IMG/VR virus record: IMGVR_UViG_3300013132_000019
Length of the DNA: 64,000 nucleotides
Source of the DNA: a virus
Lineage: Duplodnaviria; Heunggongvirae; Uroviricota; Caudoviricetes
Reading direction: 5' to 3' (one strand)
Part shown: piece after piece, positions 1 to 64,000 of the stretch
Numbering within the stretch: the stretch's first letter is position 1
Layout of the letters: each line of letters begins with the position of its first letter
Position numbers and translations under genes: made by a program
The notes under the pieces: generated by a model
Told to the model about the DNA's origin: nothing
Databases searched by the model: none
The model's input: only the letters and a program-made list of their open reading frames with translations

Positions 1-8
1 ATTATTTT

Positions 9-824
9 TTAATCCACCAAATCTTGTGGAATTAATTTATTCAAATACTCATAATTCTCATTATCAGCAATTGCCAAACCTTTTAAATACTCAAGCAAAT
101 CAACATGATAACTGTCAACCTTCCTAACCTCATACACCAAATCCAACCTAGCCTTTAAATAATCAGTTATCTCATATCCCTCACTCTCATATATCTCATT
201 GATATAATCAGCATCAACAACATAATCATCACCAGTTATCTCCATCGCCAACTTCAAAGCCTCAGTACTACCACCTTCAGGCGAATACTCATTAACAACA
301 TCACCATCAATAATGGTATATTCACCAAGATTATATCCGAAATCCTCATCAGCATACTGAACAGTAAATACCAAATCAGGATATTTCTCACTCAATTTCA
401 TAATAGCGGGAAATGGTGTATTCCACGCACTCAAAAATTCACACTCATTATCATCAAGTCGTGTACCATCATAGGCACCCCACTTCGTACCCCAATTCTC
501 AATAGCCCAATCATACCAATTGTCACAACCAAATCGAGCAATGTACTCATCTTGCAACTCCTGTGTCAATGAAAAACTCTTTGAATCCCATGGCGATAAC
601 TCACCAGCCAATTCCTTACGCTCATACTCTGAAATCTCAACTAAACGCTCTTCCTCACTTACAATACGTACTGGCGACTTAACCTCACGCAACTCCTTCG
701 GCATTGGAAGAAAATTGTCAAAAGTAATATTATCATCACTGTCAAATAAGGAATCCATAACCTCCTTTACCTTAAGGTCATTATCCCCCACAATACTTAA
801 AATGTTCGTTACATGATTTGGCAT
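9..824 (-). CDS. hypothetical protein (271 aa), Trp-rich motif NWYDWAIENWGTKWGAYDG
   Basis: Complete ORF from the six-frame track. Acidic, with no motif I can assign to a family. Confidence 0.55.
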   Translation of the reverse strand: MPNHVTNILSIVGDNDLKVKEVMDSLFDSDDNITFDNFLPMPKELREVKSPVRIVSEEERLVEISEYERKELAGELSPWDSKSFSLTQELQDEYIARFGCDNWYDWAIENWGTKWGAYDGTRLDDNECEFLSAWNTPFPAIMKLSEKYPDLVFTVQYADEDFGYNLGEYTIIDGDVVNEYSPEGGSTEALKLAMEITGDDYVVDADYINEIYESEGYEITDYLKARLDLVYEVRKVDSYHVDLLEYLKGLAIADNENYEYLNKLIPQDLVD

Positions 825-848
825 AACTCTAATTCTTTTATTCGTTAA

Positions 849-1143
849 TAATTTTAATTGTCACCGACAAAGATACAAACTTTTTTTAAACCACCAAACT
901 ATACCAACAAAAATTTTTCAATACCTAATCATATAATATGGTATCAAAAAAATATTACCATGGTCCCAAATTAATTTACTATCTTTGCAACCTAGCTGTT
1001 TCAAAATAACGGCCTAGAATCATAGTACCCAGTACTAAAATATTTCATAACAGTATACGGACCATAAAACCAGATTATCTATTATGGTCGCGCCTATGAG
1101 TGGTACCCTAAATCCTTTAGAACCCATGGTATACTGGATTATA
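849..1143. promoter_or_regulatory. 295-bp non-coding region rich in CCATGG/GGTACC-type palindromes
   Basis: Repeated palindromes ACCATGGTCCC, AGTACCCAGTACT, GGTCGCGCC, GTGGTACCC and CCCATGGTATAC, with no ORF. Lies upstream of the 9..824 gene on the minus strand. Confidence 0.3.
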
Positions 1144-1362
1144 TCATACTATATAATATATCTGTTCACCATTTGAAGTCTCATAATAGATTACTTTACC
1201 ATTGGTATCATATTCTCGTTTATACCAATATCCAGTTGAATTCTCATAATAGATTATCTTACCATTGGAATCATATTCTCGTTTATACCAAAATCCAGTT
1301 GAATTCTCATAATAGATTACATTACCATTGGAATCAAATTCTTGTTTTATAATTTTACTCAT
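1144..1362 (-). CDS. YD/MORN-like 21-aa-repeat small protein, paralog 1 (72 aa)
   Basis: Three repeats of GYWYKREYDSNGxxIYYENS and the family C-terminus GEQIYYIV. Confidence 0.6.
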   Translation of the reverse strand: MSKIIKQEFDSNGNVIYYENSTGFWYKREYDSNGKIIYYENSTGYWYKREYDTNGKVIYYETSNGEQIYYIV

Positions 1363-1427
1363 ATTTACCGAATTAAATATATTCTAACCAAACAACCCAT
1401 TTGTGTACACATTTGTGTATATATATA

Positions 1428-1772
1428 TCATACTATATAATATATCTGTTCACCATCTGAATTCTCATAATAGATTACATTACCATTGGCATCATATTCA
1501 CGTTTATACCAATATCCATCTGAATCCTCATAATAGATTCGATTACCATTGGAATCAAATTCTTGTTTAATCCAATATCCATCTGAATCCTCATAATAGA
1601 TTCGATTACCATTGGAATCAAATTCTTGTTTAATCCAATATCCATTTGAATTCTCAAAATAGATTAATTTACCATTGGAATCATATTCTCGTTTATACCA
1701 ATATCCATTTGAATACTCATAATAGACTTCATTACCATTGGAATCATATTCTTGTTTTATAATTTTACTCAT
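1428..1772 (-). CDS. YD/MORN-like repeat protein, paralog 2 (114 aa)
   Basis: Five 21-aa repeats, N-terminus MSKIIKQE, C-terminus GEQIYYIV. Confidence 0.65.
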   Translation of the reverse strand: MSKIIKQEYDSNGNEVYYEYSNGYWYKREYDSNGKLIYFENSNGYWIKQEFDSNGNRIYYEDSDGYWIKQEFDSNGNRIYYEDSDGYWYKREYDANGNVIYYENSDGEQIYYIV

Positions 1773-2050
1773 ACTATATAATATATCTGTTCACCATCTG
1801 AAGTCTCATAATAGATTACATTACCATTGGTATCGTATTCACGTTTACACCAAAATCCATCTGAATTCTCATAATGGATTATGTTACCATTGGAATCAAA
1901 TTCTCGTTTATACCAATATCCAGATGAATCCTCACAATAGATTATGTTACCATTGGTGTCAAATTCACGTTTATACCAATATCCTTTTGAATTCTCAGAA
2001 TAGATTACATTACCATTGGTATCGTATTCACGTTTTATAATTTTACTCAT
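1769..2050 (-). CDS. YD/MORN-like repeat protein, paralog 3 (93 aa)
   Basis: Four repeats. ATGA start/stop overlap with the neighbouring gene. Confidence 0.65.
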   Translation of the reverse strand: MSKIIKREYDTNGNVIYSENSKGYWYKREFDTNGNIIYCEDSSGYWYKREFDSNGNIIHYENSDGFWCKREYDTNGNVIYYETSDGEQIYYIV

Positions 2051-2265
2051 AATATATAATATATCTGTTCACCATCTGAATTCTCAAAATAGATTACATT
2101 ACCATTGGTGTCATATTCTTGTTTATACCAATATCCATATGAATTCTCAAAATAAATTCGATTACCATTGGAATCATATTCACGTTTATACCAATATCCA
2201 TTTGAATACTCAGAATAGATTACATTACCATTGGTATCGTATTCACGTTTTATAATCTTAATCAT
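2047..2265 (-). CDS. YD/MORN-like repeat protein, paralog 4 (72 aa)
   Basis: Three repeats. Confidence 0.6.
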   Translation of the reverse strand: MIKIIKREYDTNGNVIYSEYSNGYWYKREYDSNGNRIYFENSYGYWYKQEYDTNGNVIYFENSDGEQIYYIL

Positions 2266-2385
2266 AGTATTGTTATTATTTCGGGGTATAAAGGTACATA
2301 AAAATTTTTAAACTGATTGTGGTATTTTGTGGTAAATGACTTGTATATATCAAAAATATTTTGTAAAATCTATAAATAATTTATG

Positions 2386-2455
2386 AATGGGTTGATTACT
2401 TCAGTATATTCTTAGTATATTCTTAGTATATTCTTAGTATATTCTTAGTATATTT
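2386..2455. repeat. 11-bp tandem repeat (TATATTCTTAG) x5
   Basis: Direct read of cttagtatatt repeated five times, in an intergenic position. Confidence 0.8.
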
Positions 2456-2729
2456 CTCATTGGTCATTAAGGTATAATTTACGTATTATAATATATTTCA
2501 TATACCATTGTTTACCACTTATTGCCATTTTACCATATTTCTCTACCACTTTCACCCACCAGATTATTTCATTTAGCATTATACGGGTTAATTATCATAA
2601 TACTTTAAAAAATGGCACACTTGCTAATAAAAGTATAAAATGGTACCTGAGTATGGTTTATACCGAGAAAGTGTCTTAGGCTTGATTTATGGGGTTTTTA
2701 ATTACTGATTCAATGTCGTGATTCTGTCA

Positions 2730-3092
2730 TTATATGTTTTTCAGTAGTTGGTATATAGTTATGAATTTGGTTATTTTATTTAATAGTTCTGTTGCGTTTT
2801 GATTATCCATTAGGTAAAGTTCTAATGTTTGTGGTGACCATTGATTTTTAGCGTTTCGGTATACGTGAGTTACTATTTGTTTATATATTGTTTCATTATT
2901 TAGGTGGTCATAAAGTTCAATGTTTGTTGCTTTAAGTTTTATATTATCATTAGCTTTGCTTGGTATTGTGAATTCTGGTGAAATATTTTTTATTGTATAT
3001 ATTTTAAAATCTGTTTGGTTTATTGACGGTGAGTTGACCAACAGTTTGTTTATAATATTTTGGTTGATTTGATTTCCTTTAAGTTTTTTCAT
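2730..3092 (-). CDS. hypothetical protein (120 aa) interrupting the repeat-protein array
   Basis: ORF with a 4-nt ATGA overlap with the downstream paralog. Confidence 0.5.
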   Translation of the reverse strand: MKKLKGNQINQNIINKLLVNSPSINQTDFKIYTIKNISPEFTIPSKANDNIKLKATNIELYDHLNNETIYKQIVTHVYRNAKNQWSPQTLELYLMDNQNATELLNKITKFITIYQLLKNI

Positions 3093-3433
3093 AGTATGTA
3101 GTATATCTGCTTACCATCTGAATTCTCATAATAGATTAATTTACCATTGGTATCATATTCATATTTATACCAATATCCATTTGAATTCTCAAAATAGATT
3201 ACATTACCATTGGCATCATATTCACGTTTATACCAATATCCATCTGAAGCCTCATAATAGATTTCATTACCATTGGCGTCATATTCTTGTTTATACCAAT
3301 AGCCTCTTGAATCCTCGAAATAGATTACTTTACCATTGGAATCATATTCATATTTATACCAATATCCATTTGAATTCTCACAATAGATTATCTTACCATT
3401 GGTATCAAATTCTTGTTTTATAAGTTCACTCAT
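3089..3433 (-). CDS. YD/MORN-like repeat protein, paralog 5 (114 aa)
   Basis: Five repeats. Confidence 0.65.
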   Translation of the reverse strand: MSELIKQEFDTNGKIIYCENSNGYWYKYEYDSNGKVIYFEDSRGYWYKQEYDANGNEIYYEASDGYWYKREYDANGNVIYFENSNGYWYKYEYDTNGKLIYYENSDGKQIYYIL

Positions 3434-3774
3434 AATATATAATATATCTGTTCACCATATGAATTCTCATAATGGATTATGTTACCATTGGAATCATATT
3501 CACGTTTATACCAATATCCAGATGAATCCTCACAATAGATTATGTTACCATTGGTGTCAAATTCACGTTTACACCAATATCCATCTGAATCCTCATAATA
3601 GATTCGATTACCATTGGTATCAAATTCTTTTTTATGCCAATATCCATTTGAATTCTCAAAATAGATTAATTTACCATTGGAATCAAATTCTTGTTTAGAC
3701 CAATATCCCTTTGAATTCTCAAAATAGATTAATTTACCATTGGTATCATATTCTTGTTTTATAAGTTCACTCAT
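3430..3774 (-). CDS. YD/MORN-like repeat protein, paralog 6 (114 aa)
   Basis: Five repeats. Confidence 0.65.
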   Translation of the reverse strand: MSELIKQEYDTNGKLIYFENSKGYWSKQEFDSNGKLIYFENSNGYWHKKEFDTNGNRIYYEDSDGYWCKREFDTNGNIIYCEDSSGYWYKREYDSNGNIIHYENSYGEQIYYIL

Positions 3775-4052
3775 AATATATAATATATCTGTTCACCATA
3801 TGAATCCTCACAATAGATTATGTTACCATTGGTGTCATATTCTTGTTTATACCAATATCCTTTTGAATTCTCATAATAGATTCTGTTACCATTGGTATCA
3901 TATTCTCGTTTAGACCAAAATCCATTTGAATACTCAGAATAGATTAATTTACCATTGGTATCATATTCATATTTATACCAATATCCATTTGAAGTCTCAT
4001 GATAGATTACATTACCATTGGAATCAAATTCTTTTTTAATAATTTTGCTCAT
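3771..4052 (-). CDS. YD/MORN-like repeat protein, paralog 7 (93 aa)
   Basis: Four repeats. Confidence 0.65.
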   Translation of the reverse strand: MSKIIKKEFDSNGNVIYHETSNGYWYKYEYDTNGKLIYSEYSNGFWSKREYDTNGNRIYYENSKGYWYKQEYDTNGNIIYCEDSYGEQIYYIL

Positions 4053-4408
4053 ACTATATAATATATCTGTTCACCATCTGAATCCTCAAAATAGATTTGA
4101 TTACCATTGGCGTCATATTCACGTTTATCCCAATATCCTTTTGAATTCTCATAATAGATTCTGTTACCATTGGTATCATATTCTCGTTTAGACCAAAATC
4201 CATTTGAATACTCAGAATATATTTCATTACCATTGGAATCAAATTCATATTTAGACCAATATCCATATGAATCCTCAGAATAGATTACATTACCATTGGA
4301 ATCAAATTCATATTTAAACAAATATCCATCTGAATCCTCAGAATAGATTACATTACCATTGGAATCAAATTCTTTTTTAATAATTTTGCTCATAGTGCTA
4401 AGGTACAA
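4049..4408 (-). CDS. YD/MORN-like repeat protein, paralog 8 (119 aa; the probable start is the MSKIIKK Met at 4393)
   Basis: Five repeats. Confidence 0.6.
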   Translation of the reverse strand: MYLSTMSKIIKKEFDSNGNVIYSEDSDGYLFKYEFDSNGNVIYSEDSYGYWSKYEFDSNGNEIYSEYSNGFWSKREYDTNGNRIYYENSKGYWDKREYDANGNQIYFEDSDGEQIYYIV

Positions 4409-4409
4409 A

Positions 4410-4466
4410 AAAAAATGGGAAGGTATTTGAACATTCCCATTAATTTATTTTTAAGTTGTTAACCTA
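4410..4466 (-). terminator. rho-independent terminator (AATGGGAA-loop-TTCCCATT followed by a T-run on the minus strand)
   Basis: Perfect 8-bp stem followed by T9 on the minus strand, downstream of the 4467..4709 gene. Confidence 0.55.
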
Positions 4467-4709
4467 TTAATCAAAAGCTGCTTGCATTTTTTTGGTAACT
4501 GGGTTAACTTCTTGTTGTACGTATTTGATAATGTTAGGTGTTTCGGTTGCTATTGTTCCATGTTCGCCATGTGTTACAATTGCTTTTCCGTTGGTTTTGA
4601 TTTTCATTGTACCATTACCCAAATCTTTTGCTTGAATACCATTTGCTGTTAGTTTGTGAGTGTTTGTTGATGGTTCCAATACGATTGTGTTATTTTCAAA
4701 ATTTTCCAT
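4467..4709 (-). CDS. hypothetical small protein (80 aa)
   Basis: ORF flanked by a terminator and an (ATT)n tract. Confidence 0.45.
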   Translation of the reverse strand: MENFENNTIVLEPSTNTHKLTANGIQAKDLGNGTMKIKTNGKAIVTHGEHGTIATETPNIIKYVQQEVNPVTKKMQAAFD

Positions 4710-4724
4710 GATTTTTTGTTTTTG

Positions 4725-5113
<389 letters not shown>

Positions 5114-5114
5114 A

Positions 5115-5852
5115 TTAGCTTTGTGCTGATAAGAATTTGAAGTATTGTTCTGCTGTTAATGGTACAATTTCACCTGATGGTTCAACTTCGCTATTAAGTT
5201 CCACTAAAAGCACATCACCTTGTCGTTTTATTTCCTTTATGTGAGGTATTAGGTTTTCATGAATTCTAAATGTTGAGGCAACAGCTTCGAGTGGTGAATC
5301 TTTATATTGGTCTTCAATCCATAGCCAATGTTCTTTGTTGGTTGTTGTGCACCAACATTTGAGAGCATATAGATTTTCTTCAAGTCCAAGTTTTTCACCA
5401 GACACTTCGTGTACTTCATAGATATTATCAAATTCGTGATAGCCCAAAAATTCGCCAGATTCGGAATATACTTTTTGGTTAACGTGTTTTCCATCGGTTG
5501 CAATTCTTGTTGCTCCCAATTCGTTAATCATTTCGCTTACATCTATTGACCCGAATACTGTTGCTCTGAATTGTGAGTTTTCAATTTGGAAAGCTTCACG
5601 GTATGTGAATGGTTCAACTTTATCGTATTCATTTAGAACCTTTTCAATGAATGAGTCGGTATTCCAACCAGTATTTGTTGAGGTTGTCTGTATTGGTTTA
5701 ACAAATCGTTCGATGAAACGATTTTTATTTGTGAATATACCTTTAAGGTATTTAACACCATCTGTTATTGATATGTCATTATCGAATGATTGGTTATCGA
5801 TATTGATATTGATATCTGTATTGAATTTTTTGAAGTTGAATACTTGGCTCAT
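5115..5852 (-). CDS. hypothetical protein (245 aa)
   Basis: ORF with the TATATTTG promoter box 34 nt upstream. Confidence 0.6.
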   Translation of the reverse strand: MSQVFNFKKFNTDININIDNQSFDNDISITDGVKYLKGIFTNKNRFIERFVKPIQTTSTNTGWNTDSFIEKVLNEYDKVEPFTYREAFQIENSQFRATVFGSIDVSEMINELGATRIATDGKHVNQKVYSESGEFLGYHEFDNIYEVHEVSGEKLGLEENLYALKCWCTTTNKEHWLWIEDQYKDSPLEAVASTFRIHENLIPHIKEIKRQGDVLLVELNSEVEPSGEIVPLTAEQYFKFLSAQS

Positions 5853-5885
5853 TTTTATTTATTTTCGTTTTTTAATTTATAATGC

Positions 5886-5893
5886 AAATATAT
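5886..5893 (-). promoter_or_regulatory. -7 promoter box TATATTTG (Bacteroidetes type) within a duplicated ~50-bp upstream segment
   Basis: The segment ttttcgttttttaatttataatgcaaatatatgaaataatttttaat occurs at 5857-5908 and again at 6847-6898. Confidence 0.5.
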
Positions 5894-5907
5894 GAAATAA
5901 TTTTTAA

Positions 5908-6381
5908 TCACCATTTTTTAATTTCAATAAAATTTGGTGTATCATCAGTGAAGGCGTAACCTCTTAATGTATAATCAAATCCGCGATACTCTTGTTCGGC
6001 ACTAATATTAAAAGAAATTCTATTTTGTAACCAAAAATACTTAAAACCTTCGTTTTCTATAAGTTTAATTATGTTATCTTTTTTTATTTGTACCAAACGA
6101 CAATTTAATGTTTTACAGTTACAATCGACACACAGTTTTCGTGGTCTAGTATCAATATTAGCCACCTGAACCCATGGCCAAGATAAGTTTGGTCCTGCTG
6201 TAGTATCTACGTGTATCTCACCGTTAAATATATTTCGTTCAATGCTTAATTGGTGATATCCAGTCCAATTAAAAAAACCTAACCAAAATAATAATATTGT
6301 AATTAAAGGTAAAATTAAGCTTTTATTGGTTGATAGAAAGTGTGTCAACGGCACTTTTAATTTTGTTATCGTAATTTTCAT
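5908..6381 (-). CDS. membrane protein with N-terminal TM helix (157 aa), paralog of 6323..6847
   Basis: Hydrophobic N-terminus and a shared LNC(R/K)LVQ motif with the neighbouring ORF. Confidence 0.5.
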   Translation of the reverse strand: MKITITKLKVPLTHFLSTNKSLILPLITILLFWLGFFNWTGYHQLSIERNIFNGEIHVDTTAGPNLSWPWVQVANIDTRPRKLCVDCNCKTLNCRLVQIKKDNIIKLIENEGFKYFWLQNRISFNISAEQEYRGFDYTLRGYAFTDDTPNFIEIKKW

Positions 6382-6847
6382 TTTTAAGTTCTTTTGTTAT
6401 TGTAAAAAACGGATAACCTTTTTGTGATTCATCATAAGCATAGTTCATTAATAGGTTAGTTAGGTTATTATGACTATAATCCCCTCTTCCGTGCCAAGAT
6501 ATAAAGGTTTCGTAACCTGCTGGATTAAACTGGACTAACTTGCAATTGAGTACTCTAGAATTTGCAGTACTTTGGGTATTACCGCCATTAATACAAATTT
6601 GTATTGGTCTTAAATCAATCCGATGTGCGATTTTAATAAATGGTATGGTTTTAACATATCCATGTTTATATGAACCGTCTTCATTTAATATTGGTGAGGT
6701 TTGACCAGTTCTAGCATCAAAATAGTATGCAAACTCGTAATTATCGACAAAGGTTAAGAATGCTATTCGATACGTAGCTAAACCAATTAAGCCTAAAAAG
6801 ATTAACGCACCGACAACCACGCCTAAACTAATTAAATTGTTTTTCAT
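6323..6847 (-). CDS. membrane protein with N-terminal TM helix (174 aa), paralog of 5908..6381
   Basis: Hydrophobic N-terminus, the same duplicated promoter segment upstream. Confidence 0.55.
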   Translation of the reverse strand: MKNNLISLGVVVGALIFLGLIGLATYRIAFLTFVDNYEFAYYFDARTGQTSPILNEDGSYKHGYVKTIPFIKIAHRIDLRPIQICINGGNTQSTANSRVLNCKLVQFNPAGYETFISWHGRGDYSHNNLTNLLMNYAYDESQKGYPFFTITKELKNENYDNKIKSAVDTLSINQ

Positions 6848-6875
6848 TTTTATTTTCGTTTTTTAATTTATAATG

Positions 6876-6883
6876 CAAATATA
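6876..6883 (-). promoter_or_regulatory. -7 promoter box TATATTTG (second copy of the duplicated upstream segment)
   Basis: Identical ~50-bp segment to the one at 5857-5908. Confidence 0.5.
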
Positions 6884-6913
6884 TGAAATAATTTTTAATG
6901 TGCAAAATTATTT

Positions 6914-7369
6914 TTATTGATATTTTTTGATAAATTCAATCATTTTCTGGTCGTATTGGTTTGGCGGTAATGTTTCCATTTCTTCTGACCAATAACCTTC
7001 TTTCACCATTCTATCTTTAACAGCTTTTTGTGGTTGTTCATTGCGTTTTTTGCAAACCCATTCAACTGTTCCATAATAACCTTTGCTCGTGACCAATTTA
7101 AAATAATCGATTATTGGAGTTGGTTCATCTGGTTCACCATAATTATCGCAGAATTCTATTGGTTCAGCGTCCGCTACTCCCCAAGCCATGATATCGGAAA
7201 CATTAACCATAAGTGCTACTGTATATTCACCATTATGTGTTTTAATATTTGTAACCAAGAGATATTCATATTTTAATAACCAAGCCAAAGCTTGTTCTTC
7301 GTCATTATTTCTTATTGTTTCAAAAACAGATTCGGTCATTTTAATATTTTTTTTAAGAATAGACACCAT
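6914..7369 (-). CDS. hypothetical protein (151 aa)
   Basis: ORF. Confidence 0.5.
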   Translation of the reverse strand: MVSILKKNIKMTESVFETIRNNDEEQALAWLLKYEYLLVTNIKTHNGEYTVALMVNVSDIMAWGVADAEPIEFCDNYGEPDEPTPIIDYFKLVTSKGYYGTVEWVCKKRNEQPQKAVKDRMVKEGYWSEEMETLPPNQYDQKMIEFIKKYQ

Positions 7370-7538
7370 GTTCGATTCGTGTCATTACGGTAATGATTTC
7401 TTCTTTGGTGTATTCTATAGGTTTATTACCGCCCATTGCTTTGCAAGGTGTGTTTAACCATTCAATTAGTTTATTATAGTCTCCGCTCCAAACATCATAA
7501 CCCATTACAATAATTTCGATTAAATCTTCTTTACTCAT
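7353..7538 (-). CDS. hypothetical small protein (61 aa)
   Basis: ORF with a short overlap with its neighbour. Confidence 0.35.
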   Translation of the reverse strand: MSKEDLIEIIVMGYDVWSGDYNKLIEWLNTPCKAMGGNKPIEYTKEEIITVMTRIEHGVYS

Positions 7539-7679
7539 CTTTGTTTTGGTTTAATTTGTCTCTGAAGTATTTCTTCCATAATAACTTGTGTTCTTAACAT
7601 AGCACCTCTCTGTCTTACAGATAGTTTGAGTTCTAGTGCTAACTGTTCATCAGTCATATTTTTAAAAATGCTTTTCATA

Positions 7680-7889
7680 TCACCAGTCGGCATAATCGCT
7701 CCTATAATTATCTTTAGGTGCTTTATAGTTACTAATTATCTTATCTACTAACTCTACTTTAAGTTTAATACCTACTACGGCATTTTCTATACCTTGCTTA
7801 TCCCAAGAAATTGTTAGTATACCTTCATCCTCGTTGAATGATATGTGTTTCAGTTGTTCTTTTGAGCAGCTATATATTCTATTACTCAT
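7680..7889 (-). CDS. hypothetical small protein (69 aa)
   Basis: ORF. Confidence 0.35.
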   Translation of the reverse strand: MSNRIYSCSKEQLKHISFNEDEGILTISWDKQGIENAVVGIKLKVELVDKIISNYKAPKDNYRSDYADW

Positions 7890-7901
7890 TTTTGTTTTGG
7901 T

Positions 7902-8129
7902 TTAATCTTTTGTTGAGATGTACGTATTACAATTAGCACACCATTTACCGTCATACTCTACTTTCATCAAAGTAGAACAGAAATCACAGGCTTCTGGTGG
8001 AAAATCATCCATTCTTATGTTAGCGATGGCTAATGCCAATCCTCTTCGCACTCCTTCATCATAGTCTGTATCTGATTTAAATTCACTCATCTTAGATACT
8101 AGATGTTGTATAAGTTCTTCTTTATTCAT
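7902..8129 (-). CDS. hypothetical zinc-ribbon-like protein (75 aa)
   Basis: C-terminal CDFC...CANC pattern. Confidence 0.4.
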   Translation of the reverse strand: MNKEELIQHLVSKMSEFKSDTDYDEGVRRGLALAIANIRMDDFPPEACDFCSTLMKVEYDGKWCANCNTYISTKD

Positions 8130-8523
8130 CTTTACAATATTTTCTAATCAAATCAAAAACTTCTGACATATTATCAGTTAGTTTTAATTGTTCATTTCTT
8201 TTAGTTGGTAGCCATGCAATAACATAGCCATGATTACCACCGTTTCCAACCTCTGTTACTTTTTTACCATTCACTTTATCCAGATAAATCCATGGTACAT
8301 TACTAACGCATTCGATTGTAATTCCAATTTTTTCTAATCGATTAATTAATGTTGTTAGTTTATCATAGTTTAATCTATTACTTGAATTGCACATAGTACA
8401 AAGTCTTCTATTGGAACCAACCAATCCAAGTTTGGTTGTGTGCCATGTATCCTGTTTACAATGTTCACAGTATTGCCAACCTTGTTCAGTCACATTATAA
8501 ATAGATTTACGTTTAGCGCTCAT
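8122..8523 (-). CDS. hypothetical Cys-rich protein (133 aa)
   Basis: N-terminal CEHC...CTMC pattern. Confidence 0.5.
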   Translation of the reverse strand: MSAKRKSIYNVTEQGWQYCEHCKQDTWHTTKLGLVGSNRRLCTMCNSSNRLNYDKLTTLINRLEKIGITIECVSNVPWIYLDKVNGKKVTEVGNGGNHGYVIAWLPTKRNEQLKLTDNMSEVFDLIRKYCKDE

Positions 8524-8840
8524 TCTTTAACATATAATGTATCCAACTTATCCCACAGTTCGTTATTGAATTCTTCCCATTTATCATCCAAAATTCTAAG
8601 ACCGAAACCTTTGATTCTATATGGTTTTTCCAAGAACCAATAGGCAAGTTCAATTGATGACCTCATTGTTTGTTCGATATTACCGAACTCGTGGTTATCA
8701 TTGTACCAATATGTTTGGCGGCCATAATCTCTGAACTCAATTGAGAAGCAGAGGTTACAACCATCATCATAATGTTCAATAACATAATGAATGAAAACAT
8801 TTTTGTTTTCCAAATCGGTATATGAACTTAGGTCAATCAT
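8520..8840 (-). CDS. hypothetical protein (106 aa)
   Basis: ORF. Confidence 0.5.
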   Translation of the reverse strand: MIDLSSYTDLENKNVFIHYVIEHYDDGCNLCFSIEFRDYGRQTYWYNDNHEFGNIEQTMRSSIELAYWFLEKPYRIKGFGLRILDDKWEEFNNELWDKLDTLYVKE

Positions 8841-8870
8841 TATATTATTTTTACAAAGATAGTAATTTTT

Positions 8871-9290
8871 TTAATATGGTTTCTTGTTTTTTTCGTATCC
8901 TAAGAATTTAAGAAGTTGTACAAGTTCTGTGAAAGTTGAGATGTTGAGTGGGGTAATTGACCCATCAATGTAAACCAATTCATTTTCACATTCTACGTTA
9001 AAAAATGGTGTTTCTACCATCTGGTTATTAAATCCAATCTCCTCAAGTCTCCAAGGAACTATTCTATCTTCCAGTAGGTCGATGAAGTGTTGGGCGGGGA
9101 TTTCGGTTCGACCTTGAAGCTTAAGTAAGTGTGGGTTCGTAGGACCTACAACTCCATTGTTCATAGGCATGTCATAACTCCAAAAAACGGCAGATTTTTC
9201 AGCGTAAACATGAGACTTTAAGCCTAATTTTGTCCAATCTTCATCAGTCTTAAGTACACAGTAAACGTCTTTTAATTCAGTCTTTTTCAT
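8871..9290 (-). CDS. hypothetical protein (139 aa)
   Basis: ORF. Confidence 0.5.
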   Translation of the reverse strand: MKKTELKDVYCVLKTDEDWTKLGLKSHVYAEKSAVFWSYDMPMNNGVVGPTNPHLLKLQGRTEIPAQHFIDLLEDRIVPWRLEEIGFNNQMVETPFFNVECENELVYIDGSITPLNISTFTELVQLLKFLGYEKNKKPY

Positions 9291-9306
9291 TGTTGTTGTT
9301 GATTGT

Positions 9307-9720
9307 TCAAAAATTTTTTTGTATCAATTCCATTGATTGGTATAATCCAGCTTCAAGAGCTTCTTCGTATGTCTCAAATTCCAATTCATCAAGAGTTTTA
9401 CCGTTAATGGTAACATAGTAATGTTGAAACCATCTGTTCGTATTATATTGGGAAATTGAACAGACGTGGACGCCATGTTCCTCTCTCAACCATTTTTGGA
9501 GTAAGGATTGAGTTGGTGCTGATATTTTTTCTTGGTCATTAATCCATCGAGAAAAAATCATTGCGTGTCGGCATGCTAATGTTTTTTGTTTAAATACACC
9601 ATCAAATGTACCGAAAGCATAATCGCTTAAATTACATTCGGGGTCAAAACCCTTCTCTTTAGCGAGCTTAGCCGTTTTGAACGATATAAGTTGTTCTTTC
9701 ATAATCTCTTTTTTATCCAA
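9307..9720 (-). CDS. hypothetical protein (137 aa)
   Basis: ORF. Confidence 0.5.
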   Translation of the reverse strand: MDKKEIMKEQLISFKTAKLAKEKGFDPECNLSDYAFGTFDGVFKQKTLACRHAMIFSRWINDQEKISAPTQSLLQKWLREEHGVHVCSISQYNTNRWFQHYYVTINGKTLDELEFETYEEALEAGLYQSMELIQKNF

Positions 9721-10328
9721 TTTAACACAAATTCAGCACATTTGTTGCTGTTAGGTTGAACAATTCGTTCAGGTTTACAATGTGAATCGTTAACAATGTC
9801 ATGCAACATCTGTTCGACCTCTTCTCTTGTATACAATTTCGCTTCAATCGGATGAATGGTGATTTCGTGGCGTGGGTTGACTTTAAGTTCAAGTTCATAT
9901 TTAGGAACTGTCACAATATACTCCACATCAACTTCATCAACACCACCCTTTCTACAATATTCTTTGATGAATGATTTTGGAATCAATGCGCACCCTTGTC
10001 CGTATTTATCAGAAGCAGAATGCCATAATTTATCATCAGTGGTTGCTATGATTTTATGTCTCCAATCGTTGTTTACAGCGTCTTTTTCAGCTTGATAAAT
10101 GCCTACCGATTGACCTATTCCACCTGATATGTAATACCAATCGCCTTCCTTTATCTCTGAATCATCTATGATGTAGAGGTTTTGATTTTGAAGAGACTCT
10201 TCTATTGTGGGAACTTCTCCATAAAAAATACCCTTACGTTCGTTATACTTACACAAAGCAATCTGTGATGCTTTATTCGTAGGTAGCATCACTACTTTAC
10301 ATCGTTTTGTTTCCATTGTTTTTAACAT
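9699..10328 (-). CDS. hypothetical protein (209 aa)
   Basis: ORF. Confidence 0.5.
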   Translation of the reverse strand: MLKTMETKRCKVVMLPTNKASQIALCKYNERKGIFYGEVPTIEESLQNQNLYIIDDSEIKEGDWYYISGGIGQSVGIYQAEKDAVNNDWRHKIIATTDDKLWHSASDKYGQGCALIPKSFIKEYCRKGGVDEVDVEYIVTVPKYELELKVNPRHEITIHPIEAKLYTREEVEQMLHDIVNDSHCKPERIVQPNSNKCAEFVLNWIKKRL

Positions 10329-10849
10329 TCTAAAAGTTTCTCCAAATATACGAATAATTCTTGATATCTTTCAAGATATAATCGTTCTTTTACTTTCGGA
10401 TATTCTTTTTTGTACTTATTGAACATTGATGAGTTTGTTAATAGTGAATATTTAACATTAGCTATTATATCACACAACTTAACAAATACCGCCAATTCAT
10501 TTTCTTTAAGTTCGTTAAAGTATTTTTCTGAATGACGTTCATCACGATTCTTACCTTTTTCTTCAGTACAACAGTAGATTATATCAGCAACGCCATCACC
10601 AACCTTATGTTTAATATCGTTGTAGGTTACTCTGGCGTCTTCGATAAGGTCATGACCTATGGCACCGCAAAGCACCTTAATCTGTTCATCGCGATTAAAA
10701 CCAACTTCATTATAGAATTTTTTGACTTGGTTAACTACCAAATCTAGATGGAATGAATATGGATGAATGTCACCATATTTTTGGTTGCAAACAACGTCAT
10801 GTTGATTCACTGCAAACTCTCTAAATTTTTCAAAATCGTTATAGTTCAT
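10322..10849 (-). CDS. HD-domain hydrolase of RelA/SpoT type, a candidate small alarmone ((p)ppGpp) hydrolase (175 aa)
   Basis: HPYSFHLDLV...GAIGHDLIEDARVTYNDI matches the SpoT/Mesh1 HD signature (H...HD..ED). The size fits a stand-alone small alarmone hydrolase. Confidence 0.5.
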   Translation of the reverse strand: MNYNDFEKFREFAVNQHDVVCNQKYGDIHPYSFHLDLVVNQVKKFYNEVGFNRDEQIKVLCGAIGHDLIEDARVTYNDIKHKVGDGVADIIYCCTEEKGKNRDERHSEKYFNELKENELAVFVKLCDIIANVKYSLLTNSSMFNKYKKEYPKVKERLYLERYQELFVYLEKLLEC

Positions 10850-11228
10850 CGTTAACCCAACCTTTTTTTTGTAATTTAATTAAAAACTGTCTAAGTAATT
10901 GTCTATCCTCTGTTAAGTCAATTTCACCATCCAAATCATCAAACGCTAATGGCTCATTATTTATTATTCTGATGAACCAATTCTCGTTATCTGCTATGTG
11001 TATTACTTTGGAATCTTTCACTCTCTTGTTACAATACTGTAATGACGGCATTATTAATTCATCGTAATCGTTTTCCAATACCTCAAACTCAAACAAACAA
11101 TTATCGTTTTCAAAAGTACATTTTCTTGAAAATGTCAAATCTTCATCATTAATTAGTAATGGCTCATTTTTCTCTGTTTGGTCTTCTCTTACATACCAAA
11201 TACCATTAACTTGTATTCTATCTTCCAT
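10839..11228 (-). CDS. hypothetical protein (129 aa)
   Basis: ORF. Confidence 0.5.
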   Translation of the reverse strand: MEDRIQVNGIWYVREDQTEKNEPLLINDEDLTFSRKCTFENDNCLFEFEVLENDYDELIMPSLQYCNKRVKDSKVIHIADNENWFIRIINNEPLAFDDLDGEIDLTEDRQLLRQFLIKLQKKGWVNDEL

Positions 11229-11947
11229 TATTGTTTTGGTATTAAATTATTAAAATATTCTCGTTCTTGGGTAAAAACTGGTGGTGCTATACTAACCCAT
11301 CGACTTCTCGTTGACCCATTTTTATCGTAGTTTTCTTTAACGATTAATCGACCTCTTTTAAGTTTTGGGTCAAAATCATTCCAATTAACGCCCTTTTGAA
11401 AACACATTTCTTGCATTTGATTGGTGTTTTTACCATTAAGTTCTTTATGACTGTATAAAGATTGTGCAACTGACGAGATACTATTTCTAACAGTATCTTG
11501 TTGTCTCCAAATCATGTAATTCTCAACTTCAACTGCTGTCGGAATGGTAAATACGCGACTATCAAACATTGCCAATTTTTTTGGTCTAAGTTGGTTAAAC
11601 TTAGCTGTTGCCAAACTAGCTGAAATACTCGCCATTTTTTGAACATTACCATCAAACCAAGCTGAGGTTGTTAGTTCATTGAAGTCAGTTAAAAGAATTG
11701 AAATCTCATCACTTTGAACAAATGCAAATTTGGCACCTTGAATATTTTCACATAGGTACTTTGCGGTTTCATCCATATCATTCACCAATTTCCAATCAAA
11801 TGGTCTTTCAAGACCTCTAGTGTATGTGTGAAAAGCTTTTCCGTCAATGCGTATTATCGTATAAGTCCTTCTAGGTAGAAAGGTTCTTGTTCTATTCTCA
11901 TAGAATTCCTTCATACGGTCACCCAATGAATCTTTTTTATTTCCCAT
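11228..11947 (-). CDS. Thg1-like protein: tRNA-His guanylyltransferase family 3'-5' nucleotidyltransferase (239 aa)
   Basis: RIDGKAFHTYT and QSDEISILL align with the Thg1/TLP motifs RIDGRNFHKF and QSDEYSF. The length is right for a Thg1-like protein. Confidence 0.6.
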   Translation of the reverse strand: MGNKKDSLGDRMKEFYENRTRTFLPRRTYTIIRIDGKAFHTYTRGLERPFDWKLVNDMDETAKYLCENIQGAKFAFVQSDEISILLTDFNELTTSAWFDGNVQKMASISASLATAKFNQLRPKKLAMFDSRVFTIPTAVEVENYMIWRQQDTVRNSISSVAQSLYSHKELNGKNTNQMQEMCFQKGVNWNDFDPKLKRGRLIVKENYDKNGSTRSRWVSIAPPVFTQEREYFNNLIPKQ

Positions 11948-11973
11948 TATTGTTTTTTTTTTGGTTTATGATA

Positions 11974-11981
11974 CAAATATA
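11974..11981 (-). promoter_or_regulatory. -7 promoter box TATATTTG, 26 nt upstream of the Thg1-like ATG
   Basis: gatacaaatatatgaa on the plus strand, followed by an A-rich leader. Confidence 0.5.
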
Positions 11982-12002
11982 TGAATTATTAATGATATAA
12001 AC

Positions 12003-12036
12003 AAAAAAAGGTGAGAAATATTTCTCACCTTTTTAG
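12003..12036 (-). terminator. rho-independent terminator (AAAAAGGTGAGAAAT-ATTTCTCACCTTTTTTT)
   Basis: A 13-bp stem plus a T-run, read on the minus strand immediately after the stop of 12059..13453. Confidence 0.6.
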
Positions 12037-12058
12037 AATTACTAACTAACTATTTTGA

Positions 12059-13453
12059 TTATTTTGTTTTCGGAATCATTGTTTTTGCAAATTCCGCACC
12101 TAATAGGTCTGTTAGTATGCCGTTATTACCTTTACCACTTGAACCAGCAACATACACTTCAGGTAGATTAAGTTTTGCCAACTCAGCAGCAACACCGATT
12201 GCTGTTTCTTTTTGAATTTGGGCTTTTTCTTGTGGTGTAAGTCCAGCACTAACCAATCTAGCGTTCTGATACGATTCAGCATCGGCTTTAACTTTTTGTG
12301 CTTTAGCTTCAAGTTCGGCAGTCTTAAGAGCAATTTCAGCCAATTCACGTTTAGATTCCTCTTGCTTAACTTTGGTTTCAATTGCGATAAGTGTTTTAAC
12401 CTGCTCTCGTTCTTGTGCTACACGTTCAGCAGCTTTATCACGCTCACCTTCTGCAAGAATCTTTTGTTGTGCAATTTTTGCGGCTTCAACAGCTTCCATT
12501 TCAATTCTCTTCTGAGAGGCAATGTCTCTTTGTTTTTCAAGACGTTTTTGGAATGCTTCTTCAAGTACCAATTGGTCAACGATTACTTGTGAAACGATAA
12601 CGTTATTCTTGGTAATATCGTGTGGGATTCTTGTTGGAAATCCATCGGTACCGATTCGTTTTTCAACCTCATAGCGTGTTGATATTTCACGGATTTTTCG
12701 TTCACCATCTTCTTGAATACCAGTATTAACATATGTGGTATCAAAATATTCTTTCTTTTCAACTGAGAACCCACCATTCTTTAACTGGTCATCCAAAGTT
12801 TGTCTGAAATCTGATGCGGCACCAGAGATATAATCTTGGGCTGCAAACATATAGCCAGTATTAATTACTTGTTCACGAACTGTTGGCACCAATGTATTGT
12901 TAACAAAGTTCTGTGGGTGTCTGAACTCTTCAGCCAAAACCATAAAACTTTCTGGGTCTGAAGGTATTTGAACTCGTACAGATACCTTTACAGCAGCTTT
13001 TACTTGGTCAATAAATCTAATTGGAATACCACCTTTAATAATACCTTCAATACCCTCAGTTGGGTCACCTTCGTCAATAACTTTTACGTCAACGAATTTC
13101 TCCCATTCTTGAATCCTAGAAAATGGAATCTTGAATACATATCCAGATTTTGTTGTTACAGCACTCTTAGTACCGAATGGTGATACAACATAATACTGAT
13201 GGCCTGGTGTGGCATAGAATAAAAAGCTTGGTAATACAATAAGCAATGCGCCAACGCCTAATAGAATCGTTCTAGGTTTCTTTGTCCACATGGTTAAGAA
13301 TGTTGGTGATGCTGGTAGTTCTTCAGTGACATTATCACCCCATCGGTTTTTACCTTTTTTTGTTTCAGGTTGAAGTCTCAGTGTGGGATGCATCACTGAC
13401 ATCGCAATAGCGAACGCAACCATAATAAATCCCAAAATTGTTAATAGAATCAT
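12059..13453 (-). CDS. membrane-anchored protein with an SPFH/band-7-like region and a long C-terminal coiled coil (464 aa)
   Basis: N-terminal TM segment and a second hydrophobic segment, then an E/K/A/Q-rich heptad region (EAVEAAKIAQQKILAEGERDKAAER...). Confidence 0.45.
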   Translation of the reverse strand: MILLTILGFIMVAFAIAMSVMHPTLRLQPETKKGKNRWGDNVTEELPASPTFLTMWTKKPRTILLGVGALLIVLPSFLFYATPGHQYYVVSPFGTKSAVTTKSGYVFKIPFSRIQEWEKFVDVKVIDEGDPTEGIEGIIKGGIPIRFIDQVKAAVKVSVRVQIPSDPESFMVLAEEFRHPQNFVNNTLVPTVREQVINTGYMFAAQDYISGAASDFRQTLDDQLKNGGFSVEKKEYFDTTYVNTGIQEDGERKIREISTRYEVEKRIGTDGFPTRIPHDITKNNVIVSQVIVDQLVLEEAFQKRLEKQRDIASQKRIEMEAVEAAKIAQQKILAEGERDKAAERVAQEREQVKTLIAIETKVKQEESKRELAEIALKTAELEAKAQKVKADAESYQNARLVSAGLTPQEKAQIQKETAIGVAAELAKLNLPEVYVAGSSGKGNNGILTDLLGAEFAKTMIPKTK

Positions 13454-13527
13454 TTTTCTTTTTTTTTAGTTAATAATTAATTTTAGTTAGTAATTTATAT
13501 TTCGGATACAAATATATGAATTATATT

Positions 13528-13980
13528 TTAATCATCCAAGTTTTTTTCTTCTTTCACGTCAGAAGTTTCCAACCAGAAGTCAGTGAATTGTTCTTTAATC
13601 CAATCAGCCATATCATAATGCTGATTATATGACACGCTATGTGATGTGTCCCATTTTGTTTGATAAACATCACCAAAATCAGCCGTATCTATTGTTGGTG
13701 GGTTCAATGTTTTTTGTTCCCACTTAACCGCATGAATTGAATCAGAATTACGATGTTCAAAAAACGCAACATTCAATTGTCTGCTATAATCTTTAGACTT
13801 AAGTGATAAGACATAACCTTGTTCTCTACAGTTATGCCAACGAGCGACTTTGATTTCAGCGCGATAAACATGTCTTTCAGAATCCCAAGATTCTTCAATA
13901 TCAAACCAACTCAATAGAGCCAACACAGCTTTTGCTGATGGATGCGCACCATCATTCATGTAATCTTTAATTGTTACCAT
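13528..13980 (-). CDS. hypothetical protein (150 aa)
   Basis: ORF with a promoter box at 13509-13516. Confidence 0.5.
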   Translation of the reverse strand: MVTIKDYMNDGAHPSAKAVLALLSWFDIEESWDSERHVYRAEIKVARWHNCREQGYVLSLKSKDYSRQLNVAFFEHRNSDSIHAVKWEQKTLNPPTIDTADFGDVYQTKWDTSHSVSYNQHYDMADWIKEQFTDFWLETSDVKEEKNLDD

Positions 13981-13990
13981 TCTTTTTTAT

Positions 13991-14227
13991 TTATTGTTTT
14001 TTTTCTAAAATTAGTTTGATACCATCAAATATCTCATATTGATAAGCATCAGATGGATAAATTGACTGCTCATATTCAACTCTTTGAACATCTTCGATAT
14101 CGGTTATGGTATAGTCTCTTAATTCAGACTCAATACCGAATAGCAATGGTGCTATTGAATTTAATTTTTCAATAAGTTCTTGTTTTGTTAATTTAACCGT
14201 AGCAGTATGTCTTGTAGTTATTTTCAT
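13991..14227 (-). CDS. hypothetical protein (78 aa)
   Basis: ORF. Confidence 0.4.
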   Translation of the reverse strand: MKITTRHTATVKLTKQELIEKLNSIAPLLFGIESELRDYTITDIEDVQRVEYEQSIYPSDAYQYEIFDGIKLILEKKQ

Positions 14228-14249
14228 TTTTTCTTACAAATATAGTCAA

Positions 14250-14687
14250 TTAATCTAAACCATCAAAATCCATATCATAATTAACAATTTCAATATAATT
14301 ATCAATATTCAACTGATTTTGATTACATAAATCAATGATTTTTTGAATTAATGTTTCAATCTTAGCTTCAACACTGATTTTATTTTTGGTGTAGTCAATC
14401 AATTCAATTAGAATTGCTAAAACGTTTTCAATATTATCATCAGACTTTAGTTCTATGGATTCTTCAAATGTTGAATCTTCAGTTGTATCATATAATTGAA
14501 CTACAACATAACCTTCATTGTCAGTATCATCCGTTTCAATTTGTACCCAACATGCTTTGCTACCGACAAAGATTTCATAATTGATAGTATCGGTTTCGCC
14601 ACCATGAATAACATAATTAATCCGTTGGTTCTTTAACAGATTAACAATTTCTGATTCAACATTATTTGAAATTTCTCTACTTGTCAT
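14250..14687 (-). CDS. hypothetical acidic protein (145 aa)
   Basis: ORF with a promoter box at 14713-14720. Confidence 0.5.
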   Translation of the reverse strand: MTSREISNNVESEIVNLLKNQRINYVIHGGETDTINYEIFVGSKACWVQIETDDTDNEGYVVVQLYDTTEDSTFEESIELKSDDNIENVLAILIELIDYTKNKISVEAKIETLIQKIIDLCNQNQLNIDNYIEIVNYDMDFDGLD

Positions 14688-14737
14688 TTTACGTTTTTTT
14701 TAGTTTATGGTACAAATATACGAATTATTTTTCAAAC

Positions 14738-15052
14738 TCAGTTACAATCAATATGGAAATCCCAATAATAATCGGTATTCAACTTGCTTTTTGGGATTGT
14801 ATCACCAATTTCAACGCAAGAATATTCACCAAAATTAAAATATCCGTAATCTGAATCATTAAATGCTACCATATATCTAACCTTTCCACTCGCAAAAAAT
14901 GAACCTTCAGTTATTATTATTTCCTTATTGACAACAATAACAGTATCATATAATGTCCATGGGGTTTCATCGGCATTTTTTGGTGGCATATAACATGAGG
15001 ACAGACCTATTGAAATTAAAAACAAGCATATTAATATATTCTTCATAGTCAT
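14738..15052 (-). CDS. putative lipoprotein (104 aa)
   Basis: Signal peptide MTMKNILICLFLISIGLSSC with an LSSC lipobox. Confidence 0.5.
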   Translation of the reverse strand: MTMKNILICLFLISIGLSSCYMPPKNADETPWTLYDTVIVVNKEIIITEGSFFASGKVRYMVAFNDSDYGYFNFGEYSCVEIGDTIPKSKLNTDYYWDFHIDCN

Positions 15053-15053
15053 A

Positions 15054-15911
15054 TTATTTTTTAAAACCGATTTTTCGTTTACCGTAAGTGTGATTTTTCA
15101 GGTCCATTATTTTATCAAAACATTTATGTTTAATGACATCGATGGTTTGACCTTTAAGGTCTTGTACCATTGAATCAAGTTCATCTGCGGTAATAATGTC
15201 ACCAATTAGTTCCGTTATGATATTTTTAACGGCTGTTTCTTCTTGAATACCTTCAATATTAAACTTATATTTGAATCTTGATGGTCTATCTTTAATTGCG
15301 CTGGGGATTCGGTCAATATAGTTAGTGGTGCCCAGATAAATACAATTATTGATTGATAAACTACCATCCATAGCCATTTTCAGATATGACTCCTTACCGT
15401 TAAACGGGAAAATGCTATCCATTTCTTCAAAAATAACAATGAAAGGATTGTCTTGTATTGCTCTGACATCCATAACAAACTGCCAACATTTCTGAAGAAA
15501 TTCGTAATCGTTTATAAAAAAAACAATAGCTTCATGTTTTTCGATAGCATCACAATAATATCGCTTAAGGATTGTGCTTTTACCAGTACCTTCAATACCA
15601 TACAATAAGATACCGATTTTATGATAATAACCTAAAGATTCAATTCTATTTTTAATATCGTTATCAAAAAAGGCGTTGAACAATGCATCTAATTTATCAG
15701 CATCAGGGAAATCATGTTTTTTAATGGTTTCAGTATTTTTATCACATTTCACTAAAACACGACTATCTGGATAAGGTAGATAATTTATATGATAGACACC
15801 AGCATCCAATTTATTTGTTGTTTTAATTGTGTCTAAGTTATTGTAAGCAATTTCACCATCCTCCAAATAATTGAACGATTTTAGACCATAGGTATTGTTA
15901 TTTTGACGCAT
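15054..15911 (-). CDS. AAA-family ATPase (285 aa)
   Basis: Walker A GIEGTGKST, Walker B IVIFEEMD, sensor TTNYIDRIPSAIKDRPSRF. Confidence 0.65.
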   Translation of the reverse strand: MRQNNNTYGLKSFNYLEDGEIAYNNLDTIKTTNKLDAGVYHINYLPYPDSRVLVKCDKNTETIKKHDFPDADKLDALFNAFFDNDIKNRIESLGYYHKIGILLYGIEGTGKSTILKRYYCDAIEKHEAIVFFINDYEFLQKCWQFVMDVRAIQDNPFIVIFEEMDSIFPFNGKESYLKMAMDGSLSINNCIYLGTTNYIDRIPSAIKDRPSRFKYKFNIEGIQEETAVKNIITELIGDIITADELDSMVQDLKGQTIDVIKHKCFDKIMDLKNHTYGKRKIGFKK

Positions 15912-15925
15912 TTTAATTTATTTTT

Positions 15926-16345
15926 TTAATCATTTTCTTTATCATAAGGGTCGAAACCATTTATTTGGTAATAAATGTTTTGAAATTCATGTACATATTT
16001 TATTTTCTTAAGGAACCATGTTGAACCATCGTATTCACTATGGCTCATGACCCACCATGACTTACCATCTTTTTTAAACGCAAGTTCCCATGTACCATCT
16101 ATCCAATATTTAAATTCATCATTATAATGAAAACCAGCTTTTTTAAACCAGTCTTCAGTTAAAGTTATTGGTTCACAATCTCTAAGGAAAGTTCCTTTAT
16201 CGTCAATAATCCAGCCGCAATTTGTTTCTGGCTCAAGACATGCGTGATAAATATCAGTAACTGTTATTATCGAGCCGTCTACTGTTGATTTAATTAGATT
16301 TCCGATTCTAATTTCTTCTGGTCTAATATGCGAGTTCGGTACCAT
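15926..16345 (-). CDS. hypothetical protein (139 aa)
   Basis: ORF. Confidence 0.5.
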   Translation of the reverse strand: MVPNSHIRPEEIRIGNLIKSTVDGSIITVTDIYHACLEPETNCGWIIDDKGTFLRDCEPITLTEDWFKKAGFHYNDEFKYWIDGTWELAFKKDGKSWWVMSHSEYDGSTWFLKKIKYVHEFQNIYYQINGFDPYDKEND

Positions 16346-16551
16346 TATTTCTCATAAATTTTCATGATGCAGAATGTATCCCACGAATGGCAATATTCGT
16401 ATAACCATTTTTCAGAACAATTAATCATATATTCTTCAGCTTCTTCATAGGTTTCAAAACCTTCTTCTGGGTTTACGTGAGATTTGGTTATATTATGACT
16501 ACCAACATTGCCTGTTTGCCATAACTGCATGATGTAATACGCTGATTTCAT
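16345..16551 (-). CDS. hypothetical protein (68 aa)
   Basis: ORF. Confidence 0.4.
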   Translation of the reverse strand: MKSAYYIMQLWQTGNVGSHNITKSHVNPEEGFETYEEAEEYMINCSEKWLYEYCHSWDTFCIMKIYEK

Positions 16552-16623
16552 TTTTTTGTTATTTATTTATAATTTCGATAAATTTGTCAATTACCGAGAC
16601 CAATTTCTGAAATTGATTTTCTA

Positions 16624-16806
16624 TCATAATTCTAACAATTTTGATTCAATTTTAATATTTTCTATGAAGAAATGTTGTTCGTCATCTTCACCAAATATAA
16701 CAACCGATGACGGAATTATGTGACTATCAAGAGCTTTAAGCTCAATATCACTAAGTGGTTCATCGTCTGTCAAAACAGTAACTGTTAATATATATTGTTT
16801 TGTCAT
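16624..16806 (-). CDS. hypothetical protein (60 aa)
   Basis: ORF. Confidence 0.3.
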   Translation of the reverse strand: MTKQYILTVTVLTDDEPLSDIELKALDSHIIPSSVVIFGEDDEQHFFIENIKIESKLLEL

Positions 16807-17030
16807 GTATTATGAAAATTATCTATAGTATTCAAAAACTCTTTAACTGAACAGTGTTTCATATTGGTAATGTCAACGTTACTATCCGTATCATCTATAA
16901 TATGCGGAAAAGGAAACGCTGTGAATATACATAAATTACCTCTATTTCTTAAACGTATATAATTTCTTACGCTTAAATTACTTCTAAGCAACTTCCAGTC
17001 TTTCTTATTTTTTGGTGAGCAATAAATCAT
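16803..17030 (-). CDS. hypothetical protein (75 aa)
   Basis: ORF with an ATGA overlap. Confidence 0.35.
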   Translation of the reverse strand: MIYCSPKNKKDWKLLRSNLSVRNYIRLRNRGNLCIFTAFPFPHIIDDTDSNVDITNMKHCSVKEFLNTIDNFHNT

Positions 17031-17276
17031 TTATTTCTTTAGCTGACGTTCTAATTCACAAATCGCATTATATAGTTCTGTTTGGTCATTTGTACCTTCA
17101 AACCGCAAACTTACAACTTTTTCGGCAGAATTCCTAACCTCATAATGATTAATAGCTTTTTTAACAGCATTCCATATATCATGTGCATCACTTTCATTAC
17201 ATGAGAATCCCAAGTCGTTTGTCGCTTGATAGATGGCAGCTATCGCTGGATGAATTGTGTATGTTTCTTTTTCCAT
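17031..17276 (-). CDS. hypothetical protein (81 aa)
   Basis: ORF. Confidence 0.4.
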   Translation of the reverse strand: MEKETYTIHPAIAAIYQATNDLGFSCNESDAHDIWNAVKKAINHYEVRNSAEKVVSLRFEGTNDQTELYNAICELERQLKK

Positions 17277-17510
17277 TTAACTTTTAATATAATCGATTAA
17301 TGCATTATGTTCTGAAACAATTTGTTCTGCAAATTCTCTATCTATTGCACCAGCACTGACAATCTCATAGGTTTCTTTGTCGTTATGGTAATCATATTCA
17401 ATAGGTTCTTCTGGTACAATTATTCGGCACCAGCAGTCCTCACCTGTATGACAGGTATCGACTTTCCACCTAACTATTTTGGCTTTTTCTTTTGCTTCTT
17501 TGTATGTCAT
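17277..17510 (-). CDS. hypothetical protein (77 aa)
   Basis: ORF. Confidence 0.4.
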   Translation of the reverse strand: MTYKEAKEKAKIVRWKVDTCHTGEDCWCRIIVPEEPIEYDYHNDKETYEIVSAGAIDREFAEQIVSEHNALIDYIKS

Positions 17511-17653
17511 AGTTTGTCAAGTAACATTACAGCCAAACTAAACCACTCGTCAAAAAATAAAATTAATGGTACTATGCCAATAATTGTTGCAATAATGGTT
17601 AGTGTTGTGGCTAACCATGCAAGAAAACCTATAATTACCGCTAATTCTTTCAT
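17507..17653 (-). CDS. small hydrophobic membrane protein (48 aa, below the ORF-track cutoff): MKELAVIIGFLAWLATTLTIIATIIGIVPLILFFDEWFSLAVMLLDKL
   Basis: Translated by hand from the reverse complement. It fills an otherwise empty 174-bp gap. TATATTTG lies 4 nt upstream of the ATG, which implies a leaderless mRNA. Confidence 0.4.
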   Translation of the reverse strand: MKELAVIIGFLAWLATTLTIIATIIGIVPLILFFDEWFSLAVMLLDKL

Positions 17654-17684
17654 ATTGCAAATATACAAATTATTTTTTAAATAA

Positions 17685-17978
17685 TTACCATTGTTCAGCG
17701 GCCCTACGATAATTTTCTTCAGTTACCTTATCCAAATGTGCCGCAATATCATTTAAAGCATCCGCATCTTCTGGCCTTAAGATTATTTCAGAATACGCAC
17801 CGTAGTTACTTTGCCAACCAAAAATATATTTTATTGCATACCAAATCCTTTTGTGAAGTGGTTTGTTTTGTTCAACATAAACATTACAATAAACTTCGTT
17901 ATCATCAGAATCATAATTAAACGTGATAATATGATTCCCTGAGCTACATTGACAATTTAATAATTCTTTTTTAATCAT
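17685..17978 (-). CDS. hypothetical protein (97 aa)
   Basis: ORF. Confidence 0.45.
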   Translation of the reverse strand: MIKKELLNCQCSSGNHIITFNYDSDDNEVYCNVYVEQNKPLHKRIWYAIKYIFGWQSNYGAYSEIILRPEDADALNDIAAHLDKVTEENYRRAAEQW

Positions 17979-18300
17979 TTTTCAAAGATATGAAATTAAA
18001 GTTACCCTCCAAAATTTTTATATTATAACCGTGTTTCTCGGTATTTTTAATAAACCCATTTAAAACTGACGAACCATAACTGGTTGCACCGTAAGTTTCT
18101 TTGTGGCATTGATATATTGAACCAGATTCGCCATGAAAATAAAAGTTTGTGTCATCTTCTGTCACATCCACAATACCACTATTCATTTGCCAATAATCAC
18201 CACCTAAATAGCCACCATACCAACTACCAAAAACTTTATATAATATATTATTATTTTCTTGTGGTATACTAATAACGCACCATCGGTCAGGAGTTTCCAT
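17971..18300 (-). CDS. hypothetical protein (109 aa)
   Basis: ORF. Confidence 0.45.
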   Translation of the reverse strand: METPDRWCVISIPQENNNILYKVFGSWYGGYLGGDYWQMNSGIVDVTEDDTNFYFHGESGSIYQCHKETYGATSYGSSVLNGFIKNTEKHGYNIKILEGNFNFISLKND

Positions 18301-18305
18301 AGTAA

Positions 18306-18776
18306 TTAAAGGTTTAAATGTTTAATAGCGTTTTTTAGGTACATATCTATATTTTTTCTACCAACAGGATTCTGCGAATGTACAACAAATTCTGGCAACT
18401 TCAAATTATTTTCTTCACAATAATTCACCAACCATTTAGCACAATCTAAACCAGTTTCTTCAACGCCTAATTGCTCTGAAGAAAAACTTTCCCAATCATC
18501 AAAATCGATTTGATAATGGTCAGTTGACAAATCATGGTCAAAAGATATTAAATCTGGAAAATCATTATTTTTAATGTATTCCACAAATTCCAAATAAGAC
18601 CTAACTAAAATCCAATTATCCTCCAAATATAGATGTTTACTTTCATTTGGTACCAAATGAAAGGCACCAATAGGTTCACGTATATCATCTAAAAATAATT
18701 TCCTCATCGTTTTCGTTTGGTTTTTGGTTCGTGAGTCAAAATCATTGACAGTACGCCAGACGCTGTTATTGTACAT
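18306..18776 (-). CDS. hypothetical protein (156 aa; the start may be the internal Met at 18707)
   Basis: The long ORF overlaps its upstream neighbour by 73 nt. The internal MRKLFLDD start removes most of that overlap. Confidence 0.45.
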   Translation of the reverse strand: MYNNSVWRTVNDFDSRTKNQTKTMRKLFLDDIREPIGAFHLVPNESKHLYLEDNWILVRSYLEFVEYIKNNDFPDLISFDHDLSTDHYQIDFDDWESFSSEQLGVEETGLDCAKWLVNYCEENNLKLPEFVVHSQNPVGRKNIDMYLKNAIKHLNL

Positions 18777-19021
18777 CCAGTTATTACGCCAGCAAATCTA
18801 GCATCTTGTTTATATATTGGCATTGTTTGCCATCTACCATTGACCATTTGAAGTTCTGAAGCTGTGAAAACGGAACCGATTGTCAAAGCAACGCCACCAG
18901 TTGTGACAACTATTCCACTGGTCATAATATCTTTCTTAGTATCTTTATCCATGCTTTGAGCAAAAGCAAAAATTGGTAGTAAAAAAGATACTGTTAATAA
19001 TTTAATAATCTTTTGGCACAT
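18704..19021 (-). CDS. secreted or membrane protein with a signal peptide and a glycine-zipper segment (105 aa)
   Basis: MCQKIIKLLTVSFLLPIFAFAQS, then GIVVTTGGVALTIGSVF. Confidence 0.45.
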   Translation of the reverse strand: MCQKIIKLLTVSFLLPIFAFAQSMDKDTKKDIMTSGIVVTTGGVALTIGSVFTASELQMVNGRWQTMPIYKQDARFAGVITGCTITASGVLSMILTHEPKTKRKR

Positions 19022-19364
19022 ATTGTATATTTATTTTTTTGGTTATTAAACCTAATCGTTCAAAATGTGGTAGCATATCAGAATCTGGATTGTTAAATGG
19101 CTCTCGGTCCCGATAGTCATTCCACCAGTGAAACGCAACTCTGATTAAATCATCACCACAAAATATTTCGTCAACTGTATTGTATCTGGTGTGACAAAAT
19201 ATTTTGCCATTATCTTCAAACAAAGTTGCGGTACCAGACTTGCTGAAACCATTAAAAACAAAACCTAATTTGTTGTCTGACGTTAAATTAACGCCAGAAC
19301 AAGTTAAACCGTTCTCTAACAAGATGCTAACTAATTCAACAATATCTGTACATTTTTGGTTCAT
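19002..19364 (-). CDS. hypothetical protein (120 aa)
   Basis: ORF. Confidence 0.45.
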   Translation of the reverse strand: MNQKCTDIVELVSILLENGLTCSGVNLTSDNKLGFVFNGFSKSGTATLFEDNGKIFCHTRYNTVDEIFCGDDLIRVAFHWWNDYRDREPFNNPDSDMLPHFERLGLITKKINIQYVPKDY

Positions 19365-19693
19365 GTTGTTTCAATTTCAGTTTTTAATATTATAATTTCG
19401 TTTAAATTATATATTATGTTGTTCGTTGATTTGATATAAAAGTTTAACTTATAACCTCCCCATTTATGATTAACCGTGGGTTTATCGTATGTTGGTGGTT
19501 CAACCTTAACCGACACATCAGATAGATATTTATGGATGTTATAACCTGTTACAGCATCAAAATGTACTGTATGTTCAATATGAACATCTGATATTTCACC
19601 AATGGTTTCACCACCATATTTGGATTTGTATAGAAATTTTCTACCAACCAAATCACGCCTAAGTCCATATCTTATGTTTTCAAACCAATCCAT
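19361..19693 (-). CDS. hypothetical protein (start corrected to MDWFEN; the track extends to 19708 through the promoter box)
   Basis: The track's N-terminal MYICAM is the TATATTTG box read in frame. The box sits 4 nt before the ATG at 19693, which implies a leaderless mRNA. Confidence 0.45.
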   Translation of the reverse strand: MDWFENIRYGLRRDLVGRKFLYKSKYGGETIGEISDVHIEHTVHFDAVTGYNIHKYLSDVSVKVEPPTYDKPTVNHKWGGYKLNFYIKSTNNIIYNLNEIIILKTEIETT

Positions 19694-19750
19694 TGCACAA
19701 ATATACAAAATATATTTTAATTAAACAAAATTTTCCCCATATTTATTATT

Positions 19751-20191
19751 ATGGGCGTTAACCGAATTAGACATATATTAAAGGAAAATTTAAAAAAAAC
19801 TGAATCTTATGGTCGAACAGAATCTTTTAATGATTTTGTTCAATACTGTAAAGATTACTTAGAATTAACTGATTTACCTAAAATAGAATTAACAAAAGAC
19901 AAGTCTAAAACTAAGACTTATGCGCATAATGACATTGTTAATGATGAAATTGTCGTTTATATGGGTAATCGTAGTCTGGGCGATGTTATGAGAAGTCTTG
20001 CCCATGAGTTGGTTCATTATCAACAAAAACAAAACGGTAAGCTAAAAAACGATGGTACTGATGGTGAAACTGGTTCAGACATCGAAAATGAAGCTAATGC
20101 TATTGCTGGTATCATTATGAGAACCTATGGTCAGGATAACCCACATATATTTGAATCAATCGAAAAAATCAAACCAATTATCACCAATTAA
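19751..20191 (+). CDS. putative zinc metallopeptidase-like protein with an HExxH motif (146 aa)
   Basis: HELVHYQQ. One of the few plus-strand genes. Confidence 0.45.
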   Translation: MGVNRIRHILKENLKKTESYGRTESFNDFVQYCKDYLELTDLPKIELTKDKSKTKTYAHNDIVNDEIVVYMGNRSLGDVMRSLAHELVHYQQKQNGKLKNDGTDGETGSDIENEANAIAGIIMRTYGQDNPHIFESIEKIKPIITN

Positions 20192-20500
20192 GTTTTGTTC
20201 AACGAATTGACGTAATTGGAAATCATTCAAAAAATATTTGATTTCATAGTGCCGATTTGACAAATAAATGGTTAATTTAGCCTTGTTTACTAAATATGGT
20301 TTATCATCATCACTATATTTAACAGTAAACTTATTGTGATTTTCGGCTTCCTCTAAAGTATAAGAGTTGTAACCATTACTAAAAGCACCATCTTTAATTG
20401 TTAAACCAAAAATGTTAATAGGTTTAAACCAAGAATATTCTTCGTTGTTATGTTCTTTTTCAATTTCACATTTAACAACATGATTTTTGTTAATTTTCAT
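20156..20500 (-). CDS. hypothetical protein (114 aa)
   Basis: ORF convergent with the plus-strand gene, overlapping its 3' end by 36 nt. Confidence 0.4.
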   Translation of the reverse strand: MKINKNHVVKCEIEKEHNNEEYSWFKPINIFGLTIKDGAFSNGYNSYTLEEAENHNKFTVKYSDDDKPYLVNKAKLTIYLSNRHYEIKYFLNDFQLRQFVEQNLIGDNWFDFFD

Positions 20501-20697
20501 TTTTTTAGTGGTCTTAAAATGTTAAAAATGTCGATTATCTGCAATATCTCCAGAAAAGATTTTAAATCGGCTTTGGCCAATTTTCGAAAAAATACAACTC
20601 TTTCATCAATCGGTCTTTTTGTGAAAGATTGAATTATTTCGTCATCAGTGACCTCAAACTTTAATTGTATACCGTTAATATTCCGTTCTATTTCCAT
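20497..20697 (-). CDS. hypothetical protein (66 aa)
   Basis: ORF. Confidence 0.35.
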   Translation of the reverse strand: MEIERNINGIQLKFEVTDDEIIQSFTKRPIDERVVFFRKLAKADLKSFLEILQIIDIFNILRPLKK

Positions 20698-20699
20698 TT

Positions 20700-20924
20700 T
20701 CAGTTAATATTATCAAAATTTTCAAATAGATTAATAGCAAATGCAATCGACATTGCCAAAGATATTACAAATATGTCAACTCTAGCGGTGAAAAGCGCGG
20801 AGTACGTAATGCCAGAAAATAGTAAGGCTAAAATTCCAAATATTGTTGTCATTGTCCCATAGTAATAATTTTTCAATTTACCACCTCTAAATTTCAGCCA
20901 CTTATCAAATTTTGGAAACATCAT
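20700..20924 (-). CDS. small membrane protein with two TM helices (74 aa)
   Basis: Hydrophobic segments ILALLFSGITYSALF and FVISLAMSIAFAI. Confidence 0.4.
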   Translation of the reverse strand: MMFPKFDKWLKFRGGKLKNYYYGTMTTIFGILALLFSGITYSALFTARVDIFVISLAMSIAFAINLFENFDNIN

Positions 20925-21472
20925 TGCTCATATTTTGGAAAAAAATGTACATCGAATGATTTACCTCTGGTTTCACCACCCATATTATCTATTTCTTCAC
21001 CGTTATAAGTAACCTCATTGACAATTTCATGACCGACAGATAAGTCTTGTCCCTCATCTTCGATTAGAATGTCTTTTAACGTCAATTTAATATTTTCAAT
21101 GTCAAATTCGTCATCGTCACCCAATTCAATTGTACCGTCAAAAAACAATCCCTTTTCACTATTTAAACAAACTATTATATTATCTTCGGTTGGTTCAAAA
21201 TACAATTCATCCAAGTCAAATGGGTCTCCATTCAACTCACCTAATTCACCTTCATATATCACTTCATCAGTATCAACATCGATTACTTCAATAACAGCAC
21301 CATCTGGATGTACACCATAAGCATGTACTAAATCGTCCATTTCGTACCATTCTAAATTTTGGATACCGTTTTCACTATCATAATCCAACATATTCATGTA
21401 AGCATCATCTGATAATGTACCAGCAGTTAATTCACCCCCATAACCATAAATTTTAATTCTAATTGTTCTCAT
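20921..21472 (-). CDS. hypothetical acidic protein (183 aa)
   Basis: ORF, rich in D/E. Confidence 0.5.
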   Translation of the reverse strand: MRTIRIKIYGYGGELTAGTLSDDAYMNMLDYDSENGIQNLEWYEMDDLVHAYGVHPDGAVIEVIDVDTDEVIYEGELGELNGDPFDLDELYFEPTEDNIIVCLNSEKGLFFDGTIELGDDDEFDIENIKLTLKDILIEDEGQDLSVGHEIVNEVTYNGEEIDNMGGETRGKSFDVHFFPKYEQ

Positions 21473-21488
21473 ATTTTAAAATAATTAA

Positions 21489-21671
21489 TTAATCAAAAAG
21501 TGTATCAATCCTAACTATTGAGTCATATTGATATCGGTACAAATATTTTGTTTGTAACAAATCATCTAACTCAAATAGTCTTTCAGCTTCAATATCCATA
21601 TGGTCTAGAGTTGTTCTTTCTTTGTCCTTATAGAAATGTACTCGCCAAGTTTTAATTTTTTTTTCTACCAT
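21489..21671 (-). CDS. hypothetical protein (60 aa)
   Basis: ORF. Confidence 0.3.
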   Translation of the reverse strand: MVEKKIKTWRVHFYKDKERTTLDHMDIEAERLFELDDLLQTKYLYRYQYDSIVRIDTLFD

Positions 21672-21853
21672 TTGTCAACGTCTGTTAAGTCCAATTCAGT
21701 TTTAGTTAAATGTGAACGCACTTTTACAGCCGTTCCAATTCCGTTTGGTGTAAATATGAAATCATACAAGCCATATTTTCCAAATATTTCTTTTATTTTC
21801 TCTTGCCATTCTTTAAGTTTGACTTCTTGTTCTTCGACTAATTTAAACTCCAT
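21665..21853 (-). CDS. hypothetical protein (62 aa)
   Basis: ORF. Confidence 0.3.
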   Translation of the reverse strand: MEFKLVEEQEVKLKEWQEKIKEIFGKYGLYDFIFTPNGIGTAVKVRSHLTKTELDLTDVDKW

Positions 21854-22299
21854 TACTTTAATATTTTTGTTTCTCCTAAATATGCGGCACTTACGCCATT
21901 TTCATTTATAACACAGAATTCTGCCGATAAGACTTCCAACCTATTAATTGTTAAATTATCACAAAAAAAACCATGTTTATTAAATGGGTCATATTCAATT
22001 TTTGCTGGTAGTTTATCAATTGCCGTTGTACCCATACCAGATTTTCTCAAGTAGCCAACAATAAAGGCGTGAACATTTCTTTGTTGTTCTTTGATGGCTC
22101 TCTTTTTACCAGATTGGTTAATTAAAAATCTAGGTTTTGACAAACATAATCTTTGTGCGTGAGCAACGACCAGATTATCTTGTTTAATTGAGTACCATTT
22201 ACCTTTTTTATGTAGGTTTCGATAAACTTTAATTGGCTTATCGATATCTATTGACCTATTTTTAAAGGATATGATTATATTATCATTGGCTTCTATCAT
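21853..22299 (-). CDS. hypothetical protein (start corrected to MIEANDN; the track extends to 22314)
   Basis: The MYICIM N-terminus is the promoter box read in frame. TATATTTG sits 4 nt before the ATG at 22299. Confidence 0.45.
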   Translation of the reverse strand: MIEANDNIIISFKNRSIDIDKPIKVYRNLHKKGKWYSIKQDNLVVAHAQRLCLSKPRFLINQSGKKRAIKEQQRNVHAFIVGYLRKSGMGTTAIDKLPAKIEYDPFNKHGFFCDNLTINRLEVLSAEFCVINENGVSAAYLGETKILK

Positions 22300-22316
22300 A
22301 ATGCAAATATACAAAA

Positions 22317-22916
22317 TTAAATAGGTAATACAACGTTTTCTAACGCTTTTTTTGAAATGTGTGTGTATATTTCTGTAGTTTTTGATGATGAGTGCCCTGC
22401 TATCACTTGAATTGTCCGAAGGTTTGTTCCGTTCTCCAACAAATTAGTAAAACATGAATGTCTCAGGCTATGGAATGACTTATCATTATCAATATATTTT
22501 TTAAATATTCTTTGACAAGAACCTACTGAATATGCTAATGTGAGGATTGTTCTATGTTTAATATTTGTGATTGTTTCAATTTTTTGTTTTAGAACATCAC
22601 CGTCAATAACACGAGGTAGTTTCTTTTCTTTTTTAGGACGTTTGAAACTTACTTTATCATATTTTTTGTTCAAACCGTACTTATATAAGAACCTGATTGC
22701 GTTGATAACTTGGTTTTGTTGTGATATAGACGTGAATTTATAATTATCAATGAAATATTGGAAATGTTTTGAATTACAATGGATTATTTGTATATCGTTT
22801 AAACTATCTAAAAATTGCTTGATATAGCATAGATATATATCACTAGTTCTTTTCGAGTAATTCAAAAATATAAACTTTTCAGTGCAAATCTTTATAATTT
22901 TTTGGTTTTTAGCCAT
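22317..22916 (-). CDS. small tyrosine recombinase (phage integrase / XerC-XerD family), 199 aa
   Basis: C-terminal LRHSCFTNLLENGTNLRTIQVIAGHSSSKTTEIYTH matches the R..H..R...GH...T..Y catalytic signature. Confidence 0.65.
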   Translation of the reverse strand: MAKNQKIIKICTEKFIFLNYSKRTSDIYLCYIKQFLDSLNDIQIIHCNSKHFQYFIDNYKFTSISQQNQVINAIRFLYKYGLNKKYDKVSFKRPKKEKKLPRVIDGDVLKQKIETITNIKHRTILTLAYSVGSCQRIFKKYIDNDKSFHSLRHSCFTNLLENGTNLRTIQVIAGHSSSKTTEIYTHISKKALENVVLPI

Positions 22917-22978
22917 ATAACTTATTGATAATTAATTGATTATAAATTATTACATATATATACTAGTTAGGCGTAATG

Positions 22979-23176
22979 CTACAAACGCCTGAATCTAATC
23001 GTGTAAACTATTTGGTCAATTAGTTGCCAACCAAATGAACCGATTGAAAAACTAATCCAATCATTTGTTTTGAACCCGAAGTGCCATACTAAAAATGCCA
23101 CAGAGCAAAGTATTACACTAATTGTTAATCTTTCATACCATCTAATTTGTATCATATTTTTTTGATTTAAAAGCAC
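22979..23176 (-). CDS. small hydrophobic protein (65 aa)
   Basis: ORF with two hydrophobic segments. Confidence 0.3.
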   Translation of the reverse strand: MLLNQKNMIQIRWYERLTISVILCSVAFLVWHFGFKTNDWISFSIGSFGWQLIDQIVYTIRFRRL

Positions 23177-23317
23177 ATACGCCTAACAATATGTATAAAA
23201 TATAGGCTGTTTTAGTGCAGGTTTATACTTTTCTACTTTCTATTTAATTTTGTGTAGGTTGATAAGGCAGTAGTTCCTATCCGCCTACATTTCATACATT
23301 TAACGTTAGCACCAATT

Positions 23318-23542
23318 TTAGCGAACCTTATCATCACGTTTAGCCGTGAACCGTACATCACCATCTAAATAACTGATAGCATTCCAAAGGTCTTCTAAAA
23401 CAATAGTGCCTAATGGTAACAAATTACCTTTACCATCTTTTAATCCCGAAAGATAGATGGCTAATGATTTTAGCGATTCTGTGCCTACTTTTACTTTTTC
23501 TTGAACTGGTTGATTTTCCATAATAAAAACTGGTGCTAACAT
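23318..23542 (-). CDS. hypothetical protein (74 aa)
   Basis: ORF. Confidence 0.4.
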   Translation of the reverse strand: MLAPVFIMENQPVQEKVKVGTESLKSLAIYLSGLKDGKGNLLPLGTIVLEDLWNAISYLDGDVRFTAKRDDKVR

Positions 23543-23675
23543 TGGTTTTACGCAAGTGGGGGTTAGCGTTTAAACCCAGCTTACGTGCTTTTAATAATCT
23601 TTTGTGCAGGTTGAAAGTTTTGTGCTATTTAGCCCCACCTACGTAAAGCCAAATAACGTTATAAGTAATAAAATA

Positions 23676-23850
23676 AAAATTATCTATATCTTTCTTTCAT
23701 AATGCGTTGTTCTGTTTCTAAACTTTCTTTAAACCATTTAGATAAAAAAAATCTTTCCTTATCTGTCAATGTATTTATTTCAGTTATTGTCATTTTACCA
23801 ATTTTCATCAGTATAAACATTTCTTCCGATTTTTTTTGTTCTTCGTCCAT
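23676..23850 (-). CDS. hypothetical small protein (about 58 aa, below the track cutoff): MDEEQKKSEEMFILMKIGKMTITEINTLTDKERFFLSKWFKESLETEQRIMKERYR
   Basis: Translated by hand. It fills a gap in a region with its own repeat motifs. Confidence 0.3.
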
Positions 23851-23958
23851 ATTTTTATTTTTTAATTTGTATAATTTTTATTTTACATACTTATAACAGC
23901 GTATAAAAAACATTAAAACGATTTTTTATACACAAAACGTTAGCAGAAATAAAATTGC

Positions 23959-24162
23959 CTACCCAACCTTTGTACACTCATCAAGGAAGCAATTATCATT
24001 CGTTTCTTCAAACCAAACTACCTTACCAATAATGTGCTGTACTGTTAAGATAGGCTTAGTTCCTTTATCAATTCTTACTTTATCACCAACGGCAATTTTA
24101 CTATCTGCTAACACGGGCTTTGCATCAGCAGGGGTTTGGTTGTTTAAATTTACTTTTGTCAT
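23959..24162 (-). CDS. hypothetical protein (67 aa)
   Basis: ORF. Confidence 0.4.
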   Translation of the reverse strand: MTKVNLNNQTPADAKPVLADSKIAVGDKVRIDKGTKPILTVQHIIGKVVWFEETNDNCFLDECTKVG

Positions 24163-24263
24163 ATTATGAAATTTTAGTTTTTCAAATCAAGTTTAGTGCT
24201 TCTAAGCCCTGCCGAACGCAAAGCCCGAAAACGTTATAAGTAATGTTTAAATTTTTATGAATT

Positions 24264-24626
24264 TTATATTCGTTCCTCAAAATATTCATCCGTTTCACTT
24301 CCACTATCTTCCCAAGGTGTATGATTCCCTACAAATTCATCATCAAATCCCCAATCATTAAATCCATCAAACCTTTCTTCTAATGTTGGTTCATTCATTT
24401 TTTTCAATAGGAAATCAACAAAGTTTAAGCAGTCAATAATATTCCCATAAACTTTTGTATTAGGATGAATATTGTTTCGTTGAAGTTTTTGATACATTGT
24501 TTCGTTATCAGTAACTTCATCTTCGTAAAAATTAATCCAACGATGACCATCACCGTAATCAAAGTTAACTCCAAGTCGAGATGCACTCAACAATCTTTTT
24601 GTAGTTCTATTTATCATATTAATCAT
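24264..24626 (-). CDS. hypothetical protein (120 aa)
   Basis: ORF. Confidence 0.45.
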   Translation of the reverse strand: MINMINRTTKRLLSASRLGVNFDYGDGHRWINFYEDEVTDNETMYQKLQRNNIHPNTKVYGNIIDCLNFVDFLLKKMNEPTLEERFDGFNDWGFDDEFVGNHTPWEDSGSETDEYFEERI

Positions 24627-24718
24627 TTTTTATAAGGTATAAAAATTTAAACACATACTTATAACAAAGTGTAAAAAACATTAAAACGATTTTTTACACT
24701 CAACCGTTATAAAACATT

Positions 24719-24991
24719 TCATTTAACAATTTTCATAACCCTCCAATGTCCCTTAATTGTTCTAACATCAAAAGTATATTCGTTATAAATTGGATGTATT
24801 GATGTAATTACCTTCCATTCTCTACCATACCAAGATAGGACATTATATTTCTTAATGATTCGTATGATTTCACTTTCAATAATATCTTTCCATTCTGTAA
24901 ATGACTCAAAAATAATCGAATCAATTAAATTATTAATTTCGGTTTGGAGTAAATCCCATCTTTGTTTTACTCTTTCTTTTTTTTTACTCAT
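24719..24991 (-). CDS. hypothetical protein (90 aa)
   Basis: ORF. Confidence 0.45.
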   Translation of the reverse strand: MSKKKERVKQRWDLLQTEINNLIDSIIFESFTEWKDIIESEIIRIIKKYNVLSWYGREWKVITSIHPIYNEYTFDVRTIKGHWRVMKIVK

Positions 24992-25036
24992 ATTATTTTA
25001 ATTTATGAAACGTTTTATAACAAATATTATAAGTAA

Positions 25037-25216
25037 TTACACGAGTAATGATTTGTAATGTGTAAAAAATTCATACCCATCATTAAAGTCGTTATCCCCA
25101 CCAACAACTTTACAATAAATTGTGTCATCTTCTGTGAAATAATATAATACATTTAATACGTGCGCTCCAATTTGAACAACACCTTTCTTTCCATTTGTTT
25201 CAAAATAAGTTTCCAT
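25037..25216 (-). CDS. hypothetical small protein (59 aa, below the track cutoff)
   Basis: Translated by hand: METYFETNGKKGVVQIGAHVLNVLYYFTEDDTIYCKVVGGDNDFNDGYEFFTHYKSLLV. Confidence 0.3.
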   Translation of the reverse strand: METYFETNGKKGVVQIGAHVLNVLYYFTEDDTIYCKVVGGDNDFNDGYEFFTHYKSLLV

Positions 25217-25564
25217 AATGAATTTTTTAATTGTTTGTAACTACTTATAACAAGGTGTATATGTAATTTCCTTGTCTTTCTATTATACGTATTTGGTTAG
25301 GTAAATGCTCTCATATCTTTTTATTTTAACTAATTTATAACAACAAATATAAGAAATAAATTTTGAAATAAAAAATTTACTTCCCATATTTGCAACCGTT
25401 AGCGACAATTTAACCACTTCGCTAACAACTCTGCTTGTTTATCACTAATTTCAAACTCTACAGTACTATTTTGAGTTTTCACCGTAAATTTTACTCCGTT
25501 ATCATTTTTCACTCCACCAACAACAGTTTCTACACTTCTAATTTTAAAACTGTCGCTTTTTTAA

Positions 25565-26611
25565 TTACAAAAAAACATTATCCGTTTTTTCAAAAAACCA
25601 CAATCTGGCTTTGGTTGATAATGCTGAACTAATGTCCTTTGGTTCAAAACCGTTGCCAGTTATTGTATCAAGTTCTTCTTTAACAACATCTTCAAATATC
25701 CAACGAAGATAATTACCAGTACTCTTTCGTGATATATCCATATGGTTTTCCCTAAGATAATCAAGCCCTTGATTTAACCTTGATTCAGTCAAAAAATTAT
25801 CAACCAGTGAATCTATATTGCTAACTCGTTCAATGTCAATTGGTACTTTGGTTTTGGTCTTACTGCTTTGGTGTTTCTCACCTTTAGATTTAAACCAAAA
25901 CCTAGAATCACCCCAACCTTCAGTAACACAAACAAATACCAAACCCTCACCAGTACCAGATACCCCAAAAGATTTACCAACTGGGCATTCATTCTCAACA
26001 CTATCAACGTAGTCAGAAATCAGTTCAGCCGATTCACTAACATTATTAAAATCAATGTCAATAACGAAAGTTGGGTAATCTAAAATGTTATATATCTTTT
26101 GCTCAGGAATTTTAATATTTTTTAATTCAGAGTCTTTCATCCATAAACCATCAATCTTAATCGCAAAAATAACAAACATTTTTTCAAGCTCGTTCAGGGC
26201 AACACCTTTTTGAATATTACCGCCACACCATTCACCATAGACTTGAATAATCTTATAATCAGAAACGCTACCGTTCCGTTTAATTAAATCGAATATTTTA
26301 TTAACATCGATGGTTGTAACAAATGTAGCAAACCCAGCATTATCTTTTAATGGCGTTATTATATTTGTTCTGGATTGAACTTGAGTTTTGATGTTACCAT
26401 GCTCATTTTTCAATCGAATTATTGACGCATTCGTACCATGTAATTTGATACTGCCACGAAATTTTAACGTTGGTAGAATGCCTTCAGTCTCATCATATAT
26501 TGGTTCACCACTCTCAGTTGTACCTCTAAATCTAATACGATGATTAACCTCCTTAATTACAGTTCTGAGCTGTTCAATTGAAGGGAATTTATAAACTTTT
26601 TCAGTCATCAT
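25565..26611 (-). CDS. RNA ligase, Rnl2 family (348 aa)
   Basis: Motif I KLHGTN corresponds to T4 Rnl2 KIHGTN. YGEWCGGNIQKG resembles Rnl2 FGEFAGPGIQK. Lys-rich motif V near KSKGEKHQSSK. Confidence 0.65.
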   Translation of the reverse strand: MMTEKVYKFPSIEQLRTVIKEVNHRIRFRGTTESGEPIYDETEGILPTLKFRGSIKLHGTNASIIRLKNEHGNIKTQVQSRTNIITPLKDNAGFATFVTTIDVNKIFDLIKRNGSVSDYKIIQVYGEWCGGNIQKGVALNELEKMFVIFAIKIDGLWMKDSELKNIKIPEQKIYNILDYPTFVIDIDFNNVSESAELISDYVDSVENECPVGKSFGVSGTGEGLVFVCVTEGWGDSRFWFKSKGEKHQSSKTKTKVPIDIERVSNIDSLVDNFLTESRLNQGLDYLRENHMDISRKSTGNYLRWIFEDVVKEELDTITGNGFEPKDISSALSTKARLWFFEKTDNVFL

Positions 26612-26622
26612 GATTAATCTTT

Positions 26623-26838
26623 TTAGTTGTACAAAAGTTCTATCAAGATTTTAAGGTCTTCATCTCTGTCAGATTCTTTTTTATATATGAAAGAATCATA
26701 TACATTATCTGTCTTGCTAATAACCATCTCTATCGAATACCCACCAACTTTACCCTTATATGGTCGCTCTTCGAGATTAATTTCTTTTGATTCCATTACG
26801 AAATTATTCAATGCCTGATTTTTAAACTGACTATTCAT
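26623..26838 (-). CDS. hypothetical protein (71 aa)
   Basis: ORF with a promoter box at 26867-26874. Confidence 0.4.
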   Translation of the reverse strand: MNSQFKNQALNNFVMESKEINLEERPYKGKVGGYSIEMVISKTDNVYDSFIYKKESDRDEDLKILIELLYN

Positions 26839-26874
26839 AGTTTTTTTTAATGAAACAAATATACAAATAAATTT

Positions 26875-27345
26875 TTAAACTGGCAAAAACCATTCAGGTG
26901 TTTCGCGATTTTTCCAATCACAAAAGGATTTTTTGTGAATTCGATAATATTCACGATATGAAGAAACTGCATCACCAATTTTGCATTCGTCTGGCATAGC
27001 CAAAGCAAATGGCGTGATATTACCATATTCAGGTAACTCAGGTAAATTAATCATGCACCATTCAAGAATGTCTTGGCTTTTGTGTCTTTTACCATATCGA
27101 TATGTGTACTCTTTACAAAGAGCAAGTCCTAAATCACAAAGCCAAACATAATTTTCAATACAGGTTCTTGCCCATATACTACATGGATGATTCTTATGCG
27201 ATAAACCATATGGTGCCGCACCGCCAGTCATCCAATGGACACCACACAAAATTTGGCTTGTTTCCAATATCATTTTTACGCAATGTTTGTCATTGTGATA
27301 TTGCGCACATTTGGTTGTATCCAAATCCAATACAAAAATATTCAT
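26875..27345 (-). CDS. hypothetical Cys/His-rich protein (156 aa)
   Basis: ORF. No family could be assigned with confidence. Confidence 0.45.
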   Translation of the reverse strand: MNIFVLDLDTTKCAQYHNDKHCVKMILETSQILCGVHWMTGGAAPYGLSHKNHPCSIWARTCIENYVWLCDLGLALCKEYTYRYGKRHKSQDILEWCMINLPELPEYGNITPFALAMPDECKIGDAVSSYREYYRIHKKSFCDWKNRETPEWFLPV

Positions 27346-27402
27346 GCTTATTTTTTTTTAGTTAGTTAAACAAAAATAAGAATAATATTTTAAACAACCA
27401 AA

Positions 27403-27630
27403 TTATTTTCCCAATATTTTGTCTCTGCTCCAGTTAACCCCACGTTCAAAGATTGCCGATTCTTTTAGATTTAACCCGCCAAATATTTGAGCCATTGAAA
27501 CTTCCTTATCTGTTGGTAATTTGGCTTTTTCTGTTAATAGAACAATAATTTCGTCAGCAATGGTGTTTGCTAAATTATCATCTTGAATGTGATTTGTTAA
27601 TATTGAAAGTAGTTCGTTTTTCATAATCAA
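27403..27630 (-). CDS. hypothetical protein (75 aa)
   Basis: ORF. Confidence 0.4.
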   Translation of the reverse strand: MIMKNELLSILTNHIQDDNLANTIADEIIVLLTEKAKLPTDKEVSMAQIFGGLNLKESAIFERGVNWSRDKILGK

Positions 27631-28155
27631 TTATTTTTTTCCGTACATTGCACTGTCTAAGTGCTTATTAAATGTTTTTGCCAAAGCAATTATTTCCCTA
27701 AGTTTAACACTATCAACTTCAGTACCGTCACGTTGCGCTTTAATTAAAAAACGGTTAACTCTAGCCCAAGCATTCTTAATATCATTAAGCGCCAACATCG
27801 CTGAATGTAATTCGGTCTTAACCCCATTGTTTTCAGCAATCAATGACTCGATTTTCGTCTTGCCAAACCACTTAGATTGTCTTTTTGCTTTAGCTTTTGG
27901 TTTGGTGTTATCATTGTCGATTGACAAATTATTATATGCATTTAATAAGTAATCATCGTTAAGAATTATTAAATCAAATACTTGATTAATAGATTGTAAA
28001 ATATTTTCTGGTAAGGTCTTTGACCCAATCATGGACTTAACCATTACCAAATCATGTGACTTTGTAAATGAATTTTTTAATAATTCATTAGATTCGATAA
28101 TAAATAAAACTTTATTTAAATCAAACTCAACGATATTTTCTTTTACTGAATCCAT
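27631..28155 (-). CDS. hypothetical protein (174 aa)
   Basis: ORF with a promoter box at 28180-28187. Confidence 0.5.
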   Translation of the reverse strand: MDSVKENIVEFDLNKVLFIIESNELLKNSFTKSHDLVMVKSMIGSKTLPENILQSINQVFDLIILNDDYLLNAYNNLSIDNDNTKPKAKAKRQSKWFGKTKIESLIAENNGVKTELHSAMLALNDIKNAWARVNRFLIKAQRDGTEVDSVKLREIIALAKTFNKHLDSAMYGKK

Positions 28156-28204
28156 AGTTCACGTTTTAAAGTTATGATACAAATATAAGAAAAAAAAATC
28201 GATA

Positions 28205-28630
28205 TTAACCAATTCCCAATATAGAGCGTATCTTAGCCAATTCTTCAATACTAAAAAGATATTGACCACCCTCGTCATTAGTTTCTTTATTTAATTTTTT
28301 TCTAAACAAAGAACGTTCAGTCGCTTGTTCACTAGGTGATAGATTATCGTAATTTGGGTTTAAAATTCTAATAACACCAGCTTGAGATGGGGCTGTTGGT
28401 TTCTTTTCTTTATTTAAATCGTTTTGAACATCAGTATACCATTTACTGAATTTTTTAGTGTCCTTCTCACCGATATCTTTTTTTTCATCTTCACCTATTA
28501 AATCCCTTATTGGCGTTTTAAGGTTCTTTTTTAAAGATTCGTAAAGGTGACTGATTTCAACGTCACAATTAACATTAATAGGTCGTAACCCCTCTTTTAA
28601 AATTTGAGCAATAAACTTCTTATCTTCCAT
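28205..28630 (-). CDS. hypothetical protein (141 aa)
   Basis: ORF. Confidence 0.5.
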   Translation of the reverse strand: MEDKKFIAQILKEGLRPINVNCDVEISHLYESLKKNLKTPIRDLIGEDEKKDIGEKDTKKFSKWYTDVQNDLNKEKKPTAPSQAGVIRILNPNYDNLSPSEQATERSLFRKKLNKETNDEGGQYLFSIEELAKIRSILGIG

Positions 28631-28665
28631 AATAATATACCTTTACATATAAATATGTTGAGTTC

Positions 28666-28872
28666 TTAGTTATTGCTCATTATTTTGGCTAATGTTTCAT
28701 CATCTAGATTTTTTGAGTTTAAATTAATATAAACATCCCCGTACCAACAGAATATTGTATCGCCAAAATATTTGTTTTTAAAGACTTTGCTAACAACTAA
28801 TTCATCGATATTCACATTTGCCAATATCGGATATGACTCGTTTGGGAATGTTATTAAAATAGTTTTTCGCAT
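28666..28872 (-). CDS. hypothetical protein (68 aa)
   Basis: ORF. Confidence 0.4.
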   Translation of the reverse strand: MRKTILITFPNESYPILANVNIDELVVSKVFKNKYFGDTIFCWYGDVYINLNSKNLDDETLAKIMSNN

Positions 28873-28876
28873 AAGA

Positions 28877-29749
28877 TTAACAAATTAATTCTTTAGATGT
28901 AATAGCTTTTAATTTTTTCAACACACCTTTCTCAATCTGTCTGATTCTCTCCCTTGTTAATGACATATCATCACACTCACTCACCTCTTTAAGTGTCATA
29001 GGTATGTTACCATCAAGACCATACCGTCTAACAATAATCGTCTTTTCGATTGGTTTCATGTTTTCCAATAAACCCATCAAATAATCACCATTATCCGAAT
29101 TATCCAAATAATCTTCTGGTGTCAATTCATCCGAATCAAATAATATATCATGATAAGTCGAGCTATCTTCATCATTACTAATTGGTGAATCCATGGAAGT
29201 GAAGCCAAGTTCAACCAAATCAATCATTATTTTTAGATTTTCAATTTCCTTATCTGTTGATGCGGACTCAATTAGGTCATATACCGTTACAGGTCTACCC
29301 AATTCCTGTTCCAAATCAGATAGTTGTCGTTTGACATTTCTAATATTATCAACCTTATTGATTGGTAATCTTACTGTTCTTGAATTATTAGATATGAATT
29401 GTCGTATATTACGAACAATCCAATATACCGCATAAGTAAAAAACTTATTACCCATCGTAGGGTCAAATTTTTCAGCAGCCTCAATCAAACCAATATTACC
29501 CTCATTAATCAAATCCTCAATGTAAACACCTTCGGTCATATATGATTTAGCCACAGTTATAACAAATCGTAGATTTCTACGTATTAACTCATTTTTAGCA
29601 TCTACATCACCAGCATATGCTTTATATGCACATTCAGCTTCAGCATCAGCACTTTCGAAAAGTTTAATGTTATATATATCTGAAAGATATTGTTTAAGTA
29701 CACCATCACGATTAGTGATGCGTTTTTCTGTTGTATACAGGTTCGCCAT
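28877..29749 (-). CDS. RNA polymerase sigma factor, sigma-70 family (290 aa)
   Basis: Region 2 NLRFVITVAKSY...DLINEGNIGLIEAAEKFDP...YAVYWIVRNI. Region 4 LTRERIRQIEKGVLKKLK. Confidence 0.75.
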   Translation of the reverse strand: MANLYTTEKRITNRDGVLKQYLSDIYNIKLFESADAEAECAYKAYAGDVDAKNELIRRNLRFVITVAKSYMTEGVYIEDLINEGNIGLIEAAEKFDPTMGNKFFTYAVYWIVRNIRQFISNNSRTVRLPINKVDNIRNVKRQLSDLEQELGRPVTVYDLIESASTDKEIENLKIMIDLVELGFTSMDSPISNDEDSSTYHDILFDSDELTPEDYLDNSDNGDYLMGLLENMKPIEKTIIVRRYGLDGNIPMTLKEVSECDDMSLTRERIRQIEKGVLKKLKAITSKELIC

Positions 29750-29793
29750 ATTAATTACGTTAATTGATTTTTAAATTATAAAACTAAGTTTGA

Positions 29794-30156
29794 TTATGCA
29801 AATATACAAAAAATAAGCCCGAAAAGCAAGCCAATTACGAAGGTTTTTATCGAAAACTTCTTCTTGTCTTTAAACTCACCAGAAACTAATAACGCTCCCC
29901 AGATTCTTTTGCTGGCACTCCCAATGAGTACTTTGTTAATATCACCATGAGCGTCAATAGTTTGCCGCAACGCCCCATTGATTTTTTTTAACTCTAATTG
30001 TCGTACTCTTTTAAGTTTATCAATCGTATCTAAATTATCCTTTTCATATTCATCAACAAAGGACAATATATCAGCTATATTTTTTGTATCTCCAGAAAGT
30101 AATTCAGTCAATGAATCTTGTAACTTTGACCTTCTGGATTTAAAACGCTTCACCAT
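29794..30156 (-). CDS. C-terminally membrane-anchored protein (120 aa)
   Basis: C-terminal hydrophobic helix IKTFVIGLLFGLIFCIFA. The sigma-factor promoter box lies inside its 3' end. Confidence 0.45.
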   Translation of the reverse strand: MVKRFKSRRSKLQDSLTELLSGDTKNIADILSFVDEYEKDNLDTIDKLKRVRQLELKKINGALRQTIDAHGDINKVLIGSASKRIWGALLVSGEFKDKKKFSIKTFVIGLLFGLIFCIFA

Positions 30157-30181
30157 ATCAATAAATATGGTGAACTTATTG

Positions 30182-30679
30182 TTAACGTTTTAAGTTATGG
30201 AAGGTTTCCAAGAATATTTCTTTTGATTGTTTTTGTGTCCAACAATCAAAATTATCATTACCCAACATGACGCCATTGAACTCAATATTTAACATCTTTG
30301 AATCAACCTCTTTGACCGAGTTATTCAATGGGTACTCAAAACCATATTTTTCACTTATGGTTTTCATTAACCTATCCTCCATAACCTTATATTCTGGTAA
30401 TAGATTCTTCAATGGTGTTGGTATATCCATAAGATACGCCTCAGAAGCATCGTGCAACAAAGCTTCCAACGCATATTTAGGTTCAATAATCTGAGAACAT
30501 AAAACCGAATGTTGTGCAATACTGTAGAATCTTGGTAGATGACCGCCAAATCTACATTGCATACTCAATGAATGTGCAATATCCTCAATATCAATCATAT
30601 CGACATCAGTATCGATGAAATTGAAATATTTCCCAGATGATGTCCTAATTGAATTAGGTACTAATAATAGTTTGTTCAT
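30182..30679 (-). CDS. HD-domain phosphohydrolase (YfbR-like 5'-deoxynucleotidase type), 165 aa
   Basis: H...HSVL...LLHDASEAY spacing is typical of the HD domain. Confidence 0.55.
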   Translation of the reverse strand: MNKLLLVPNSIRTSSGKYFNFIDTDVDMIDIEDIAHSLSMQCRFGGHLPRFYSIAQHSVLCSQIIEPKYALEALLHDASEAYLMDIPTPLKNLLPEYKVMEDRLMKTISEKYGFEYPLNNSVKEVDSKMLNIEFNGVMLGNDNFDCWTQKQSKEIFLETFHNLKR

Positions 30680-31179
30680 TATTTATTTTTTGGTTTAATT
30701 ACTACTATATATTTATTACCTTCAAAATTAGGTACATTTTCAGCAATACCATACTCTTCAACCTGAACGAGCAAATCCAATAGTATTTTTTGACCCTGTT
30801 CTTGATAATTCATTTCCCGACCCTTAAAGGTTACATAGGCTTTAACTTTATGACCTTTTTCGAGAAACTTTATGACATGATTTAACTTAAATTTAAGGTC
30901 ATTCTCATCAGTATTTGGTGTATACCGCATTTCCTTTATAGGTTTAGGTTTACTCTTTGGTTTATTCTTTTCCTTATTATATTGGAATTTGCTGTAATCC
31001 ATAATCTTACAGATAACGGGTTTTGTACTATCACTCATAAGTACAAGGTCCATACCCATATCTTCAGCTAATTGCATTGCCGATTCAATTGTCATTATAC
31101 CATCTTTAGTACTATCAACATTGTCACCGACCAACCTAACGGTTTTAAATTTAATTTCTTCGTTTATCTTATTAGACAT
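30679..31179 (-). CDS. infC: translation initiation factor IF-3 homologue (166 aa)
   Basis: Aligns along its length with bacterial IF3: VRLVGDN...ESAMQLAEDMGMDLVLMS...KPVICKIMDYSKFQY...YTPNTDENDLKFKLNHVIKFLEKGHKVKAYVTFKGREM. Confidence 0.8.
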   Translation of the reverse strand: MSNKINEEIKFKTVRLVGDNVDSTKDGIMTIESAMQLAEDMGMDLVLMSDSTKPVICKIMDYSKFQYNKEKNKPKSKPKPIKEMRYTPNTDENDLKFKLNHVIKFLEKGHKVKAYVTFKGREMNYQEQGQKILLDLLVQVEEYGIAENVPNFEGNKYIVVIKPKNK

Positions 31180-31233
31180 TATTTGATTTTTTTGTTCGAT
31201 ACAAATTTAAGAAAAAAATATTAACTGACAAAA

Positions 31234-32814
31234 TTATTTTAGCGTTGTATATTCCAAACCATTGTCTGTCTGAAATAATACGATGTGTTGAAACTTTCCC
31301 AACCTATTAACAATACCATGAGCTTGTACCCATGTTGACGCTCCGCGCACATATCTTAAATTCAAATATGTGCTTGTACCAACACTTACAGCACCACCAA
31401 CCCTACCAATAGTGTGTGAATGTCCAGTAACAGTCTTTGTAGCCAATTTACTGAATTGATTTATACTACCTCTGCTACCAGAAGCACCCAAATGACCATG
31501 ATTTGACATCAAATAACCTTTAACTGAAATATTATCGTCATAACCTAAACATTTCATTTTAGGGTAATTTAAATTGATGATGTATGGTACGATACCATTT
31601 TTAGCTTTACCATTCAACTTAGCCAATGAATACTCCATATATGGAATCGCATTTTTAAATGTATTCATTTTACGCCAATCAGTTTCGTTGAGGAATTTAT
31701 CAATATGTTCATCATGATTAGAACGAACAATATATGTATCAAAAGGTTCCAATGGTTTTAACCATTCAATCATTTCATTAATCTCTTCAGATAAATCATT
31801 TCTACCAGAAGCTTCAAGTTCATGCTGTAAAAACGGGTCTTTAAGATTATGGTGTGAAATACTTTCACTATCTATTATATCATGAATAAAAACCTTCTTA
31901 GGTGGTAGTTTTTTAAAAATGTCATTAAACGTTATATTTGTAACATTAGGGTCACAATTTCTAACATGAATGTCACCCAAAGCTATTGCCTCAACACCAC
32001 TTTCCGCTGATACCACACCGTCTTTAACTCCATAAAACAAATCAATGAATTCACCAGTTCTATCATTTGCTGAAACTTGTCTAAAAAAGAAAGTGTTATC
32101 ATCCTTTATTTCAACAATGGCAAAACCATATGTGTGATGAAATTCACCCTTCTTACCAGCTTTTGAATCAGTATAGTTTGGTTTCGTTACAGCACCAGTT
32201 GTAAACATTATTTTTGGTTTGGTCGTATCCATTACTGGAACAGTTTTTAGTTCCAATCTCGGATGTCCAACAACACAAGAATGGTCACCTGTCATACCCT
32301 CAAGCCCTTGAAGTGGTTGTGAAGCTGTGGGTTGAATCTTAACATCTGATAATACCGAAACCCTATTATTTAAATCGTGTCGATTTAACGTTAAATATTT
32401 AGTTATTGATGAATCCCACCAATCATCAGCCTCTTGATTAATTGTGAATACGCTGGTCGGATTCTTATATCTAAACGGTATAACTAAAATTTCAGCATCT
32501 AAAAATTCAGCATACGATTCCATATTGGTTAAGAATTGTCTATGAACCTTTGTAGCGTTTTGTGCCGAAGTAATTAGAAATATCTTTTTTGATTGGTCAT
32601 GTTCACGCTTTTTGGCCATCGAAAGTACTTCAGGTTCAACAACCGTTGGTGTTTTGGATAAACCTAATTTAATTAACCATTTTCTAGTGGTTCTTTCACT
32701 TATACCAGCAAAAGTCTTAATCTTATCAATTCTATCATCCCACGACATGTCTTTATTGAGAAAAATGTCTTTGATGTTATCGATATCATTATCTGTTAAG
32801 TCTTTAAATTTCAT
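31234..32814 (-). CDS. large metallophosphoesterase-domain protein with an N-terminal HTH-like region (526 aa)
   Basis: Calcineurin-like motifs GDIHV, NHDEH and GHSHT in the C-terminal half. ISERTTRKWLIKLGL near the N-terminus. Confidence 0.5.
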   Translation of the reverse strand: MKFKDLTDNDIDNIKDIFLNKDMSWDDRIDKIKTFAGISERTTRKWLIKLGLSKTPTVVEPEVLSMAKKREHDQSKKIFLITSAQNATKVHRQFLTNMESYAEFLDAEILVIPFRYKNPTSVFTINQEADDWWDSSITKYLTLNRHDLNNRVSVLSDVKIQPTASQPLQGLEGMTGDHSCVVGHPRLELKTVPVMDTTKPKIMFTTGAVTKPNYTDSKAGKKGEFHHTYGFAIVEIKDDNTFFFRQVSANDRTGEFIDLFYGVKDGVVSAESGVEAIALGDIHVRNCDPNVTNITFNDIFKKLPPKKVFIHDIIDSESISHHNLKDPFLQHELEASGRNDLSEEINEMIEWLKPLEPFDTYIVRSNHDEHIDKFLNETDWRKMNTFKNAIPYMEYSLAKLNGKAKNGIVPYIINLNYPKMKCLGYDDNISVKGYLMSNHGHLGASGSRGSINQFSKLATKTVTGHSHTIGRVGGAVSVGTSTYLNLRYVRGASTWVQAHGIVNRLGKFQHIVLFQTDNGLEYTTLK

Positions 32815-32828
32815 GCAATTTTTTTTCC

Positions 32829-33887
32829 TTATTTGTTATTTTGAATACGGCTTAAACTAATTCCGTAATCGTTTGCAAGTATCGCTTTACCAATTTCTGA
32901 CGCAACACTTATTGTCCTTAATTTATTATGCTTTACCACATTCAATGAATTTGAACCCATCACATACGTTAATGAAGATTTTTCAATTCTATCAACGGCA
33001 TTACCACTTAAAATCAAATGAGTTGTCACAGCGGATACGCTTTTCGCGCCCAATTCAATCATTTTGTCAGCGTTGGCACATAAGGTTCCAGCCGTATCAC
33101 ACATATCATCCAATAAGATTACATTTTTATCCTTAACATCACCAATTATTATAACCTCATCAACTTTATTGTCCTCAACTCTGTTCTTATGCGCGAATAC
33201 AAATGGTAAATTAACACCGTATTTATCCCTAATGCGATTCTGCATTTTAACAACACGTTTACCACCACCAGCATCAGTAGCAGCCAATACAACATCACCT
33301 AATCTGGCGTGTTCATTATGAATGAATTCAGTAAACAAATATTGACCCTTGATGTTTGTAACTGGAATATCAAAAAAACCTTCAATCTGGTCGGCATGTA
33401 ACTCCATCGTAATTATACCTGTTGCACCCAACATCTCTAATTTCTTAGCCAATACCTTAGCACCAATTGAACCTCTGTGTTGGTCTCTTTTATCTTGACG
33501 TGAGTATGGAAAATACGGTAATATCGGTATAATCTCATGCGCTGATGCTCGTCTTGCAGCATCAATGGCAAACTCCAACTTAATTATTTCATCAGAATTA
33601 ATCGGTGTTGTTAATAGATAAACCTTTTTACCTCGTATTGACTTATTAAAATCAACGTTCAATTCCCCATCAGAGAATTTTCTATTGGTCATTTCACCAA
33701 CAGAAATCGGTTCTGTGAAACCATTACCAGTAAAGTCAACAATTTCTCTCAATAGGTCAAGCCTACCATCGACAGAGAATATAATAGAATTAGTCTTTTC
33801 CATGTATTTTTTTAACAGTATATTTCCAACCAGAGTCCGAATTGACTTCGAATAATTGAGCCATCTTATTGGCTGATTCATAATCAT
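32829..33887 (-). CDS. prs: ribose-phosphate pyrophosphokinase (PRPP synthetase); the probable true start is the MEKTNSII Met at 33803
   Basis: FSDGELNV, PYFPYSRQDKR, ELHADQIEGFFDIPV and IIGDVKDKNVILLDDMCDTAGTL match Prs signatures (PRPP-binding loop DDM.DT.GT). The internal start removes the overlap with 33790..34002. Confidence 0.85.
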   Translation of the reverse strand: MIMNQPIRWLNYSKSIRTLVGNILLKKYMEKTNSIIFSVDGRLDLLREIVDFTGNGFTEPISVGEMTNRKFSDGELNVDFNKSIRGKKVYLLTTPINSDEIIKLEFAIDAARRASAHEIIPILPYFPYSRQDKRDQHRGSIGAKVLAKKLEMLGATGIITMELHADQIEGFFDIPVTNIKGQYLFTEFIHNEHARLGDVVLAATDAGGGKRVVKMQNRIRDKYGVNLPFVFAHKNRVEDNKVDEVIIIGDVKDKNVILLDDMCDTAGTLCANADKMIELGAKSVSAVTTHLILSGNAVDRIEKSSLTYVMGSNSLNVVKHNKLRTISVASEIGKAILANDYGISLSRIQNNK

Positions 33888-34002
33888 CGAACTCCATCAC
33901 TTCACTTAAACCATCCAATAAGATAATTGGTACTGTAACGCCAAATTGATTCTTAGTGTTCTTGATAATAATATAACTTTCCTTCATCCTACAAATTAAC
34001 AA
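33790..34002 (-). CDS. hypothetical small protein (70 aa)
   Basis: ORF. Plausible only if prs starts at 33803. Confidence 0.3.
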   Translation of the reverse strand: MLICRMKESYIIIKNTKNQFGVTVPIILLDGLSEVMEFDDYESANKMAQLFEVNSDSGWKYTVKKIHGKD

Positions 34003-34008
34003 ATTATT

Positions 34009-34359
34009 TTAATAGTTTACAACTGTTACCTTAATATTTTTTTCGCTGGCTAAATTAATCATATGGTTTGTTCCCTTTGATTTTTCATCCCAGAACGCTA
34101 TCAGTGCATCAGCATAATCAGCCATTTCAGCATTCCGCTTATAACCTGCACTTTTACCGAATTTATCCCATTGTGCCGCAAACTCTTTAACTGGGTATCC
34201 TCGTTCCTTAGCATATCTAAGACCTAACGAATCCGCACCTTTGGCTAAACCAGAGACAATCTCAATCTCTGATTGTTGCGATAACATATGGTCACAGGTT
34301 TTGCAGAGTAATTCGTAATTATCGAAATCTCTACCACCAGCAATAATAACTTTAAACAT
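34009..34359 (-). CDS. SLOG-superfamily protein (DUF2493/YspA-like), 116 aa
   Basis: IIAGGRDF...SGLAKGADSLGLRYAKERGY...FAAQWDKFGKSAGYKRNAEMA...ALIAFW is the DprA/LOG-like Rossmann signature. Confidence 0.5.
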   Translation of the reverse strand: MFKVIIAGGRDFDNYELLCKTCDHMLSQQSEIEIVSGLAKGADSLGLRYAKERGYPVKEFAAQWDKFGKSAGYKRNAEMADYADALIAFWDEKSKGTNHMINLASEKNIKVTVVNY

Positions 34360-34718
34360 TACTTCGGACTATAAGGTTTCCAACCTAATCTATCGTGATA
34401 CTTTCTCTTATAGTGTCCAGTTTCAAAAGTACCTAAAGATAATACAATCTCCAGAGCATTAGGTAACTCTTTGAATAACTCAAAGTATTCTTCTTCCTTA
34501 GCTTCACTCAATGGTTTATATTCGCCCATTGGGTCAAAATCTTCTGGCTTACCGTTTAAAATTATATCGATATCCTCATAAAGATTACTACCACCAAACG
34601 GTGAATTAAAACCATATTCATCCGTTACAGTAATATTATAATCCCTATCCATTCTAAACCTCAAAGCTTTCATAAGCTTTATATGCTCATCCTTCAATTC
34701 AAATTTTATTACACTCAT
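34359..34718 (-). CDS. hypothetical protein (119 aa)
   Basis: ORF. Confidence 0.45.
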   Translation of the reverse strand: MSVIKFELKDEHIKLMKALRFRMDRDYNITVTDEYGFNSPFGGSNLYEDIDIILNGKPEDFDPMGEYKPLSEAKEEEYFELFKELPNALEIVLSLGTFETGHYKRKYHDRLGWKPYSPK

Positions 34719-35149
34719 ATTAATCGTTTTTTTAAAAAATTATTTAATTCAGTCCAATCAGTTTCAGCATCAAAACCAGCTTTATCATCCATCAGGACAT
34801 TATAATATGGTTTCTTATCATAACAACCATAACCATTTAGATTGGTCGTTACTTCAGAATTTTCGTTTATATAGTCCCATTTAATTCCCAAACCATCAAA
34901 AAACCTAATGTATTCATCAATCTCATGTGGATGACTACAGGTATACATTATTATTTTAACATCCTTAGCTTCTTGAAGCATTTTAAGCCCCTCTAACGCA
35001 CCATCATACATTTCTGTTGGTATGTTACCATATTGGTAGTTTGGTTTAATTAACGTTGAATGTAGGTCAATAAACACATAAATATATGGCCATTGTTTGC
35101 GTTCCATTTCTTTGAACGCATTAATAAATGCTTTAACGACTGCTATCAT
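34715..35149 (-). CDS. HAD/NIF-like hydrolase-fold protein with a degenerate DLHSTL motif (144 aa)
   Basis: FIDLHSTL resembles the NIF/HAD motif I LDLDETL, with the second Asp replaced by His. Confidence 0.3.
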   Translation of the reverse strand: MIAVVKAFINAFKEMERKQWPYIYVFIDLHSTLIKPNYQYGNIPTEMYDGALEGLKMLQEAKDVKIIMYTCSHPHEIDEYIRFFDGLGIKWDYINENSEVTTNLNGYGCYDKKPYYNVLMDDKAGFDAETDWTELNNFLKKRLI

Positions 35150-35475
35150 AATTTCTCTTCTATTACCTTTTTAATAACATCACCATGACAATCTTTTGGC
35201 TTGCAAAAACAAACCAAATTAACATCACCAAGTTTAGCCATTTTGTGAATCTTATTCAATTCTTGACAAATATAGTTATTTTTATTTGAAATTGCAAGCC
35301 TTAAATAATTTTCGTAACTTTCGATAGCTTCTTCACGAGAAGCGCATTGAAATTCAGCCTTTGTCGCTTCAAGTTTTTTAGAACCTGTGAATGGATTACC
35401 TAAAGGTGAACCTCTACCAATGTATACATCGTTATCAGTCGGTTGATGTTTGTACTTGTTAACTACATTAATCAT
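35146..35475 (-). CDS. DUF4326-family protein (109 aa)
   Basis: YIGRGSPLGNPF...C.C.P..CHGDVI signature. Confidence 0.45.
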   Translation of the reverse strand: MINVVNKYKHQPTDNDVYIGRGSPLGNPFTGSKKLEATKAEFQCASREEAIESYENYLRLAISNKNNYICQELNKIHKMAKLGDVNLVCFCKPKDCHGDVIKKVIEEKL

Positions 35476-35634
35476 TATGGTTTTTTGTTACCTTTGATTC
35501 AAGTTCATCGTTAATCTTTTTAGACATTGAACGAAGAGCTTCTGCTATGTCATTATCCGACATATGTTCAATTAAATGTTCAGCCTTAACTTCTTTAATT
35601 AGGTCTTTGTATTGTTGGACTAACCGATTATCAC

Positions 35635-37293
35635 TCATGACAGTTCAAACTCACTAACAACTAATTTAGCGTTTTCACGCACTTGTTCAAAAGTATAATT
35701 TTTAAGTATTTTACCATTTTCGAAAACTGGCACCAATTCATCGGTGGCTTCTTCAAAACCCTCATCATTTGATGTTAGGGTATAGTAAGAACCGTCTTGG
35801 TCTTTAACCAACTTCAATTGTCCAGACTTAGATTTCTTAAACGATTGTACTTCGTTGAAGTTTTCGTCAATCTCGATAGGACTTTTTGCAACATCAATTT
35901 CCTTACCATCAATAATACTAAAACAACATTTCGTGGCGAAATTTTGAGTATCTCGGTCTATACCAGCTTGCAGCAGTTTACCACCCATCCCAAATACAAT
36001 ATTTTCCGCTGAAATTTTCCTTTCTTTCATCATTTCATATACACCAGCAATGCTATCAATATTAACACCATCCCCTTGAATTATTCGCACTTGTGGTGGT
36101 AACACCTTAAATCCTTTACTGTTTGTTGTATATCCGAAAGTTTCAAATAACGAATCGAACACCATAATCAATGTGTTAATTACATGACCACTATCAGGTC
36201 TTATAACCAATTGATTAGCTGGTTCATTTGGTCTACTCAAAATTTCAGCTTTTAGCTCTTTACCCCATAGATTCTTAACAGCATTCATAATACCAAAGGT
36301 ATCAGAGACACAAGCAACAATACCAGTTGGGTATTTTTCTAACACTCTTCGCATCATATCGACTTCACCTTCTTTACCAAGCAACGTCATAATAGAATGC
36401 TCTGTGGCTGGAACTGATTGCCCATAAACAGTATCCGTATCATAATACTCGCATATTAATCTAGATGCTGCCGTAGTATCTGAACCCCTAAAGTTAACAA
36501 GGTGTGCGGACCCACCAATTTCTGCTGACTGTACGCTTGAAACACCTCTAAAACCAAAGTCATTCAGTACATATTCCATTAAGAATTCTTTGGTTTCGGA
36601 ATCAAAATCCGTTGTTTCATCCCAAGCATTATTAACAATCTTTTTAACTTCCCTTGATAAAGTTGCGACTGTAATTGGATACCAAACCTGCAAAATCAAA
36701 GTCTCCAAGAAATTTGTTAACCATGAACATTTTGGGTCAGTATTCTCAATATATAAAAGCACATTCTTAACCCCAACAACTGAACCTTCGGGAACTGCCT
36801 TTATTTTAATTGGTAATCTACCACCATGATGTTCAACAATATAATCAAATTTGGTTCTATCAAAAACATCTTCTCTACCAAACACACCATGTACAGTACC
36901 CAAATAATCATAAGCCTCATCGACATCTTCTCTTGTTATCGCAACACCCTCAAGATATTGTTTCATAAACCATTGGAGTCCGTAGAATACCGTTTCATTG
37001 AATTTACCACCCCTTGATTCCAGATATGAACCCATTTTTGTCATACCATCTGGATAAAACTTATGGTGTGAATATTTATAAGCATCACCCAATAATACTA
37101 AATTATGTGGTTTATCTAAATATTTCTGTAACATGTCATTAAGTTCCAACATGTCACCATAATTACCTGATTTTAACGCTTGTTTAAGCTGTCTTTTAAT
37201 TTCTCTTTTTAAACTCATAATGTATTTTTTTTTAATTGTGAAATCTAGTTGATGTGAAAAACGCATCCAAAAATTTAATATGTTCTGGTACAA
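35635..37293 (-). CDS. nadV: nicotinamide phosphoribosyltransferase (NAMPT/NadV); the probable true start is MSLKRE at 37218
   Basis: Extensive identity with NAMPT: ETVFYGLQWFMKQYL, KIKAVPEGSVV, NTDPKCSWLTNFLETLILQVWYPITVAT, IRPDSGH, RIIQGDGV. Confidence 0.9.
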   Translation of the reverse strand: MYQNILNFWMRFSHQLDFTIKKKYIMSLKREIKRQLKQALKSGNYGDMLELNDMLQKYLDKPHNLVLLGDAYKYSHHKFYPDGMTKMGSYLESRGGKFNETVFYGLQWFMKQYLEGVAITREDVDEAYDYLGTVHGVFGREDVFDRTKFDYIVEHHGGRLPIKIKAVPEGSVVGVKNVLLYIENTDPKCSWLTNFLETLILQVWYPITVATLSREVKKIVNNAWDETTDFDSETKEFLMEYVLNDFGFRGVSSVQSAEIGGSAHLVNFRGSDTTAASRLICEYYDTDTVYGQSVPATEHSIMTLLGKEGEVDMMRRVLEKYPTGIVACVSDTFGIMNAVKNLWGKELKAEILSRPNEPANQLVIRPDSGHVINTLIMVFDSLFETFGYTTNSKGFKVLPPQVRIIQGDGVNIDSIAGVYEMMKERKISAENIVFGMGGKLLQAGIDRDTQNFATKCCFSIIDGKEIDVAKSPIEIDENFNEVQSFKKSKSGQLKLVKDQDGSYYTLTSNDEGFEEATDELVPVFENGKILKNYTFEQVRENAKLVVSEFELS

Positions 37294-38173
37294 TTATATC
37301 TCTACGATAATCATAAGTTAATTCATCGGTTGTGAACCATTTAACAGCATGAATATCGTCATTTGGTTTTGGTGTGCCGAATACATATTTGCATTTGAAT
37401 ACCGTGGTCATAATTCCATCCTCACACCCATTATATCTCCAATCGTCAACTTGACCACTGGTGACATATTCCATGTTACCAACTTCAATTTGACCAACCT
37501 CTTCAAACAATTCCCTTTTAGCCGCAGCTTCCCAATTACTATCTGTTCGGTCAACAAAACCACCCACCATTCGCCATTTGGTTTCGTTTGGTTTTTGCGC
37601 CAATAAGATTTTACCACCGCCTTCGGGGTTAATTTGATATGGTATAATGTCAACTGTAGGGTAAGTCACTGGATATCTATCATAAGTGGCATGAATCACG
37701 CCAGCCCTCCAATCCTCAGAAGCCCCAATCTCTTCAGAAATTAATTTCCTTGCTTGAGTACCTGAGTAAAATATATCAGTAATTAATTCTGTGGTGTCAA
37801 ATCTACCAGAATAATGACTTATAAATGAGTCTCTTGAACCATAAAGAAGGAACTTTTGATTACCGTATGGTTGTGTAACTAGATTGTCAAGTTGCTTACT
37901 CCAATCGGAATCACTTCGCATATCCTGTAATGGCAGTATTACAATATTAGGATATTCTTCTTGAATCATCAACTTCCTTGCAGCAAACGGTAATGGATTG
38001 CTTTTTGAACCAGATTTTCTAGGTACACCAAGAAAGATAACCACTTTTTTATGATGACTAACAACCTTATCAATTAAGGCTCTATGACCGTCATGAAGCT
38101 TCGCAACTTGAAATCTACCAACTAAAACGCCACAGGTATATTCTTCTGGATTGACTACAGTTTTTATTTGCAT
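37232..38173 (-). CDS. bifunctional NMN adenylyltransferase / Nudix hydrolase (NadM-Nudix, NatV-like), 313 aa
   Basis: N-terminal cytidylyltransferase motif GVLVGRFQVAKLHDGH. C-terminal Nudix box GGFVDRTDSNWEAAAKRELFEEVG. Confidence 0.8.
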   Translation of the reverse strand: MQIKTVVNPEEYTCGVLVGRFQVAKLHDGHRALIDKVVSHHKKVVIFLGVPRKSGSKSNPLPFAARKLMIQEEYPNIVILPLQDMRSDSDWSKQLDNLVTQPYGNQKFLLYGSRDSFISHYSGRFDTTELITDIFYSGTQARKLISEEIGASEDWRAGVIHATYDRYPVTYPTVDIIPYQINPEGGGKILLAQKPNETKWRMVGGFVDRTDSNWEAAAKRELFEEVGQIEVGNMEYVTSGQVDDWRYNGCEDGIMTTVFKCKYVFGTPKPNDDIHAVKWFTTDELTYDYRRDIIVPEHIKFLDAFFTSTRFHN

Positions 38174-38190
38174 ATTTTTATTTTTTTTTA

Positions 38191-38198
38191 CAAATATA
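38191..38198 (-). promoter_or_regulatory. -7 promoter box TATATTTG upstream of the NMNAT-Nudix / NAMPT genes
   Basis: ttacaaatatagtaat, 18 nt upstream of the ATG. Confidence 0.45.
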
Positions 38199-38215
38199 GT
38201 AATTTTTTCTTTAAC

Positions 38216-39559
38216 TCACAAGGGCAAACCATCATCATTGTGATTTTGAACAAATCCAATTCTTTTTGCTCGATTAACCTGACTCGAATAGAATCCCTTA
38301 TATGAAGACCTAATTAAACCTAATGTATGTGCCATTGTCCACTCTTCACCATCCTCTTCAGCATCCAAATACATTTCATTTAGGTTGTTAGCTAAATTAG
38401 CTATAAATGCACCAGTTATCTTAGCCTTTTTACCATCAATATTACCTGTAAGAGCATCAAAAACTTCTTTTACTTGCCATCTTTCATTCAAATGTATCTT
38501 GCAGACCTTTATAACCGCTTCATCGGAAAGATAATCAAAATCAATTATGGCATTAAATCTACCTGGTCTCTCAGCCGCCTCATCAACTAATGACTTGTCA
38601 TTTGTTGAGGCAAGAATACTTATCTGTCGTTTCTTTACACCATCAAAGAAGTTTAGAAATTCACCAAGTACGTTGGTGTAATTGCCCTTTTGTCGTGAAC
38701 CAATGAATAAATCAATGTCATCCATGATAATCGTACCATTATCAAAAATTTCACAAGACGTCAATATGGTTCTAAGGTCATCGATATTATTGAATCTTGG
38801 TATAACAAAGGTCACTTGAGGTGTCAATTCTGATATTACCTTTCTAATCAATTCAGTTTTACCAGTACCTGGCACACCATTTAATAGAATCCGCATGTTA
38901 CGACCACGTTTTAGTCGTTTAATAAAATGCTTCATAAAGGTTTCTTGGGCTTCACTTAAAATCAATTCGTTAACGACATCTTTAACCTCTACAATCTTTA
39001 CACCCTCAAACATGCCGTTGCGAATTTCAACCTCCAAACACTTACCCTTGAATCTTGAATTATTAAAGGCGACTTTCTTTATATTCTCAACCATATCTTC
39101 CAATTTGTTAATTGGTATGGTTTTTTTACATGTAAATGAAATTTCAGTTATATATCGGTCATTTCGGTCGAAATAAGCGCCTGTTTGAAAATACATCTGG
39201 TTATCTGGTTCGGAATCAAGCTTAACTTGAAACCACCAGCCTCTACTATTATCAAAAGTTCCGTTCATGAAGAATTTTTTATTATAAAGCCCACCATAAG
39301 CTTCAACCGTTACCCCGTTATTTGGCCCATTCTTATATGTGTCAAAAAGGTATTGATTAATAATGCCCAACTCAACTGGACTTATAACCCTCTCCATAAA
39401 ATTATCCAAATCATATATCATATCAGGATAATCTTCAGGATATTCATCAAATTCATCCAACTCGTAATTTTCAATTTCACTTTTAATTCCGTCTAACCGT
39501 TTCAATAAAATGGCAGCACCTTCCACGCTTAATTCATTTTCTTTTTCTAAACTCATCAC
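38216..39559 (-). CDS. AAA+ ATPase (447 aa)
   Basis: Walker A GVPGTGKTE, Walker B IIMDDIDLF, and NAIIDFDYLSDEAV in the C-terminal region. Confidence 0.65.
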   Translation of the reverse strand: MMSLEKENELSVEGAAILLKRLDGIKSEIENYELDEFDEYPEDYPDMIYDLDNFMERVISPVELGIINQYLFDTYKNGPNNGVTVEAYGGLYNKKFFMNGTFDNSRGWWFQVKLDSEPDNQMYFQTGAYFDRNDRYITEISFTCKKTIPINKLEDMVENIKKVAFNNSRFKGKCLEVEIRNGMFEGVKIVEVKDVVNELILSEAQETFMKHFIKRLKRGRNMRILLNGVPGTGKTELIRKVISELTPQVTFVIPRFNNIDDLRTILTSCEIFDNGTIIMDDIDLFIGSRQKGNYTNVLGEFLNFFDGVKKRQISILASTNDKSLVDEAAERPGRFNAIIDFDYLSDEAVIKVCKIHLNERWQVKEVFDALTGNIDGKKAKITGAFIANLANNLNEMYLDAEEDGEEWTMAHTLGLIRSSYKGFYSSQVNRAKRIGFVQNHNDDGLPL

Positions 39560-40014
39560 ATTAAACTTTTAATAATTAAACTTAATTCCTTACCGTCATA
39601 TTGACCAGCATAATTCACTTTAAAATAATTCATTATTGCACCAATGTTTACGTTACCAGCACTTTCTTCAGATAACACAAATTCCTTTACTATTTCAATC
39701 AACTCAAAATTTGATAATTGTTTGGGTAGATATCCTTCCAAAACCGTAATTTCAAACTCATCATTAGTGGTCTCTTTAACGCCTTGAATCGATTTCTTAA
39801 CCAATGCAACAATATCATTATCTGATAATTCAACCTTACCCTTAGATGTTTGTTCATTACGTTCAATCTCACCTTTCAATACTCGAAGTACCCCCAACTT
39901 TTGAGATTCTTTGTTTTTCATGGCATTTTTTATATCACCATTAATTTTATTTTTTAATGTCATTTTAATATATTTTTTTTCTTTTTTGTGAATAATAATA
40001 GAACGATAACGCAA
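39556..40014 (-). CDS. yqeY: GatB/YqeY-domain protein (the probable start is MTLKNK at 39963)
   Basis: GVLRVLKGEIERNE and VLEGYLPKQLSNFELIEIVKEFV align with YqeY SVIRMLKAAIKN and ILESYLPEQLSEEEL. Confidence 0.65.
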   Translation of the reverse strand: MRYRSIIIHKKEKKYIKMTLKNKINGDIKNAMKNKESQKLGVLRVLKGEIERNEQTSKGKVELSDNDIVALVKKSIQGVKETTNDEFEITVLEGYLPKQLSNFELIEIVKEFVLSEESAGNVNIGAIMNYFKVNYAGQYDGKELSLIIKSLM

Positions 40015-40168
40015 ATAATAATAAAGAAATTAAGAATGGTAGTGCTGAAACTAAAGTTATCAAACAAAATATGCCAGTAATAAACATCGGCAACATATGT
40101 ATATTAAACTTAAAATTAGACAACTTCCTTTCTTTTAAAAAATGGTTTAGATATTTTCCCACACCCAC
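39965..40168 (-). CDS. small membrane protein (67 aa)
   Basis: TM helix. Overlaps neighbours, so one of the overlapping calls is probably spurious. Confidence 0.25.
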   Translation of the reverse strand: MGVGKYLNHFLKERKLSNFKFNIHMLPMFITGIFCLITLVSALPFLISLLLFALSFYYYSQKRKKIY

Positions 40169-40343
40169 ATGTCACGATAAAAAAATCACCATAAGTATTC
40201 CCACCAATCCATTGATTATCACCTTTAAAATTATTTCTCTCCGCACAACTTAATACTTCTTTTGGGAAATTATTAACAATGGTTCTTAAACCACAATTTT
40301 TGTCATTATTAACATTAACTGACTCATCGAAATTAGTTGTCAT
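40116..40343 (-). CDS. hypothetical Cys-rich small protein (75 aa)
   Basis: ORF. Confidence 0.3.
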   Translation of the reverse strand: MTTNFDESVNVNNDKNCGLRTIVNNFPKEVLSCAERNNFKGDNQWIGGNTYGDFFIVTCGCGKISKPFFKRKEVV

Positions 40344-40753
40344 GGCATCAAATTTAAGCGTTGAACCATCTTATCACCAAGAAAAGACTCCAATTCTCTG
40401 GTTGATGTAAAGTACTTAAATAGCTTTGTTAATAGCTTTACCCTATATTCATCATCCAAAGTCTTAATAGATTCACCTTTAAAACCCTCTTCAAAACCAT
40501 ATTCAGCAAATAAATTACGTAAGTTACTTTCAGACATATAATCTAAATAATCAGTGACATCCGAATATGACATATTATCACGAATATAGTCATACTCAAT
40601 AAAGTCTTCTTCTGAGAAATGATATGAATCTTGAATCACATCATGTAAATCCCAATATTGTTTATGTGTGAAATCTGACGTGTTTCTAATATCTCTTAAC
40701 TTAGCGATTGTTTCATCAATCTCTTCCTGTGAATAAAATTTTTCTTCTTTCAT
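40340..40753 (-). CDS. hypothetical protein (137 aa)
   Basis: ORF. Confidence 0.5.
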   Translation of the reverse strand: MKEEKFYSQEEIDETIAKLRDIRNTSDFTHKQYWDLHDVIQDSYHFSEEDFIEYDYIRDNMSYSDVTDYLDYMSESNLRNLFAEYGFEEGFKGESIKTLDDEYRVKLLTKLFKYFTSTRELESFLGDKMVQRLNLMP

Positions 40754-40761
40754 ATCAATTA

Positions 40762-40965
40762 TTATTTAAGTGCATCAATTAATTCTTCAATTTCTAAGGT
40801 TGCTTCACGTATTTTTTGCCACTCATCAAATAAATCACCGCTATTATTATGTGTTTCGTTATAGAGTATTTCGTCAACCTCACAAAGATTTTCGTTTATA
40901 TTAGTTAGTTTTTCAACTAAAATTTTCACAAAAAACTCTCTTGTTATTTCTATTTTATCTGACAT
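40762..40965 (-). CDS. hypothetical protein (67 aa)
   Basis: ORF. Confidence 0.4.
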   Translation of the reverse strand: MSDKIEITREFFVKILVEKLTNINENLCEVDEILYNETHNNSGDLFDEWQKIREATLEIEELIDALK

Positions 40966-41369
40966 TATTTATTAATTTTTACGATTGGAATTGGTGAACC
41001 ATCAGCATCGATTCTAACAAACGTAATATTTGTTTTGCAAACCAATGATTCTTTATCATTATGGGGATTGTAAACCCTAGCTTCAATTGCCACCGTTATT
41101 GACGTGTTACCTAATTTAACTGTATCACCATATATCTTAACCATTCTACCTAACTTCACTGGTTTGATGAATTCAACCTTATCCATCGCAACAGTTACCA
41201 TGTTAGTGGAACATGCCTCTTCAGATGCATATACAGCACCAGCCTCATCTATCCATGACAAAATTGTACCACCGAATAGATTTCCATGAACACCCAAATT
41301 AAAATTCTTAACAACATGCGTTGCTATTAATTTCATAGTTTCACCCTTTTGTCTTGTTTTTTCAACCAT
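40965..41369 (-). CDS. acyl-CoA thioesterase, hotdog fold (YciA-like), 134 aa
   Basis: GNLFGGTILSWIDEAG is the 4HBT/YciA signature. Confidence 0.65.
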   Translation of the reverse strand: MVEKTRQKGETMKLIATHVVKNFNLGVHGNLFGGTILSWIDEAGAVYASEEACSTNMVTVAMDKVEFIKPVKLGRMVKIYGDTVKLGNTSITVAIEARVYNPHNDKESLVCKTNITFVRIDADGSPIPIVKINK

Positions 41370-41623
41370 GATACAAATGTAGCAATTTTTTTGCTTAGTT
41401 GCAACAATTCTTTCGAATAATATTCTCTAGCTAAAGTGATGTGGTCAAAAAACTTGTGAATCGCCCTATGACAATCATCACAAACAAATATACCAGAATT
41501 ATGCATAACTTCTTTGCTATGCATTTTTTTCACCGATTTTCTGGAATGTACTTTCTTGGGAATCAAGTGATGAAAGGTTAGTTCCCTTTCCCTATCACAA
41601 AGTTCACAATTATTTATCGGCAT
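41333..41623 (-). CDS. HNH-endonuclease-like zinc-finger protein (96 aa)
   Basis: CELCD...FHHLIPK...CDDCHRAIH. Confidence 0.45.
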   Translation of the reverse strand: MPINNCELCDRERELTFHHLIPKKVHSRKSVKKMHSKEVMHNSGIFVCDDCHRAIHKFFDHITLAREYYSKELLQLSKKIATFVSWLKKQDKRVKL

Positions 41624-41864
41624 TTGGGTCGAGATTTAAGTGTTTGATTACAGCATCAATCAAGATTTCTTTCTTATGAAAACCATTCAAATCTGATAAC
41701 CTAATCAACTGAGCCAAACCTTCGGTTAAAGTCTTAATATCCTCAAATAATTGTGCCTTGCGCTCATTAACATCCTCTGATAAAACAAAATCCTCCGTCT
41801 TACCAACAATCAATGGTTTATCCTTTCTATCCGTATCAATATCTACTACTACTATATTTTTCAT
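41610..41864 (-). CDS. hypothetical protein (84 aa)
   Basis: ORF. TATATTTG sits 4 nt before the ATG. Confidence 0.45.
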   Translation of the reverse strand: MKNIVVVDIDTDRKDKPLIVGKTEDFVLSEDVNERKAQLFEDIKTLTEGLAQLIRLSDLNGFHKKEILIDAVIKHLNLDPNADK

Positions 41865-41899
41865 GTCACAAATATATAAATCAAATTTGAATAATACAA

Positions 41900-42724
41900 C
41901 TATTTTTTCAAATCAGATTCGATTAAGCCTCTGATATAATCCGATAATGTTAAATCGTTATTCATTAAATGAACGGCAATCGAAGTATACATATCAGCAT
42001 CGACCCTAACTTGAAGTGTTTTGTCTTTTGTTGACTTATTAACTTGTTTAACTTTAGTACCCCCATATGTTGGCGATAGATTATTAAATTCCGCGTCAAA
42101 AGCGTCCTCACCTATACTTTTAATCCTATCTTTACGCCACTTAGAATCAAAAAATTCAATCTCAGACCAATGTATGGTCTTTAATTTAAAAACCCCCAGA
42201 TATTCTGGTGTTTTACCACATATTATCACTCTGGATTCTGGAACGTTTGAAATTAAACCGATAATATCATGATAATGTTTATCAGCACCCTTAATGAATT
42301 CAAAATTGTCAAAAATAATACCATAAAGAGAGTCTCTTTTGACACCAACATCAGAATATAATCTTAACGAATTACCATTAACAATAATTTCCGATAACTT
42401 ATCCGTGGTTACAAAATCGCCATAAACCTGTTCACCATAATATTTTTTGAGCTTTTCGCTTATACCTTTAAAAAAAAATTTAGACGCAATCATATTTGGA
42501 TGTGCAATATATAGTACATTACGACTTGAATTATTGTTAACCAAAAAATTAACACAATAGTTACTCAATATATTCGTAGCACCAACATGCCTACTACTAA
42601 CTATCTGAACAAAACGATGAGCTTCCAAAATGTCATAAACATCATTATGCGCTTCATAAACTTTATTTGACTTATCAATAAAACCAACACCATTAACCTT
42701 TTTTGCGAATTCTTTTAACTTCAT
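41900..42724 (-). CDS. hypothetical protein (274 aa)
   Basis: ORF. Confidence 0.5.
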   Translation of the reverse strand: MKLKEFAKKVNGVGFIDKSNKVYEAHNDVYDILEAHRFVQIVSSRHVGATNILSNYCVNFLVNNNSSRNVLYIAHPNMIASKFFFKGISEKLKKYYGEQVYGDFVTTDKLSEIIVNGNSLRLYSDVGVKRDSLYGIIFDNFEFIKGADKHYHDIIGLISNVPESRVIICGKTPEYLGVFKLKTIHWSEIEFFDSKWRKDRIKSIGEDAFDAEFNNLSPTYGGTKVKQVNKSTKDKTLQVRVDADMYTSIAVHLMNNDLTLSDYIRGLIESDLKK

Positions 42725-42786
42725 AATCTTTATTTTTGTAATACAGTGTAATACAAAACGATTAAAAGTAAATTATGTTGCAAAAA

Positions 42787-42813
42787 AAAAAGATTGGATT
42801 TTCCAATCTTTTT
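42787..42813 (-). terminator. perfect hairpin AAAAGATTGGA-TTTT-TCCAATCTTTT (bidirectional terminator)
   Basis: 11-bp stem flanked by A/T runs, immediately after the stop of 42816..43415. Confidence 0.55.
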
Positions 42814-42815
42814 TG

Positions 42816-43415
42816 TTATGTTCTTTTGGTGGTTTTTTTTTCTTTCCTATATTTTTTTCTATTACTGGATTTACTACCACCACCTCTACATTCTCTATCA
42901 GCGGCTTTGGTTGCCACTTGAACCATGTATTTAGTATTGTCGTCTTCCCAATCAAGTTTAATATTCGCTTTCAAACCCATTGATTCAGCCCAACCTTTGG
43001 TTGCCGCAACAAGCATGTTGCTTTTTGCATTAGGTTTAACATTATAATCCAAATCTATTGTTATATCACATAAAGGGAATTCTTTTTGAAACCATTCAGC
43101 AATTTCCATGGTATATTCGGTTTCCTTATATAACCTTGAAAATGTATCCCTTAATCTTGCGATGTTTTCTTTGGTATATATATAATGAACACCATAACCA
43201 TTAAATTCAAATTCACCTTTTTTAACCTCAACGTCATTACCGTACCAATAACAAATACAGGTCGCGTAAGTTGATTTACTGCCCTTGTCCTGTGAGTCTG
43301 TACCGATGAAAATTTTAACTTTGTTACCAATAGCTTTTTGACCAGCTAAAATGTCCTTTGTGTGTTGAATAACGTCAACAATTTCACCTTGCTTTGTTTT
43401 AAAAACTCTTTCCAT
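42816..43415 (-). CDS. DUF458/YkuK-like predicted RNase-H-fold protein with a basic C-terminal tail (199 aa)
   Basis: KIFIGTDSQ motif and a K/R-rich C-terminus. Confidence 0.4.
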   Translation of the reverse strand: MERVFKTKQGEIVDVIQHTKDILAGQKAIGNKVKIFIGTDSQDKGSKSTYATCICYWYGNDVEVKKGEFEFNGYGVHYIYTKENIARLRDTFSRLYKETEYTMEIAEWFQKEFPLCDITIDLDYNVKPNAKSNMLVAATKGWAESMGLKANIKLDWEDDNTKYMVQVATKAADRECRGGGSKSSNRKKYRKEKKTTKRT

Positions 43416-43478
43416 TTTAATTTAACATTTACCGTTATTAATAATTATTCGTTTGTAACGGCAACCATTAAATTAATT

Positions 43479-44060
43479 TTAGCTTGCCGCTACATGATGG
43501 TCAATTTCCTTCGAGACTCTTTGACTGAGAATACCATCAATCTCATCAAAAGTGAATGGTCTATATTCGCCTAATATTCTGGCAGCACTATCAATACCAA
43601 CGTCCATGCTTTTCCCCCATTGTTCATATTCCAATGAGTCATGTGAGTGTCCATAAAGGTGGTATGAACCGTGATGTGACTTATTCCAGACTCTCATGGC
43701 ATAATGACACATTACAATCATATTACGTTTACCATTGTATTCATACTTTAACTCGTAGTAATCCTTAATCCATTCAAATCTATCACGATTTTCTTTGCTG
43801 GACATAACGCTCTTCTCATGGTTACCTTTAATCAGATATAACCTACCGTTAAGTCTGTTAAGAATCTTATTGGTTTCTTCTTGATTTGTCAAACTGACAT
43901 CACCAAGAATATATACCTCATCATTCGGCTTAATAAGATTATTCCAGTTTTTGATTATGGTTTCATTCATATTATCAACAGACTCAAATGGTCTATTAGC
44001 GTATTTAATAATATTTTTGTGCCCGAAATGCGGGTCTGAAATAAAATAAGTATTTTTCAT
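43479..44060 (-). CDS. metallophosphoesterase (calcineurin-like), 193 aa
   Basis: ISDPHFGH, GDVSL and GNHE motifs. Confidence 0.7.
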   Translation of the reverse strand: MKNTYFISDPHFGHKNIIKYANRPFESVDNMNETIIKNWNNLIKPNDEVYILGDVSLTNQEETNKILNRLNGRLYLIKGNHEKSVMSSKENRDRFEWIKDYYELKYEYNGKRNMIVMCHYAMRVWNKSHHGSYHLYGHSHDSLEYEQWGKSMDVGIDSAARILGEYRPFTFDEIDGILSQRVSKEIDHHVAAS

Positions 44061-44075
44061 TTGTTTGTTGTTTAA

Positions 44076-44297
44076 TTATTTATTATTGTTTTTGATTTCT
44101 TCTAAATCCTTTTCAAGTTGCTGAACGATGAACTCAACTTCATAGCTTATCTGTTCCATCTTACTCCCCTCACCTTCATAGTACGTAAACGAATGTTTGG
44201 TTTTTGGATGATATAGTTTTCGTATGGCGTTTAGTGCCGTAGCCTTTTTGTACTGTATCAATTCTGTTTTTGTCATAAAAGTAGTTTTAGTTAACAA
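44076..44297 (-). CDS. hypothetical protein (73 aa)
   Basis: ORF. Confidence 0.4.
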   Translation of the reverse strand: MLTKTTFMTKTELIQYKKATALNAIRKLYHPKTKHSFTYYEGEGSKMEQISYEVEFIVQQLEKDLEEIKNNNK

Positions 44298-44343
44298 TAC
44301 AAAAATAACATTTTTTTTTTGACTACGTGACAGTTAAATTCAG

Positions 44344-44754
44344 TTAATCTTTTGGTCTGATATATTTGTAAGTAACATTAAAAATATTAATTTTGTCTAA
44401 GGGTTGGTTAGTTCCCCCGAATCTTATTACACCGACTTCTTCTTCCCTAAAATCTATTAAAACATGAAATACGCCATTAATTCCTATATTTCTAGTCCCA
44501 GCATCTAACAGTACAATGTTTGCTATGCTGGATGGGTCGGTAGGTTGCCAAACTTCTTCACTGAAAATAATTCGGGCCTCTCTGTCGTGAAAGATACTGT
44601 TTAACCAATTGGTCATGAATTCCATTTTCCGTTCCTTAGTCATTTTACGACCATAGAAAAAGGATTGGCAACGATAAGTGAATTCTTGTATCTTTTGTAT
44701 TGTCTCCGCGACATCGGCACTATATTGTAATTGAATGTTAATTAAATCTTTCAT
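44344..44754 (-). CDS. hypothetical protein (136 aa)
   Basis: ORF. TATATTTG sits 4 nt before the ATG. Confidence 0.5.
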   Translation of the reverse strand: MKDLINIQLQYSADVAETIQKIQEFTYRCQSFFYGRKMTKERKMEFMTNWLNSIFHDREARIIFSEEVWQPTDPSSIANIVLLDAGTRNIGINGVFHVLIDFREEEVGVIRFGGTNQPLDKINIFNVTYKYIRPKD

Positions 44755-44796
44755 AGAGCAAATATATAAATTATTTTATTAATAAACAAATTTTTG

Positions 44797-44871
44797 TTCC
44801 CCCAGCTGGACTCGAACCAGCACCCCTTAATTAAAAGTTAAGTAGTCTAAACCAATTGAACCTATGAGGGA
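44797..44871 (-). tRNA. tRNA-Lys (anticodon UUU)
   Basis: Hand fold. Acceptor TCCCTCA/TGGGGGA, anticodon arm CTTAA-CTTTTAA-TTAAG, T-arm CTGG-TTCGAGT-CCAG. Confidence 0.6.
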
Positions 44872-44879
44872 ATTTAAAA

Positions 44880-44953
44880 TGGAGCCGCATGAGAGAGTCG
44901 AACTCTCGCCTTCTGATTGGAAGTCAGATGTGCTGCCGTAACACCTATGCGGC
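44880..44953 (-). tRNA. tRNA-Gly (anticodon UCC), CCA encoded
   Basis: Acceptor GCCGCAT/ATGCGGC, anticodon arm TCTGA-CTTCCAA-TCAGA, T-arm GAGAG-TTCGACT-CTCTC, followed by TCCA. Confidence 0.6.
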
Positions 44954-44968
44954 AAAAAAAATCAACTG

Positions 44969-45040
44969 AGCACCCACTCAGGCTTGAACTGAGGACTGAA
45001 GATTACAAATCTACCGTTTTCCCAACTAAACTATGGGTGC
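44969..45040 (-). tRNA. tRNA-Thr (anticodon UGU); one U-U mismatch in the anticodon stem
   Basis: Acceptor GCACCCA/TGGGTGC, D-arm GTTT..AAAC, anticodon loop TTTGTAA, T-arm CTCAG-TTCAAGC-CTGAG. Confidence 0.5.
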
Positions 45041-45048
45041 ATTAATTG

Positions 45049-45121
45049 TGGGGAACAATAGACTCGAACTATATTGCGGTTCGCTTTTACAGAGCGTCCG
45101 ACCAACCCTGGGCGATTCCCC
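45049..45121 (-). tRNA. tRNA, probably Tyr (anticodon GUA) with a short variable arm
   Basis: Acceptor GGGGAAT/GTTCCCC, anticodon loop CTGTAAA, T-loop TTCGAGT. Position 8 is C, which is unusual. Confidence 0.4.
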
Positions 45122-45197
45122 TATTTTGTATTATTTTTATAATTAGAGCCTGTGCGTTATCTATAATATGACATCACGCTTTATCTCTAAAGTCAAG

Positions 45198-45270
45198 TTG
45201 CCCCGCTAGGTCTCGAACCTAGACTCTTCTGCTTCAAAAACAGACGTGTTCCCAATTACACCACAGGGCA
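45198..45270 (-). tRNA. tRNA-Gln (anticodon UUG)
   Basis: Acceptor TGCCCTG/CGGGGCA, anticodon arm TCTGT-TTTTGAA-GCAGA, T-arm CTAGG-TTCGAGA-CCTAG. Confidence 0.55.
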
Positions 45271-45307
45271 ATTTAATTATTATCCCGACAATTTGTCGGG
45301 ATTAATG

Positions 45308-45382
45308 TCGGGAGAGTGGGATTCGAACCCACGAACCGATACGTCCAAGGTACCGTTGTATAGCCATCTGCATAACCTCCCG
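45308..45382 (-). tRNA. tRNA-Pro (anticodon UGG)
   Basis: Acceptor CGGGAGG/TCTCCCG, anticodon arm GGTAC-CTTGGAC-GTATC, T-arm GTGGG-TTCGAAT-CCCAC. Confidence 0.55.
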
Positions 45383-45527
45383 TTATACTATCCCATTATT
45401 TTTCCCAGCAGCCGACTGAGGCTTCCAATGCCCCCGCGCCTAGTTTTATTTTTTTTTCATTACCACGATGTCAAAGAACACGAATTTTATTTTTTATGTT
45501 GTTAAAATTCAAGCAACAAAAAAGCCC

Positions 45528-45560
45528 AGAAGGTTTTTAATCCTCTGGGCTTGCCTTATC
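45528..45560 (-). terminator. rho-independent terminator (GCCCAGA...TCTGGGC followed by T6 on the minus strand)
   Basis: 7-bp GC stem with a 13-nt loop and a T-run. Separates the leader cassette from the tRNA cluster. Confidence 0.55.
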
Positions 45561-45581
45561 GTTATTATACTTTTATCCTAT

Positions 45582-45680
45582 CATAAGAAGAACAATGAGT
45601 TTAGATACGACATGCCCAGTTCGCTCGGCTTCGTGCCTTGCGGATACTGTTTTCCTTGATATGTCGTATAAGTTTTCATT
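45582..45680 (-). CDS. conserved leader small ORF (32 codons, MKTYTTYQGKQYPQGTKPSELGMSYLNSLFFL) within a GC-rich structured segment; may be a non-coding RNA rather than a protein gene
   Basis: Begins CCATATTTAATTAAAAGAAGTAATGAAAACT, as do the cassettes at 54351 and 57888. Contains the inverted repeat TACGACAT...ATGTCGTA. Confidence 0.3.
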
Positions 45681-45810
45681 ACTTCTTTTAATTAAATATG
45701 GTTAAGTTTTAAAAAGTTTATTTTTTTGTAAATAAAACAGATTCAGTTTCTTTTATCCAAATATAAAGTTTAAAATTTGCTGAAGTGAATCTTCAAATCA
45801 TTTACAGAAC

Positions 45811-45818
45811 AAATATAT
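45811..45818 (-). promoter_or_regulatory. -7 box TATATTTG with upstream CTTGCA (-33-like) element; promoter of the leader cassette for tRNA cluster 1
   Basis: A ~50-bp block, acaaatatataacatgttttctaataatgcaagtctttt, repeated nearly identically at 58082-58130. Confidence 0.5.
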
Positions 45819-45859
45819 AACATGTTTTCTAATAATGCAAGTCTTTTGAAAAAAAAAAA

Positions 45860-46090
45860 TTAATTTTCTAACCATAACCATATTAATCTTTTCAATTTTG
45901 ACCAATAACTTCTTGGTTTCCAATCACTTATATTACAGTTATAACAATGATTTATGTTAAAAATATCTCTACTGGTATAATACAAGTAGAATGGTGTTTT
46001 TTGACATATCTCACATTTTTGTGCGGTTCCGATTGGTTGACTGTCATAATCTTCAAAATATTTATGGTCAAACTTGTTTTTGGTACTCAT
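45860..46090 (-). CDS. hypothetical Cys-rich protein (76 aa)
   Basis: ORF with CEICQ...CYNCN. Confidence 0.4.
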   Translation of the reverse strand: MSTKNKFDHKYFEDYDSQPIGTAQKCEICQKTPFYLYYTSRDIFNINHCYNCNISDWKPRSYWSKLKRLIWLWLEN

Positions 46091-46610
46091 ATGGATTATG
46101 TTCTAATTTAGTTACATCTATAGCTTCACCTGAATCAATTAAACCAAATATATCAATTTTTTCTGATAATAGTTCTCTGAAAACAAAAAATGGTGCATGA
46201 AATAACATGGTACCATGAGTTGGATTATCGATAAAGGTTTCTAACCACTCACGATGAGCATCACAGCAATTACTATTTCCTTCAACCATAAAATATATTC
46301 GATGATTAGTCTCACCATTAACAGTTATTTCATCCAACAAATAACTTTTTGGTAATAGTAATGGTTTAACCTCAAACTTAGCGTAATTATTCTCACCGTC
46401 CCACGCAAAATAATTACCAACAGGTGATTTAAATGTATCAATATTTAATACATCAATGTATGTAGTTTCAAATTCTGATTTGGCTAACCCAGTTAATAGC
46501 TGTATGTTTTCAAAACTATCATAAGGGCACTCCACTAATAACCCAAACGGTAAATAAAAACTTAATTCTTCTATTTTCATGTTTTTAATTTTAAAAATTG
46601 TCTGATACAT
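46068..46610 (-). CDS. hypothetical protein (180 aa)
   Basis: ORF. Confidence 0.5.
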   Translation of the reverse strand: MYQTIFKIKNMKIEELSFYLPFGLLVECPYDSFENIQLLTGLAKSEFETTYIDVLNIDTFKSPVGNYFAWDGENNYAKFEVKPLLLPKSYLLDEITVNGETNHRIYFMVEGNSNCCDAHREWLETFIDNPTHGTMLFHAPFFVFRELLSEKIDIFGLIDSGEAIDVTKLEHNPYEYQKQV

Positions 46611-47115
46611 TATTAATTGCCCATCTTTCTGGATTAGCTTCCCATGGGCTTAAGTAATGTCTTCTTTTTCGATATTTAAATTGCTTTAGATTTTCTCTAG
46701 CATATTTTTTATATGTATCAAAATGATTGTATCTAATGATATATGCAGCATAATTATGTTCAAAAACCTTTTCAAATTTAGGGTTTATCGTTCTTACAAA
46801 TTCTCGGCTACTGTCTTGAACGTTGATACCTATTGAACAACCAAACGACCAAACGGGATTAGCTAATTTTTTATGTATAATTCTTAATTTAGGTTTATGT
46901 ATAAGATTGAAAGCCCAGTCTTTTACGAATTCATCAAAAATTACTTGATAATCATCTAAATTAACTTTTCGGTTTAATTTACGACTGGCCGCGTATTTTG
47001 CTAAATTATTGTAAGATTTAGAATAAAACTTTAACATATTTAATGGGTCTTTTGGTTTAGACCTAATTATGTCATTATGATTTGGATTATTGAAGCTCAT
47101 GTTAATATTTACCAA
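46591..47115 (-). CDS. hypothetical protein (174 aa)
   Basis: ORF. Confidence 0.5.
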   Translation of the reverse strand: MVNINMSFNNPNHNDIIRSKPKDPLNMLKFYSKSYNNLAKYAASRKLNRKVNLDDYQVIFDEFVKDWAFNLIHKPKLRIIHKKLANPVWSFGCSIGINVQDSSREFVRTINPKFEKVFEHNYAAYIIRYNHFDTYKKYARENLKQFKYRKRRHYLSPWEANPERWAINNVSDNF

Positions 47116-47392
47116 CGAATTTTTCTAAATCTTTATCGATTTTATATTGCTCGTATTTTTCATGTAGCCGTTCCCATTCCTTATCTCTATCGATATTATC
47201 ACCTAAGTGACTTAAAATTAATCTTGTCATTTCTTCGGTCAGCCCAAAGTAGGTTATTGCCATCTCAAAACTATCCTCAGAACCAGATAATAGTCCTGTC
47301 AATTCTTCTTCGGTAACGTATACGACCATCATTCGGTCACGATTGAATAATGCATCAAATGCAATTTTTAATCTTGCTAATAGTTTGTTCAT
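47102..47392 (-). CDS. hypothetical protein (96 aa)
   Basis: ORF. Confidence 0.45.
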   Translation of the reverse strand: MNKLLARLKIAFDALFNRDRMMVVYVTEEELTGLLSGSEDSFEMAITYFGLTEEMTRLILSHLGDNIDRDKEWERLHEKYEQYKIDKDLEKFVGKY

Positions 47393-47456
47393 TAATTATG
47401 TTTTTTTTTTTCAGTTCGTTTACCTTTGGCTAAAAAACCCATATTAAATTAATTTT

Positions 47457-47546
47457 GTGGTTGTGGTGGCTACGAACCACTTGAGGCTTCTCACCTCTGA
47501 TTAAACGGATTTGCACCGTTTACGGCCCATTGCGTCCGCACAACCA
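47457..47546 (-). tRNA. class II tRNA (90 nt, long variable stem-loop); the anticodon reads CAA (Leu) but position 33 is G, so identity is uncertain
   Basis: Acceptor TGGTTGT/ACAACCA, anticodon arm AACGG-TGCAAAT-CCGTT, variable arm GAGG-TGAGAAG-CCTC, T-arm GTGG-TTCGTAG-CCAC. Confidence 0.4.
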
Positions 47547-47558
47547 ATATTATTAAAA

Positions 47559-47645
47559 ACCAAACCGTGGGATTCGAACCCCAAAGGCCTTACGTATTGG
47601 CCACCCTCCTGTCCGTCCTTTCCACAAGTAACTTTCCTAATTTGG
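47559..47645 (-). ncRNA. degenerate tRNA-like element (87 nt), intact acceptor stem and TTCGAAT T-loop but a weak T-stem and no clear anticodon arm
   Basis: Acceptor CCAAATT/GGTTTGG, GGGG-TTCGAAT-CCC, internal GGCC-AATACGTAA-GGCC hairpin. Confidence 0.3.
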
Positions 47646-47654
47646 TTTTTATAA

Positions 47655-47700
47655 TTCAATAGGGCGGTTACGAACCGCTAGGACAGGTACTCCTATCGAA
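47655..47700 (-). ncRNA. tRNA-like minihelix (acceptor-like stem, TAGGA-GTACCTG-TCCTA hairpin, GCGG-TTCGTAA-CCGC T-arm-like hairpin)
   Basis: About 48 nt, lacking a D-arm. Confidence 0.3.
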
Positions 47701-47745
47701 CATTTTTTCTTTAATCACCTTACAAATATAGTAATTTTTTTGATT

Positions 47746-48132
47746 TCACAACAGTAGCATTAAGGTTAAAAACAATTGTACATAATGTAATACTTGGTCA
47801 AAACCAACGCTAACAAAAAAATTATGCACGTCACCTTTTGCCCACAACCTTGAGTTTAGTCTGCTAGTAAAATAATCAGTAACTGTATGTGATATAAATG
47901 TGATTAAGGTGAACATTATTGAATTCAATACGTACCAATTAGTTGTGTGTCCACCTGACATTAAACCAAAAAGTATACAACTAACAAGTAACCATACCGA
48001 ACTATATGTACTGGTATGCGCTAATAAGTCACGCCAATTATTACTTTTACCTTTAGCTTGTTTATCAGTTTGTAACACAAAATCAGCAAACCAATGGGTT
48101 ATAAGAACTAAAAAAACTACGGTTAATGTCAT
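47746..48132 (-). CDS. integral membrane protein, about four TM helices (128 aa)
   Basis: Hydrophobic segments throughout. Confidence 0.5.
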   Translation of the reverse strand: MTLTVVFLVLITHWFADFVLQTDKQAKGKSNNWRDLLAHTSTYSSVWLLVSCILFGLMSGGHTTNWYVLNSIMFTLITFISHTVTDYFTSRLNSRLWAKGDVHNFFVSVGFDQVLHYVQLFLTLMLLL

Positions 48133-48171
48133 ATTATCTTTTTTATGTTTTTAAATTTTAAAATTAAATTT

Positions 48172-48235
48172 AGATTGGGGTGGGAGTCGAACCCACCTAT
48201 GCCAACCAATCTTGAAGGATTCGAACCCCCGTAAA
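48172..48235 (-). ncRNA. tRNA-like minihelix / pseudo-tRNA fragments (acceptor AGATTGG/CCAATCT plus GTGGG-TTCGACT-CCCAC T-arm, and a second GGGGG-TTCGAAT motif)
   Basis: Two T-arm-like motifs with no complete cloverleaf. Confidence 0.3.
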
Positions 48236-48284
48236 ACAAAGCGGAACCGAAAACTGACAACCATTCAGTTTTAGTTTTAAGCTC

Positions 48285-48387
48285 GTAGTCAGGACAGGAT
48301 TCGAACCTATATGAAGTATCATCTAATGACCTTATTCTTTTACCCACAATGTAGGGTATTATGCGTCTACCAATTCCGCCACCTGAC
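48285..48387 (-). tRNA. tRNA-Leu-like gene (Leu-type D-arm GGTGGCGGAATTGGTAGACGC), 103 nt, with about 18 nt more than a normal class II tRNA; anticodon unresolved; possible small intron or insert
   Basis: Perfect acceptor AGTCAGG/CCTGACT and T-arm ATAGG-TTCGAAT-CCTGT. The candidate anticodon hairpin TACCC-TACATTGT-GGGTA has an 8-nt loop. A separate ATGA-TACT-TCAT hairpin sits where a variable arm would be. Confidence 0.4.
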
Positions 48388-48589
48388 TATATTCGGGACG
48401 GGAGTAAGCCGCTCCCGTTTGTCCCTACTTCTTTACTGTCGTTTGAGTTTTGAGTTTAGGTCTGAAAACTCCTTCGGTAAGGAAAAGGACCACAGTTTTC
48501 TGGAAAACTTACCTAAACCCCTTTATACAACATTTGTTTCATCTCGTTAAACAATAGTCTCATAGGACGAGGACTAAAAAACGGCTTGT

Positions 48590-48719
48590 GGTCAGTAAAG
48601 GATTCGAACCTTTATAAGATGAGGTGTGTTTTTCTCTCAGGGCTTATTACGCGTTACTCACCCGTCTTGATTACCGACACTTGTTACCAATCTGTGTTTC
48701 GCCAATACACCGACTGACC
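48590..48719 (-). tRNA. tRNA-like gene (130 nt) whose ~50-nt internal insert is derived from the 16S rRNA 5' domain (GACGGGTGAGTAACGCGTAATAAGCCCTGAGAGAAA...ACACCTCAT)
   Basis: Acceptor GGTCAGT/ACTGACC, D-arm GTGT-ATTGGCGAA-ACAC and T-arm AAAGG-TTCGAAT-CCTTT are all perfect. The insert contains an exact 18-mer of the universally conserved bacterial 16S region GACGGGTGAGTAACGCGT. Confidence 0.4.
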
Positions 48720-48850
48720 GTTTAAAAAATTCAATGAGGGTTTCCATTTCCTCTCCGATAACTGTTGTCAATGTGATTTGTGTTAGTGTACCTCTAACTT
48801 AGACACATCGGTGACTCCCATTGTATATGGTTTTAACGTCAATTGAATTG

Positions 48851-48980
48851 TAGTCAGGACAGGATTCGAACCTGTACAGTGTAGTTATATTTTCCCGATA
48901 CCTTTGGAAACTTAATTCCTCAATCTTGTGTAATCTACACCATTATCTTTTTTAGCGTCTACCAATTCCGCCACCTGACT
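48851..48980 (-). tRNA. second tRNA-Leu-like gene (same acceptor, D-arm and T-arm as 48285..48387), 130 nt, with a ~45-nt internal insert; anticodon unresolved
   Basis: The exon-like ends are identical to the first copy. The middle segment differs and contains a GTGTA-GAT-TACAC hairpin. Confidence 0.4.
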
Positions 48981-49444
48981 ATGAAATTATCATCTGCCTC
49001 CCACCACAGGAGGATGCAGTTAATCTGAATCCCTTTCACAGTAATCATATTACTAGGTGTACCAGATGCCATTTTGAGTTAATGGTAACCACACTTTCAA
49101 ACAGACAACGCCCTTTGGTGTCGGGCTATACTTTGATGGCAGCTCCAGACCATCTCTTTTCGGAACTTCATAACTGAAAGTACTGTCTGCTGAAACAGAT
49201 GAATTTTAATATTATAAAACCAATTGGATGAGTCAAAATATGTTACGGTTGATGGCCTCGGTGAAATTTTTAGTTTTCATAAAAGCAATTTCAACTTAAC
49301 TTGTACCAAACAACCATAATTCTAAATAGGTGGCCTACACACTCAGCACCAGTTGCATGGTGGCAACCTGAAATGTGGACGATGCTGCCTCGCCATTAAA
49401 CTGCTATCGGCCTACCTTTATAATATTGTCAAAGAACGATGATA
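48981..49444 (-). ncRNA. ~460-nt GC-enriched, structured, ORF-poor leader transcribed from the promoter at 49445 into the tRNA cluster; contains an ATGAAAACT-initiated 15-codon ORF
   Basis: There is a TATATTTG box at 49445-49452 and no ORF of 60 codons or more. Multiple hairpins are present, and gcttttATGAAAACTAAAAATTTC resembles the other cassette leaders. Confidence 0.3.
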
Positions 49445-49476
49445 CAAATATAGTGATTATTTTTCATATCACCAAA

Positions 49477-50037
49477 TTATTTTTCACTTTTTTCTGAATT
49501 TTTTTCTTCTTTAAGTTCAGCTATCATATCTCTAAGTCTAGCAGCTCTTTCATAGTTTTCGGTATCAACACAATACTGCAACTTGGTAGTCAATAGGTCA
49601 AGTTTTTCTTCTTTGGTTATTTCTCGATTTTTAAAAGGTTTCCTATTAGCCGAACCCATCCCGCTAACAAATGAAAAGAAGTCTTCAATATCATTCATAT
49701 TAATACCCAATGAATCATAATCTGTTATACTTTCAATATCAAAATCATCATTCTCAATGTTAATGTTGGTTGACTCAATGATTTTAACTTTACCTGTTGG
49801 TGTATTCCATATTTTTTCAATAAAAGTGTGACCATCTTGTTTAAACTCCCTTACTGAATCTGGTTCACCCAAATCTTCTTTGTCGTTGAAGTGGTGTTCC
49901 CTAAACCCTTTAAGGAATGAACCGAAACCACCAAAACCTCTTATAAAATCATCATCAAATCCGTCACCGAACATATCACCAAAGAAATCGTCATCGTTTT
50001 TTTTCATAGTATTTTTATTTTTTACAAATATACACAA
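49477..50037 (-). CDS. acidic protein with a C-terminal UVR (UvrB/UvrC-type) motif (186 aa)
   Basis: YERAARLRDMIAELKEEK matches the UVR domain consensus. Confidence 0.5.
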   Translation of the reverse strand: MCIFVKNKNTMKKNDDDFFGDMFGDGFDDDFIRGFGGFGSFLKGFREHHFNDKEDLGEPDSVREFKQDGHTFIEKIWNTPTGKVKIIESTNINIENDDFDIESITDYDSLGINMNDIEDFFSFVSGMGSANRKPFKNREITKEEKLDLLTTKLQYCVDTENYERAARLRDMIAELKEEKNSEKSEK

Positions 50038-50074
50038 ATTTTAAACCATATAGGTTTTCCTGTCAAATTGACAT

Positions 50075-50359
50075 TTAAAGTATCTTTTTAATCGTATTCA
50101 AAGTATTTCTTAGTTTTTCTCTAAAATATAATAAAGGGTTTATTTTAGAGAAATAGAAAAATAAGCCAAAGAACAGAGCCGATAGGCAATAGAAAATTAA
50201 AGTTGTAGTCCAATAATCCCCTGTCCAACTCATTATCGATGCAAACGCCACATCGAACCCGAATGGGTTTGTCCAAGTCGCTAGAATTAGACAAATCGTT
50301 GCTATCTTTCTGTTTACTGTCACCATCAGTATTTTCCATGAATTATTATTTAATATCAA
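50075..50359 (-). CDS. small membrane protein (94 aa)
   Basis: Two or three hydrophobic helices. Lies just outside the right end of the IS. Confidence 0.35.
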   Translation of the reverse strand: MILNNNSWKILMVTVNRKIATICLILATWTNPFGFDVAFASIMSWTGDYWTTTLIFYCLSALFFGLFFYFSKINPLLYFREKLRNTLNTIKKIL

Positions 50360-50399
50360 TTCGATTTAATCATCTAATATATGATACTATCGAATTCTT

Positions 50400-50560
50400 A
50401 TTTATTATAAATATGTTAAAAAAAAAAGAAGGGGAGCCATTACGGTCTTTCTTGTGATTCAATGCGCAATCACCACAATAACAATCGGTCTTCGAGAGGT
50501 CGGTGAACTACCCACCCACGCCAGAGGCGATGGGTTGGGCTTCATGAGTCAGCACTCCCA
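50400..50560 (-). ncRNA. candidate omega-RNA (TnpB guide RNA scaffold) overlapping the tnpB 3' end and the IS right end
   Basis: An exceptionally GC-rich, hairpin-rich ~150 nt (for example CCCACCCACGCCAGAGGCGATGGGTTGGG), in the position where IS605-family omega-RNAs are encoded. Confidence 0.35.
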
Positions 50561-51785
50561 CTAACGTGGGCAGTTCGTCATGATTTTTTCTGTCAGTTCC
50601 TGACAAAATATTTCTTAAACTAAAATTTTTAATATTAATTGCCGCATTTATATCCCTATCATGTTCAGTATTACAGTTAACACAAGTCCATTCTCTATCT
50701 TTTAACGTTAGTTCTTTATTAATATAACCACAGTTAGAACATGTCTTTGATGATGGTTCAAATCTACCTATCTTAAGTATATTTGTTCCATACCATTCAG
50801 ACTTATATTCTAACATATTAACAAAAGTTGACCAACTTACATCTGATATTGCTTGTGCTAAATTATGATTTTTAATCATATTACTTACAGCAAGATTTTC
50901 TAAACTGATTGTTTGGTTCTCACGAACCAGTTTAGAAGATATTTTATGCAAATAATCTTTTCTTTTATTTGTTACTTTTTCATGTAACTTTGCTAATTTT
51001 TGTTTTGTTCTTTTTCCTTTATTTTTACTATACTTACTCTGTATGTATTTTAATTTAGATTGTGCTTTACGTAAGTGCTTAGGGTTATCAAATACTTCAC
51101 CATCTGATGTTATTACGAAATCTTTAATTCCTAAGTCTATACCAATAGTAGTTTCTTCTTTTATCTTAGATTTAGGTTTACATTGTTCACCAGTTTCACA
51201 AAGAATGGAAACAAAATACTTACCTGTGGGTGTTTTAGATATTGTTGCTTGTCTTATTTCACCTTTAAGTGGTCTATGTAATATAATATCTAACCCATTT
51301 TTCTTTGTGAATTTAGGTATAATTAATTTATTATTTTCTACTTTTACTCTTTGTGGTATGTTAAAACTACCACCATTAGATTTCTTTTTATACTTAGGAA
51401 ATGAATTTTGACCTTTAAAAAAAGCGGTATATGCTTTATCTAAATTAGTTATACTTTGCTGTAATGATTGTGAATTAATTTCCTTTAACCAAGACAATTC
51501 TTCTTTCAATTCTTTTAGTTGTGAATGCAGTTCAAAACAAGAAAGATTATGTTTATTGCCAGCATAAGCTATTTGTTTGGTTTCCAACGCTAAATTATAT
51601 ATAAACCTAGAAGCACCAATATGCTTATTCAGAAGAACTTTTTGTTCTTCAGTCGGATTAAGTCTATATTTAAAAGCTTTCAACATCATATATAAATATG
51701 TAGAAAAATTAAAAAGTTTAAAGAAAATATAAAATTTATTTACATTTATTGAATTAATGTTGTTATTGTCGCTTTCATCCCACCC
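50471..51785 (-). mobile_element. TnpB-only IS200/IS605-family (IS1341-like) insertion element, about 1.3 kb, with a short inverted motif at the ends
   Basis: tnpB runs 50508..51689. CACAATAACAATCG at 50474-50487 and its inverse CGACAATAACAAC at 51770-51782 flank it. A GC-rich segment overlaps the tnpB 3' end. Confidence 0.55.
50508..51689 (-). CDS. tnpB: TnpB (IS605 OrfB-family RuvC-like RNA-guided endonuclease), 393 aa
   Basis: N-terminal FKYRLNPT. RuvC-I IGIDLGIKDF. Zinc finger CSNCG...CVNC. RuvC-III DRDINAAINI. Confidence 0.8.
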   Translation of the reverse strand: MMLKAFKYRLNPTEEQKVLLNKHIGASRFIYNLALETKQIAYAGNKHNLSCFELHSQLKELKEELSWLKEINSQSLQQSITNLDKAYTAFFKGQNSFPKYKKKSNGGSFNIPQRVKVENNKLIIPKFTKKNGLDIILHRPLKGEIRQATISKTPTGKYFVSILCETGEQCKPKSKIKEETTIGIDLGIKDFVITSDGEVFDNPKHLRKAQSKLKYIQSKYSKNKGKRTKQKLAKLHEKVTNKRKDYLHKISSKLVRENQTISLENLAVSNMIKNHNLAQAISDVSWSTFVNMLEYKSEWYGTNILKIGRFEPSSKTCSNCGYINKELTLKDREWTCVNCNTEHDRDINAAINIKNFSLRNILSGTDRKNHDELPTLVGVLTHEAQPIASGVGG

Positions 51786-51930
51786 ACTTTCTATGTAAGT
51801 TTCAGGTTCACGTTTCTAACTGCTTCAAAGAAAAAATTTGATGTTAATACGAATTTGCTGAAATGAACCTTTAATGTTTTAATTTCAAAGAACAATACAA
51901 ATATACAAATTATATTTTAATTGTGCAAAT

Positions 51931-52338
51931 TTATTCATAAAAAGTTACCATTCTTTGTTGCGGTCTAACTTCACGGCAAGAACCCCAACCGTCAAATTCA
52001 GTACCATGGTATGATTGATACCAACCATCAACTCTGACATAAACATCATGGTCAACAAAATGGTATACAATGTACCATTCTTCACCTTCACCTTCACCAC
52101 CGTGTTGGTCAACAACATTTACGGTACCAAATTTAGTCGTTTTAAGATATTCCTCTCTTCGTTGCTTTCTAGACTCATAGTCACTATCAAGTTCTGGCAT
52201 GAAATCATTTGGTACCGTGATGTAGTAAAAACCATCATGAGCAAATTCTGAAACGTCACCAAAGGTAGCTTCAATTTCCGTCATTAATTCTGAGAATGTT
52301 AATTTTTCCATTTTTTTTCTAATTTTAAAGTGATTCAA
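51931..52338 (-). CDS. hypothetical protein (135 aa)
   Basis: ORF. Confidence 0.5.
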   Translation of the reverse strand: MNHFKIRKKMEKLTFSELMTEIEATFGDVSEFAHDGFYYITVPNDFMPELDSDYESRKQRREEYLKTTKFGTVNVVDQHGGEGEGEEWYIVYHFVDHDVYVRVDGWYQSYHGTEFDGWGSCREVRPQQRMVTFYE

Positions 52339-52561
52339 ATTTTGTTATTTTAACTTCCGTTGGTTCAACGAACTGTATACCAATCAATTCCTTATATCCA
52401 TAGGAATCTCTGTAGTAGTCTAATTTAATATATAATTTATCAGATAATTTTTTAACCTCATAACATGATTGGTCATCGTCATAATCATAAGGTGTTCTGG
52501 ACTCAGCTATTTCGAGTCCGTTAACATTATGTAATAATTTGTTAATTTCAGTTAAGTTCAT
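52325..52561 (-). CDS. hypothetical protein (78 aa)
   Basis: ORF. Confidence 0.4.
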   Translation of the reverse strand: MNLTEINKLLHNVNGLEIAESRTPYDYDDDQSCYEVKKLSDKLYIKLDYYRDSYGYKELIGIQFVEPTEVKITKFESL

Positions 52562-53315
52562 AGTTTAATTGATTTTTAATTAAGTTAATAAAATTGATTT
52601 CGGCTCTATTGATTTTTAAATAATTTTCAACAACAAATGGGAACATCCATATTGGCGCATGTTGCATGATGAACTTCTTTAACATCTTTGAATATGCAAT
52701 CAAATAATGTTTATTCTTATACCGTTCATAAGCCATAACATACACTTCTTCCCTAATAACATCAAGTTTCTCATTTAATGATAACCCATTGAATTTATCT
52801 TCAGATATTTCAACGTCCTTACCGTCAACCAATATTTTTTGATATGTTGGTTCTGGATTGATTAATGTATGTAAATGGTCATGCTCATGTTCATCATAAT
52901 TGATAGCGTTAGTGAAAAATTCATCCTTTGTCATATTAAGATTGCTCCTTCTATGTCTTGGGTGAAAATCTTTCCAATAATCATATAACTCCAATAACAG
53001 ATTATAATCATATTGACAACCCTTTTTCAATAAGAACTGCACATCCCACATATGTTTATCCCAATTGATGTTGAAAAATAAATGAGACATCTTAAGTGTC
53101 AATAACATATTCGGGTCAATATACTTCTGACCATCTGAGATATGCTTGAATAAAATTGGATTTTCCAAATACTCAACCTCTCTGGTGGTTTTAAGACCTT
53201 CAGTTGATTCAACAGCAATGTCGATATCTTTTGGTTCCCTATTAAAGTCAGGGAAATGATACCTCATTGCTGTTGAACCTATTATCAACTCTTTATTGAT
53301 TGTCTCATTTTGCAT
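52548..53315 (-). CDS. nucleotidyltransferase-fold protein (start corrected to MQNETINK), with a pol-beta-like GS...D.D motif
   Basis: IGSTAMRYHFPDFNREPKDIDIAV, plus the His-rich EHEHDHLH. The track start MYICTM is the promoter box read in frame. Confidence 0.4.
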   Translation of the reverse strand: MQNETINKELIIGSTAMRYHFPDFNREPKDIDIAVESTEGLKTTREVEYLENPILFKHISDGQKYIDPNMLLTLKMSHLFFNINWDKHMWDVQFLLKKGCQYDYNLLLELYDYWKDFHPRHRRSNLNMTKDEFFTNAINYDEHEHDHLHTLINPEPTYQKILVDGKDVEISEDKFNGLSLNEKLDVIREEVYVMAYERYKNKHYLIAYSKMLKKFIMQHAPIWMFPFVVENYLKINRAEINFINLIKNQLNYELN

Positions 53316-53351
53316 GGTACAAATATACAAAATATTTTTAACTATGCAAAT

Positions 53352-53792
53352 CTATTTTCTTTTACGTTTATTTTTCCTAGATGTTTTTTTCTTAATCTTG
53401 TTAGATTTACTTTTGTTTTTAGACTTATGGTTCTTAATTCTATATCGATTTTTTCGTTTCTTTGATTTAGCTAATGTTCTTGATTCTTTGCTTGACATGT
53501 AACCACCATCACCACCTTCTTTGAGGTTTAAACATTTGGAATCTTTTAATATATCACCAGTTACAATAGTTTTTTCGATTTCAGATAATATTTTTCGATT
53601 ATCAGCAAAAGCTAATATTTCATTGACATGATTTTCAACACCATATTTCTTCACCGAATGTTTCAACAAAACACCTGAACCAATATACCCATCGTTAAGG
53701 TCACTGGTTGAATGTATACCAATATAATATTTACCAGTTACCTGACAGGTTGTTTTGTATATATAATGATATTTTTTATTATTGTTCGCCAC
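53352..53792 (-). CDS. GIY-YIG endonuclease (Seg-like homing endonuclease) with a basic C-terminal tail; GTG start
   Basis: KYHYIYKTTCQVTGKYYIGIHS is the GIY-YIG signature. The C-terminus is Lys/Arg-rich. It lies adjacent to a tRNA cluster. Confidence 0.6.
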   Translation of the reverse strand: MANNNKKYHYIYKTTCQVTGKYYIGIHSTSDLNDGYIGSGVLLKHSVKKYGVENHVNEILAFADNRKILSEIEKTIVTGDILKDSKCLNLKEGGDGGYMSSKESRTLAKSKKRKNRYRIKNHKSKNKSKSNKIKKKTSRKNKRKRK

Positions 53793-53811
53793 AATAATAA
53801 ATATTTTAAAG

Positions 53812-53884
53812 TGTAGCGTATCGGCCTCGAACCGATGACTCCGCCTTGCAAGGGCAGTATTATAGCCAGCTTAACTAACACCAC
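53812..53884 (-). tRNA. tRNA-Ala (anticodon UGC) with a G3:U70 pair
   Basis: Acceptor GTGGTGT/ACGCTAC, anticodon arm CTGCC-CTTGCAA-GGCGG, T-arm ATCGG-TTCGAGG-CCGAT. Confidence 0.6.
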
Positions 53885-53909
53885 AATAAGTGCCAAAAAT
53901 ATGTCTAGG

Positions 53910-53982
53910 CGGACGCCACGGGGGTTGAACCCGCAATCTCAGCCGTGACAGGGCCGTATGTTACCAACAACACCTCGCGTCC
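53910..53982 (-). tRNA. tRNA-Asp (anticodon GUC)
   Basis: Anticodon arm CGGCC-CTGTCAC-GGCTG, T-arm GCGGG-TTCAACC-CCCGT. Confidence 0.55.
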
Positions 53983-54035
53983 GTTAATATCCGTCTTTCC
54001 AGATTGTCAAAAGGCTTTAAAACTCTATATTTTCA

Positions 54036-54109
54036 GTAGTCCGTATGGGATTTGAACCCATGACTCCGCTGTGAAAGAGCGGTGACTTAAACCACTTGTC
54101 GAACGGACC
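54036..54109 (-). tRNA. tRNA-Glu (anticodon UUC)
   Basis: Acceptor GGTCCGT/ACGGACT, anticodon arm CCGCT-CTTTCAC-AGCGG, T-arm ATGGG-TTCAAAT-CCCAT. Confidence 0.6.
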
Positions 54110-54115
54110 GTTTTG

Positions 54116-54188
54116 TGTGATGGGTTGGAATCGAACCAACATTATCGCTTTTTCAGAGCGACACCTTGACCAACTTGGTAACCACCAC
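54116..54188 (-). tRNA. tRNA-Phe (anticodon GAA)
   Basis: Acceptor GTGGTGG/CCATCAC, anticodon arm TCGCT-CTGAAAA-AGCGA, T-arm GTTGG-TTCGATT-CCAAC. Confidence 0.6.
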
Positions 54189-54203
54189 ATACATCAAAAA
54201 AAA

Positions 54204-54232
54204 AACCCTTCGGATATCCGAAGGGTTTCTTA
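54204..54232 (-). terminator. rho-independent terminator (perfect palindrome AACCCTTCGGATATCCGAAGGGTT followed by T10 on the minus strand)
   Basis: Direct read. Separates the leader cassette from tRNA cluster 3. Confidence 0.65.
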
Positions 54233-54258
54233 TCGTTTTTTATTTGACTTTTAGTTAC

Positions 54259-54351
54259 GACAAATCCTTCGGATTGTAAACACAATCATCCTCCTCCGCT
54301 GCGAATGCGGCAAAGTTGAAAGCAAATATGTCGTTAAAAGTTTTCATAGTT
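54259..54351 (-). CDS. conserved leader small ORF (30 codons, MKTFNDIFAFNFAAFAAEEDDCVYNPKDLS) with embedded hairpins; may be non-coding
   Basis: The leader CCATATTTAATTAATAAGAGAAAAAACTATGAAAACT is conserved with the 45680 and 57888 loci. Confidence 0.3.
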
Positions 54352-54377
54352 TTTTCTCTTATTAATTAAATATGGTG

Positions 54378-54385
54378 CAAATATA
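54378..54385 (-). promoter_or_regulatory. -7 box TATATTTG with a CTTGCATAGTTA -33-like element; promoter of the leader cassette for tRNA cluster 3
   Basis: On the minus strand: CTTGCATAGTTAATAAGTCTTTTGTATATTTG. Confidence 0.5.
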
Positions 54386-54431
54386 CAAAAGACTTATTAA
54401 CTATGCAAGTTTTTTCAAAAAAAAAATGAAA

Positions 54432-55577
54432 TTAGTTTTTTGTCCCGTAGAAAGATGGTTTTGGACCACCTAATTTGATGTCCTGTAATAACTGATATTG
54501 TCTTTGCGTTAGAAATATGAACTCATCCTTACCAGCTTTATTAATCCAACCACTTAAAACCTTTTCACCACTTCTATTGGTTGTGTTCTTTTTTAAACCT
54601 TTTAGATAACCAACAGATATTCGTTTCTTTTCATCGTTTTCAGTTATGGTGACTGATTTATCGTATGCTTGAGTTTGTATATCATTCAATTTACCCATAA
54701 ATTCATTTCGTCTTAAAAGTTTAAACACAATGTTTGTTGGTGAAAACTCACCACCAGTTTCTAAACCAGATTTTCGCATTTTTCTGATTCGTTCTTTCAG
54801 TTTGGTAATATCATCAATTACACCGTCTAAGTCATCACCTTTTTTAAAATCCTTTTCGATGTCTTCAATACGTTTGATTATTGTATCGTATTTTTTCTCG
54901 ATTGTTGGTCTATCCAATTCAACTATGTCTTTTATTGGTTCTTTAACCCAAGCATTATCAGTAATTGAGTAGACACCTGTTGAATGATGTGGTTCGTCTT
55001 TATCCTGTAGATAAAGTTCGACATCAAAACCTTTAACCGTTATGTCATGGTCAGAATTCCATTTTCTGGTTTTGGTATCCAATAAATCTTTAATCAATTC
55101 AGGGTCACCTTCAAGTTGGTTCACATCAAATACTATATGTAGGTCAATATCTGAATACTTTGACCAATTATAATTCGCCAAACTACCAGTCATTGTTACA
55201 TCATCATATGTGAAACCAAGTTCCAATGAATCCCAATAATCGTTTGCGATTTTTAATAATACTTTACGTATGTCTTCTTTAATTTTACCACCATCCCATA
55301 TTTCAGAATTAAGGGTGTCGTTCATTTTGAATGTGGATAGGTCAACCTCATTCAATATTTCTTCTAAGTGTTTAGCTTTATTGATTTCAATCGCGGCCAG
55401 CTGTTTAAGTGCTTTCTCTTTAGTGTCGTGAGTACCTAATCGTTTACCACCCTTTTTTGGATATACAACATACTTACCATTTTGTTTTTTAATGGTTTCG
55501 TTAAGTTGTTCACGTAAAGATTTTCTAATATCTTGCCTCATAACAATAAATATGGTCAGAAGTAGACAACATTCCAA
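54432..55577 (-). CDS. polymerase-beta-superfamily nucleotidyltransferase-domain protein (381 aa; the start is probably the internal MRQDIRK)
   Basis: TMTGSLANYNWSKYSDIDLHIVFD fits the GS-x(9-13)-DhD NTase motif. The rest is uncharacterised. Confidence 0.45.
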   Translation of the reverse strand: MECCLLLTIFIVMRQDIRKSLREQLNETIKKQNGKYVVYPKKGGKRLGTHDTKEKALKQLAAIEINKAKHLEEILNEVDLSTFKMNDTLNSEIWDGGKIKEDIRKVLLKIANDYWDSLELGFTYDDVTMTGSLANYNWSKYSDIDLHIVFDVNQLEGDPELIKDLLDTKTRKWNSDHDITVKGFDVELYLQDKDEPHHSTGVYSITDNAWVKEPIKDIVELDRPTIEKKYDTIIKRIEDIEKDFKKGDDLDGVIDDITKLKERIRKMRKSGLETGGEFSPTNIVFKLLRRNEFMGKLNDIQTQAYDKSVTITENDEKKRISVGYLKGLKKNTTNRSGEKVLSGWINKAGKDEFIFLTQRQYQLLQDIKLGGPKPSFYGTKN

Positions 55578-56305
55578 TTACCATCAAAATCTTCAACCAA
55601 ACAAGAAAGGTTTTCCACCCAATCACCACTATTCAGATATTCAATATCATTAATGTTCTTTTTCTCTGGTTGATGTATATGTCCACAGATAACACCATCA
55701 TAACCTTTTTTCTTAGCGACTGACGTTATATAATTTTCAAAATCCGTTACAAATTTAACTGCTTGCTTAACACTATCTTTAATCATTTTACTCACAGACA
55801 AATACGGCAAACCTCTCCACTTTCTCCATTCATTGTACCAATAGTTGAACCATAGTGCCAAATCATAACCTATTGAACCTATTTTGGCTAACCAACCCAT
55901 TTTAGTTATGAAAACATCAAAGATGTCACCATGTGTAATCAAATAGCGGTTCCCGTTTGCACCGATATAATCCATTTCCTTTAAAACCGTTATACCATTG
56001 ATTTTTGACTCAAACGGTAAAAAATCATCTAAAAAGTCATCATGGTTACCTCTAACCCAATAAACCTCACTTTCTTTTTGTGCTAACCTGAAAAACTTCT
56101 TAATGCACTTGGTGTGCTTATCCTTCCATTTACTTCCCCGTTTTAAAGCCCAACCATCGATTATATCGCCATTCAATATTAATGTCTCAGCTTTATTTTG
56201 ATTTAAAAATTTTACAACTTCTTCCGCTTTTGATTCTCTAATACCTAAGTGAATGTCACTTAAAACTATTGTTCTCCATTCAGTGGTTTTTTTACTCATG
56301 ACCAA
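55556..56305 (-). CDS. metallophosphoesterase (249 aa)
   Basis: LSDIHLG, GDIIDGW, GNHD and GHIH motifs. Confidence 0.65.
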   Translation of the reverse strand: MVMSKKTTEWRTIVLSDIHLGIRESKAEEVVKFLNQNKAETLILNGDIIDGWALKRGSKWKDKHTKCIKKFFRLAQKESEVYWVRGNHDDFLDDFLPFESKINGITVLKEMDYIGANGNRYLITHGDIFDVFITKMGWLAKIGSIGYDLALWFNYWYNEWRKWRGLPYLSVSKMIKDSVKQAVKFVTDFENYITSVAKKKGYDGVICGHIHQPEKKNINDIEYLNSGDWVENLSCLVEDFDGNWNVVYF

Positions 56306-56991
56306 TAACCAATATCTTTTCTAAACTCGTCATCATTCTTATATCTGTTTCGCATTATGCGAATGAATTCTTTCATTAAACCAAAATAACCCATCTTTTG
56401 GAAACGCCTATCATCAGTATATACACCCGTTTTAATTAGAATCCAAAACTTGCGTCTTTTAATCTTTCGTGATAAATGATAATCCTCGGCAAAATGCAAA
56501 GTCTCATCAAACCCACCCAACTCAAAGAACTTCTTTTTATCCACAGCCATAAAACAACCTGTGGAAAATGGCATACCTTCAACAACCGAAAATAGTTGTA
56601 TGAAATTACACACTTTATAAATATTATGAGCAATTGTGTTATTACGACATTTAAGTTTCGTTGTAACCATATGATAACCTTTTTTTAACTTCTTAACAGC
56701 CTTGTTAATCAATTTTTTATCATCAAAGGTTATATCCGCATCAATGAATATAATATAATCACCCTTTGCCTTTTTCGCACCATTGTTCCTAGCTTGAGAA
56801 ACATTACCACCTTTAACAATCTTAACATCAGGATAATGGTTTTTGATTATCTGTCTAGTATTATCTGTTGATGAGTCTGCAACAATAACCTCAAATGGAT
56901 ATTTGATGTCGGAATTGTATATTGAATCTAAAATACCATCTATGTAATTCTCCTCATTATATGATGGTATCACTATTGAAACTTTGGTCAT
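56296..56991 (-). CDS. family 2 glycosyltransferase (231 aa)
   Basis: VSIVIPSYNEE...VADSSTDNT...FIDADITF (DxD). Confidence 0.65.
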   Translation of the reverse strand: MTKVSIVIPSYNEENYIDGILDSIYNSDIKYPFEVIVADSSTDNTRQIIKNHYPDVKIVKGGNVSQARNNGAKKAKGDYIIFIDADITFDDKKLINKAVKKLKKGYHMVTTKLKCRNNTIAHNIYKVCNFIQLFSVVEGMPFSTGCFMAVDKKKFFELGGFDETLHFAEDYHLSRKIKRRKFWILIKTGVYTDDRRFQKMGYFGLMKEFIRIMRNRYKNDDEFRKDIGYWS

Positions 56992-57051
56992 TTGCGAACT
57001 TTATAATAAATAGTTTAGTAATTCTACAAATGTACTAAAATTTAATTAATG

Positions 57052-57129
57052 TGGGCAAGACGGGAATCGAACCCGTATATCCTTTACTTTTGAGGTAAAG
57101 AGGCTTCACCAGCTTTCCATCACTCGCCC
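57052..57129 (-). tRNA. tRNA with a Leu anticodon (CAA) but class-I architecture (short variable arm, enlarged D-loop)
   Basis: Acceptor GGGCGAG/CTTGCCC, anticodon arm TTTAC-CTCAAAA-GTAAA, T-arm ACGGG-TTCGATT-CCCGT, D-loop containing AAAGCTGGTGAAG. Confidence 0.5.
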
Positions 57130-57139
57130 AAATTTTTAG

Positions 57140-57217
57140 TAGGGAAGACGGGAGTCGAACCCGTATATCCTTTGATTTTAAGTCAAAGAGGCTTCACCAG
57201 CTTTCCATCACTTCCCC
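57140..57217 (-). tRNA. paralogous tRNA with a Leu anticodon (UAA), same atypical architecture
   Basis: Acceptor GGGGAAG/CTTCCCT, anticodon arm TTTGA-CTTAAAA-TCAAA, T-arm ACGGG-TTCGACT-CCCGT. Confidence 0.5.
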
Positions 57218-57447
57218 TTAACTACCTTATCAAAAAAGCCTTTTGGCATATTAGCGTTCATCGTCATAAACTCTTCTTCTGTTTGAATACCTTCGTTCGC
57301 TTCCCACATACTTTTACAGTATTCTATAAAGGCATTACCATGGTTTTTGGTCATGTATTTGAAGTCATACTTGAAGTTGTTTACGTCAGAATCATAATCC
57401 ATTGTTTCAATGAACTTATCCCATGCAACTTTTTTAATTTCACGCAT
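57208..57447 (-). CDS. hypothetical protein (79 aa)
   Basis: ORF whose 3' end overlaps the 5' end of the adjacent tRNA by a few nt. The start may lie later. Confidence 0.35.
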   Translation of the reverse strand: MREIKKVAWDKFIETMDYDSDVNNFKYDFKYMTKNHGNAFIEYCKSMWEANEGIQTEEEFMTMNANMPKGFFDKVVKGK

Positions 57448-57472
57448 AATTAATTTATTAACTCATTATCTG

Positions 57473-57550
57473 TACGGGTAGAGGGAGTCGAACCCCCAAA
57501 TCAGCAGTTCCTAAGACTGCTCGGCTTCACCAAACTTTCCGCATACCCGC
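57473..57550 (-). tRNA. third paralog with a Leu anticodon (UAG), same atypical architecture
   Basis: Acceptor GCGGGTA/TACCCGT, D-stem CGG/CCG with a 14-nt loop, anticodon arm GCAGT-CTTAGGA-ACTGC, T-arm GGGGG-TTCGACT-CCCTC. Confidence 0.5.
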
Positions 57551-57559
57551 ATTTTTTTG

Positions 57560-57631
57560 TACCCCAGACTGGAATCGAACCAGTTCTCCCGCCATGTAAA
57601 AACGGAGCGCTAACCATTACACCACTGGGGC
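57560..57631 (-). tRNA. tRNA-Val (anticodon UAC)
   Basis: Acceptor GCCCCAG/CTGGGGT, anticodon arm CCGTT-TTTACAT-GGCGG, T-arm ACTGG-TTCGATT-CCAGT. Confidence 0.55.
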
Positions 57632-57751
57632 TTACTTGAGAAGATGGTCAGATTCGAACTGACGTAAACATGATTTGCAGTCATGTGGCTAATTCCAACT
57701 CACCCACACCTTCAATTATTTTATTTCAAAGAACCGATAAAAAACAAAAAA

Positions 57752-57785
57752 CCCGACTCATATTGCTATGGTCGGGTTACCCTTT
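57752..57785 (-). terminator. rho-independent terminator (AACCCGAC-loop-GTCGGGTT followed by TTTTGTTTTTT on the minus strand)
   Basis: Direct read. Separates the leader cassette from tRNA cluster 4. Confidence 0.6.
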
Positions 57786-57804
57786 TTGTGTTATTAACAA
57801 TTCA

Positions 57805-57888
57805 TCAGTTAACACAATAGTCCGACCATCTCGGTTCCACGACCAAGAGACATAGGTTTAAGACTAAAGTGTTTACTACTGTATTCAT
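57805..57888 (-). CDS. conserved leader small ORF (27 codons, MNTVVNTLVLNLCLLVVEPRWSDYCVN); may be non-coding
   Basis: The leader CTATTTAATTAATAATAGAAAAAACTATGAATACA is conserved with the other cassettes. Confidence 0.3.
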   Translation of the reverse strand: MNTVVNTLVLNLCLLVVEPRWSDYCVN

Positions 57889-58083
57889 AGTTTTTTCTAT
57901 TATTAATTAAATAGTTGTTAATTTACAAAAAGTTATTCTTTATATTAAAAATGTAAATGAAACAGATTCTGATAACTTCAGGTTATCACTCTTTGATTTG
58001 GTCAGTGTGACTGGCACACCCCAAATCTCTCCTTTCATAAATAAAAATTTGTTGCTGTAACGAATCTTTATTCATTTACAGTA

Positions 58084-58091
58084 CAAATATA
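58084..58091 (-). promoter_or_regulatory. -7 box TATATTTG within a ~50-bp promoter block duplicated from 45812-45862; drives the leader cassette for tRNA cluster 4
   Basis: acaaatatataacatgttttctaataatgcaagtcttttt is nearly identical to the 45.8-kb copy. Confidence 0.5.
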
Positions 58092-58165
58092 TAACATGTT
58101 TTCTAATAATGCAAGTCTTTTTGAAAAAAAATTCACTTTTAATCAGCTGTAATTATAATTGATAT

Positions 58166-58480
58166 ATGGGAACAGTATATCTTTTAGGTGAGTTTGTGGA
58201 TAATCCGAGATACAAAATTGGAATAACAAAAAACAATGTTAATTCCCGTTTGAAGGAATTGCAAACAGGTAATCCAAATGAAATAATCCTAATTAACCAA
58301 TACGAATCTGAGAATTATAGAAAGATTGAGGGGATGCTACATAGAAAATTCTTTATGAATCGAGCTAAAGGTGAATGGTTTGATTTAACCAATGAACAAG
58401 TTTTTTCGTTTCTTGATGAAGCAAAAAAAGCTGATGAACTCATCAGCTTTTTAAAGGAGAACAATTGTTTCTACGACTAA
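58166..58480 (+). CDS. T5orf172 (GIY-YIG-like, MUG113) domain protein (104 aa)
   Basis: VYLLGEF...YKIGITKNNVNSRLKELQTGNP signature. Plus strand. Confidence 0.55.
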   Translation: MGTVYLLGEFVDNPRYKIGITKNNVNSRLKELQTGNPNEIILINQYESENYRKIEGMLHRKFFMNRAKGEWFDLTNEQVFSFLDEAKKADELISFLKENNCFYD

Positions 58481-59490
58481 TCTTTGTTAACCACGCAAGT
58501 TCCGTTATAATAATAGTCAAACTCTTCTAACATATTATCAGTACCAAACTTTATTGTGATTTCTGTGAAATCGCCAAATTGGTCATTAATATAGTCTTTA
58601 AAACCACCAATTGCCTGACCCAATTCTTTACCTTCAAGACCAAATTTATCGATGATGTGCTTACCGTTGAATAATACGGATGCATATTTGCTTTTTGACA
58701 CCTCATATTCAATTCTAGCGATTTCATCAAAGATTTTTGCGTCTGGAAAGAAATAATCGATTCTTCTATATAGTTCAATATCAGAAAGATTATGTTCGTA
58801 CTTATGGTTATCATCAGCAACATTCTTATCAATCCAATCTAAAAACGCCATATAGGATACTCTTTTAAGGTTTCTTTCGCGATTAATTCGATTAAGTTCA
58901 TCCAACTGGAATTTGGTCCAATTGAAATATGGTGATTCAGAAATGAATTGAAATATCTCATCCAAAGTTTCAAAACCTTTTAACCATCTGTTAAAATCCA
59001 ACCCTAAGAACTCATAAATCTTTTCTTGGTCTTTGCTGACCATTATCTTATGTTTGGTGTCCTTATAGTAATATGTTATCCAAAAACCTTCAGCACCATA
59101 TCTACCACCCATATGATGAGCCAATCTTCCCAGATAATTGCCGAGGTCGTTGAATGAAAGGTAGCTTAAGTATGAATCAAAATGGTCTTCAGAAGTGGTT
59201 ATAAGGTCAATCTGAAATTCTTTATAATCAAATGACCAACAGTTACCATTGTGATATATCTCATTTGGTTTAAACTGTTCGGTTATCAATTCTCTTATAT
59301 TACCAGAATAACCTTTCATTGAAACCAAAATATCCATATCACCAAAACTTTCTTTTGTATGATAATATCTTGGTATTTCGGCTTTGTAAAAAAACCTTCG
59401 GATTTTCCTAAGAACCTCAGAAGTGAGTTTGATATACTCTTCCTTTTGGTAACGTCTTGTATACGCTGTCTTTATTGCTCTGCCACCCAT
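58477..59490 (-). CDS. polymerase-beta-type nucleotidyltransferase-domain protein (337 aa)
   Basis: KESFGDMDILV fits hG[GS]...DhD. The C-terminal region is uncharacterised. Confidence 0.45.
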   Translation of the reverse strand: MGGRAIKTAYTRRYQKEEYIKLTSEVLRKIRRFFYKAEIPRYYHTKESFGDMDILVSMKGYSGNIRELITEQFKPNEIYHNGNCWSFDYKEFQIDLITTSEDHFDSYLSYLSFNDLGNYLGRLAHHMGGRYGAEGFWITYYYKDTKHKIMVSKDQEKIYEFLGLDFNRWLKGFETLDEIFQFISESPYFNWTKFQLDELNRINRERNLKRVSYMAFLDWIDKNVADDNHKYEHNLSDIELYRRIDYFFPDAKIFDEIARIEYEVSKSKYASVLFNGKHIIDKFGLEGKELGQAIGGFKDYINDQFGDFTEITIKFGTDNMLEEFDYYYNGTCVVNKD

Positions 59491-59492
59491 TT

Positions 59493-59804
59493 TTAAAAAT
59501 TGAATTGGTTATCGGTTGCAAATTTAATCAAAAATTTTCTAAGATTCAAAACCGCTTCATTAAAATCTACCCTATCGGTTTCTTTGAATCTTATAGCTTC
59601 TTCGTCCTCTTGAATTGTTTTGTTAATGCTGTGATATATATCACGAACGACTTCAGCTAATTTGTTTTCCATAGTGCTAACGTCAGATTGTCTTAGTTCA
59701 ACAACCTCATCTTCAAGTTCTTTGCAATAATCAACCAATTCTTGAACCTCTGGTTCATCCAATAAGGCGGTATTATATCGGAATATTTGATTAATGGATT
59801 TCAA
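59493..59804 (-). CDS. hypothetical acidic protein (103 aa)
   Basis: ORF. Confidence 0.45.
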   Translation of the reverse strand: MKSINQIFRYNTALLDEPEVQELVDYCKELEDEVVELRQSDVSTMENKLAEVVRDIYHSINKTIQEDEEAIRFKETDRVDFNEAVLNLRKFLIKFATDNQFNF

Positions 59805-59811
59805 ATTAATC

Positions 59812-59979
59812 TAATTCAATATTAAACAATGTTTGACTATAGAAGTCTAACATTAAACCAACGGACATAACCATTTCAAACTCTTTTTGGTTTTTGTCAG
59901 CACCTTCTTTGTTAATCATCTCTAAAGTAGAGATGATGTAATCAGCCGTGAATTGTAATATAGATTTTAACATATTATA
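59812..59979 (-). CDS. hypothetical small protein (55 aa, below the track cutoff)
   Basis: Translated by hand: MLKSILQFTADYIISTLEMINKEGADKNQKEFEMVMSVGLMLDFYSQTLFNIELD. Confidence 0.25.
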
Positions 59980-59991
59980 TTTCTTTAAATG

Positions 59992-60642
59992 CGGTGAGGG
60001 CAGGATTCGAACGCTGCGACCACGAAGTTAACATAACTATTAAAGATTAGTACAATCATTATTTTGTAATTTTAAAAACTTGTATTTATACCAATTTTGT
60101 TCGGTTGCTGTTTTAATTCTATGACAATTAGCACATCGACATTCACACTTATCAATTTCTTTTAATATATTTTCCCAAGAATAACCATCATGAACCATTT
60201 TACTTAACCCATGTATTTTACCATCAGTATCTACGTGGTCAAATTCTAAAACCAGTGGATTCGTGTTTCCACAATCAATACAAGAGGACTCACATAAGAT
60301 GTTATAAAATTTCTCCCGATGTTCGTTTACTCTCTTGTCTCTAGCCAAATTAACCTGCTCTATTATTTTAGTTTTGTTTTTTTCATAATGTTTTTTTGAG
60401 CGAACTTTACCACATTCTCGACACTCACTTTGTAAACCATCTTTTCTACCAGCATTTTTATTAAAATCCGTTAATTTTTTTTCTTCTTTACATACAGTAC
60501 ATTTCTTTTTCATATTTATCCTTTTATAATAAATATGTTAAGAATTAGTAAAGTGCTTAAGAGGCTAATATTAAATTTGCTGAATGTAATCTTTTCAATC
60601 AGATTAACCAAATTACGTGCTCTACCACTGAGCTACCTCACC
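59992..60642 (-). tRNA. split tRNA gene: 5' exon about 60605-60642 (GGTGAGGTAGCTCAGTGGTAGAGCAC...), 3' exon about 59992-60040 (...GCAGCGTTCGAATCCTGCCCTCACCG), interrupted by ~560 nt containing an HNH endonuclease ORF; a candidate tRNA intron
   Basis: The 5' acceptor GGTGAGG and 3' acceptor CCTCACC are exactly complementary. The D-arm is GCTC-AGTGGTA-GAGC. A TTCGAAT T-loop is present in the 3' piece. A TATATTTG promoter box lies at 60660-60667, immediately upstream. Confidence 0.45.
60040..60513 (-). CDS. HNH homing-endonuclease-like protein encoded inside the split tRNA (157 aa)
   Basis: CTVC...CREC zinc knuckle, then SSCIDCGNTNPLVLEFDHVDTDGKIHG...NCHRIK (HNH motif). The stop lies at the 3' exon boundary. 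Confidence 0.6.
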   Translation of the reverse strand: MKKKCTVCKEEKKLTDFNKNAGRKDGLQSECRECGKVRSKKHYEKNKTKIIEQVNLARDKRVNEHREKFYNILCESSCIDCGNTNPLVLEFDHVDTDGKIHGLSKMVHDGYSWENILKEIDKCECRCANCHRIKTATEQNWYKYKFLKLQNNDCTNL

Positions 60643-60682
60643 TTTTAATTATTACAATACAAATATATAAATTATCTTTTAA

Positions 60683-61420
60683 CTATGCAAGTTTTTTATC
60701 TTTTAAAAATGACCTTAAAAACGCATTTTGTTGTCCACCAACTTTTTCAATCCATTTTTCATAATTTTCTCTTTCCATCTTCTCCCATTCCATATAAGTT
60801 GCCTCGTTTGGTTTATGGTTTTCTTTCCATGTGAATGGTGTTGGCTGAAAATCCTCATATGTATTTCTATCAAATACCCTTTCGTCCGTTATGAAACAAA
60901 ACGCTGTCATTGAATCGTTCAAATCAGGTTCATTAAATTCTTGAACAAAGATACCATTATCCAATAACTCATTATAATATTTCTGCATCGTACCAGAATC
61001 AATATAACAATCATTTGTTGTTCCACCATTCAATACTATGCTGGTTTTCCATTTATCAGCCCAACGTTCATATTGTGGTCTTAAATCTTCTGGTACATGC
61101 CGTTCATATTCTGTAACAGCATGTTGAAATTGAATACCCTTTTGGATGCCGCTTAGTTGGTATATAACGAAGCCATACATTCTAAGTTCCAGAAATTCTT
61201 CCATTTTTCTAGCCCTAGAATTTCGTTTAACCTTACAACGTTTAATTCGCTCATCAAACTCTTTACGTGTATATGGCCTAACATGATAATCATATATGTT
61301 TGTTAATTCATCATCAGATGAATCAAACCAATCATCGATGTTTAGGATTCTAATATTATCTTCCAAGCACCAATCGTAAGCTGTTTTAGCTGTCCATGTA
61401 CTACCACTGGCGTGTATCAT
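60683..61420 (-). CDS. hypothetical protein (245 aa)
   Basis: ORF. Confidence 0.5.
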   Translation of the reverse strand: MIHASGSTWTAKTAYDWCLEDNIRILNIDDWFDSSDDELTNIYDYHVRPYTRKEFDERIKRCKVKRNSRARKMEEFLELRMYGFVIYQLSGIQKGIQFQHAVTEYERHVPEDLRPQYERWADKWKTSIVLNGGTTNDCYIDSGTMQKYYNELLDNGIFVQEFNEPDLNDSMTAFCFITDERVFDRNTYEDFQPTPFTWKENHKPNEATYMEWEKMERENYEKWIEKVGGQQNAFLRSFLKDKKLA

Positions 61421-61604
61421 CTTTGAATAGATTTTCGTTAGTAATTATCCAATTGTAAAATAGACTTTGCAATTCTCTAGGTACTGGAAATCCATTCATA
61501 TAAACAACGTTCATAACAATTTCAAACTCTTGACCCTTTTTAAAATCAAAGTCTTTTCTAGGTTTCGCGTCTTGCGTTAATTTAAAAACTTTCGCTATTA
61601 TCAT
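61401..61604 (-). CDS. hypothetical protein (67 aa)
   Basis: ORF. Confidence 0.35.
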   Translation of the reverse strand: MIIAKVFKLTQDAKPRKDFDFKKGQEFEIVMNVVYMNGFPVPRELQSLFYNWIITNENLFKDDTRQW

Positions 61605-61827
61605 CTTTAATATTATATTTTTCTTTTATTTCTTGTTCCGCTAATTTAATAGCCTCAATCGCTTTTTCGATATGGACATATATATCCCCTTCAAAAAATT
61701 GACCTCTTTTTTCAGGTTTGTTACTATAATGTTTTTGGTGTAAGAATAATTTCCTGTACCCCGAACTGGTTTCTAAACCTAAATCATTAGAAACGTTCAC
61801 CCAATAATTATCACTGTTCTTTTCCAT
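61582..61827 (-). CDS. hypothetical protein (81 aa)
   Basis: ORF. Confidence 0.4.
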   Translation of the reverse strand: MEKNSDNYWVNVSNDLGLETSSGYRKLFLHQKHYSNKPEKRGQFFEGDIYVHIEKAIEAIKLAEQEIKEKYNIKDDNSESF

Positions 61828-61850
61828 AATACAAATTAAACATATTTTTT

Positions 61851-62033
61851 TTGGAAAATCAACTATTTATTAAAAAAAATTATAAAATGGCAAAAAAAAG
61901 TTCTAATACCAATACTTCGCAACTTTTGGAAAAACCAAAAGTTAAACGACCAAATGTTCATTCAAAAAAGAAAAGTTCTAATCTTAAATCCTCGAAGAAT
62001 TATAAGAAAAAATACGTTGGTCAAGGTCGGTGA
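61851..62033 (+). CDS. small highly basic Lys/Ser-rich protein (the probable start is MAKKSS at 61887)
   Basis: Plus-strand ORF with a K-rich composition. Confidence 0.3.
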   Translation: MENQLFIKKNYKMAKKSSNTNTSQLLEKPKVKRPNVHSKKKSSNLKSSKNYKKKYVGQGR

Positions 62034-62035
62034 AA

Positions 62036-62725
62036 TCAAGAATAGAATGATTGGTACACGTCATGTGTTAAACCATAATCAATAATAACAACTCTATCCA
62101 CGCCATTCTCGGTGACAACACCATAAGAATTTAACCTAGTCAAATCGCCAGCAGGTATACTGTAGTTTCCTATGAAATCAAAAATACCGTAAACGAATTC
62201 ATCTTCCCACATAGCTTCAACGATTTTTGAGTCTATCTGTCTCTTTTGAGCGTATCTACCAGCGTTTCCAGATTCAACCCCATAGTTATGTACAGCAGTG
62301 GCAAAATCATCGAAATTAAACCCAGTTATCTGTTTAAAATTAGATTTTGTTAGTTTCTTAGCCAATTGCATTTCCAACCACAAATTATTCTCATCATAAT
62401 CATAGACTTTGGCAACAATATTCTCTAAATAACCTTCATTACCATATTGTATTTCAACTTCGTTTTGAGCTAAACCTTTTTGGTTCTTGGCTAACTTCAA
62501 AACCTTTTCATTGTCAATCATGAAAACAACTCTAGATGAACCAGAGCTGATTCTTTTCAGATGTTTATTACAATAGTCAATACGTTTTTTAAATGAGTTT
62601 AATGTTTTGAATTCACCCATATCAAATGTTGATGGGTAATCCTCACCAATCATTTGTTCAATTAAGTCAAAAGTTAACTCTTCGGATAAACGAGTTTTAA
62701 TTCTATTCATAATAATAAATATCAC
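62036..62725 (-). CDS. protein-kinase-like / phosphotransferase-fold protein (229 aa) adjacent to an RNA ligase
   Basis: Gly-rich loop SSGSSRVVF, Lys motif VLKLAK, DFG-like IIDYGLTHD. Confidence 0.35.
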   Translation of the reverse strand: MIFIIMNRIKTRLSEELTFDLIEQMIGEDYPSTFDMGEFKTLNSFKKRIDYCNKHLKRISSGSSRVVFMIDNEKVLKLAKNQKGLAQNEVEIQYGNEGYLENIVAKVYDYDENNLWLEMQLAKKLTKSNFKQITGFNFDDFATAVHNYGVESGNAGRYAQKRQIDSKIVEAMWEDEFVYGIFDFIGNYSIPAGDLTRLNSYGVVTENGVDRVVIIDYGLTHDVYQSFYS

Positions 62726-62743
62726 TAAAAAAAAGAATATGCC

Positions 62744-63898
62744 CTATGTTAGTAGGGCATATAGTTTTTTGTTATCCATTTGACGTAGATAATCTGGTAT
62801 GGTTTTAACTTTACCATCGTTTAATCCGAAGAATAAACCAGTGAAAGATTTTAAATCATTTGAATCTGCTATATCAAAAACCTTATTAGCAAATAATTTT
62901 CTTTCTTCTTTGGTTATATCTTTTGGTCTAAATTGGTTTAAAGCTTCCCATGATGAGTATAACTTATCAGTTAATTCATTATAATTTTGATGTAATGACC
63001 TAACCTCGTCTTCTCTTTCACGGAATGTCGCAACATATTCTTCAATCTCATTAGTTTTTATGACTTCCATGATATGGTGGGCTTCTGTCCCATTTTTTAA
63101 ATGGTGTACAGCGACATATGCTGGATTTTTAACCTTAACTCTGTTAAAATTACCATCAACAACAACATAACCTTCATTATCATAGGGCATCTGTTCGAAT
63201 GTCTTTATAAGATAATCAAAATTACCTTTATTAAGTTCATGTTCTTCAACATATGGAACACCTAACCAATCAGCTATTTGAATCACATCATTCTTTGAGT
63301 ATTCATCTAACGTTTTTAAATCCCTAACAGTTAACAACGTAACACTAGAAGTTGCATGTGGTGTTACTACTATGTTATACGGTGTTGTTAACTCAAACAC
63401 ATAGGTATTATCGACATCTAACGCTTCAGTGAAATTATCATAATCTGTAAAGTTATAAATGGTTTCCCAAAACAAATCGTTGAATGATGTGTTAAGTCTA
63501 TTATTAACCTCACCTTCACCTTCAGCGGTACCAGTAGTGGCAGCAAACCAACGATTTTTATGCCAATCATAATATAAGTTAATGCAGGTACCATCCAACT
63601 TAGTTTGGATTCTGGCCGTTGACCAATCTATTGTAGCGGCATGACCTTCAGCTGAATTATAAAACTTGGTTAGACCAAGACACATGACCTTCCATGTATC
63701 TTTTTCTAATACAATACCTCTACACTCTTCAACCTCTCTATTACCAAATGGAGATTCAATCTGGTCATATTTAATACATATTTTTTTATCATACACACGA
63801 ATCTTAAGTTTGAAGTCGTTTAACGCTTTACTTAATCCGTGTTCTTTTATGTATTTAACTATAGCTAATTCCATTGTATCTTTTAATTTAGGATACAA
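62744..63898 (-). CDS. RNA ligase, Rnl1-like (ATP-dependent nucleotidyltransferase motif I KLDGT); the track start is TTG at 63898, and the ATG at 63874 (MELAIV) is more likely
   Basis: TKLDGTCINLYY resembles Rnl1/ligase motif I KxDG. Length 376-384 aa, similar to T4 Rnl1. A TATATTTG box lies at 63896-63903. Confidence 0.5.
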   Translation of the reverse strand: MYPKLKDTMELAIVKYIKEHGLSKALNDFKLKIRVYDKKICIKYDQIESPFGNREVEECRGIVLEKDTWKVMCLGLTKFYNSAEGHAATIDWSTARIQTKLDGTCINLYYDWHKNRWFAATTGTAEGEGEVNNRLNTSFNDLFWETIYNFTDYDNFTEALDVDNTYVFELTTPYNIVVTPHATSSVTLLTVRDLKTLDEYSKNDVIQIADWLGVPYVEEHELNKGNFDYLIKTFEQMPYDNEGYVVVDGNFNRVKVKNPAYVAVHHLKNGTEAHHIMEVIKTNEIEEYVATFREREDEVRSLHQNYNELTDKLYSSWEALNQFRPKDITKEERKLFANKVFDIADSNDLKSFTGLFFGLNDGKVKTIPDYLRQMDNKKLYALLT

Positions 63899-64000
63899 AT
63901 ATACGAAAAAAATTGAACTTACAAATATTAATGATGATTTGATTGGATGTGGTTCATAACGAAATCATTCAACCGACCATTCGCAACCAAATCATCACCC

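What the first reader, a model, noticed from the sequence alone, without database searches (positions are those of the whole stretch)
45525..45862. Conserved promoter / ATGAAAACT-leader / GC-rich small ORF cassette precedes every tRNA cluster (four copies; three end in a terminator)
The loci 45525-45862, 54195-54432 and 57750-58130 share the same layout: a Bacteroidetes-type promoter, then the conserved leader (C)CATATTTAATTAAT...AAACT ATG AA(A/T) AC, then a GC-rich 15-32 codon ORF with internal hairpins, then an intrinsic terminator, then the first tRNA. The 45.8-kb and 58.1-kb copies are homologous over about 300 bp including a duplicated 50-bp promoter block. The fourth locus (48981-49452) has no terminator; its ~460-nt leader runs straight into the tRNA cluster. 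The arrangement resembles an attenuator or regulatory leader controlling readthrough into tRNA operons, or a family of small RNAs or micropeptides. The small ORFs share only the MKT/MNT start.
Basis: seen in the sequence. Interest (0 to 1): 0.65.

Follow-up and report, generated by a model that had tools for sequence, protein, structure and literature searches.

The report
Leader-peptide attenuators gating phage tRNA operons
Three phage tRNA gene clusters are each preceded by a tiny gene spelled almost only in the codons those same tRNAs read, followed by a transcription stop signal, which looks like a switch that makes the tRNAs only when the cell runs short of them; no such switch for tRNA genes turned up in the literature searches run here.

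Summary
The cassette is real at three of the four loci, all on the minus strand: A 45514-45840, B 54192-54408, C 57739-58114. Each has a Bacteroidetes-type promoter, a 27-32 codon ORF, an intrinsic terminator, then the tRNAs.

Each ORF contains a run of codons for exactly the amino acids of the downstream tRNAs:
- A: KTYTTYQGKQYPQGTKP, then Pro, Gln, Tyr, Thr, Gly, Lys (17/17).
- B: Phe/Ala/Glu/Asp run, then Phe, Glu, Asp, Ala.
- C: Val/Leu/Cys run, then Cys, Val, Leu x3.

The rule holds with other tRNA sets in a related viral contig and in cultured Cellulophaga phages of three lineages (phi4:1/phi17:2, phi10:1, Calle/phi40:1). It is absent from T4, T5, Myrna, Achelous and crAss001.

In most leaders a 3' ORF segment is complementary to the terminator's 5' arm, forming an antiterminator. 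No promoter consensus lies between terminator and tRNAs.

Best explanation: classical ribosome-mediated attenuation used as a multiplex sensor of cognate aminoacyl-tRNA supply, driving the phage's tRNA genes.

The fourth locus (49.4 kb) is a different thing.

Eight completed literature searches found no description. No experimental data exist yet. Cultured hosts are available.

The parts
45810..45840 (-). Promoter of unit A (TTG-N-TAtaTTTG). It lies within a 38-nt block identical to the unit C promoter.
45680..45809 (-). 5' UTR of unit A. It is homologous to the unit C 5' UTR and contains the motif AAGATTCACTTCAGCAAATTT at 45773-45793.
45581..45679 (-). Leader ORF A: MKTYTTYQGKQYPQGTKPSELGMSYLNSLFFL
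   Evidence: GC 0.41
45626..45676 (-). Regulatory codon run of A (residues 2-18). All 17 residues come from {Pro, Gln, Tyr, Thr, Gly, Lys}, and 15 of 17 codons are readable by the downstream anticodons under strict wobble.
45605..45620 (-). Region 2 of A (ACTGGGCATGTCGTAT). It pairs either with region 1 (45654-45670, inside the codon run) or with the terminator 5' arm as an antiterminator.
45514..45551 (-). Intrinsic terminator of A: AGCCCAGAGG / CTTCTGGGCT followed by a T-run.
44796..45382 (-). tRNA operon A: Pro(TGG), Gln(TTG), Tyr(GTA), Thr(TGT), Gly(TCC), Lys(TTT).
54378..54408 (-). Promoter of unit B.
54255..54347 (-). Leader ORF B: MKTFNDIFAFNFAAFAAEEDDCVYNPKDLS. Its regulatory run is 54285-54338.
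54258..54273 (-). Region 2 of B (TCCGAAGGATTTGTCG). It is complementary to the terminator 5' arm (CCTTCGGA) and is masked by a ribosome sitting at the stop codon.
54192..54228 (-). Intrinsic terminator of B: AAACCCTTCGGA / TCCGAAGGGTTT followed by T10. It ends a few nt before tRNA-Phe.
53811..54188 (-). tRNA operon B: Phe(GAA), Glu(TTC), Asp(GTC), Ala(TGC).
58084..58114 (-). Promoter of unit C.
57805..57888 (-). Leader ORF C: MNTVVNTLVLNLCLLVVEPRWSDYCVN. Its regulatory run is 57838-57879.
57808..57830 (-). Region 2 of C. It contains ATGGTCGG, complementary to CCGACCAT in the terminator 5' arm.
57739..57777 (-). Intrinsic terminator of C: ACCCGACCATA / TATGAGTCGGGT followed by a T-run.
57051..57713 (-). 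tRNA operon C: Cys(GCA), Val(TAC), Leu(TAG), a 79-aa ORF, Leu(TAA), Leu(CAA).
48983..49475 (-). Fourth locus, listed only to exclude it. It has a promoter (49445-49475), a roughly 460-nt leader and a 15-codon ORF (49233-49280). There is no terminator, and only weak matches to the tRNA sets tested. It is not the same device.

Best explanation
Units A, B and C are ribosome-mediated (leader-peptide) transcription attenuators placed in front of phage tRNA operons.

Proposed sequence of events:
1. Transcription starts at a Bacteroidetes-type promoter.
2. The first thing on the transcript is a 27-32 codon ORF. Codons about 2-21 are a run of the codons decoded by the tRNAs encoded downstream.
3. When those aminoacyl-tRNAs are plentiful, the ribosome runs through to the stop codon. 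It either covers region 2 or lets it re-pair with region 1. The terminator (regions 3:4) then forms, and RNA polymerase stops before the tRNA genes.
4. When any of the cognate aminoacyl-tRNAs is scarce, the ribosome stalls inside the run, on region 1. Region 2 is then free to pair with the terminator's 5' arm as an antiterminator, and polymerase reads through into the tRNA operon.

Each operon would thus carry its own multiplex sensor, covering 3 to 9 amino acids, of the supply of exactly the tRNAs it can deliver. This would be demand-driven feedback on phage tRNA synthesis.

Shown here:
- the anatomy;
- the correspondence between leader codons and tRNA set;
- its covariation across phages;
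- the complementarities between ORF and terminator;
- the absence of a promoter consensus between terminator and tRNAs.

Inferred, not shown:
- that the ORFs are translated;
- that stalling causes readthrough;
- the direction of the response.
For: (1) Specificity in the window and one relative.
- Residues 2-18 of leader A are 17/17 from its own tRNA set (p = 1.7e-9).
- The best windows are 13/14 for B (1e-7) and 11/14 for C (2e-7).
- In the matrix of four leaders (A, B, C, L001) against four tRNA sets, every off-diagonal best-window p is 0.07 or higher.

(2) The real tRNA set is close to the best possible set for each leader.
- Among 2000 random amino-acid sets of the same size, the number reaching the observed score was 0 for 8 of 11 leaders, and 2, 7 and 22 for the other three.
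- 63 of 64 tRNA amino acids are represented in their own leader, including the rare Trp, His, Cys and Met.

(3) Codon level. 15/17 (A), 10/17 (B) and 8/17 (C) of residues 2-18 use codons readable by the downstream anticodons under strict wobble. Allowing four-way U34 reading gives 17, 12 and 11.

(4) Covariation across phages with different tRNA groupings.
- L001: MRTMNIHRNSISNWRRNS..., followed by His, Trp, Thr, Ser, Ile, Ser, Met, Asn, Arg, Arg, Ser.
- Cellulophaga phage phi4:1: QRLHLQELEQP, followed by Pro, Glu, Gln, His, Leu, Leu, Arg.
- phi4:1: TKTGITVIDKTKGARA, followed by Ala, Lys, Ile, Gly, Met, Asp, Thr, Val, Arg, Met.
- phi4:1: NYCTYNNSNWSFSY, followed by Tyr, Ser, Ser, Asn, Trp, Phe and one more tRNA.
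- phi10:1: WSYSCFSYSF, followed by Tyr, Trp, Phe, Ser, Cys.
- Calle_1 and phi40:1: three leaders, with p down to 2e-10.
- phi10:1 lacks a tRNA-Asn and its run lacks Asn. In phi4:1 and Calle, which do have tRNA-Asn, Asn appears four times before the end of the run.
- The leader correctly predicted that a tRNA annotated 'tRNA-OTHER' in phi4:1 is tRNA-Asn.

(5) Architecture.
- All 12 leaders are followed by a GC stem plus T-run. The stop codon lies 18-49 nt before the 5' arm.
- An ORF segment at codons about 16-28 is complementary to that arm more strongly than in shuffled ORFs: p = 0.026, 0.040, 0.005, 0.002, 0.10, 0.024, 0.73-0.76, 0.011, 0.018, 0.072, 0.010, 0.047.
- A Fisher combination that still included two mis-parsed terminators gave 2e-6.
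- In ORF-only folds, that segment pairs back onto the regulatory run in most leaders.
- L006, a diverged homologue of C, has a different terminator (GCCCTAAC) and a correspondingly different ORF segment (TAGGGC).

(6) Equilibrium model. With a ribosome stalled at codons 6, 9 or 12 of the run, 2:3 pairing is possible in 11/11 leaders. A ribosome at the stop codon abolishes it in 5 and reduces it in 2.

(7) No promoter consensus lies between any terminator and its first tRNA. The B terminator ends a few nt from tRNA-Phe. The tRNAs can therefore be made only by terminator readthrough.

(8) Conservation. Leader ORFs B and C are 100% and 98.8% identical at the nucleotide level to contigs L035 and L036. 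In those same contigs the neighbouring gene is about 80% identical and the tRNAs about 87%.

(9) Controls. The same scan found no comparable leader in T4, T5, Myrna, Vibrio phage Achelous or crAss001.
Against: - There is no experimental evidence of translation, stalling or conditional readthrough.
- Equilibrium folding does not separate the 'no ribosome' state from the 'stalled' state in most leaders. The 2:3 pairing is predicted in both, so the model relies on kinetics, as it does for trp.
- In 4 of 11 leaders (A, L006, phi4:1-iii, Calle-iii) region 2 lies too far from the stop codon to be masked by a terminating ribosome.
- One leader (phi4:1-ii) has no significant antiterminator complementarity.
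- Some residues inside the runs are not in the tRNA set: Asn and Ile in B, Asn and Thr in C, Asn and Ala in Calle-i.
- Stalling caused by amino-acid starvation rather than tRNA loss would induce tRNAs to no benefit.
- Tight transcription-translation coupling has not been studied in these hosts, to my knowledge.
- The device is not universal. It is absent from the window's own fourth locus and from crAss001.
Confidence: 0.8

Rival explanations
1. The leader ORFs are translated and their codon content matters, but the regulatory logic differs from classical attenuation. Possibilities include efficient translation promoting readthrough as positive feedback once phage tRNAs work, translation protecting the transcript from Rho or RNases, or the terminated leader RNA itself acting as a trans-acting sRNA.
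For: - In 4 of 11 leaders a ribosome at the stop codon does not mask region 2.
- The A and C transcripts carry long conserved 5' UTRs with shared motifs of unknown role.
- Attenuator-derived sRNAs are known, for example rnTrpL (PMC6614838, listed).
Against: - The stop codon lies 18-49 nt upstream of the terminator 5' arm, so a translating ribosome cannot melt the terminator directly.
- The segment complementary to the terminator arm sits downstream of the codon run. That is the geometry of stall-induced antitermination.
- Positive feedback would not need a run covering every tRNA of the operon.
Confidence: 0.1
2. The cassettes are independent small genes (micropeptides or small RNAs) with their own terminators. 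The tRNAs are made by constitutive leak-through or from unrecognised promoters. The composition match reflects something other than sensing.
For: - Each cassette is a complete unit of promoter, ORF and terminator.
- Gene callers and GenBank annotate some of them as hypothetical proteins.
- The leader ORFs are highly conserved between close relatives.
Against: - Peptide sequences are unrelated between loci, while the composition rule is kept across 11-12 leaders with different tRNA sets.
- Synonymous sites are as conserved as non-synonymous ones, which points to constraint at the RNA and codon level.
- The terminator-arm complementarity inside the ORFs has no explanation under this reading.
- No promoter consensus lies downstream of the terminators.
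Confidence: 0.05
3. The codon/tRNA correspondence is a chance result of low-complexity small ORFs in AT-rich intergenic DNA.
For: Many windows and ORFs were screened per cluster. One control (T5, a Cys-rich 48-aa ORF before tRNA-Cys) reached p = 7e-6.
Against: - Per-leader p values are 1e-7 to 2e-10, and off-diagonal p is 0.07 or higher.
- For 8 of 11 leaders, 0 of 2000 random sets matched the real set.
- The rule is replicated in five phage lineages with different tRNA groupings.
- Best p values across about 40 control clusters are mostly 1e-3 to 1, with two between 2e-4 and 3e-4 and the T5 case at 7e-6.
Confidence: 0.01

Closest known systems
Leader-peptide transcription attenuators of amino-acid biosynthetic operons (trpL, hisL, pheL, leuL, thrL, ilvL/ivbL of Proteobacteria)
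   Same: - A short ORF sits directly after the promoter and contains a run of regulatory codons.
- Three mutually exclusive helices can form (1:2, 2:3 antiterminator, 3:4 intrinsic terminator).
- The stop codon lies shortly before the terminator.
- Multi-amino-acid sensing has precedents in thrL (Thr, Ile) and ilvL (Ile, Leu, Val). These are established textbook knowledge and were not tested here.
- Rfam Phe_leader and His_leader give weak sub-threshold matches to unit B (27.4 and 24.2 bits).
   Different: - The regulated genes are tRNAs, not enzymes.
- The runs encode 3 to 9 different amino acids, matching the tRNA content of the operon.
- The elements are phage-borne.
- They use Bacteroidetes promoters, with A-rich sequence and no obvious Shine-Dalgarno upstream of the start codon (read from the sequence).
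- There is no sequence homology to these families, and no Rfam family reaches its gathering score.
pheM-pheST type attenuators and T-box riboswitches (feedback control of aminoacyl-tRNA supply)
   Same: The output acts on the translation supply chain, and the signal is availability of a particular charged tRNA.
   Different: - T-boxes bind uncharged tRNA directly and need no translation. No T-box match was found in the window.
- pheM senses one amino acid and controls a synthetase.
- Neither controls tRNA genes.
- E. coli pheV and pheU were checked directly. They have no leader ORF, and the promoter abuts the tRNA.
Phage tRNA clusters of T4, T5 and other large phages
   Same: - They are clusters of tRNA genes interspersed with small ORFs and tRNA-like stable RNAs.
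- They sit next to tRNA-related enzymes. An Rnl1-type RNA ligase lies at 62744-63898, a metallophosphoesterase at 55556-56305 and a nucleotidyltransferase at 54432-55577.
   Different: No leader ORF enriched in cognate codons was found upstream of the T4, T5, Myrna, Achelous or crAss001 clusters.
Drug-inducible leader peptides (ermC, cat, mef/mel) that regulate by ribosome stalling
   Same: A ribosome stalled on a short leader ORF remodels downstream RNA structure.
   Different: In those systems stalling is caused by an antibiotic together with a specific nascent peptide. Here it would be caused by supply of cognate tRNA, and the leader peptides share no sequence motif beyond residues 1-3.

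Membership tests
Ribosome-mediated (leader-peptide) transcription attenuator, as a mechanistic class | A short ORF lies between the promoter and the regulated genes, at the 5' end of the transcript. | tested here: met
   The ORFs are 27-32 codons long. In B the ORF starts about 30 nt after the -7 box, and in A and C about 130-190 nt after it.
Ribosome-mediated (leader-peptide) transcription attenuator, as a mechanistic class | The ORF contains a cluster of codons for the sensed amino acid(s). | tested here: met
   The runs are 17/17, 13/14 and 11/14 residues from the downstream tRNA set. The same rule holds in 8 further leaders.
Ribosome-mediated (leader-peptide) transcription attenuator, as a mechanistic class | An intrinsic terminator lies between the leader ORF and the regulated genes, with no promoter after it. 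| tested here: met
   The hairpins have dG -12.6 to -19.9 kcal/mol and are followed by a T-run in 12/12 leaders. No TTG..TAnnTTTG site lies between terminator and tRNA.
Ribosome-mediated (leader-peptide) transcription attenuator, as a mechanistic class | An antiterminator (2:3) exists that is mutually exclusive with the terminator. Its upstream strand also pairs with the regulatory-codon region (1:2). | tested here: met
   The 2:3 duplex beats shuffled ORFs at p of 0.05 or less in 9 of 12 leaders and at p of about 0.10 or less in 11 of 12. Region 2 is paired to the run in ORF-only MFE folds in most leaders. Leader phi4:1-ii is the exception.
Ribosome-mediated (leader-peptide) transcription attenuator, as a mechanistic class | Readthrough increases when the cognate charged tRNA is limiting, and abolishing leader translation causes constitutive termination. 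| not testable with these tools
   This needs reporter or Term-seq experiments. Cultured systems exist (Cellulophaga baltica with phi4:1, phi10:1 or phi38:1).
Rfam leader families (Phe_leader RF01859, His_leader RF00514 and others) | The score reaches the family's gathering threshold. | tested here: not met
   Phe_leader scored 27.4 bits against a threshold of 55, and His_leader 24.2 against 49. The matches rest mainly on the terminator and U-rich codons. Only tRNA reached gathering score across the whole window.
T-box riboswitch | The specifier loop and T-box sequence are recognisable by the Rfam model. | tested here: not met
   No T-box match appeared at gathering score or at E of 1 or less in 44000-59000.
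Fourth locus (49.4 kb) as a member of the same cassette family | A terminator follows the ORF, and the ORF is enriched in codons of the downstream tRNAs. | tested here: not met
   There is no hairpin plus T-run after the ORF. Only weak matches to the four tRNA sets tested (best-window p 0.025 or higher). The downstream elements are not canonical tRNAs. The ATGAAAAC motif is common in the window.

The most novel reading that the evidence does not exclude
Phages of marine Bacteroidota carry a demand-driven tRNA homeostat. Each tRNA operon is kept off by a terminator. It is switched on only when ribosomes stall on a 'test strip' of exactly the codons that operon can service.

Because the sensor reports loss of decoding capacity, it could act as an inducible counter-measure. 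The loss could come from phage-induced degradation of host tRNAs or from host anticodon nucleases. The phage would replace precisely the tRNAs that have been depleted. The T4 Rnl1-type RNA ligase and phosphoesterase genes next to the clusters would fit a tRNA-damage context.

This would be the first case of tRNA genes regulated by ribosome-mediated attenuation. It would also be the first leader peptide reading up to nine amino acids at once.
Probability: 0.35. Interest if true: 0.95.

Novelty: new variant of a known kind. Interest (0 to 1): 0.85.

Why it matters
Why phages carry tRNA genes, and how their expression is matched to need, are open questions. The proposed answers include codon-usage compensation, replacement of degraded host tRNAs and evasion of tRNA-cleaving defences.

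A built-in sensor whose input is the decoding capacity for exactly the codons served by the operon would show three things:
- phage tRNA synthesis is regulated by demand;
- the grouping of tRNAs into operons would be readable directly from the leader sequence;
- the signal is functional tRNA supply, which speaks directly to the 'replacement' and 'counter-defence' hypotheses.

It also extends a textbook mechanism to a new class of target genes (non-coding RNAs), to viruses, and to a phylum in which attenuation has, to my knowledge, been little studied.

There are practical consequences too:
- Leader composition predicts the identity of oddly folded or mis-annotated phage tRNAs. This was demonstrated for tRNA-Asn of phi4:1.
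- The elements are compact, modular, codon-programmable switches.

The system is directly testable. It occurs in cultured Cellulophaga phages, including phi38:1, for which infection RNA-seq has already been published.

Tried and rejected
1. Rfam. Only tRNAs reach gathering score. Phe_leader, His_leader and PyrR matches to unit B are sub-threshold and driven by the terminator.

2. GenBank phage relatives by DNA. The window has no close relative in the collection. The 11 leaders have DNA homologues only in Cellulophaga phages.

3. Reaching more relatives through neighbouring proteins.
- TerL of phi4:1 retrieved only itself.
- Distant homologues of the 54432-55577 nucleotidyltransferase mostly lack adjacent tRNA clusters.
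- The first metagenome scan, with the 46068-46610 protein, found nothing.

4. A recalled precedent, a leader or attenuator before E. coli tRNA-Phe genes pheU and pheV, was checked and rejected. There is no ORF, and the promoter abuts the tRNA.

5. Designing exact DNA patterns from phage tRNAs to fish more clusters was abandoned because the tRNAs are too diverged.

6. Fourth locus.
- Folding its roughly 460-nt leader gives z = -0.46, so it is not unusually structured.
- It has no homologue in any fetched locus.
- Its tRNA-like elements do not fold as canonical tRNAs.
- It was left unresolved.

7. Equilibrium folding with a ribosome mask could not by itself separate the untranslated state from the stalled state.

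8. Literature. Eight completed searches, plus one rejected for a malformed term, found no description of leader-peptide control of tRNA genes. The phi38:1 transcriptome paper does not mention it. Subscription-only papers were not searchable.
Full report
**1. What is there**

All genes in this part of the window run on the minus strand.

ARAGORN and Rfam find three clusters of canonical tRNAs:
- 45382-44796: Pro, Gln, Thr, Gly, Lys. A tRNA-Tyr(GTA) at 45121-45048 is recovered at a slightly relaxed threshold.
- 54188-53811: Phe, Glu, Asp, Ala.
- 57713-57051: Cys, Val, Leu(TAG), Leu(TAA), Leu(CAA).

The window is 32% GC. It carries 34 matches to the Bacteroidetes promoter consensus TTG-N17-21-TAnnTTTG on the minus strand against 10 on the plus strand. 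It looks like a large phage of a Bacteroidota host:
- It has PHROG and Pfam hits to phage proteins and a T4 Rnl1-type RNA ligase.
- Homologues of one neighbouring gene occur in Lak megaphages and Maribacter phage Molly.

- a promoter at 45810-45840, 54378-54408 and 58084-58114;
- a small ORF at 45679..45581, 54347..54255 and 57888..57805, with GC 0.39-0.41;
- a GC-rich hairpin followed by a T-run;
- then the first tRNA.

The A and C promoters share an identical 38-nt block. Their 5' UTRs are alignable up to the start codon, but the ORFs and terminators are not.

**2. The decisive observation**

Each small ORF is written in the amino acids of the tRNAs that follow it.

| Leader | Peptide | Downstream tRNAs | Match |
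|---|---|---|---|
| A | MKTYTTYQGKQYPQGTKPSELGMSYLNSLFFL | Pro, Gln, Tyr, Thr, Gly, Lys | residues 2-18 are 17/17 from the set |
| B | MKTFNDIFAFNFAAFAAEEDDCVYNPKDLS | Phe, Glu, Asp, Ala | 13 of 14 in the best window |
| C | MNTVVNTLVLNLCLLVVEPRWSDYCVN | Cys, Val, Leu, Leu, Leu | 11 of 14 in the best window |

- Measured against the amino-acid composition of the window's long ORFs, the binomial p values are 1.7e-9, 1e-7 and 2e-7.
- In the matrix of four leaders (A, B, C, L001) against four tRNA sets, every off-diagonal best-window value is 0.07 or higher.
- The comparison with random amino-acid sets of the same size is given in section 3.
- At codon level, 15/17, 10/17 and 8/17 of residues 2-18 use codons readable by the downstream anticodons with strict wobble. 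With four-way U34 reading the counts are 17, 12 and 11.

**3. The rule generalises and covaries**

A related viral contig, L001, has a differently composed cluster: His, Trp, Thr, Ser, Ile, Ser, Met, Asn, Arg, Arg, Ser. Its neighbouring protein is 61% identical to the window's. The cluster is preceded by MRTMNIHRNSISNWRRNSLNESSMSII, in which 24 of 26 residues come from that set, and by a terminator.

The same device is present in cultured Cellulophaga phages of three different lineages:

| Phage | Regulatory run | Downstream tRNAs |
|---|---|---|
| phi4:1 / phi17:2 (Lightbulbvirus) | QRLHLQELEQP | Pro, Glu, Gln, His, Leu, Leu, Arg |
| phi4:1 / phi17:2 | TKTGITVIDKTKGARA | Ala, Lys, Ile, Gly, Met, Asp, Thr, Val, Arg, Met |
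| phi4:1 / phi17:2 | NYCTYNNSNWSFSY | Tyr, Ser, Ser, Asn, Trp, Phe and one more |
| phi10:1 (Assiduviridae) | WSYSCFSYSF | Tyr, Trp, Phe, Ser, Cys |
| Calle_1 / phi40:1 (Pervagoviridae) | YNNFSWYSNCSFSSYN | Tyr, Ser, Ser, Asn, Trp, Phe, Cys |
| Calle_1 / phi40:1 | RLLHQEPLEQLRLP | Pro, Glu, Gln, His, (undetermined), Leu, Arg |
| Calle_1 / phi40:1 | KTIMNIATDIRTKGVK | Lys, Ile, Gly, Met, Asp, Thr, Val, Arg |

BLAST shows that phi38:1 also carries the Calle-type leaders at the DNA level.

Further points:
- For 8 of 11 leaders, none of 2000 random amino-acid sets of the same size scored as well as the real tRNA set. The other three gave 2, 7 and 22 of 2000.
- 63 of 64 tRNA amino acids appear in their own leader.
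- phi10:1 has no tRNA-Asn and no Asn in its run. In phi4:1 and Calle, which have tRNA-Asn, Asn appears four times before the end of the run.
- From the phi4:1 leader I predicted that two genes annotated 'tRNA-OTHER' would be Asn and Cys. ARAGORN calls the first Asn(GTT). The second has the loop TTGCAAA, which is compatible with a GCA anticodon but not proven.

The same scan found no comparable leader in T4, T5, Mycobacterium phage Myrna, Vibrio phage Achelous and Bacteroides phage crAss001. Across about 40 sub-clusters the best p values are mostly 1e-3 to 1, with two between 2e-4 and 3e-4. The single outlier is a Cys-rich, zinc-ribbon-like 48-aa ORF before T5 tRNA-Cys.

**4. RNA architecture**

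- All twelve leaders examined end 18-49 nt before the 5' arm of a hairpin followed by a T-run. Hairpin dG is -12.6 to -19.9 kcal/mol.
- In each, a segment in the 3' third of the ORF (codons about 16-28) is complementary to the terminator's 5' arm.
  - A: CTGGGC with GCCCAG.
  - B: TCCGAAGG with CCTTCGGA.
  - C: ATGGTCGG with CCGACCAT.
  - L001: GAGTCGAG with CTCGACTC.
- Against dinucleotide-shuffled ORFs this duplex gives p = 0.026, 0.040, 0.005, 0.002, 0.10, 0.024, 0.73-0.76, 0.011, 0.018, 0.072, 0.010 and 0.047.
- In ORF-only minimum-energy folds the same segment is paired back onto the regulatory codon run in most leaders. This gives the classical 1:2 / 2:3 / 3:4 set of alternative helices.
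- L006, a diverged homologue of unit C, has a different terminator stem and a correspondingly different internal segment.
- In a simple equilibrium model of the transcript truncated before the 3' arm, a ribosome stalled at codons 6, 9 or 12 of the run leaves the 2:3 pairing intact in 11/11 leaders. A ribosome at the stop codon abolishes it in 5, reduces it in 2 and leaves it in 4. The four are those with the longest distance between region 2 and the stop.
- No promoter consensus lies between any terminator and its first tRNA. The terminator of B ends a few nt from tRNA-Phe. The tRNAs can therefore be expressed only by reading through the terminator.
- Leader ORFs B and C are 100% and 98.8% identical in nucleotide sequence to contigs L035 and L036. 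In those contigs the adjacent protein gene is about 80% identical and the tRNAs about 87%. Synonymous positions are therefore constrained too, as expected if both codon identity and RNA pairing matter.

**5. Mechanism proposed**

This is the architecture of ribosome-mediated attenuation as known for the trp, his, phe, leu, thr and ilv operons. That comparison rests on established knowledge.

The most economical reading is as follows:
- When the aminoacyl-tRNAs for the run are plentiful, the ribosome clears the run, the terminator forms and the tRNA operon stays off.
- When any of them is limiting, the ribosome stalls on region 1, region 2 captures the terminator's 5' arm and RNA polymerase reads into the tRNA genes.

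The sensor of each operon is thus matched to that operon's product. The anatomy, the statistics and the covariation are shown here. Translation, stalling and the sign of the response are inferred. I put 0.8 on this explanation.

The main rival (0.1) keeps translation and codon content as the signal but differs in logic. Options are positive feedback, protection from Rho or a trans-acting leader RNA. Independent micropeptide or sRNA genes (0.05) and chance (0.01) explain the data poorly.

Weak points:
- Non-cognate Asn, Ile and Thr residues sit inside the runs of B and C.
- Leader phi4:1-ii has no significant antiterminator.
- Thermodynamics alone does not separate the untranslated state from the stalled state.
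- Amino-acid starvation would trigger the switch to no benefit.

**6. The fourth locus**

The locus at 49475-48983 has a promoter and an ORF that starts ATGAAAACT (MKTKNFTEAINRNIF). It differs from the other three in every defining respect:
- The ORF lies about 165 nt into a roughly 460-nt leader.
- Its GC is 0.33.
- No terminator follows it.
- It shows only weak matches to the four tRNA sets tested (best-window p 0.025 or higher).
- The octamer ATGAAAAC occurs five times on each strand of the window.

The leader is not unusually structured (z = -0.46). What follows are not canonical tRNAs. They are tRNA-shaped elements with normal acceptor, D and T arms and aberrant, enlarged central regions (48980-48850, 48719-48589, 48388-48285). 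Further T-arm minihelices follow. I exclude this locus from the family and leave it unresolved.

**7. Comparison with what is known, and novelty**

- As a mechanism this belongs to the class of leader-peptide attenuators. All sequence-testable defining features are met.
- As a family it is not a member of any Rfam leader family or of the T-box family.
- What is new is the target (tRNA genes), the carrier (phages), and the multiplexed leader whose composition mirrors the operon's tRNA content.
- Eight completed full-text searches (one further attempt was rejected for a malformed term) found no description of leader-peptide control of tRNA genes. The phi38:1 infection transcriptome paper does not mention it.
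- A precedent I half-remembered for E. coli tRNA-Phe genes does not exist in the sequence.
- Subscription-only literature could not be searched, so prior description cannot be fully excluded.
- I class it as a new variant of a known kind, with high interest. It bears on why phages carry tRNAs and how their supply is matched to need, and it is immediately testable in cultured Cellulophaga phage systems.

Noticed in passing
window 48980-48850, 48719-48589, 48388-48285 (minus strand); also 48262-48170 and about 47700-47460: These are tRNA-shaped elements with canonical acceptor, D and T arms but enlarged, non-canonical central regions. Two of them share identical 26-28-nt ends. T-arm/acceptor 'minihelices' follow them. 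Rfam tRNA scores are 32-37 bits for two of them, and ARAGORN calls them only as intron-containing. They may be tRNA-like stable RNAs of the kind annotated in T4 and T5, or unusual tRNAs. The window otherwise lacks tRNAs for Ser, Ile, Met, Asn, Arg, His and Trp, all of which relative L001 has.
   Followed up: partly
window 45048-45121 (minus strand): A tRNA-Tyr(GTA) is missed by default ARAGORN and by Rfam, and is found with a relaxed ARAGORN threshold. Its existence is predicted by the four Tyr codons of leader A.
   Followed up: yes
window 45773-45793, 51851-51871, 60573-60593 (minus strand); a more diverged copy near 58046-58066: A conserved motif, AAGATTCAnTTCAGCAAATTT, lies 20-90 nt downstream of several Bacteroidetes-type promoters. 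These include the promoters of units A and C and the promoter in front of the TnpB-like gene. There are 3 matches with up to 3 mismatches against 0.01 expected. Its function is unknown.
   Followed up: partly
window 45469-45479, 49427-49437, 51883-51893, 57724-57734 (all minus strand): The motif GTTCTTTGA(A/C)A occurs four times against 0.23 expected, always in non-coding leaders. Two copies lie between an attenuator terminator and the first tRNA (A and C), and two lie right after a promoter. It is also present in L006 before tRNA-Cys. It may be a processing or protein-binding site.
   Followed up: no
window 60615-60690 (minus strand): A promoter is followed by a sequence resembling the 5' half of a tRNA (GGTGAGGTAGCTCAGTGGTAGAGCAC), without a recognisable 3' half. 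The AAGATTnnnTTCAGCAAATTT motif follows.
   Followed up: no
window 62744-63898, 55556-56305, 54432-55577 (minus strand): A T4 Rnl1-type RNA ligase (PF09511), a calcineurin-like phosphoesterase and a nucleotidyltransferase lie among the tRNA operons. The nucleotidyltransferase has homologues in Lak megaphages, Maribacter phage Molly and cyanophages. This may be a tRNA repair or maturation module.
   Followed up: partly
window 50508-51689 (minus strand): An IS605-family OrfB/TnpB-like transposase gene (phrog_506, E = 6e-127) is inserted between the tRNA regions. Relatives L010 and L013 carry OrfB_IS605/Cas12f-like genes at other positions.
   Followed up: no
L008 (Cellulophaga phage phi4:1, NC_021788.1) 20398-20486 and 20854-20928: Two genes are annotated 'tRNA-OTHER / pseudo'. 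Leader composition predicted Asn and Cys. ARAGORN calls the first Asn(GTT). The second has the anticodon loop TTGCAAA, which suggests GCA (Cys), with an imperfect stem. Several leaders are annotated in GenBank as hypothetical proteins, for example Phi4:1_gp075, whose annotated start lies inside the promoter.
   Followed up: partly
L031 (phage T5, NC_005859.1), minus strand, directly upstream of tRNA-Cys: A 48-aa ORF rich in Cys (CxxC...CxxC, zinc-ribbon-like) ends 5 nt before tRNA-Cys (p = 7e-6 in the scan). It is probably a real small protein and a coincidence, not an attenuator, since it has no codon run and no terminator.
   Followed up: no
L035 and L036 compared with window 54255-54347 and 57805-57888: The leader ORFs are the most conserved DNA in the region, at 100% and 98.8% identity. 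The adjacent protein gene is about 80% identical and the tRNA clusters about 87%. The only change in leader B among relatives is an in-frame loss of one Ala codon.
   Followed up: yes

What the first reader, a model, noticed from the sequence alone, without database searches (positions are those of the whole stretch)
48285..48980. Three over-long tRNA-like genes with internal inserts, one of which mimics 16S rRNA
Genes at 48285..48387 (103 nt), 48590..48719 (130 nt) and 48851..48980 (130 nt) have textbook acceptor, D and T arms but 18-55 extra nucleotides in the anticodon/variable region. The two outer genes share identical Leu-type exon-like ends but have unrelated middles. The insert of the central gene contains GACGGGTGAGTAACGCGT, an exact match to the universally conserved 5'-domain sequence of bacterial 16S rRNA. 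It continues with AGCCCTGAGAGAAA...ACACCTCAT, which parallels the downstream Bacteroidetes 16S sequence (AGCCCAGAGAAA...ATACCTCAT). These could be short tRNA introns, which are unexpected in a bacterial virus and may relate to the encoded RNA ligases. Alternatively they could be an rRNA-mimicking decoy embedded in a tRNA scaffold.
Basis: seen in the sequence. Interest (0 to 1): 0.8.

Follow-up and report, generated by a model that had tools for sequence, protein, structure and literature searches.

The report
Phage tRNA-shaped RNAs carrying variable payloads
The three over-long "tRNAs" belong to a large, apparently undescribed family of phage RNAs that keep a leucine-tRNA frame but carry many different inserts where the anticodon arm should be; they are not intron-containing tRNAs, and the 16S rRNA match is a real 20-base identity found in this copy only.

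Summary
The three genes exist on the minus strand at 48388-48286, 48719-48589 and 48980-48851. All have good acceptor, D and T arms but no anticodon arm.

They are members of a widespread family. The 26-nt 5' end of the outer genes occurs in more than 120 IMG/VR viral contigs. Each time it is followed by a different 21-119 nt middle and a near-invariant T arm and acceptor strand. The frame is absent from GenBank phages and is not a host tRNA. It shows compensatory changes, and its flanks (AANAT|gene|CAAA) match those of real tRNAs in the same phages. It keeps the elements leucyl-tRNA synthetase needs (A73, U8-A14, G18G19, U48). Homologous payloads are about 90% conserved where neighbouring DNA is unalignable.

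The intron idea fails: ARAGORN "finds" introns in 72% of shuffled payloads.

The 16S identity is real and 20 nt long, but it does not extend. Four homologues of the same payload lack it; 11 of the 20 nt lie in a hypervariable apical loop.

Best reading: tRNA-Leu-derived, non-decoding RNAs whose frame supplies tRNA-type processing, stability and probably leucylation, while the payload carries an unknown specific function.

The parts
48286..48388 (-). tRNA-like gene 1 (103 nt). Leu-type frame AGTCAGG / GCGGAATTGGTAGACGC / ATAGGTTCGAATCCTGT / CCTGACT + A73. The payload is 48311-48362 (52 nt).
   Evidence: Rfam tRNA, 37.4 bits, anticodon arm skipped. (7/7 acceptor and 5/5 T-stem pairs). (fold).
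48311..48362 (-). Payload of gene 1. It folds into two small hairpins and has no canonical anticodon arm.
   Evidence: MFE z-score -1.68. (the ARAGORN intron call is not above the shuffled control).
48589..48719 (-). tRNA-like gene 2 (131 nt). Its frame has diverged: GGTCAGT / GTGT..ACAC / AAAGGTTCGAATCCTTT / ACTGACC + A73. The payload is 48614-48693 (80 nt).
   Evidence: Rfam tRNA, 32.1 bits.. (cloverleaf plus long rod, 95.6% of cells paired, 8 pairs with compensatory changes, 0/500 shuffles reach this).
48614..48693 (-). Payload of gene 2. It forms one long irregular hairpin ('rod') of five helical segments in place of the anticodon arm. Homologous payloads occur in four other distinct phage contigs.
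48648..48667 (-). 20-nt stretch identical to bacterial 16S rRNA (AGACGGGTGAGTAACGCGTA). On the RNA, the first 9 nt lie in a conserved payload block and the last 11 nt lie in the hypervariable apical loop (48644-48659).
   Evidence: identity. (no extension). (not conserved in homologues).
48851..48980 (-). tRNA-like gene 3 (130 nt). Same frame as gene 1. The payload is 48876-48954 (79 nt): an A-rich single strand followed by a long hairpin closed by GGTGTAG/CTACACT.
   Evidence: z-score -1.37. ARAGORN and Rfam do not call it.

Best explanation
The three genes belong to a large, phage-specific family of non-decoding RNAs derived from class II tRNA-Leu.

Each gene keeps the upper part of a tRNA: a 7-bp acceptor stem, discriminator A73, a Leu-type D arm, and a T arm with the elbow nucleotides. 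The anticodon arm and variable arm are replaced by a payload of 21-119 nt. The payload differs from gene to gene, but each payload type is conserved as a unit with its frame.

Proposed mechanism (inferred, not shown):
1. The genes are transcribed with the neighbouring tRNA arrays.
2. They are cut out by the tRNA maturation machinery: RNase P at the 5' end, and 3' trimming plus CCA addition.
3. The L-shaped frame makes them stable. Because leucyl-tRNA synthetase ignores the anticodon, the frame very probably also allows charging with leucine.
4. The payload, displayed where the anticodon arm would be, does the specific job by binding some host or phage RNA or protein. Its partner is unknown.

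In the central gene the payload is a long rod with a hypervariable apical loop. The 16S-identical stretch is this copy's version of that loop, not a conserved rRNA mimic.
For: Shown:
Each is followed by a different middle and a near-invariant T arm and acceptor strand, giving total lengths of 76-169 nt.
- There are 147 distinct members, up to 8 per locus, sitting in or next to tRNA arrays.
- Only 5 hits occur in 185,579 species genomes, all on short MAG contigs, and none in GenBank phages. So the frame is not a host tRNA.
- In the set selected only by the 5' 26-mer, T-stem pairs 49-65, 50-64 and 51-63 show double compensatory changes with few mismatches. The class containing the central gene has 8 covarying pairs, reached by 0/500 shuffles.
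- Flanks are -1 T in 85% and +1 C in 97%, then A-rich. 171 canonical tRNAs in the same loci show the same pattern: -1 T 68%, +1 C 98%.
- U48 is present in 89%, A73 in 79%, and 85 of the ~100 members of at least 90 nt carry the exact Leu D arm GCGG-AATTGGTAG-ACGC.
- Homologous payloads in different contigs are about 90% identical and frames about 95%, while the 80-nt flanks are 27% and 43% identical.
- Payloads fold better than shuffles: mean z-score -0.94, p about 1e-14.
- The same phages also carry ordinary decoding class II tRNA-Leu genes with different acceptor stems.

From the literature: bacterial LeuRS needs A73 and the U8-A14, G18-U55 and G19-C56 core. Deleting the whole anticodon stem-loop costs only 2.5-fold in affinity (PMC2377443).
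Against: - There are no expression, processing or charging data.
- No payload target was found. Payloads match no Rfam family, share no motif, and show no complementarity or identity to rRNA or sampled phage DNA above shuffles, apart from the single 20-mer.
- No conserved neighbouring protein was found.
- The Leu frame could simply reflect ancestry from one tRNA-Leu gene.
- Payload conservation relative to flanks could reflect recent cassette transfer rather than purifying selection.
- The A. aeolicus LeuRS study also found that variable-arm orientation matters. That feature cannot be assessed here.
- Gene 2 has C8 instead of U8 and a non-Leu D arm.
- Sampling of the family was seeded with an exact 26-mer, which exaggerates the apparent invariance of the frame.
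Confidence: 0.5

Rival explanations
1. Frame-only decoy or sponge. The conserved tRNA-Leu-like frame is the active part. It titrates a tRNA-binding factor such as LeuRS, RNase P, EF-Tu or a modification enzyme, or it distracts a host defence nuclease that attacks class II tRNAs. The payload only has to differ from a cleavable anticodon or variable arm.
For: - The frame is more conserved than anything else.
- Defence systems that cut the variable loop of a class II tRNA (tRNA-Tyr; Septu, retron-Eco7) exist, and phages counter them with their own tRNAs (PMC13096335).
- The window's three decoding tRNA-Leu genes lack the long variable arm.
- The phage carries Rnl1- and Rnl2-like ligases and phosphoesterases typical of tRNA repair.
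Against: - Payloads are not free to drift. Homologous payloads are about 90% identical where flanks are unalignable, show covariation, and fold better than random.
- One decoy would not need dozens of distinct, individually conserved payload types, with up to 8 per genome.
Confidence: 0.2
2. Intron-containing tRNA-Leu genes. The middles contain short protein-spliced introns that are removed with the help of the phage RNA ligases, yielding decoding tRNAs.
For: - ARAGORN with intron search calls gene 1 as tRNA-Leu(AAG) with a 21-nt intron. The joined loop would be CUAAGGU, followed by a 4-bp variable arm.
- Family-wide there is a small excess of calls (99 against 83 +/- 5) and of Leu calls (19 against 10.9 +/- 3.2; 1/40 shuffles reach this).
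- RNA ligases are encoded in the window.
Against: - The same search% of shuffled payloads for gene 1, and 9.5% of them as Leu.
- Predicted anticodons cover nearly all amino acids on a Leu frame, and intron positions vary from 30 to 40.
- No enrichment of anticodon-stem-loop hairpins.
- Genes 2 and 3 give only poor sub-threshold models.
- Inserts are far too short for group I introns, and Rfam finds no intron family.
- The phages already carry intact decoding tRNA-Leu genes.
Confidence: 0.07
3. 16S rRNA mimic (central gene only). The payload imitates the 5' domain of host 16S rRNA and acts as a decoy for an rRNA-binding protein, nuclease or assembly factor. Alternatively, its loop was patched from host rDNA.
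For: - A 20-nt exact identity to Bacteroidota 16S, far above shuffles and unique among 189 payloads.
- 11 of those nt lie beyond the conserved block, which is about 2e-7 by chance per site.
- The RNA is in the same sense as the rRNA.
Against: - No extension on either side beyond chance.
- The 16S helix 8 hairpin is not reproduced.
- No Rfam SSU hit.
- Four homologous payloads have different loops (TATAAGCAATAG and others), so the identity is not a conserved feature.
- No other payload resembles rRNA.
- A one-off recombination patch or coincidence explains it without any function.
Confidence: 0.08
4. Decaying tRNA pseudogenes or selfish cassettes that spread between phage tRNA arrays by recombination through the conserved ends, with no RNA-level function.
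For: - Multiple copies per genome, and conserved ends with unrelated flanks.
- No partner or target was found.
Against: - Compensatory changes in acceptor, D and T stems.
- Retention of tertiary-interaction and identity nucleotides (U48, G18G19, A73).
- tRNA-type processing flanks.
- Payload covariation and above-random folding.
- All of these point to selection on the folded RNA.
Confidence: 0.1

Closest known systems
Phage T4 stable RNAs C and D (rnaC, rnaD; 'species 1 and 2' RNAs)
   Same: - They are 119-139 nt non-decoding RNAs encoded inside a phage tRNA gene cluster, in a phage that also has Rnl1 and Rnl2.
- rnaC ends in a canonical T arm (CCGGGUUCGAAUCCCGG) followed by an acceptor-like 3' strand, with about 90 nt in between.
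- Their function is still unknown (PMC9697503).
   Different: - No sequence similarity was seen.
- T4 rnaC has an imperfect acceptor (5/7 pairs) and no clear D arm.
- T4 has two such RNAs, not a family with one frame and many payloads.
tmRNA
   Same: - A tRNA-like acceptor and T-arm domain with a large functional insert replacing the anticodon arm.
- It uses an aminoacylation identity (Ala) that does not depend on the anticodon, as the Leu identity does here.
- Related phages encode their own tmRNA and SmpB.
   Different: - No G3-U70 pair (here U3-A70).
- A full D arm is present here.
- Payloads are only 21-119 nt, with no conserved tag ORF or pseudoknots.
- ARAGORN and Rfam tmRNA models do not match.
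Bacterial Y RNAs (YrlA)
   Same: - Non-coding RNAs with a tRNA-like D arm, T arm and acceptor module joined to a long helix.
- Some are cut by RNase P and receive CCA. They also occur in phages (PMC4201824).
   Different: - The topology is permuted. In YrlA the 5' and 3' ends are in the Ro-binding helix and the acceptor is closed by a loop. Here the acceptor is open and the rod is closed.
- No Rfam YrlA hit.
- No TROVE/Ro60 protein among the large ORFs tested in the window.
Engineered 'tRNA scaffold' RNAs, and MHV68 tRNA-miRNA (TMER) genes (recalled from knowledge, not tested here)
   Same: A tRNA body is used as a processing and stability handle for an unrelated RNA payload. In the engineered scaffold the payload replaces the anticodon stem, as it does here.
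   Different: - The scaffold is an artificial laboratory design.
- TMERs carry the payload 3' of the tRNA-like part and occur in a eukaryotic virus.

Membership tests
Canonical decoding tRNA | 7-bp acceptor stem, D arm with G18G19, and a 5-bp T stem with a TPsiC-type loop | tested here: met
   (7/7 and 5/5 pairs, GG in the D loop, TTCGAAT loop). (Rfam tRNA, 37.4 and 32.1 bits for genes 1 and 2).
Canonical decoding tRNA | Anticodon arm (5-bp stem, 7-nt loop with U33) directly after position 26, and a total length of about 70-95 nt | tested here: not met
   - Rfam aligns the genes only by a local end that skips the arm.
- ARAGORN at default settings calls none.
- Lengths are 103, 131 and 130 nt.
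- Anticodon-stem-loop-like hairpins are not enriched in family payloads.
Class II tRNA-Leu | A73, a Leu-type D arm, the U8-A14 and G18/G19 core, and U48 | tested here: met
   - Genes 1 and 3 have GCGGAATTGGTAGACGC, A73 and U48.
- Family-wide: A73 79%, U48 89%.
- Gene 2 has A73 but C8 and a different D arm.
Class II tRNA-Leu | A Leu anticodon in a canonical loop, plus one long variable arm | tested here: not met
   The decoding tRNA-Leu genes of these phages are separate genes with different acceptor stems.
Intron-containing tRNA (BHB-type or group I) | Removing one contiguous segment restores a canonical anticodon arm more often than chance, with the intron at a consistent position | tested here: not met
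   - 72% of shuffled payloads are also called.
- only a weak family-wide excess.
- intron positions 30-40 and anticodons for nearly all amino acids.
Intron-containing tRNA (BHB-type or group I) | A group I intron core or a splicing endonuclease | tested here: not met
   - Inserts are 21-119 nt and no Rfam intron family matches.
- No endonuclease domain was seen among the ORFs scanned, but not all ORFs were scanned.
tmRNA | G3-U70 alanine identity, a tag ORF, and a match to tmRNA models | tested here: not met
   - The pair is U3-A70.
- ARAGORN finds no tmRNA in the window.
- The only Rfam tmRNA signal is 11.1 bits, at a different spot.
YrlA / bacterial Y RNA | 5' and 3' ends in a Ro60-binding helix with a closed acceptor-like stem; an adjacent Ro60 (TROVE) gene; a match to the Rfam model | tested here: not met
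   - The topology is the reverse.
- No Rfam hit.
- No TROVE domain in the large ORFs tested.
16S rRNA fragment or mimic | Colinear similarity extending beyond a single conserved oligomer; retention of rRNA helices; conservation in homologues | tested here: not met
   (flanks score no better than shuffles). (no SSU model hit). (homologues lack it).
T4 rnaC-like stable RNAs of phage tRNA clusters | A non-decoding RNA of about 100-140 nt in a phage tRNA cluster, with a T arm and acceptor-like ends | tested here: met
   for T4. for this family. This is a descriptive grouping only: no homology was shown and no function is known.
tRNA-type maturation and aminoacylation substrates | Actual cleavage by RNase P, CCA addition, and leucylation | not testable with these tools
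   Only indirect support: tRNA-like flanks and retained LeuRS identity elements.

The most novel reading that the evidence does not exclude
Freshwater Bacteroidota phages use one leucylatable tRNA-Leu frame as a natural, modular platform for a library of small effector RNAs. Dozens to hundreds of different payload domains would be excised by the tRNA maturation machinery and displayed at the anticodon end. Each would target a different host or rival factor, for example anti-defence decoys or regulators. Hypervariable apical loops, such as the 16S-identical one here, would act as specificity elements. This would be a natural counterpart of the engineered tRNA scaffold and a new class of phage RNA effectors.
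Probability: 0.3. Interest if true: 0.85.

Novelty: new variant of a known kind. Interest (0 to 1): 0.7.

Why it matters
- tRNA finders miss these genes, and the Rfam tRNA model matches only part of them by skipping the anticodon arm, so phage tRNA arrays hold an unannotated class of abundant RNAs.
- A single conserved frame carrying many conserved but unrelated payloads has not been described in the literature I could search.
- The frame is exactly the part of tRNA-Leu that the synthetase needs. This gives directly testable predictions: RNase P cleavage, CCA addition and leucylation.
- The family gives a comparative handle on the 50-year-old question of what the T4 rnaC and rnaD type RNAs do.
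- If the payloads are effectors, the family would be a new source of natural RNA aptamers or anti-defence RNAs, and a ready-made expression scaffold.

Tried and rejected
- Ordinary class II tRNAs: rejected. There is no anticodon arm.
- Introns: the ARAGORN intron mode proved uninformative because its false-positive rate is high.
- Extended 16S similarity: three alignment and shuffle tests were negative, and Rfam SSU gave no hit.
- rRNA mimicry as a family property: no other payload matches 16S/23S operons.
- Payloads as guides against phage DNA: the only significant hits were to homologous tRNA-like genes my scanner had missed.
- Known RNA families in payloads: none at Rfam gathering thresholds in 16 loci.
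- A shared payload motif: only a weak AAGTCC enrichment, 9/128.
- A conserved protein partner within about 5 kb: none; the largest cluster covers 18 of about 120 loci.
- Host tRNA or prophage att site: rejected; 5 hits in 185,579 genomes, all on small MAG contigs.
- Isolated phages: no member in GenBank phages.
- Syntenic relatives through the flanking UVR-motif and DUF3307 proteins: the cluster is not syntenic in relatives.
- Three exact-pattern scans for the central gene's frame or junction found nothing. In one search my gap range was too short to match even the window's own sequence.
- SmpB link: SmpB is common in related phages but absent from this window and from the fetched flanks of the family loci, and in the SmpB-centred loci scanned it showed no particular adjacency to family members.
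- Concentration of differences at the payload centre: not general.
- A relaxed whole-window scan for degenerate copies was too noisy to use. Its only result was the two minihelices at 48172-48256.
Full report
**What is there.** The window is part of a jumbo phage. The same DUF3307 protein sits on a 266-kb contig, and the source contig is JGI 3300013131 Ga0172373_10000165. GC content is about 32% and almost all genes are on the minus strand. Between 48133 and 49476 lies a 1.3-kb ORF-free gap. On its minus strand my scanner finds three units with a perfect 7-bp acceptor stem, a D arm with GG in the loop and a 5-bp T stem with a TTCGAAT loop. The scanner requires only arm pairing and a T-loop consensus. 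The units are 48388-48286 (103 nt), 48719-48589 (131 nt) and 48980-48851 (130 nt). ARAGORN at default settings finds 14 ordinary tRNAs elsewhere in the window but none of these three. Rfam's tRNA model matches gene 1 (37.4 bits) and gene 2 (32.1 bits) only by jumping over the anticodon arm with a local end, and it misses gene 3. So the arms are textbook, but these are not ordinary class II tRNAs. The region is 100% identical over 777 nt in an independent run, SRR11049220, so it is not an assembly artefact.

**A large family, not three oddities.**
- In each contig it is followed by a different middle and then by a near-invariant ACAGGTTCGAATCCTGTCCTGACTA. Total lengths are 76-169 nt.
- Scanning the fetched loci gave 147 distinct members, with payloads of 21-119 nt and up to eight per locus. 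They lie in or beside large tRNA arrays.
- The 26-mer is found in only 5 of 185,579 species genomes, always on short MAG contigs binned as Flavobacterium, Chitinophagaceae and others. It is absent from 50,697 GenBank phage records. It is therefore phage-specific, not a host tRNA or an att site.
- I found no description of the family in the searchable literature. The 26-mer itself is in no paper.

**The frame is under RNA-level selection and looks like a tRNA substrate.**
- In the 114 distinct sequences selected only by their 5' 26-mer, T-stem pairs 49-65, 50-64 and 51-63 show double compensatory changes (A-T to G-C, C-G to T-A or A-T, A-T to T-A or G-C). At most 3 cells per pair fail to pair.
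- Other members have covarying acceptor stems (GACCGAG/CTTGGTC, GGTTGGG/CCCAACC) and D stems. That set was chosen by pairing, so it carries less weight.
- The 5' flank is AANAT (-1 T in 85%). The base after the discriminator is C in 97%, followed by A-rich sequence. The 171 canonical tRNAs of the same loci have the same flanks: -1 T 68%, +1 C 98%. This suggests shared processing by RNase P and the 3' maturation and CCA pathway (inference).
- The frame keeps the bacterial tRNA-Leu D arm in 85 of the ~100 members of at least 90 nt, U48 in 89% and A73 in 79%.
- Bacterial LeuRS needs A73 and the U8-A14, G18-U55 and G19-C56 core, and loses only 2.5-fold affinity when the whole anticodon stem-loop is deleted (PMC2377443). 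The conserved part is thus essentially the part of tRNA-Leu that the synthetase uses. Leucylation is plausible but untested.
- The same phages also carry normal decoding class II tRNA-Leu genes with ordinary G1-C72 acceptor stems. This window has three decoding tRNA-Leu genes of its own. The family is therefore a separate, non-decoding lineage.

**The payloads are not filler.**
- They share no universal motif, match no Rfam family and are A-rich.
- They fold better than shuffles: mean z-score -0.94 over 103 payloads, p about 1e-14.
- The same payload types recur in different contigs. For 36 homologous pairs, payload identity averages 90% and frame identity 95%. The 80 nt on either side are 27% and 43% identical, that is, unalignable.
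- One class of seven sequences shows a compensatory U-A to C-G change.
- No conserved protein neighbour exists.

**The intron hypothesis.** With intron search switched on, ARAGORN calls gene 1 as tRNA-Leu(AAG) with a 21-nt intron. The joined loop CUAAGGU looks attractive. The same settings, however,% of 2,000 versions of gene 1 with shuffled payload, 9.5% of them as Leu. Across the family, 99 of 134 real sequences are called against 83 +/- 5 shuffled ones. Leu calls number 19 against 10.9 +/- 3.2. The predicted anticodons cover almost all amino acids on a Leu frame, and intron positions range from 30 to 40. Anticodon-stem-loop hairpins are not enriched. I regard introns as unsupported. The small excess of Leu calls leaves room for a few recently derived members.

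**The 16S match.**
- Real 16S genes confirm the identity and lengthen it to 20 nt: AGACGGGTGAGTAACGCGTA, window 48648-48667. The comparison used two 16S genes in IMG/VR and 45 Bacteroidota 16S loci fetched for the purpose.
- It scores 40.1 bits, against a maximum of 32.2 for shuffled payloads. It is the only one of 189 payloads with any rRNA-operon match above shuffles.
This holds on both sides when the 20-mer is fixed and the flanks are shuffled.
- The search for phage SmpB genes turned up a homologue of this very payload. A last pattern scan then gave four distinct homologues in other viral contigs.
- All share the blocks GTGTCGGTAATCAAGACGGGTG and AAGCCCTGAGAGAAAARCAYACC. Most carry the standard AGTCAGG frame (one has AGTTAGG), so gene 2 is a family member with a diverged frame.
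- The five sequences fold into a cloverleaf whose anticodon arm is replaced by one long rod of five helical segments. 95.6% of cells are paired, and 8 pairs change on both sides, which 0/500 shuffles reach; slid controls give 30-49% paired.
- The rod ends in a 14-16 nt apical loop that differs in every homologue: TATAAGCAATAG, TATAGCATGGAAC, TATAACATGTAA, and AGTAACGCGTAAT in the window.
- Only AGACGGGTG belongs to the conserved block. The other 11 nt of the 16S identity are this copy's loop.
- Pure chance for 11 further matches is small (about 2e-7 per site). A patch from host rDNA or lineage-specific selection remains possible and is recorded as unexplained.

**How it most likely works.**
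- Shown: the family, its frame, its covariation, its tRNA-type flanks, the conservation of payloads, and the absence of an anticodon arm.
- Inferred: excision by tRNA maturation enzymes, CCA addition, stability from the L-shape, and probable leucylation.
- Speculative: the payload binds a specific host or phage RNA or protein.
- Main rival: the frame itself is a decoy for tRNA-directed enzymes or defence nucleases. Such nucleases cutting class II tRNAs are known. The rival does not explain why dozens of payload types are individually conserved.
- Other rivals: pseudogenes or purely selfish cassettes are hard to reconcile with the compensatory changes.

**Comparison with known systems.**
- The nearest precedents are the T4 stable RNAs C and D. 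They are 119-139 nt RNAs inside the tRNA cluster of a phage with Rnl1 and Rnl2. rnaC has a canonical T arm and an imperfect acceptor, and their function is still unknown.
- tmRNA shares the logic of an anticodon-independent identity plus a large insert. It differs in identity pair, D arm and payload.
- YrlA Y RNAs have a tRNA-like module joined to a long helix, but in permuted topology and together with Ro60. No Ro60 gene was seen in the window.
- I file the family as a new variant of the known kind "tRNA-like non-decoding RNAs of phage tRNA clusters". The modular one-frame, many-payloads design is the novel element.

Noticed in passing
window 57052-57129, 57140-57217, 57473-57550 (minus): The three decoding tRNA-Leu genes (CAA, UAA, UAG) have only a 5-6 nt variable region. 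They lack the long class II variable arm normally found in bacterial and phage tRNA-Leu. ARAGORN places the anticodon of the CAA and UAA genes oddly, at position 28. This may matter if host nucleases target variable arms.
   Followed up: partly
window 48172-48211 and 48206-48256 (minus): Two overlapping 'minihelix' elements sit just downstream of gene 1. Each has an acceptor-like stem plus a perfect T arm (GGGGGTTCGAATCCTTC and GTGGGTTCGACTCCCAC) but no D or anticodon arm. Both are kept, with pairing-preserving changes, in the 92%-identical variant L131.
   Followed up: partly
window 50508-51689 (minus): A TnpB / IS605 OrfB protein of 393 aa (HTH_OrfB_IS605, OrfB_IS605 and Cas12f1-like TNB domains) lies about 1.5 kb upstream of the tRNA-like cluster. 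Its omega RNA was not looked for.
   Followed up: no
window 25565-26611, 62744-63898, 43479-44060, 55556-56305, 54432-55577 (all minus): An RNA repair-type gene set: an Rnl2-like ligase (PF09414), a T4 Rnl1-like ligase (PF09511), two metallophosphoesterases and a nucleotidyltransferase-domain protein.
   Followed up: partly
window 32829-38173 and 28877-29749 (minus): NAD salvage genes (PRPP synthetase, NAMPT, a NUDIX protein) and a sigma-70-type factor, as is typical of large phages.
   Followed up: no
L187 2511-2939; L189-L268; tmRNA e.g. L233 10520-10918, L246 9518-9924: Related freshwater phages encode SmpB: at least 98 IMG/VR contigs, some over 400 kb. Several have an ARAGORN-predicted tmRNA right next to it. 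ClpP is also present (L187, L107). Contig L233/L269 carries both tmRNA plus SmpB and two tRNA-like family members.
   Followed up: partly
Upstream of family members in L003, L082, L097, L108, L112, L114, L115, L272/L273 and others: A conserved leader hairpin, TGACAGCTYGGAAAGACRAGCAAMAT, ends 4-6 nt before the mature 5' end. It occurs in 9 of 123 family members, against fewer than 1 expected and 3 of 171 canonical tRNAs. Its function is unknown.
   Followed up: partly
L015, L077, L097 (family loci): A few normal-sized tRNAs (71-73 nt) with Lys-type anticodon loops (UUU, CUU) carry the same AGTCAGG acceptor stem and T arm as the payload-bearing family. The acceptor and T-arm module is therefore shared beyond the Leu-type members.
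   Followed up: no
window 31234-32814 and 58477-59490 (minus): Large ORFs of 526 and 337 aa with no Pfam match.
   Followed up: no

Follow-up and report, generated by a model that had tools for sequence, protein, structure and literature searches.

A TnpB and omega-RNA module with a broken left end, probably captured together with donor DNA, in a large uncultured phage

The window, by which we mean the whole 64,000-nucleotide stretch of phage DNA analyzed here, is part of a phage genome that measures at least 266 kb. On its minus strand, the window carries a gene for the RNA-guided nuclease TnpB, overlapped at its 3′ end by an omega-RNA-type scaffold. We consider, with a probability of about 0.6, that this feature is the TnpB and omega-RNA module of an IS1341-type insertion sequence (IS), captured together with flanking DNA of its donor by recombination that did not involve a transposase. 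The copy in the window is probably an immobilized, non-canonically acquired module and not an intact IS. A preliminary description of the region, made from the sequence alone, had proposed a TnpB-only IS200/IS605-type element in a phage genome, and this is borne out by the protein domains, the ends of the element family, and the lack of tnpA.

Genomic context

The window has a GC content of about 31%, and all listed ORFs of at least 150 aa lie on the minus strand. It contains 14 to 15 tRNA genes, and the tRNA region thought to lie near the element could be located (e.g., 53811–54188, with further clusters at 44796–45382 and 57051–57713). Proteins encoded in the window match phage families (DNA transfer protein, RNA ligase/tail-fibre attachment catalyst, homing endonuclease, and NAMPT), and the best NAMPT matches are in uncultured phages of 636 to 642 kb; we therefore assign the window to a large uncultured phage. 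A 100-kb JGI contig and two Logan assemblies contain the identical sequence. Megablast of the region against deposited phages gave no match, and distant blastn searches with the element gave only partial matches of 66 to 69% identity, some of them in Lak phages and in Clostridium phage c-st. Of 50,697 deposited phage records, 436 contain relatives of TnpB, and TnpB in cyanophages has been discussed (10.64898/2026.02.14.705889), so that a phage-borne TnpB is not notable in itself. The earlier remark that an active RNA-guided nuclease in a phage is notable is thus not upheld as regards presence alone, which is ordinary.

The tnpB gene and its product

The tnpB coding sequence (50508–51689, minus strand) specifies a protein of 393 aa with the Pfam domains HTH_OrfB_IS605, OrfB_IS605, and Cas12f1-like TNB. 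The protein scored 338 bits against the NCBIfam model guided_TnpB (cutoff 100) and came slightly under the cutoff of the IS200_TnpB equivalog model (410 versus 425). It could be aligned to the structures 8H1J and 8BF8 of ISDra2 TnpB over residues 4–358 (E ~1e-69), and in this structure–sequence alignment D185, E264, and D346 correspond to D191, E278, and D361 of ISDra2. The alignment confirmed the D-E-D triad of the RuvC domain and the four cysteines of the zinc finger (C317, C320, C336, and C339), as expected from the original assignment of the ORF as a TnpB with all RuvC and zinc-finger motifs; frameshifts or lost RuvC residues, which had been named as grounds for rejecting that assignment, were both absent. 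No lesion was found in the 1182 nt of the coding sequence. The identity of the feature as TnpB is secure.

Comparison with relatives over codons 1–355 gave dN/dS values of 0.09 to 0.17, which describe the constraint on the family as a whole and not on the immobile copy in the window. The family is under purifying selection, and the nuclease gene is intact.

Two related classes of protein were considered and rejected. A TldR, that is, a nuclease-dead TnpB-like repressor, was ruled out by the retention of D185, E264, and D346. A type V CRISPR-Cas nuclease (Cas12) was ruled out by the absence of a repeat array next to tnpB (48000–54000) and by the score against the Cas12-type NCBIfam model (96 bits), which is far under the cutoff of 350. 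An identical TnpB, given as 392 aa (P0002), has been reported on a 266-kb contig.

The omega-RNA scaffold

The GC content rises to 52 to 54% at positions 50450–50600, versus about 28% nearby, and this GC-rich region folds better than shuffled sequences (z = −3.1). The preliminary description had suggested that the GC-rich, hairpin-rich stretch over the 3′ end of tnpB encodes an omega-RNA, and comparative data now support this. From 30 related loci taken from IMG/VR, the last 120 nt of 20 copies were aligned, and RNAalifold predicted 30 base pairs, 20 of which show compensatory changes. In this alignment 98.5% of the paired cells can pair, versus 36 to 46.5% when the partners are slid, and none of 500 shuffles reached the observed values. 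The window copy disrupts none of the 30 pairs.

A covariance model built from the alignment yielded a sole hit in the window, with 142 bits, at 50503–50622 (minus strand). In relatives with as little as approximately 40% amino acid identity, the model again recognized this structure at the 3′ terminus of tnpB. The modeled scaffold comprises the 3′ 120 nt and ends at the right end of the element (...GGGTGGGTAGTTCAC); it contains three stem-loop domains in five helices and overlaps tnpB codons ~356–393. Synonymous divergence falls from about 0.6 in codons 1–355 to 0.12 to 0.31 in codons 356–393, as expected for an overlapping functional RNA. The stretch is an omega-RNA-type scaffold, conserved with strong covariation support. 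The Rfam comparison that had been suggested for it gave no matching family: neither an E-value scan of 49500–52500 nor a gathering-threshold scan of the whole window detected an omega-RNA or intron family, and the only Rfam hits were tRNAs. An IStron was considered as well and ruled out, since no group I intron was found (at E up to 10 in 49500–52500, or at the gathering threshold across the window) and only about 100 nt lie upstream of tnpB.

Ends and classification of the element family

The ends of the family were defined by comparison with 19 distinct canonical relatives. The left end of these copies consists of TTTAC (16 of 19) or TTTAT (3 of 19), a linker of 12 to 13 nt, AAAG, and a hairpin (CCCACTCATC...GTGGGTGGG); both sub-terminal hairpins, left and right, are present in all 19. 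At the other end, divergence of all 20+ copies starts directly past TTCAC, and the right end stops exactly at ...GTAGTTCAC, position 50503 of the window. Because the conserved element ends there, the guide begins at 50502. Its position follows from the family architecture (10.1101/2023.03.14.532601), which predicts the guide segment CGACCTCTCGAAGACCGATT (50483–50502, minus strand), the first 16 to 20 nt beyond the right end. An earlier placement of the right end near 50400 and of the guide at 50450–50470 was thus off by approximately 30 to 100 nt. The earlier proposal to define the guide and search for its targets succeeded in its first part, the guide being placed from 50502, and not in its second, as no target was found in the collections searched: the guide 20-mer gave no hit in searches of the window, of IMG/VR, and of the JGI metagenomes (a set without the contig of this phage), and no empty allele containing it was found.

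Elements of the IS200/IS605 type lack terminal inverted repeats and target duplications and have hairpin ends instead (PMC13565253). A short inverted motif that had been described as flanking the gene does not represent the ends of the element. It has a perfect 10-nt core, ACAATAACAA, of which one half (51759–51771) falls within the element and the other (50474–50487) beyond its right end. Matches this long are at chance level: they arise in 1.7 to 3.3% of window pairs that are random or shuffled and in 5% of the cross-pairs formed from other copies. The motif is not a feature of the family, as the other copies lack it (own-pair mean 7.41 versus cross-pair mean 7.43).

With a distance of only about 100 nt between the left end and the start of tnpB, the element contains no tnpA. 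A tblastn search with an approximate IS608 TnpA query detected no Y1 TnpA in the window or less than 5 kb from close copies; its only matches lay beside distant copies from Clostridia. As no Y1 transposase gene is present in the window or near the close copies, the family is TnpB-only, which places it in the IS1341 group (PMC13565253). Most tnpB genes are of this kind, and TnpB has been given a role in homing, with cleavage sensitive to mutations of the TAM (10.1101/2023.03.14.532601). The family is thus a TnpB-only (IS1341-type) branch of IS200/IS605 that inserts 3′ of TTTAC.

The closest bacterial homologues (60–76% identity) are in metagenome-assembled genomes (MAGs) of Bacteroidales, Sphingobacteriales, Balneolaceae, and Flammeovirgaceae and in two Saccharibacteria MAGs. 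The many homologous contigs of 1.3 to 1.5 kb might suggest a multicopy repeat; this idea was abandoned, as ten of these contigs (P0004) represent one locus in different samples.

The phage unit interrupted by the module

A phage promoter lies upstream of the module (51898–51929, minus strand); it consists of TTTG (51929–51926), a 20-nt spacer, and TATATTTG (51905–51898). The motif TTAAAATATAATTTGTATATTTGTA occurs six times in the window, always on the minus strand, with zero copies expected, and it is conserved in related phages. Weaker copies of the motif precede neighboring genes in the window. The promoter box noticed initially at 51899–51906, upstream and outside the left end, is contained in this motif and is a genuine phage promoter. 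The promoter fits what we take to be the Bacteroidota −33/−7 consensus, TTTG/TAnnTTTG. Given this fit and the predominance of Bacteroidota among the closest homologues of the IS, a Bacteroidota host is likely.

The search for an empty site in related phages, as had been advised, revealed what the promoter belongs to. Empty sites were found through a protein database and contig look-ups; the flanking proteins of 135 and 186 aa have no relatives in IMG/VR. In the empty alleles (L035, L037, L038, L039, and L065–L067, about 80% identical to the window), the promoter is followed by approximately 125 nt without an ORF and then by a strong intrinsic terminator made up of GAAAGGGTTAA-TTAACCCTTTC and a T-run; the terminator hairpin has a ΔG of −14.8 kcal/mol (z = −5.2). 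Alignment with these alleles shows that the window retains the 5′ part of this small non-coding unit, down to the 5′ arm of the terminator (GAAAG), at 51787–51897 (minus strand), with a mean identity of 87% to L035, L037, L038, and L039. The 3′ arm (CCCCTTC) and the T-run, homologous to CCCTTTCATTTTTTT of the empty alleles, lie at 50418–50434 (minus strand), so that the insert separates the 5′ arm, which ends at 51787, from the 3′ arm and T-run (50434–50418). It had been suggested that the element may have inserted between a promoter and its gene; it sits in the terminator hairpin of a non-coding unit. A phage 95% identical to that of the window, L034, lacks both the whole unit and the TnpB module.

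The left junction of the window copy

The homology of the window copy to all other copies starts only within the 3′ arm of the left-end hairpin, at 51787/51786 (the junction being ambiguous by 1 nt). What remains of the left end (51690–51786, minus strand) is this 3′ arm (TGGGTGGGATGAAAGCGAC) and the leader of tnpB; there is no TAM, no linker, and no AAAG guide tetranucleotide, and the hairpin has neither its 5′ arm nor its loop. The right-end hairpin is present. The left junction carries no TTTAC and lies inside the terminator hairpin, 8 nt past a TTAC. The window copy thus has neither the left sub-terminal hairpin of IS200/IS605 elements nor a position directly 3′ of a specific TAM.

The nearby TTAC raises the question whether the copy is a canonical, still-mobilizable IS1341-type element, inserted 3′ of TTAC 51798–51795, with a native flank and a guide corresponding to its own empty site. 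In favor of this, CTTAC is found 8 nt before the conserved left-end sequence starts, the hairpin arm is immediately preceded by AAAG, and the distance from TTAC to the right end, 1292 nt, falls within the family range of 1290 to 1328 nt. On such an account, the empty allele would read ...AAACTTAC|CGACCTCTCGAAGACC..., with a native flank matching the guide. However, the 14 nt that run from TTAC up to the junction align without a gap to the empty alleles, with 11 identical positions, and are therefore phage sequence rather than a left end. The left-end hairpin has lost its 5′ arm and loop, none of the empty alleles contains anything corresponding to the sequence past the right end, and no collection searched contains the guide 20-mer. 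We regard a canonical insertion as very improbable. A variant, in which canonical insertion at CTTAC was followed by two deletions in the left end, meets the same homology of the 14 nt past TTAC to the empty alleles and is less likely than non-canonical capture.

The foreign flank

Between the right end of the element and the 3′ part of the terminator lies a segment (50435–50502, minus strand) that is absent from the empty alleles and from every other copy and contains the predicted guide; we interpret it as foreign DNA that was inserted together with the IS. Its length is 49 nt if counted to TCAC at 50454, or 68 nt if counted to 50435. The right junction is ambiguous because ATAGAAAG (51794–51787) and AAGAAAG (50453–50447) form an imperfect direct repeat, the second half of which is preceded by TCAC. 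Neither deposited phages nor any of the loci retrieved contained a match to a 78-nt flank sequence, and the 49 to 68 nt were found in none of the collections searched. The flank was also considered as a terminator in its own right and dismissed, as it folds no better than shuffled sequences (z = +0.9).

A sister lineage with filled and empty alleles

Four related loci (L040, L041, L042, and L064) carry a TnpB that is 93% identical in amino acid sequence to that of the window, inserted in the same unit but 43 nt upstream. This insertion lies exactly after TTTTTAC, and its right flank (TTTGAAGCAGTTAGAAACG...) is identical to the empty alleles. In L042 and L064, the TAM and guide match the empty alleles L035, L065, and L067 perfectly, an arrangement that corresponds to the standard homing configuration (10.1101/2023.03.14.532601), which the sister phages, judged by sequence, show. 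Filled and empty alleles co-circulate in backbones that are 97 to 99.6% identical, and the two IS alleles at the sister site are only 90.7% identical to each other. This polymorphism seems compatible with transposase-independent homing, of which it is no proof. In the window, the sister target site is uninterrupted and has TTTTC (51834–51830) instead of TTTAC, followed by the protospacer TTTGAAGCAGTTAGAAACGT (51829–51810). Defective left ends occur in other copies as well: the left-end hairpin of L040-type copies is internally deleted, and L004 and L005 lack this hairpin.

Proposed arrival and possible function

In contrast to the identity of the feature, which the data above establish directly, its mechanism of arrival and any current function are matters that we infer. 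The arrangement of the junctions suggests that the module did not arrive by the "peel-and-paste" route of a Y1 transposase. Instead, illegitimate or microhomology-mediated recombination with an IS-carrying genome probably brought in the module and its donor flank, and excision by TnpA would no longer be possible. With the terminator destroyed by the insertion, transcription from the promoter at 51898–51929 would read through the module; as the terminator is split, read-through into tnpB is expected. TnpB would then bind the 3′ scaffold of the read-through transcript, and the resulting ribonucleoprotein would be programmed by the donor flank CGACCTCTCGAAGACC(GATT). Such a complex would cut TTTAC-flanked copies of the guide sequence, which means the donor locus in its empty form, be it in a host or in a co-infecting phage. 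Since the window contains no such target, the nuclease would here be a selfish passenger without a local target.

The same evidence could be read as a functionless relic, acquired recently and on its way to decay, in which the ORF and the RNA are intact merely for lack of time. The broken left end, the non-canonical insertion, the failure to find a target, and the absence of the module from the 95% identical L034 all agree with this. On the other hand, neither the 1182 nt of coding sequence nor any of the 30 RNA pairs bears a lesion, and several left-end-defective copies elsewhere also keep an intact TnpB and RNA, which makes a relic unlikely in our view.

Another idea is that of a domesticated weapon, in which an immobile TnpB with a fixed guide is kept to cut a specific sequence of the host or of a competitor phage. 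Killing of competitor phages with homing endonucleases has been reviewed as a concept (PMC13565253), and the module might, by analogy, act like the free-standing homing endonucleases in marker exclusion or interference between co-infecting phages. Besides the intact catalytic residues and low dN/dS, this idea can draw on three independent copies (the window, L040/L041/L064, and L004/L005) in which the left end was lost and the right end and RNA were kept, on the position of the module downstream of a phage promoter whose terminator is destroyed, and on the derivation of the guide from foreign DNA. Yet searches of the window, IMG/VR, and the JGI metagenomes yielded no target; the dN/dS values reflect family-wide constraint and not this copy; the identical copies from three samples are uninformative on selection within the lineage; and the closely related L034 does without the module. 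Taken together, a domesticated weapon is quite improbable, and the capture of a module with its donor flank remains the reading we prefer.

A broader proposition is that large Bacteroidota-type phages keep transposase-independent TnpB and omega-RNA modules, which would spread or persist solely through RNA-guided homing or interference between co-infecting phages, the guide in the window, taken from foreign DNA, being aimed at a competitor phage or a host locus; we deem this distinctly unlikely.

Significance

As it stands, the locus changes nothing in the known biology of TnpB. Its interest is modest and lies in the filled/empty polymorphism in phages and in the repeated finding of copies that have lost the left end but kept the nuclease–RNA module. 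The locus illustrates clearly, in natural phage populations, the life cycle of TnpB, with a sister lineage in the textbook arrangement and a window lineage in which, as we propose, the module was acquired without transposition machinery. Should transposase-independent copies be active, RNA-guided homing or interference would extend from bacterial chromosomes to competition between phages, and a compact nuclease of 393 aa with a defined TAM (TTTAC) and a well-resolved scaffold would be at hand.

Comparison with known systems

ISDra2 TnpB of Deinococcus radiodurans (PDB 8H1J, 8BF8, 8EXA) has the same domain order, length, D-E-D triad, and CxxC...CxxC finger as the protein described here. In both systems, the RNA scaffold extends over the 3′ end of the gene, and DNA past the right end supplies the guide. 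The two systems differ in their TAM (TTGAT in ISDra2, TTTAC here), and sequence identity is only moderate; unlike ISDra2, the window copy lacks a tnpA partner, and its left end is truncated.

In IS608 (ISHp608) of Helicobacter pylori, AAAG presumably lies directly 5′ of the foot of the left-end hairpin, as in the canonical copies of the present family, and the right end terminates in TCAx with GAAx 5′ of the right-end hairpin; the corresponding sequences here are TCAC and GAAG. IS608 carries tnpA, whereas the family studied here is TnpB-only and prefers TTTAC or TTTAT. The target of IS608 ends in TTAC, as in the present family, and neither has terminal inverted repeats (PMC13565253).

TldR proteins (PMC10705468) offer a parallel in being encoded by an immobile TnpB-family gene with a fixed guide, located beside non-transposon genes. 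The window copy differs from them by its intact RuvC triad and by having no associated regulated gene (e.g., for a flagellin or an ABC transporter).

ISGst2 TnpB2 of Geobacillus stearothermophilus belongs to the IS1341 group and is likewise TnpB-only, with an overlapping omega-RNA and a T-rich TAM of 5 nt, TTTAT; homing of the ISGst2 type consists of cleavage of the empty donor joint (10.1101/2023.03.14.532601). The sister copies L042 and L064 show an ISGst2-like match of TAM and guide to empty alleles. Unlike ISGst2, the window copy would not be mobilizable in trans, given its broken left-end hairpin, and its guide mismatches its own insertion site.

A further parallel exists with the free-standing homing endonucleases of T4-like phages (Seg and Mob; "intronless homing"). 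In contrast to these, target recognition by TnpB is RNA-guided and not protein-based, and phage homing by the present element is putative. Like Seg and Mob, the nuclease gene is flanked by conserved phage genes and is polymorphic, some closely related phages having a filled allele and others an empty one; the nuclease alleles (90.7% identity) diverge more than the backbone (99.6%).

A small promoter-to-terminator unit as the insertion site

The insertion sequence (IS) lies within a small conserved unit, in which a promoter leads into approximately 125 nt of ORF-free sequence followed by a strong terminator (window 51787–51929 plus 50418–50434). The same unit is intact in the empty allele L035 (4930–5100) and in three further empty alleles, L065, L066, and L067. 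It is 87% conserved among phages that are approximately 80% identical overall, and may encode a phage small RNA. The IS family inserts into this unit repeatedly. In L034, a phage that is 95% identical and lacks the module, 61 unrelated nt (6382–6442) replace the entire segment comprising promoter, unit, and IS (window 50413–51930), and from this replacement we infer that the unit itself is a variable cassette.

At the target site shared by the sister phages L040 and L042, the IS copies are only 90.7% identical, compared with 99.6% for the phage backbones, which suggests that IS alleles were replaced, or arrived independently, at this position.

Ends of the element and a direct repeat

The first approximately 7 nt of the left end are hypervariable among otherwise near-identical IS copies. 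In two of the 19 canonical copies, L040/L064 and L068, the right flank opens with the same 5 nt that directly follow the target-adjacent motif (TAM), namely TTTGA/TTTGA and ATTAT/ATTAT. In the remaining copies, agreement between these positions is no better than chance, at about 27% per position. Target duplications would not be anticipated from this IS family.

A 26-nt direct repeat has 81% identity and a spacing of 1285 nt, with one copy just upstream of the tnpB start (51691–51716) and the other in phage sequence right after the split terminator (50406–50431). The repeat may reflect chance in AT-rich DNA, or it may provide a substrate through which the module could be deleted. Additional structures resembling the omega-RNA and right end were found in the related loci L013 (6586–6714), L025 (243–370), and L019 (6127–6214); no full-length TnpB match adjoins them in the fetched flanks, and they could represent either solo ends or second elements.

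Genomic surroundings and phage promoters

The region 48150–49450 has a GC content of 38–47% and is without a long ORF. It holds a 103-nt tRNA (48286–48388) called by Rfam and missed by ARAGORN, and two further GGATTCGAACC-type repeats (48586–48614 and 48848–48876) resembling tRNA T-arm/acceptor ends; these may represent unusual or intron-containing tRNA genes. A 146-aa ORF (53352–53792, minus strand), 1.7 kb from TnpB, matches the phage homing-endonuclease family phrog_314 and is a second selfish nuclease. It adjoins a tRNA-Ala (53811–53884). At the equivalent position, L034 carries a shorter ORF of 121 aa.

The motif TTAAAATATAATTTGTATATTTGTA, containing TTTG-N20-TATATTTG, is a repeated phage promoter, with six minus-strand copies in the window (13507–13531, 14711–14735, 17656–17680, 19696–19720, 51896–51920, and 60658–60682) and weaker copies at 49443, 50023, and 53318. 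Because TTTG-N20-TATATTTG fits the Bacteroidota −33/−7 consensus, the motif points to a Bacteroidota host. The window also carries an auxiliary metabolic gene for nicotinamide phosphoribosyltransferase (35635–37293, minus strand), the best matches of which are in uncultured phages of 636–642 kb, at 50–52% identity.
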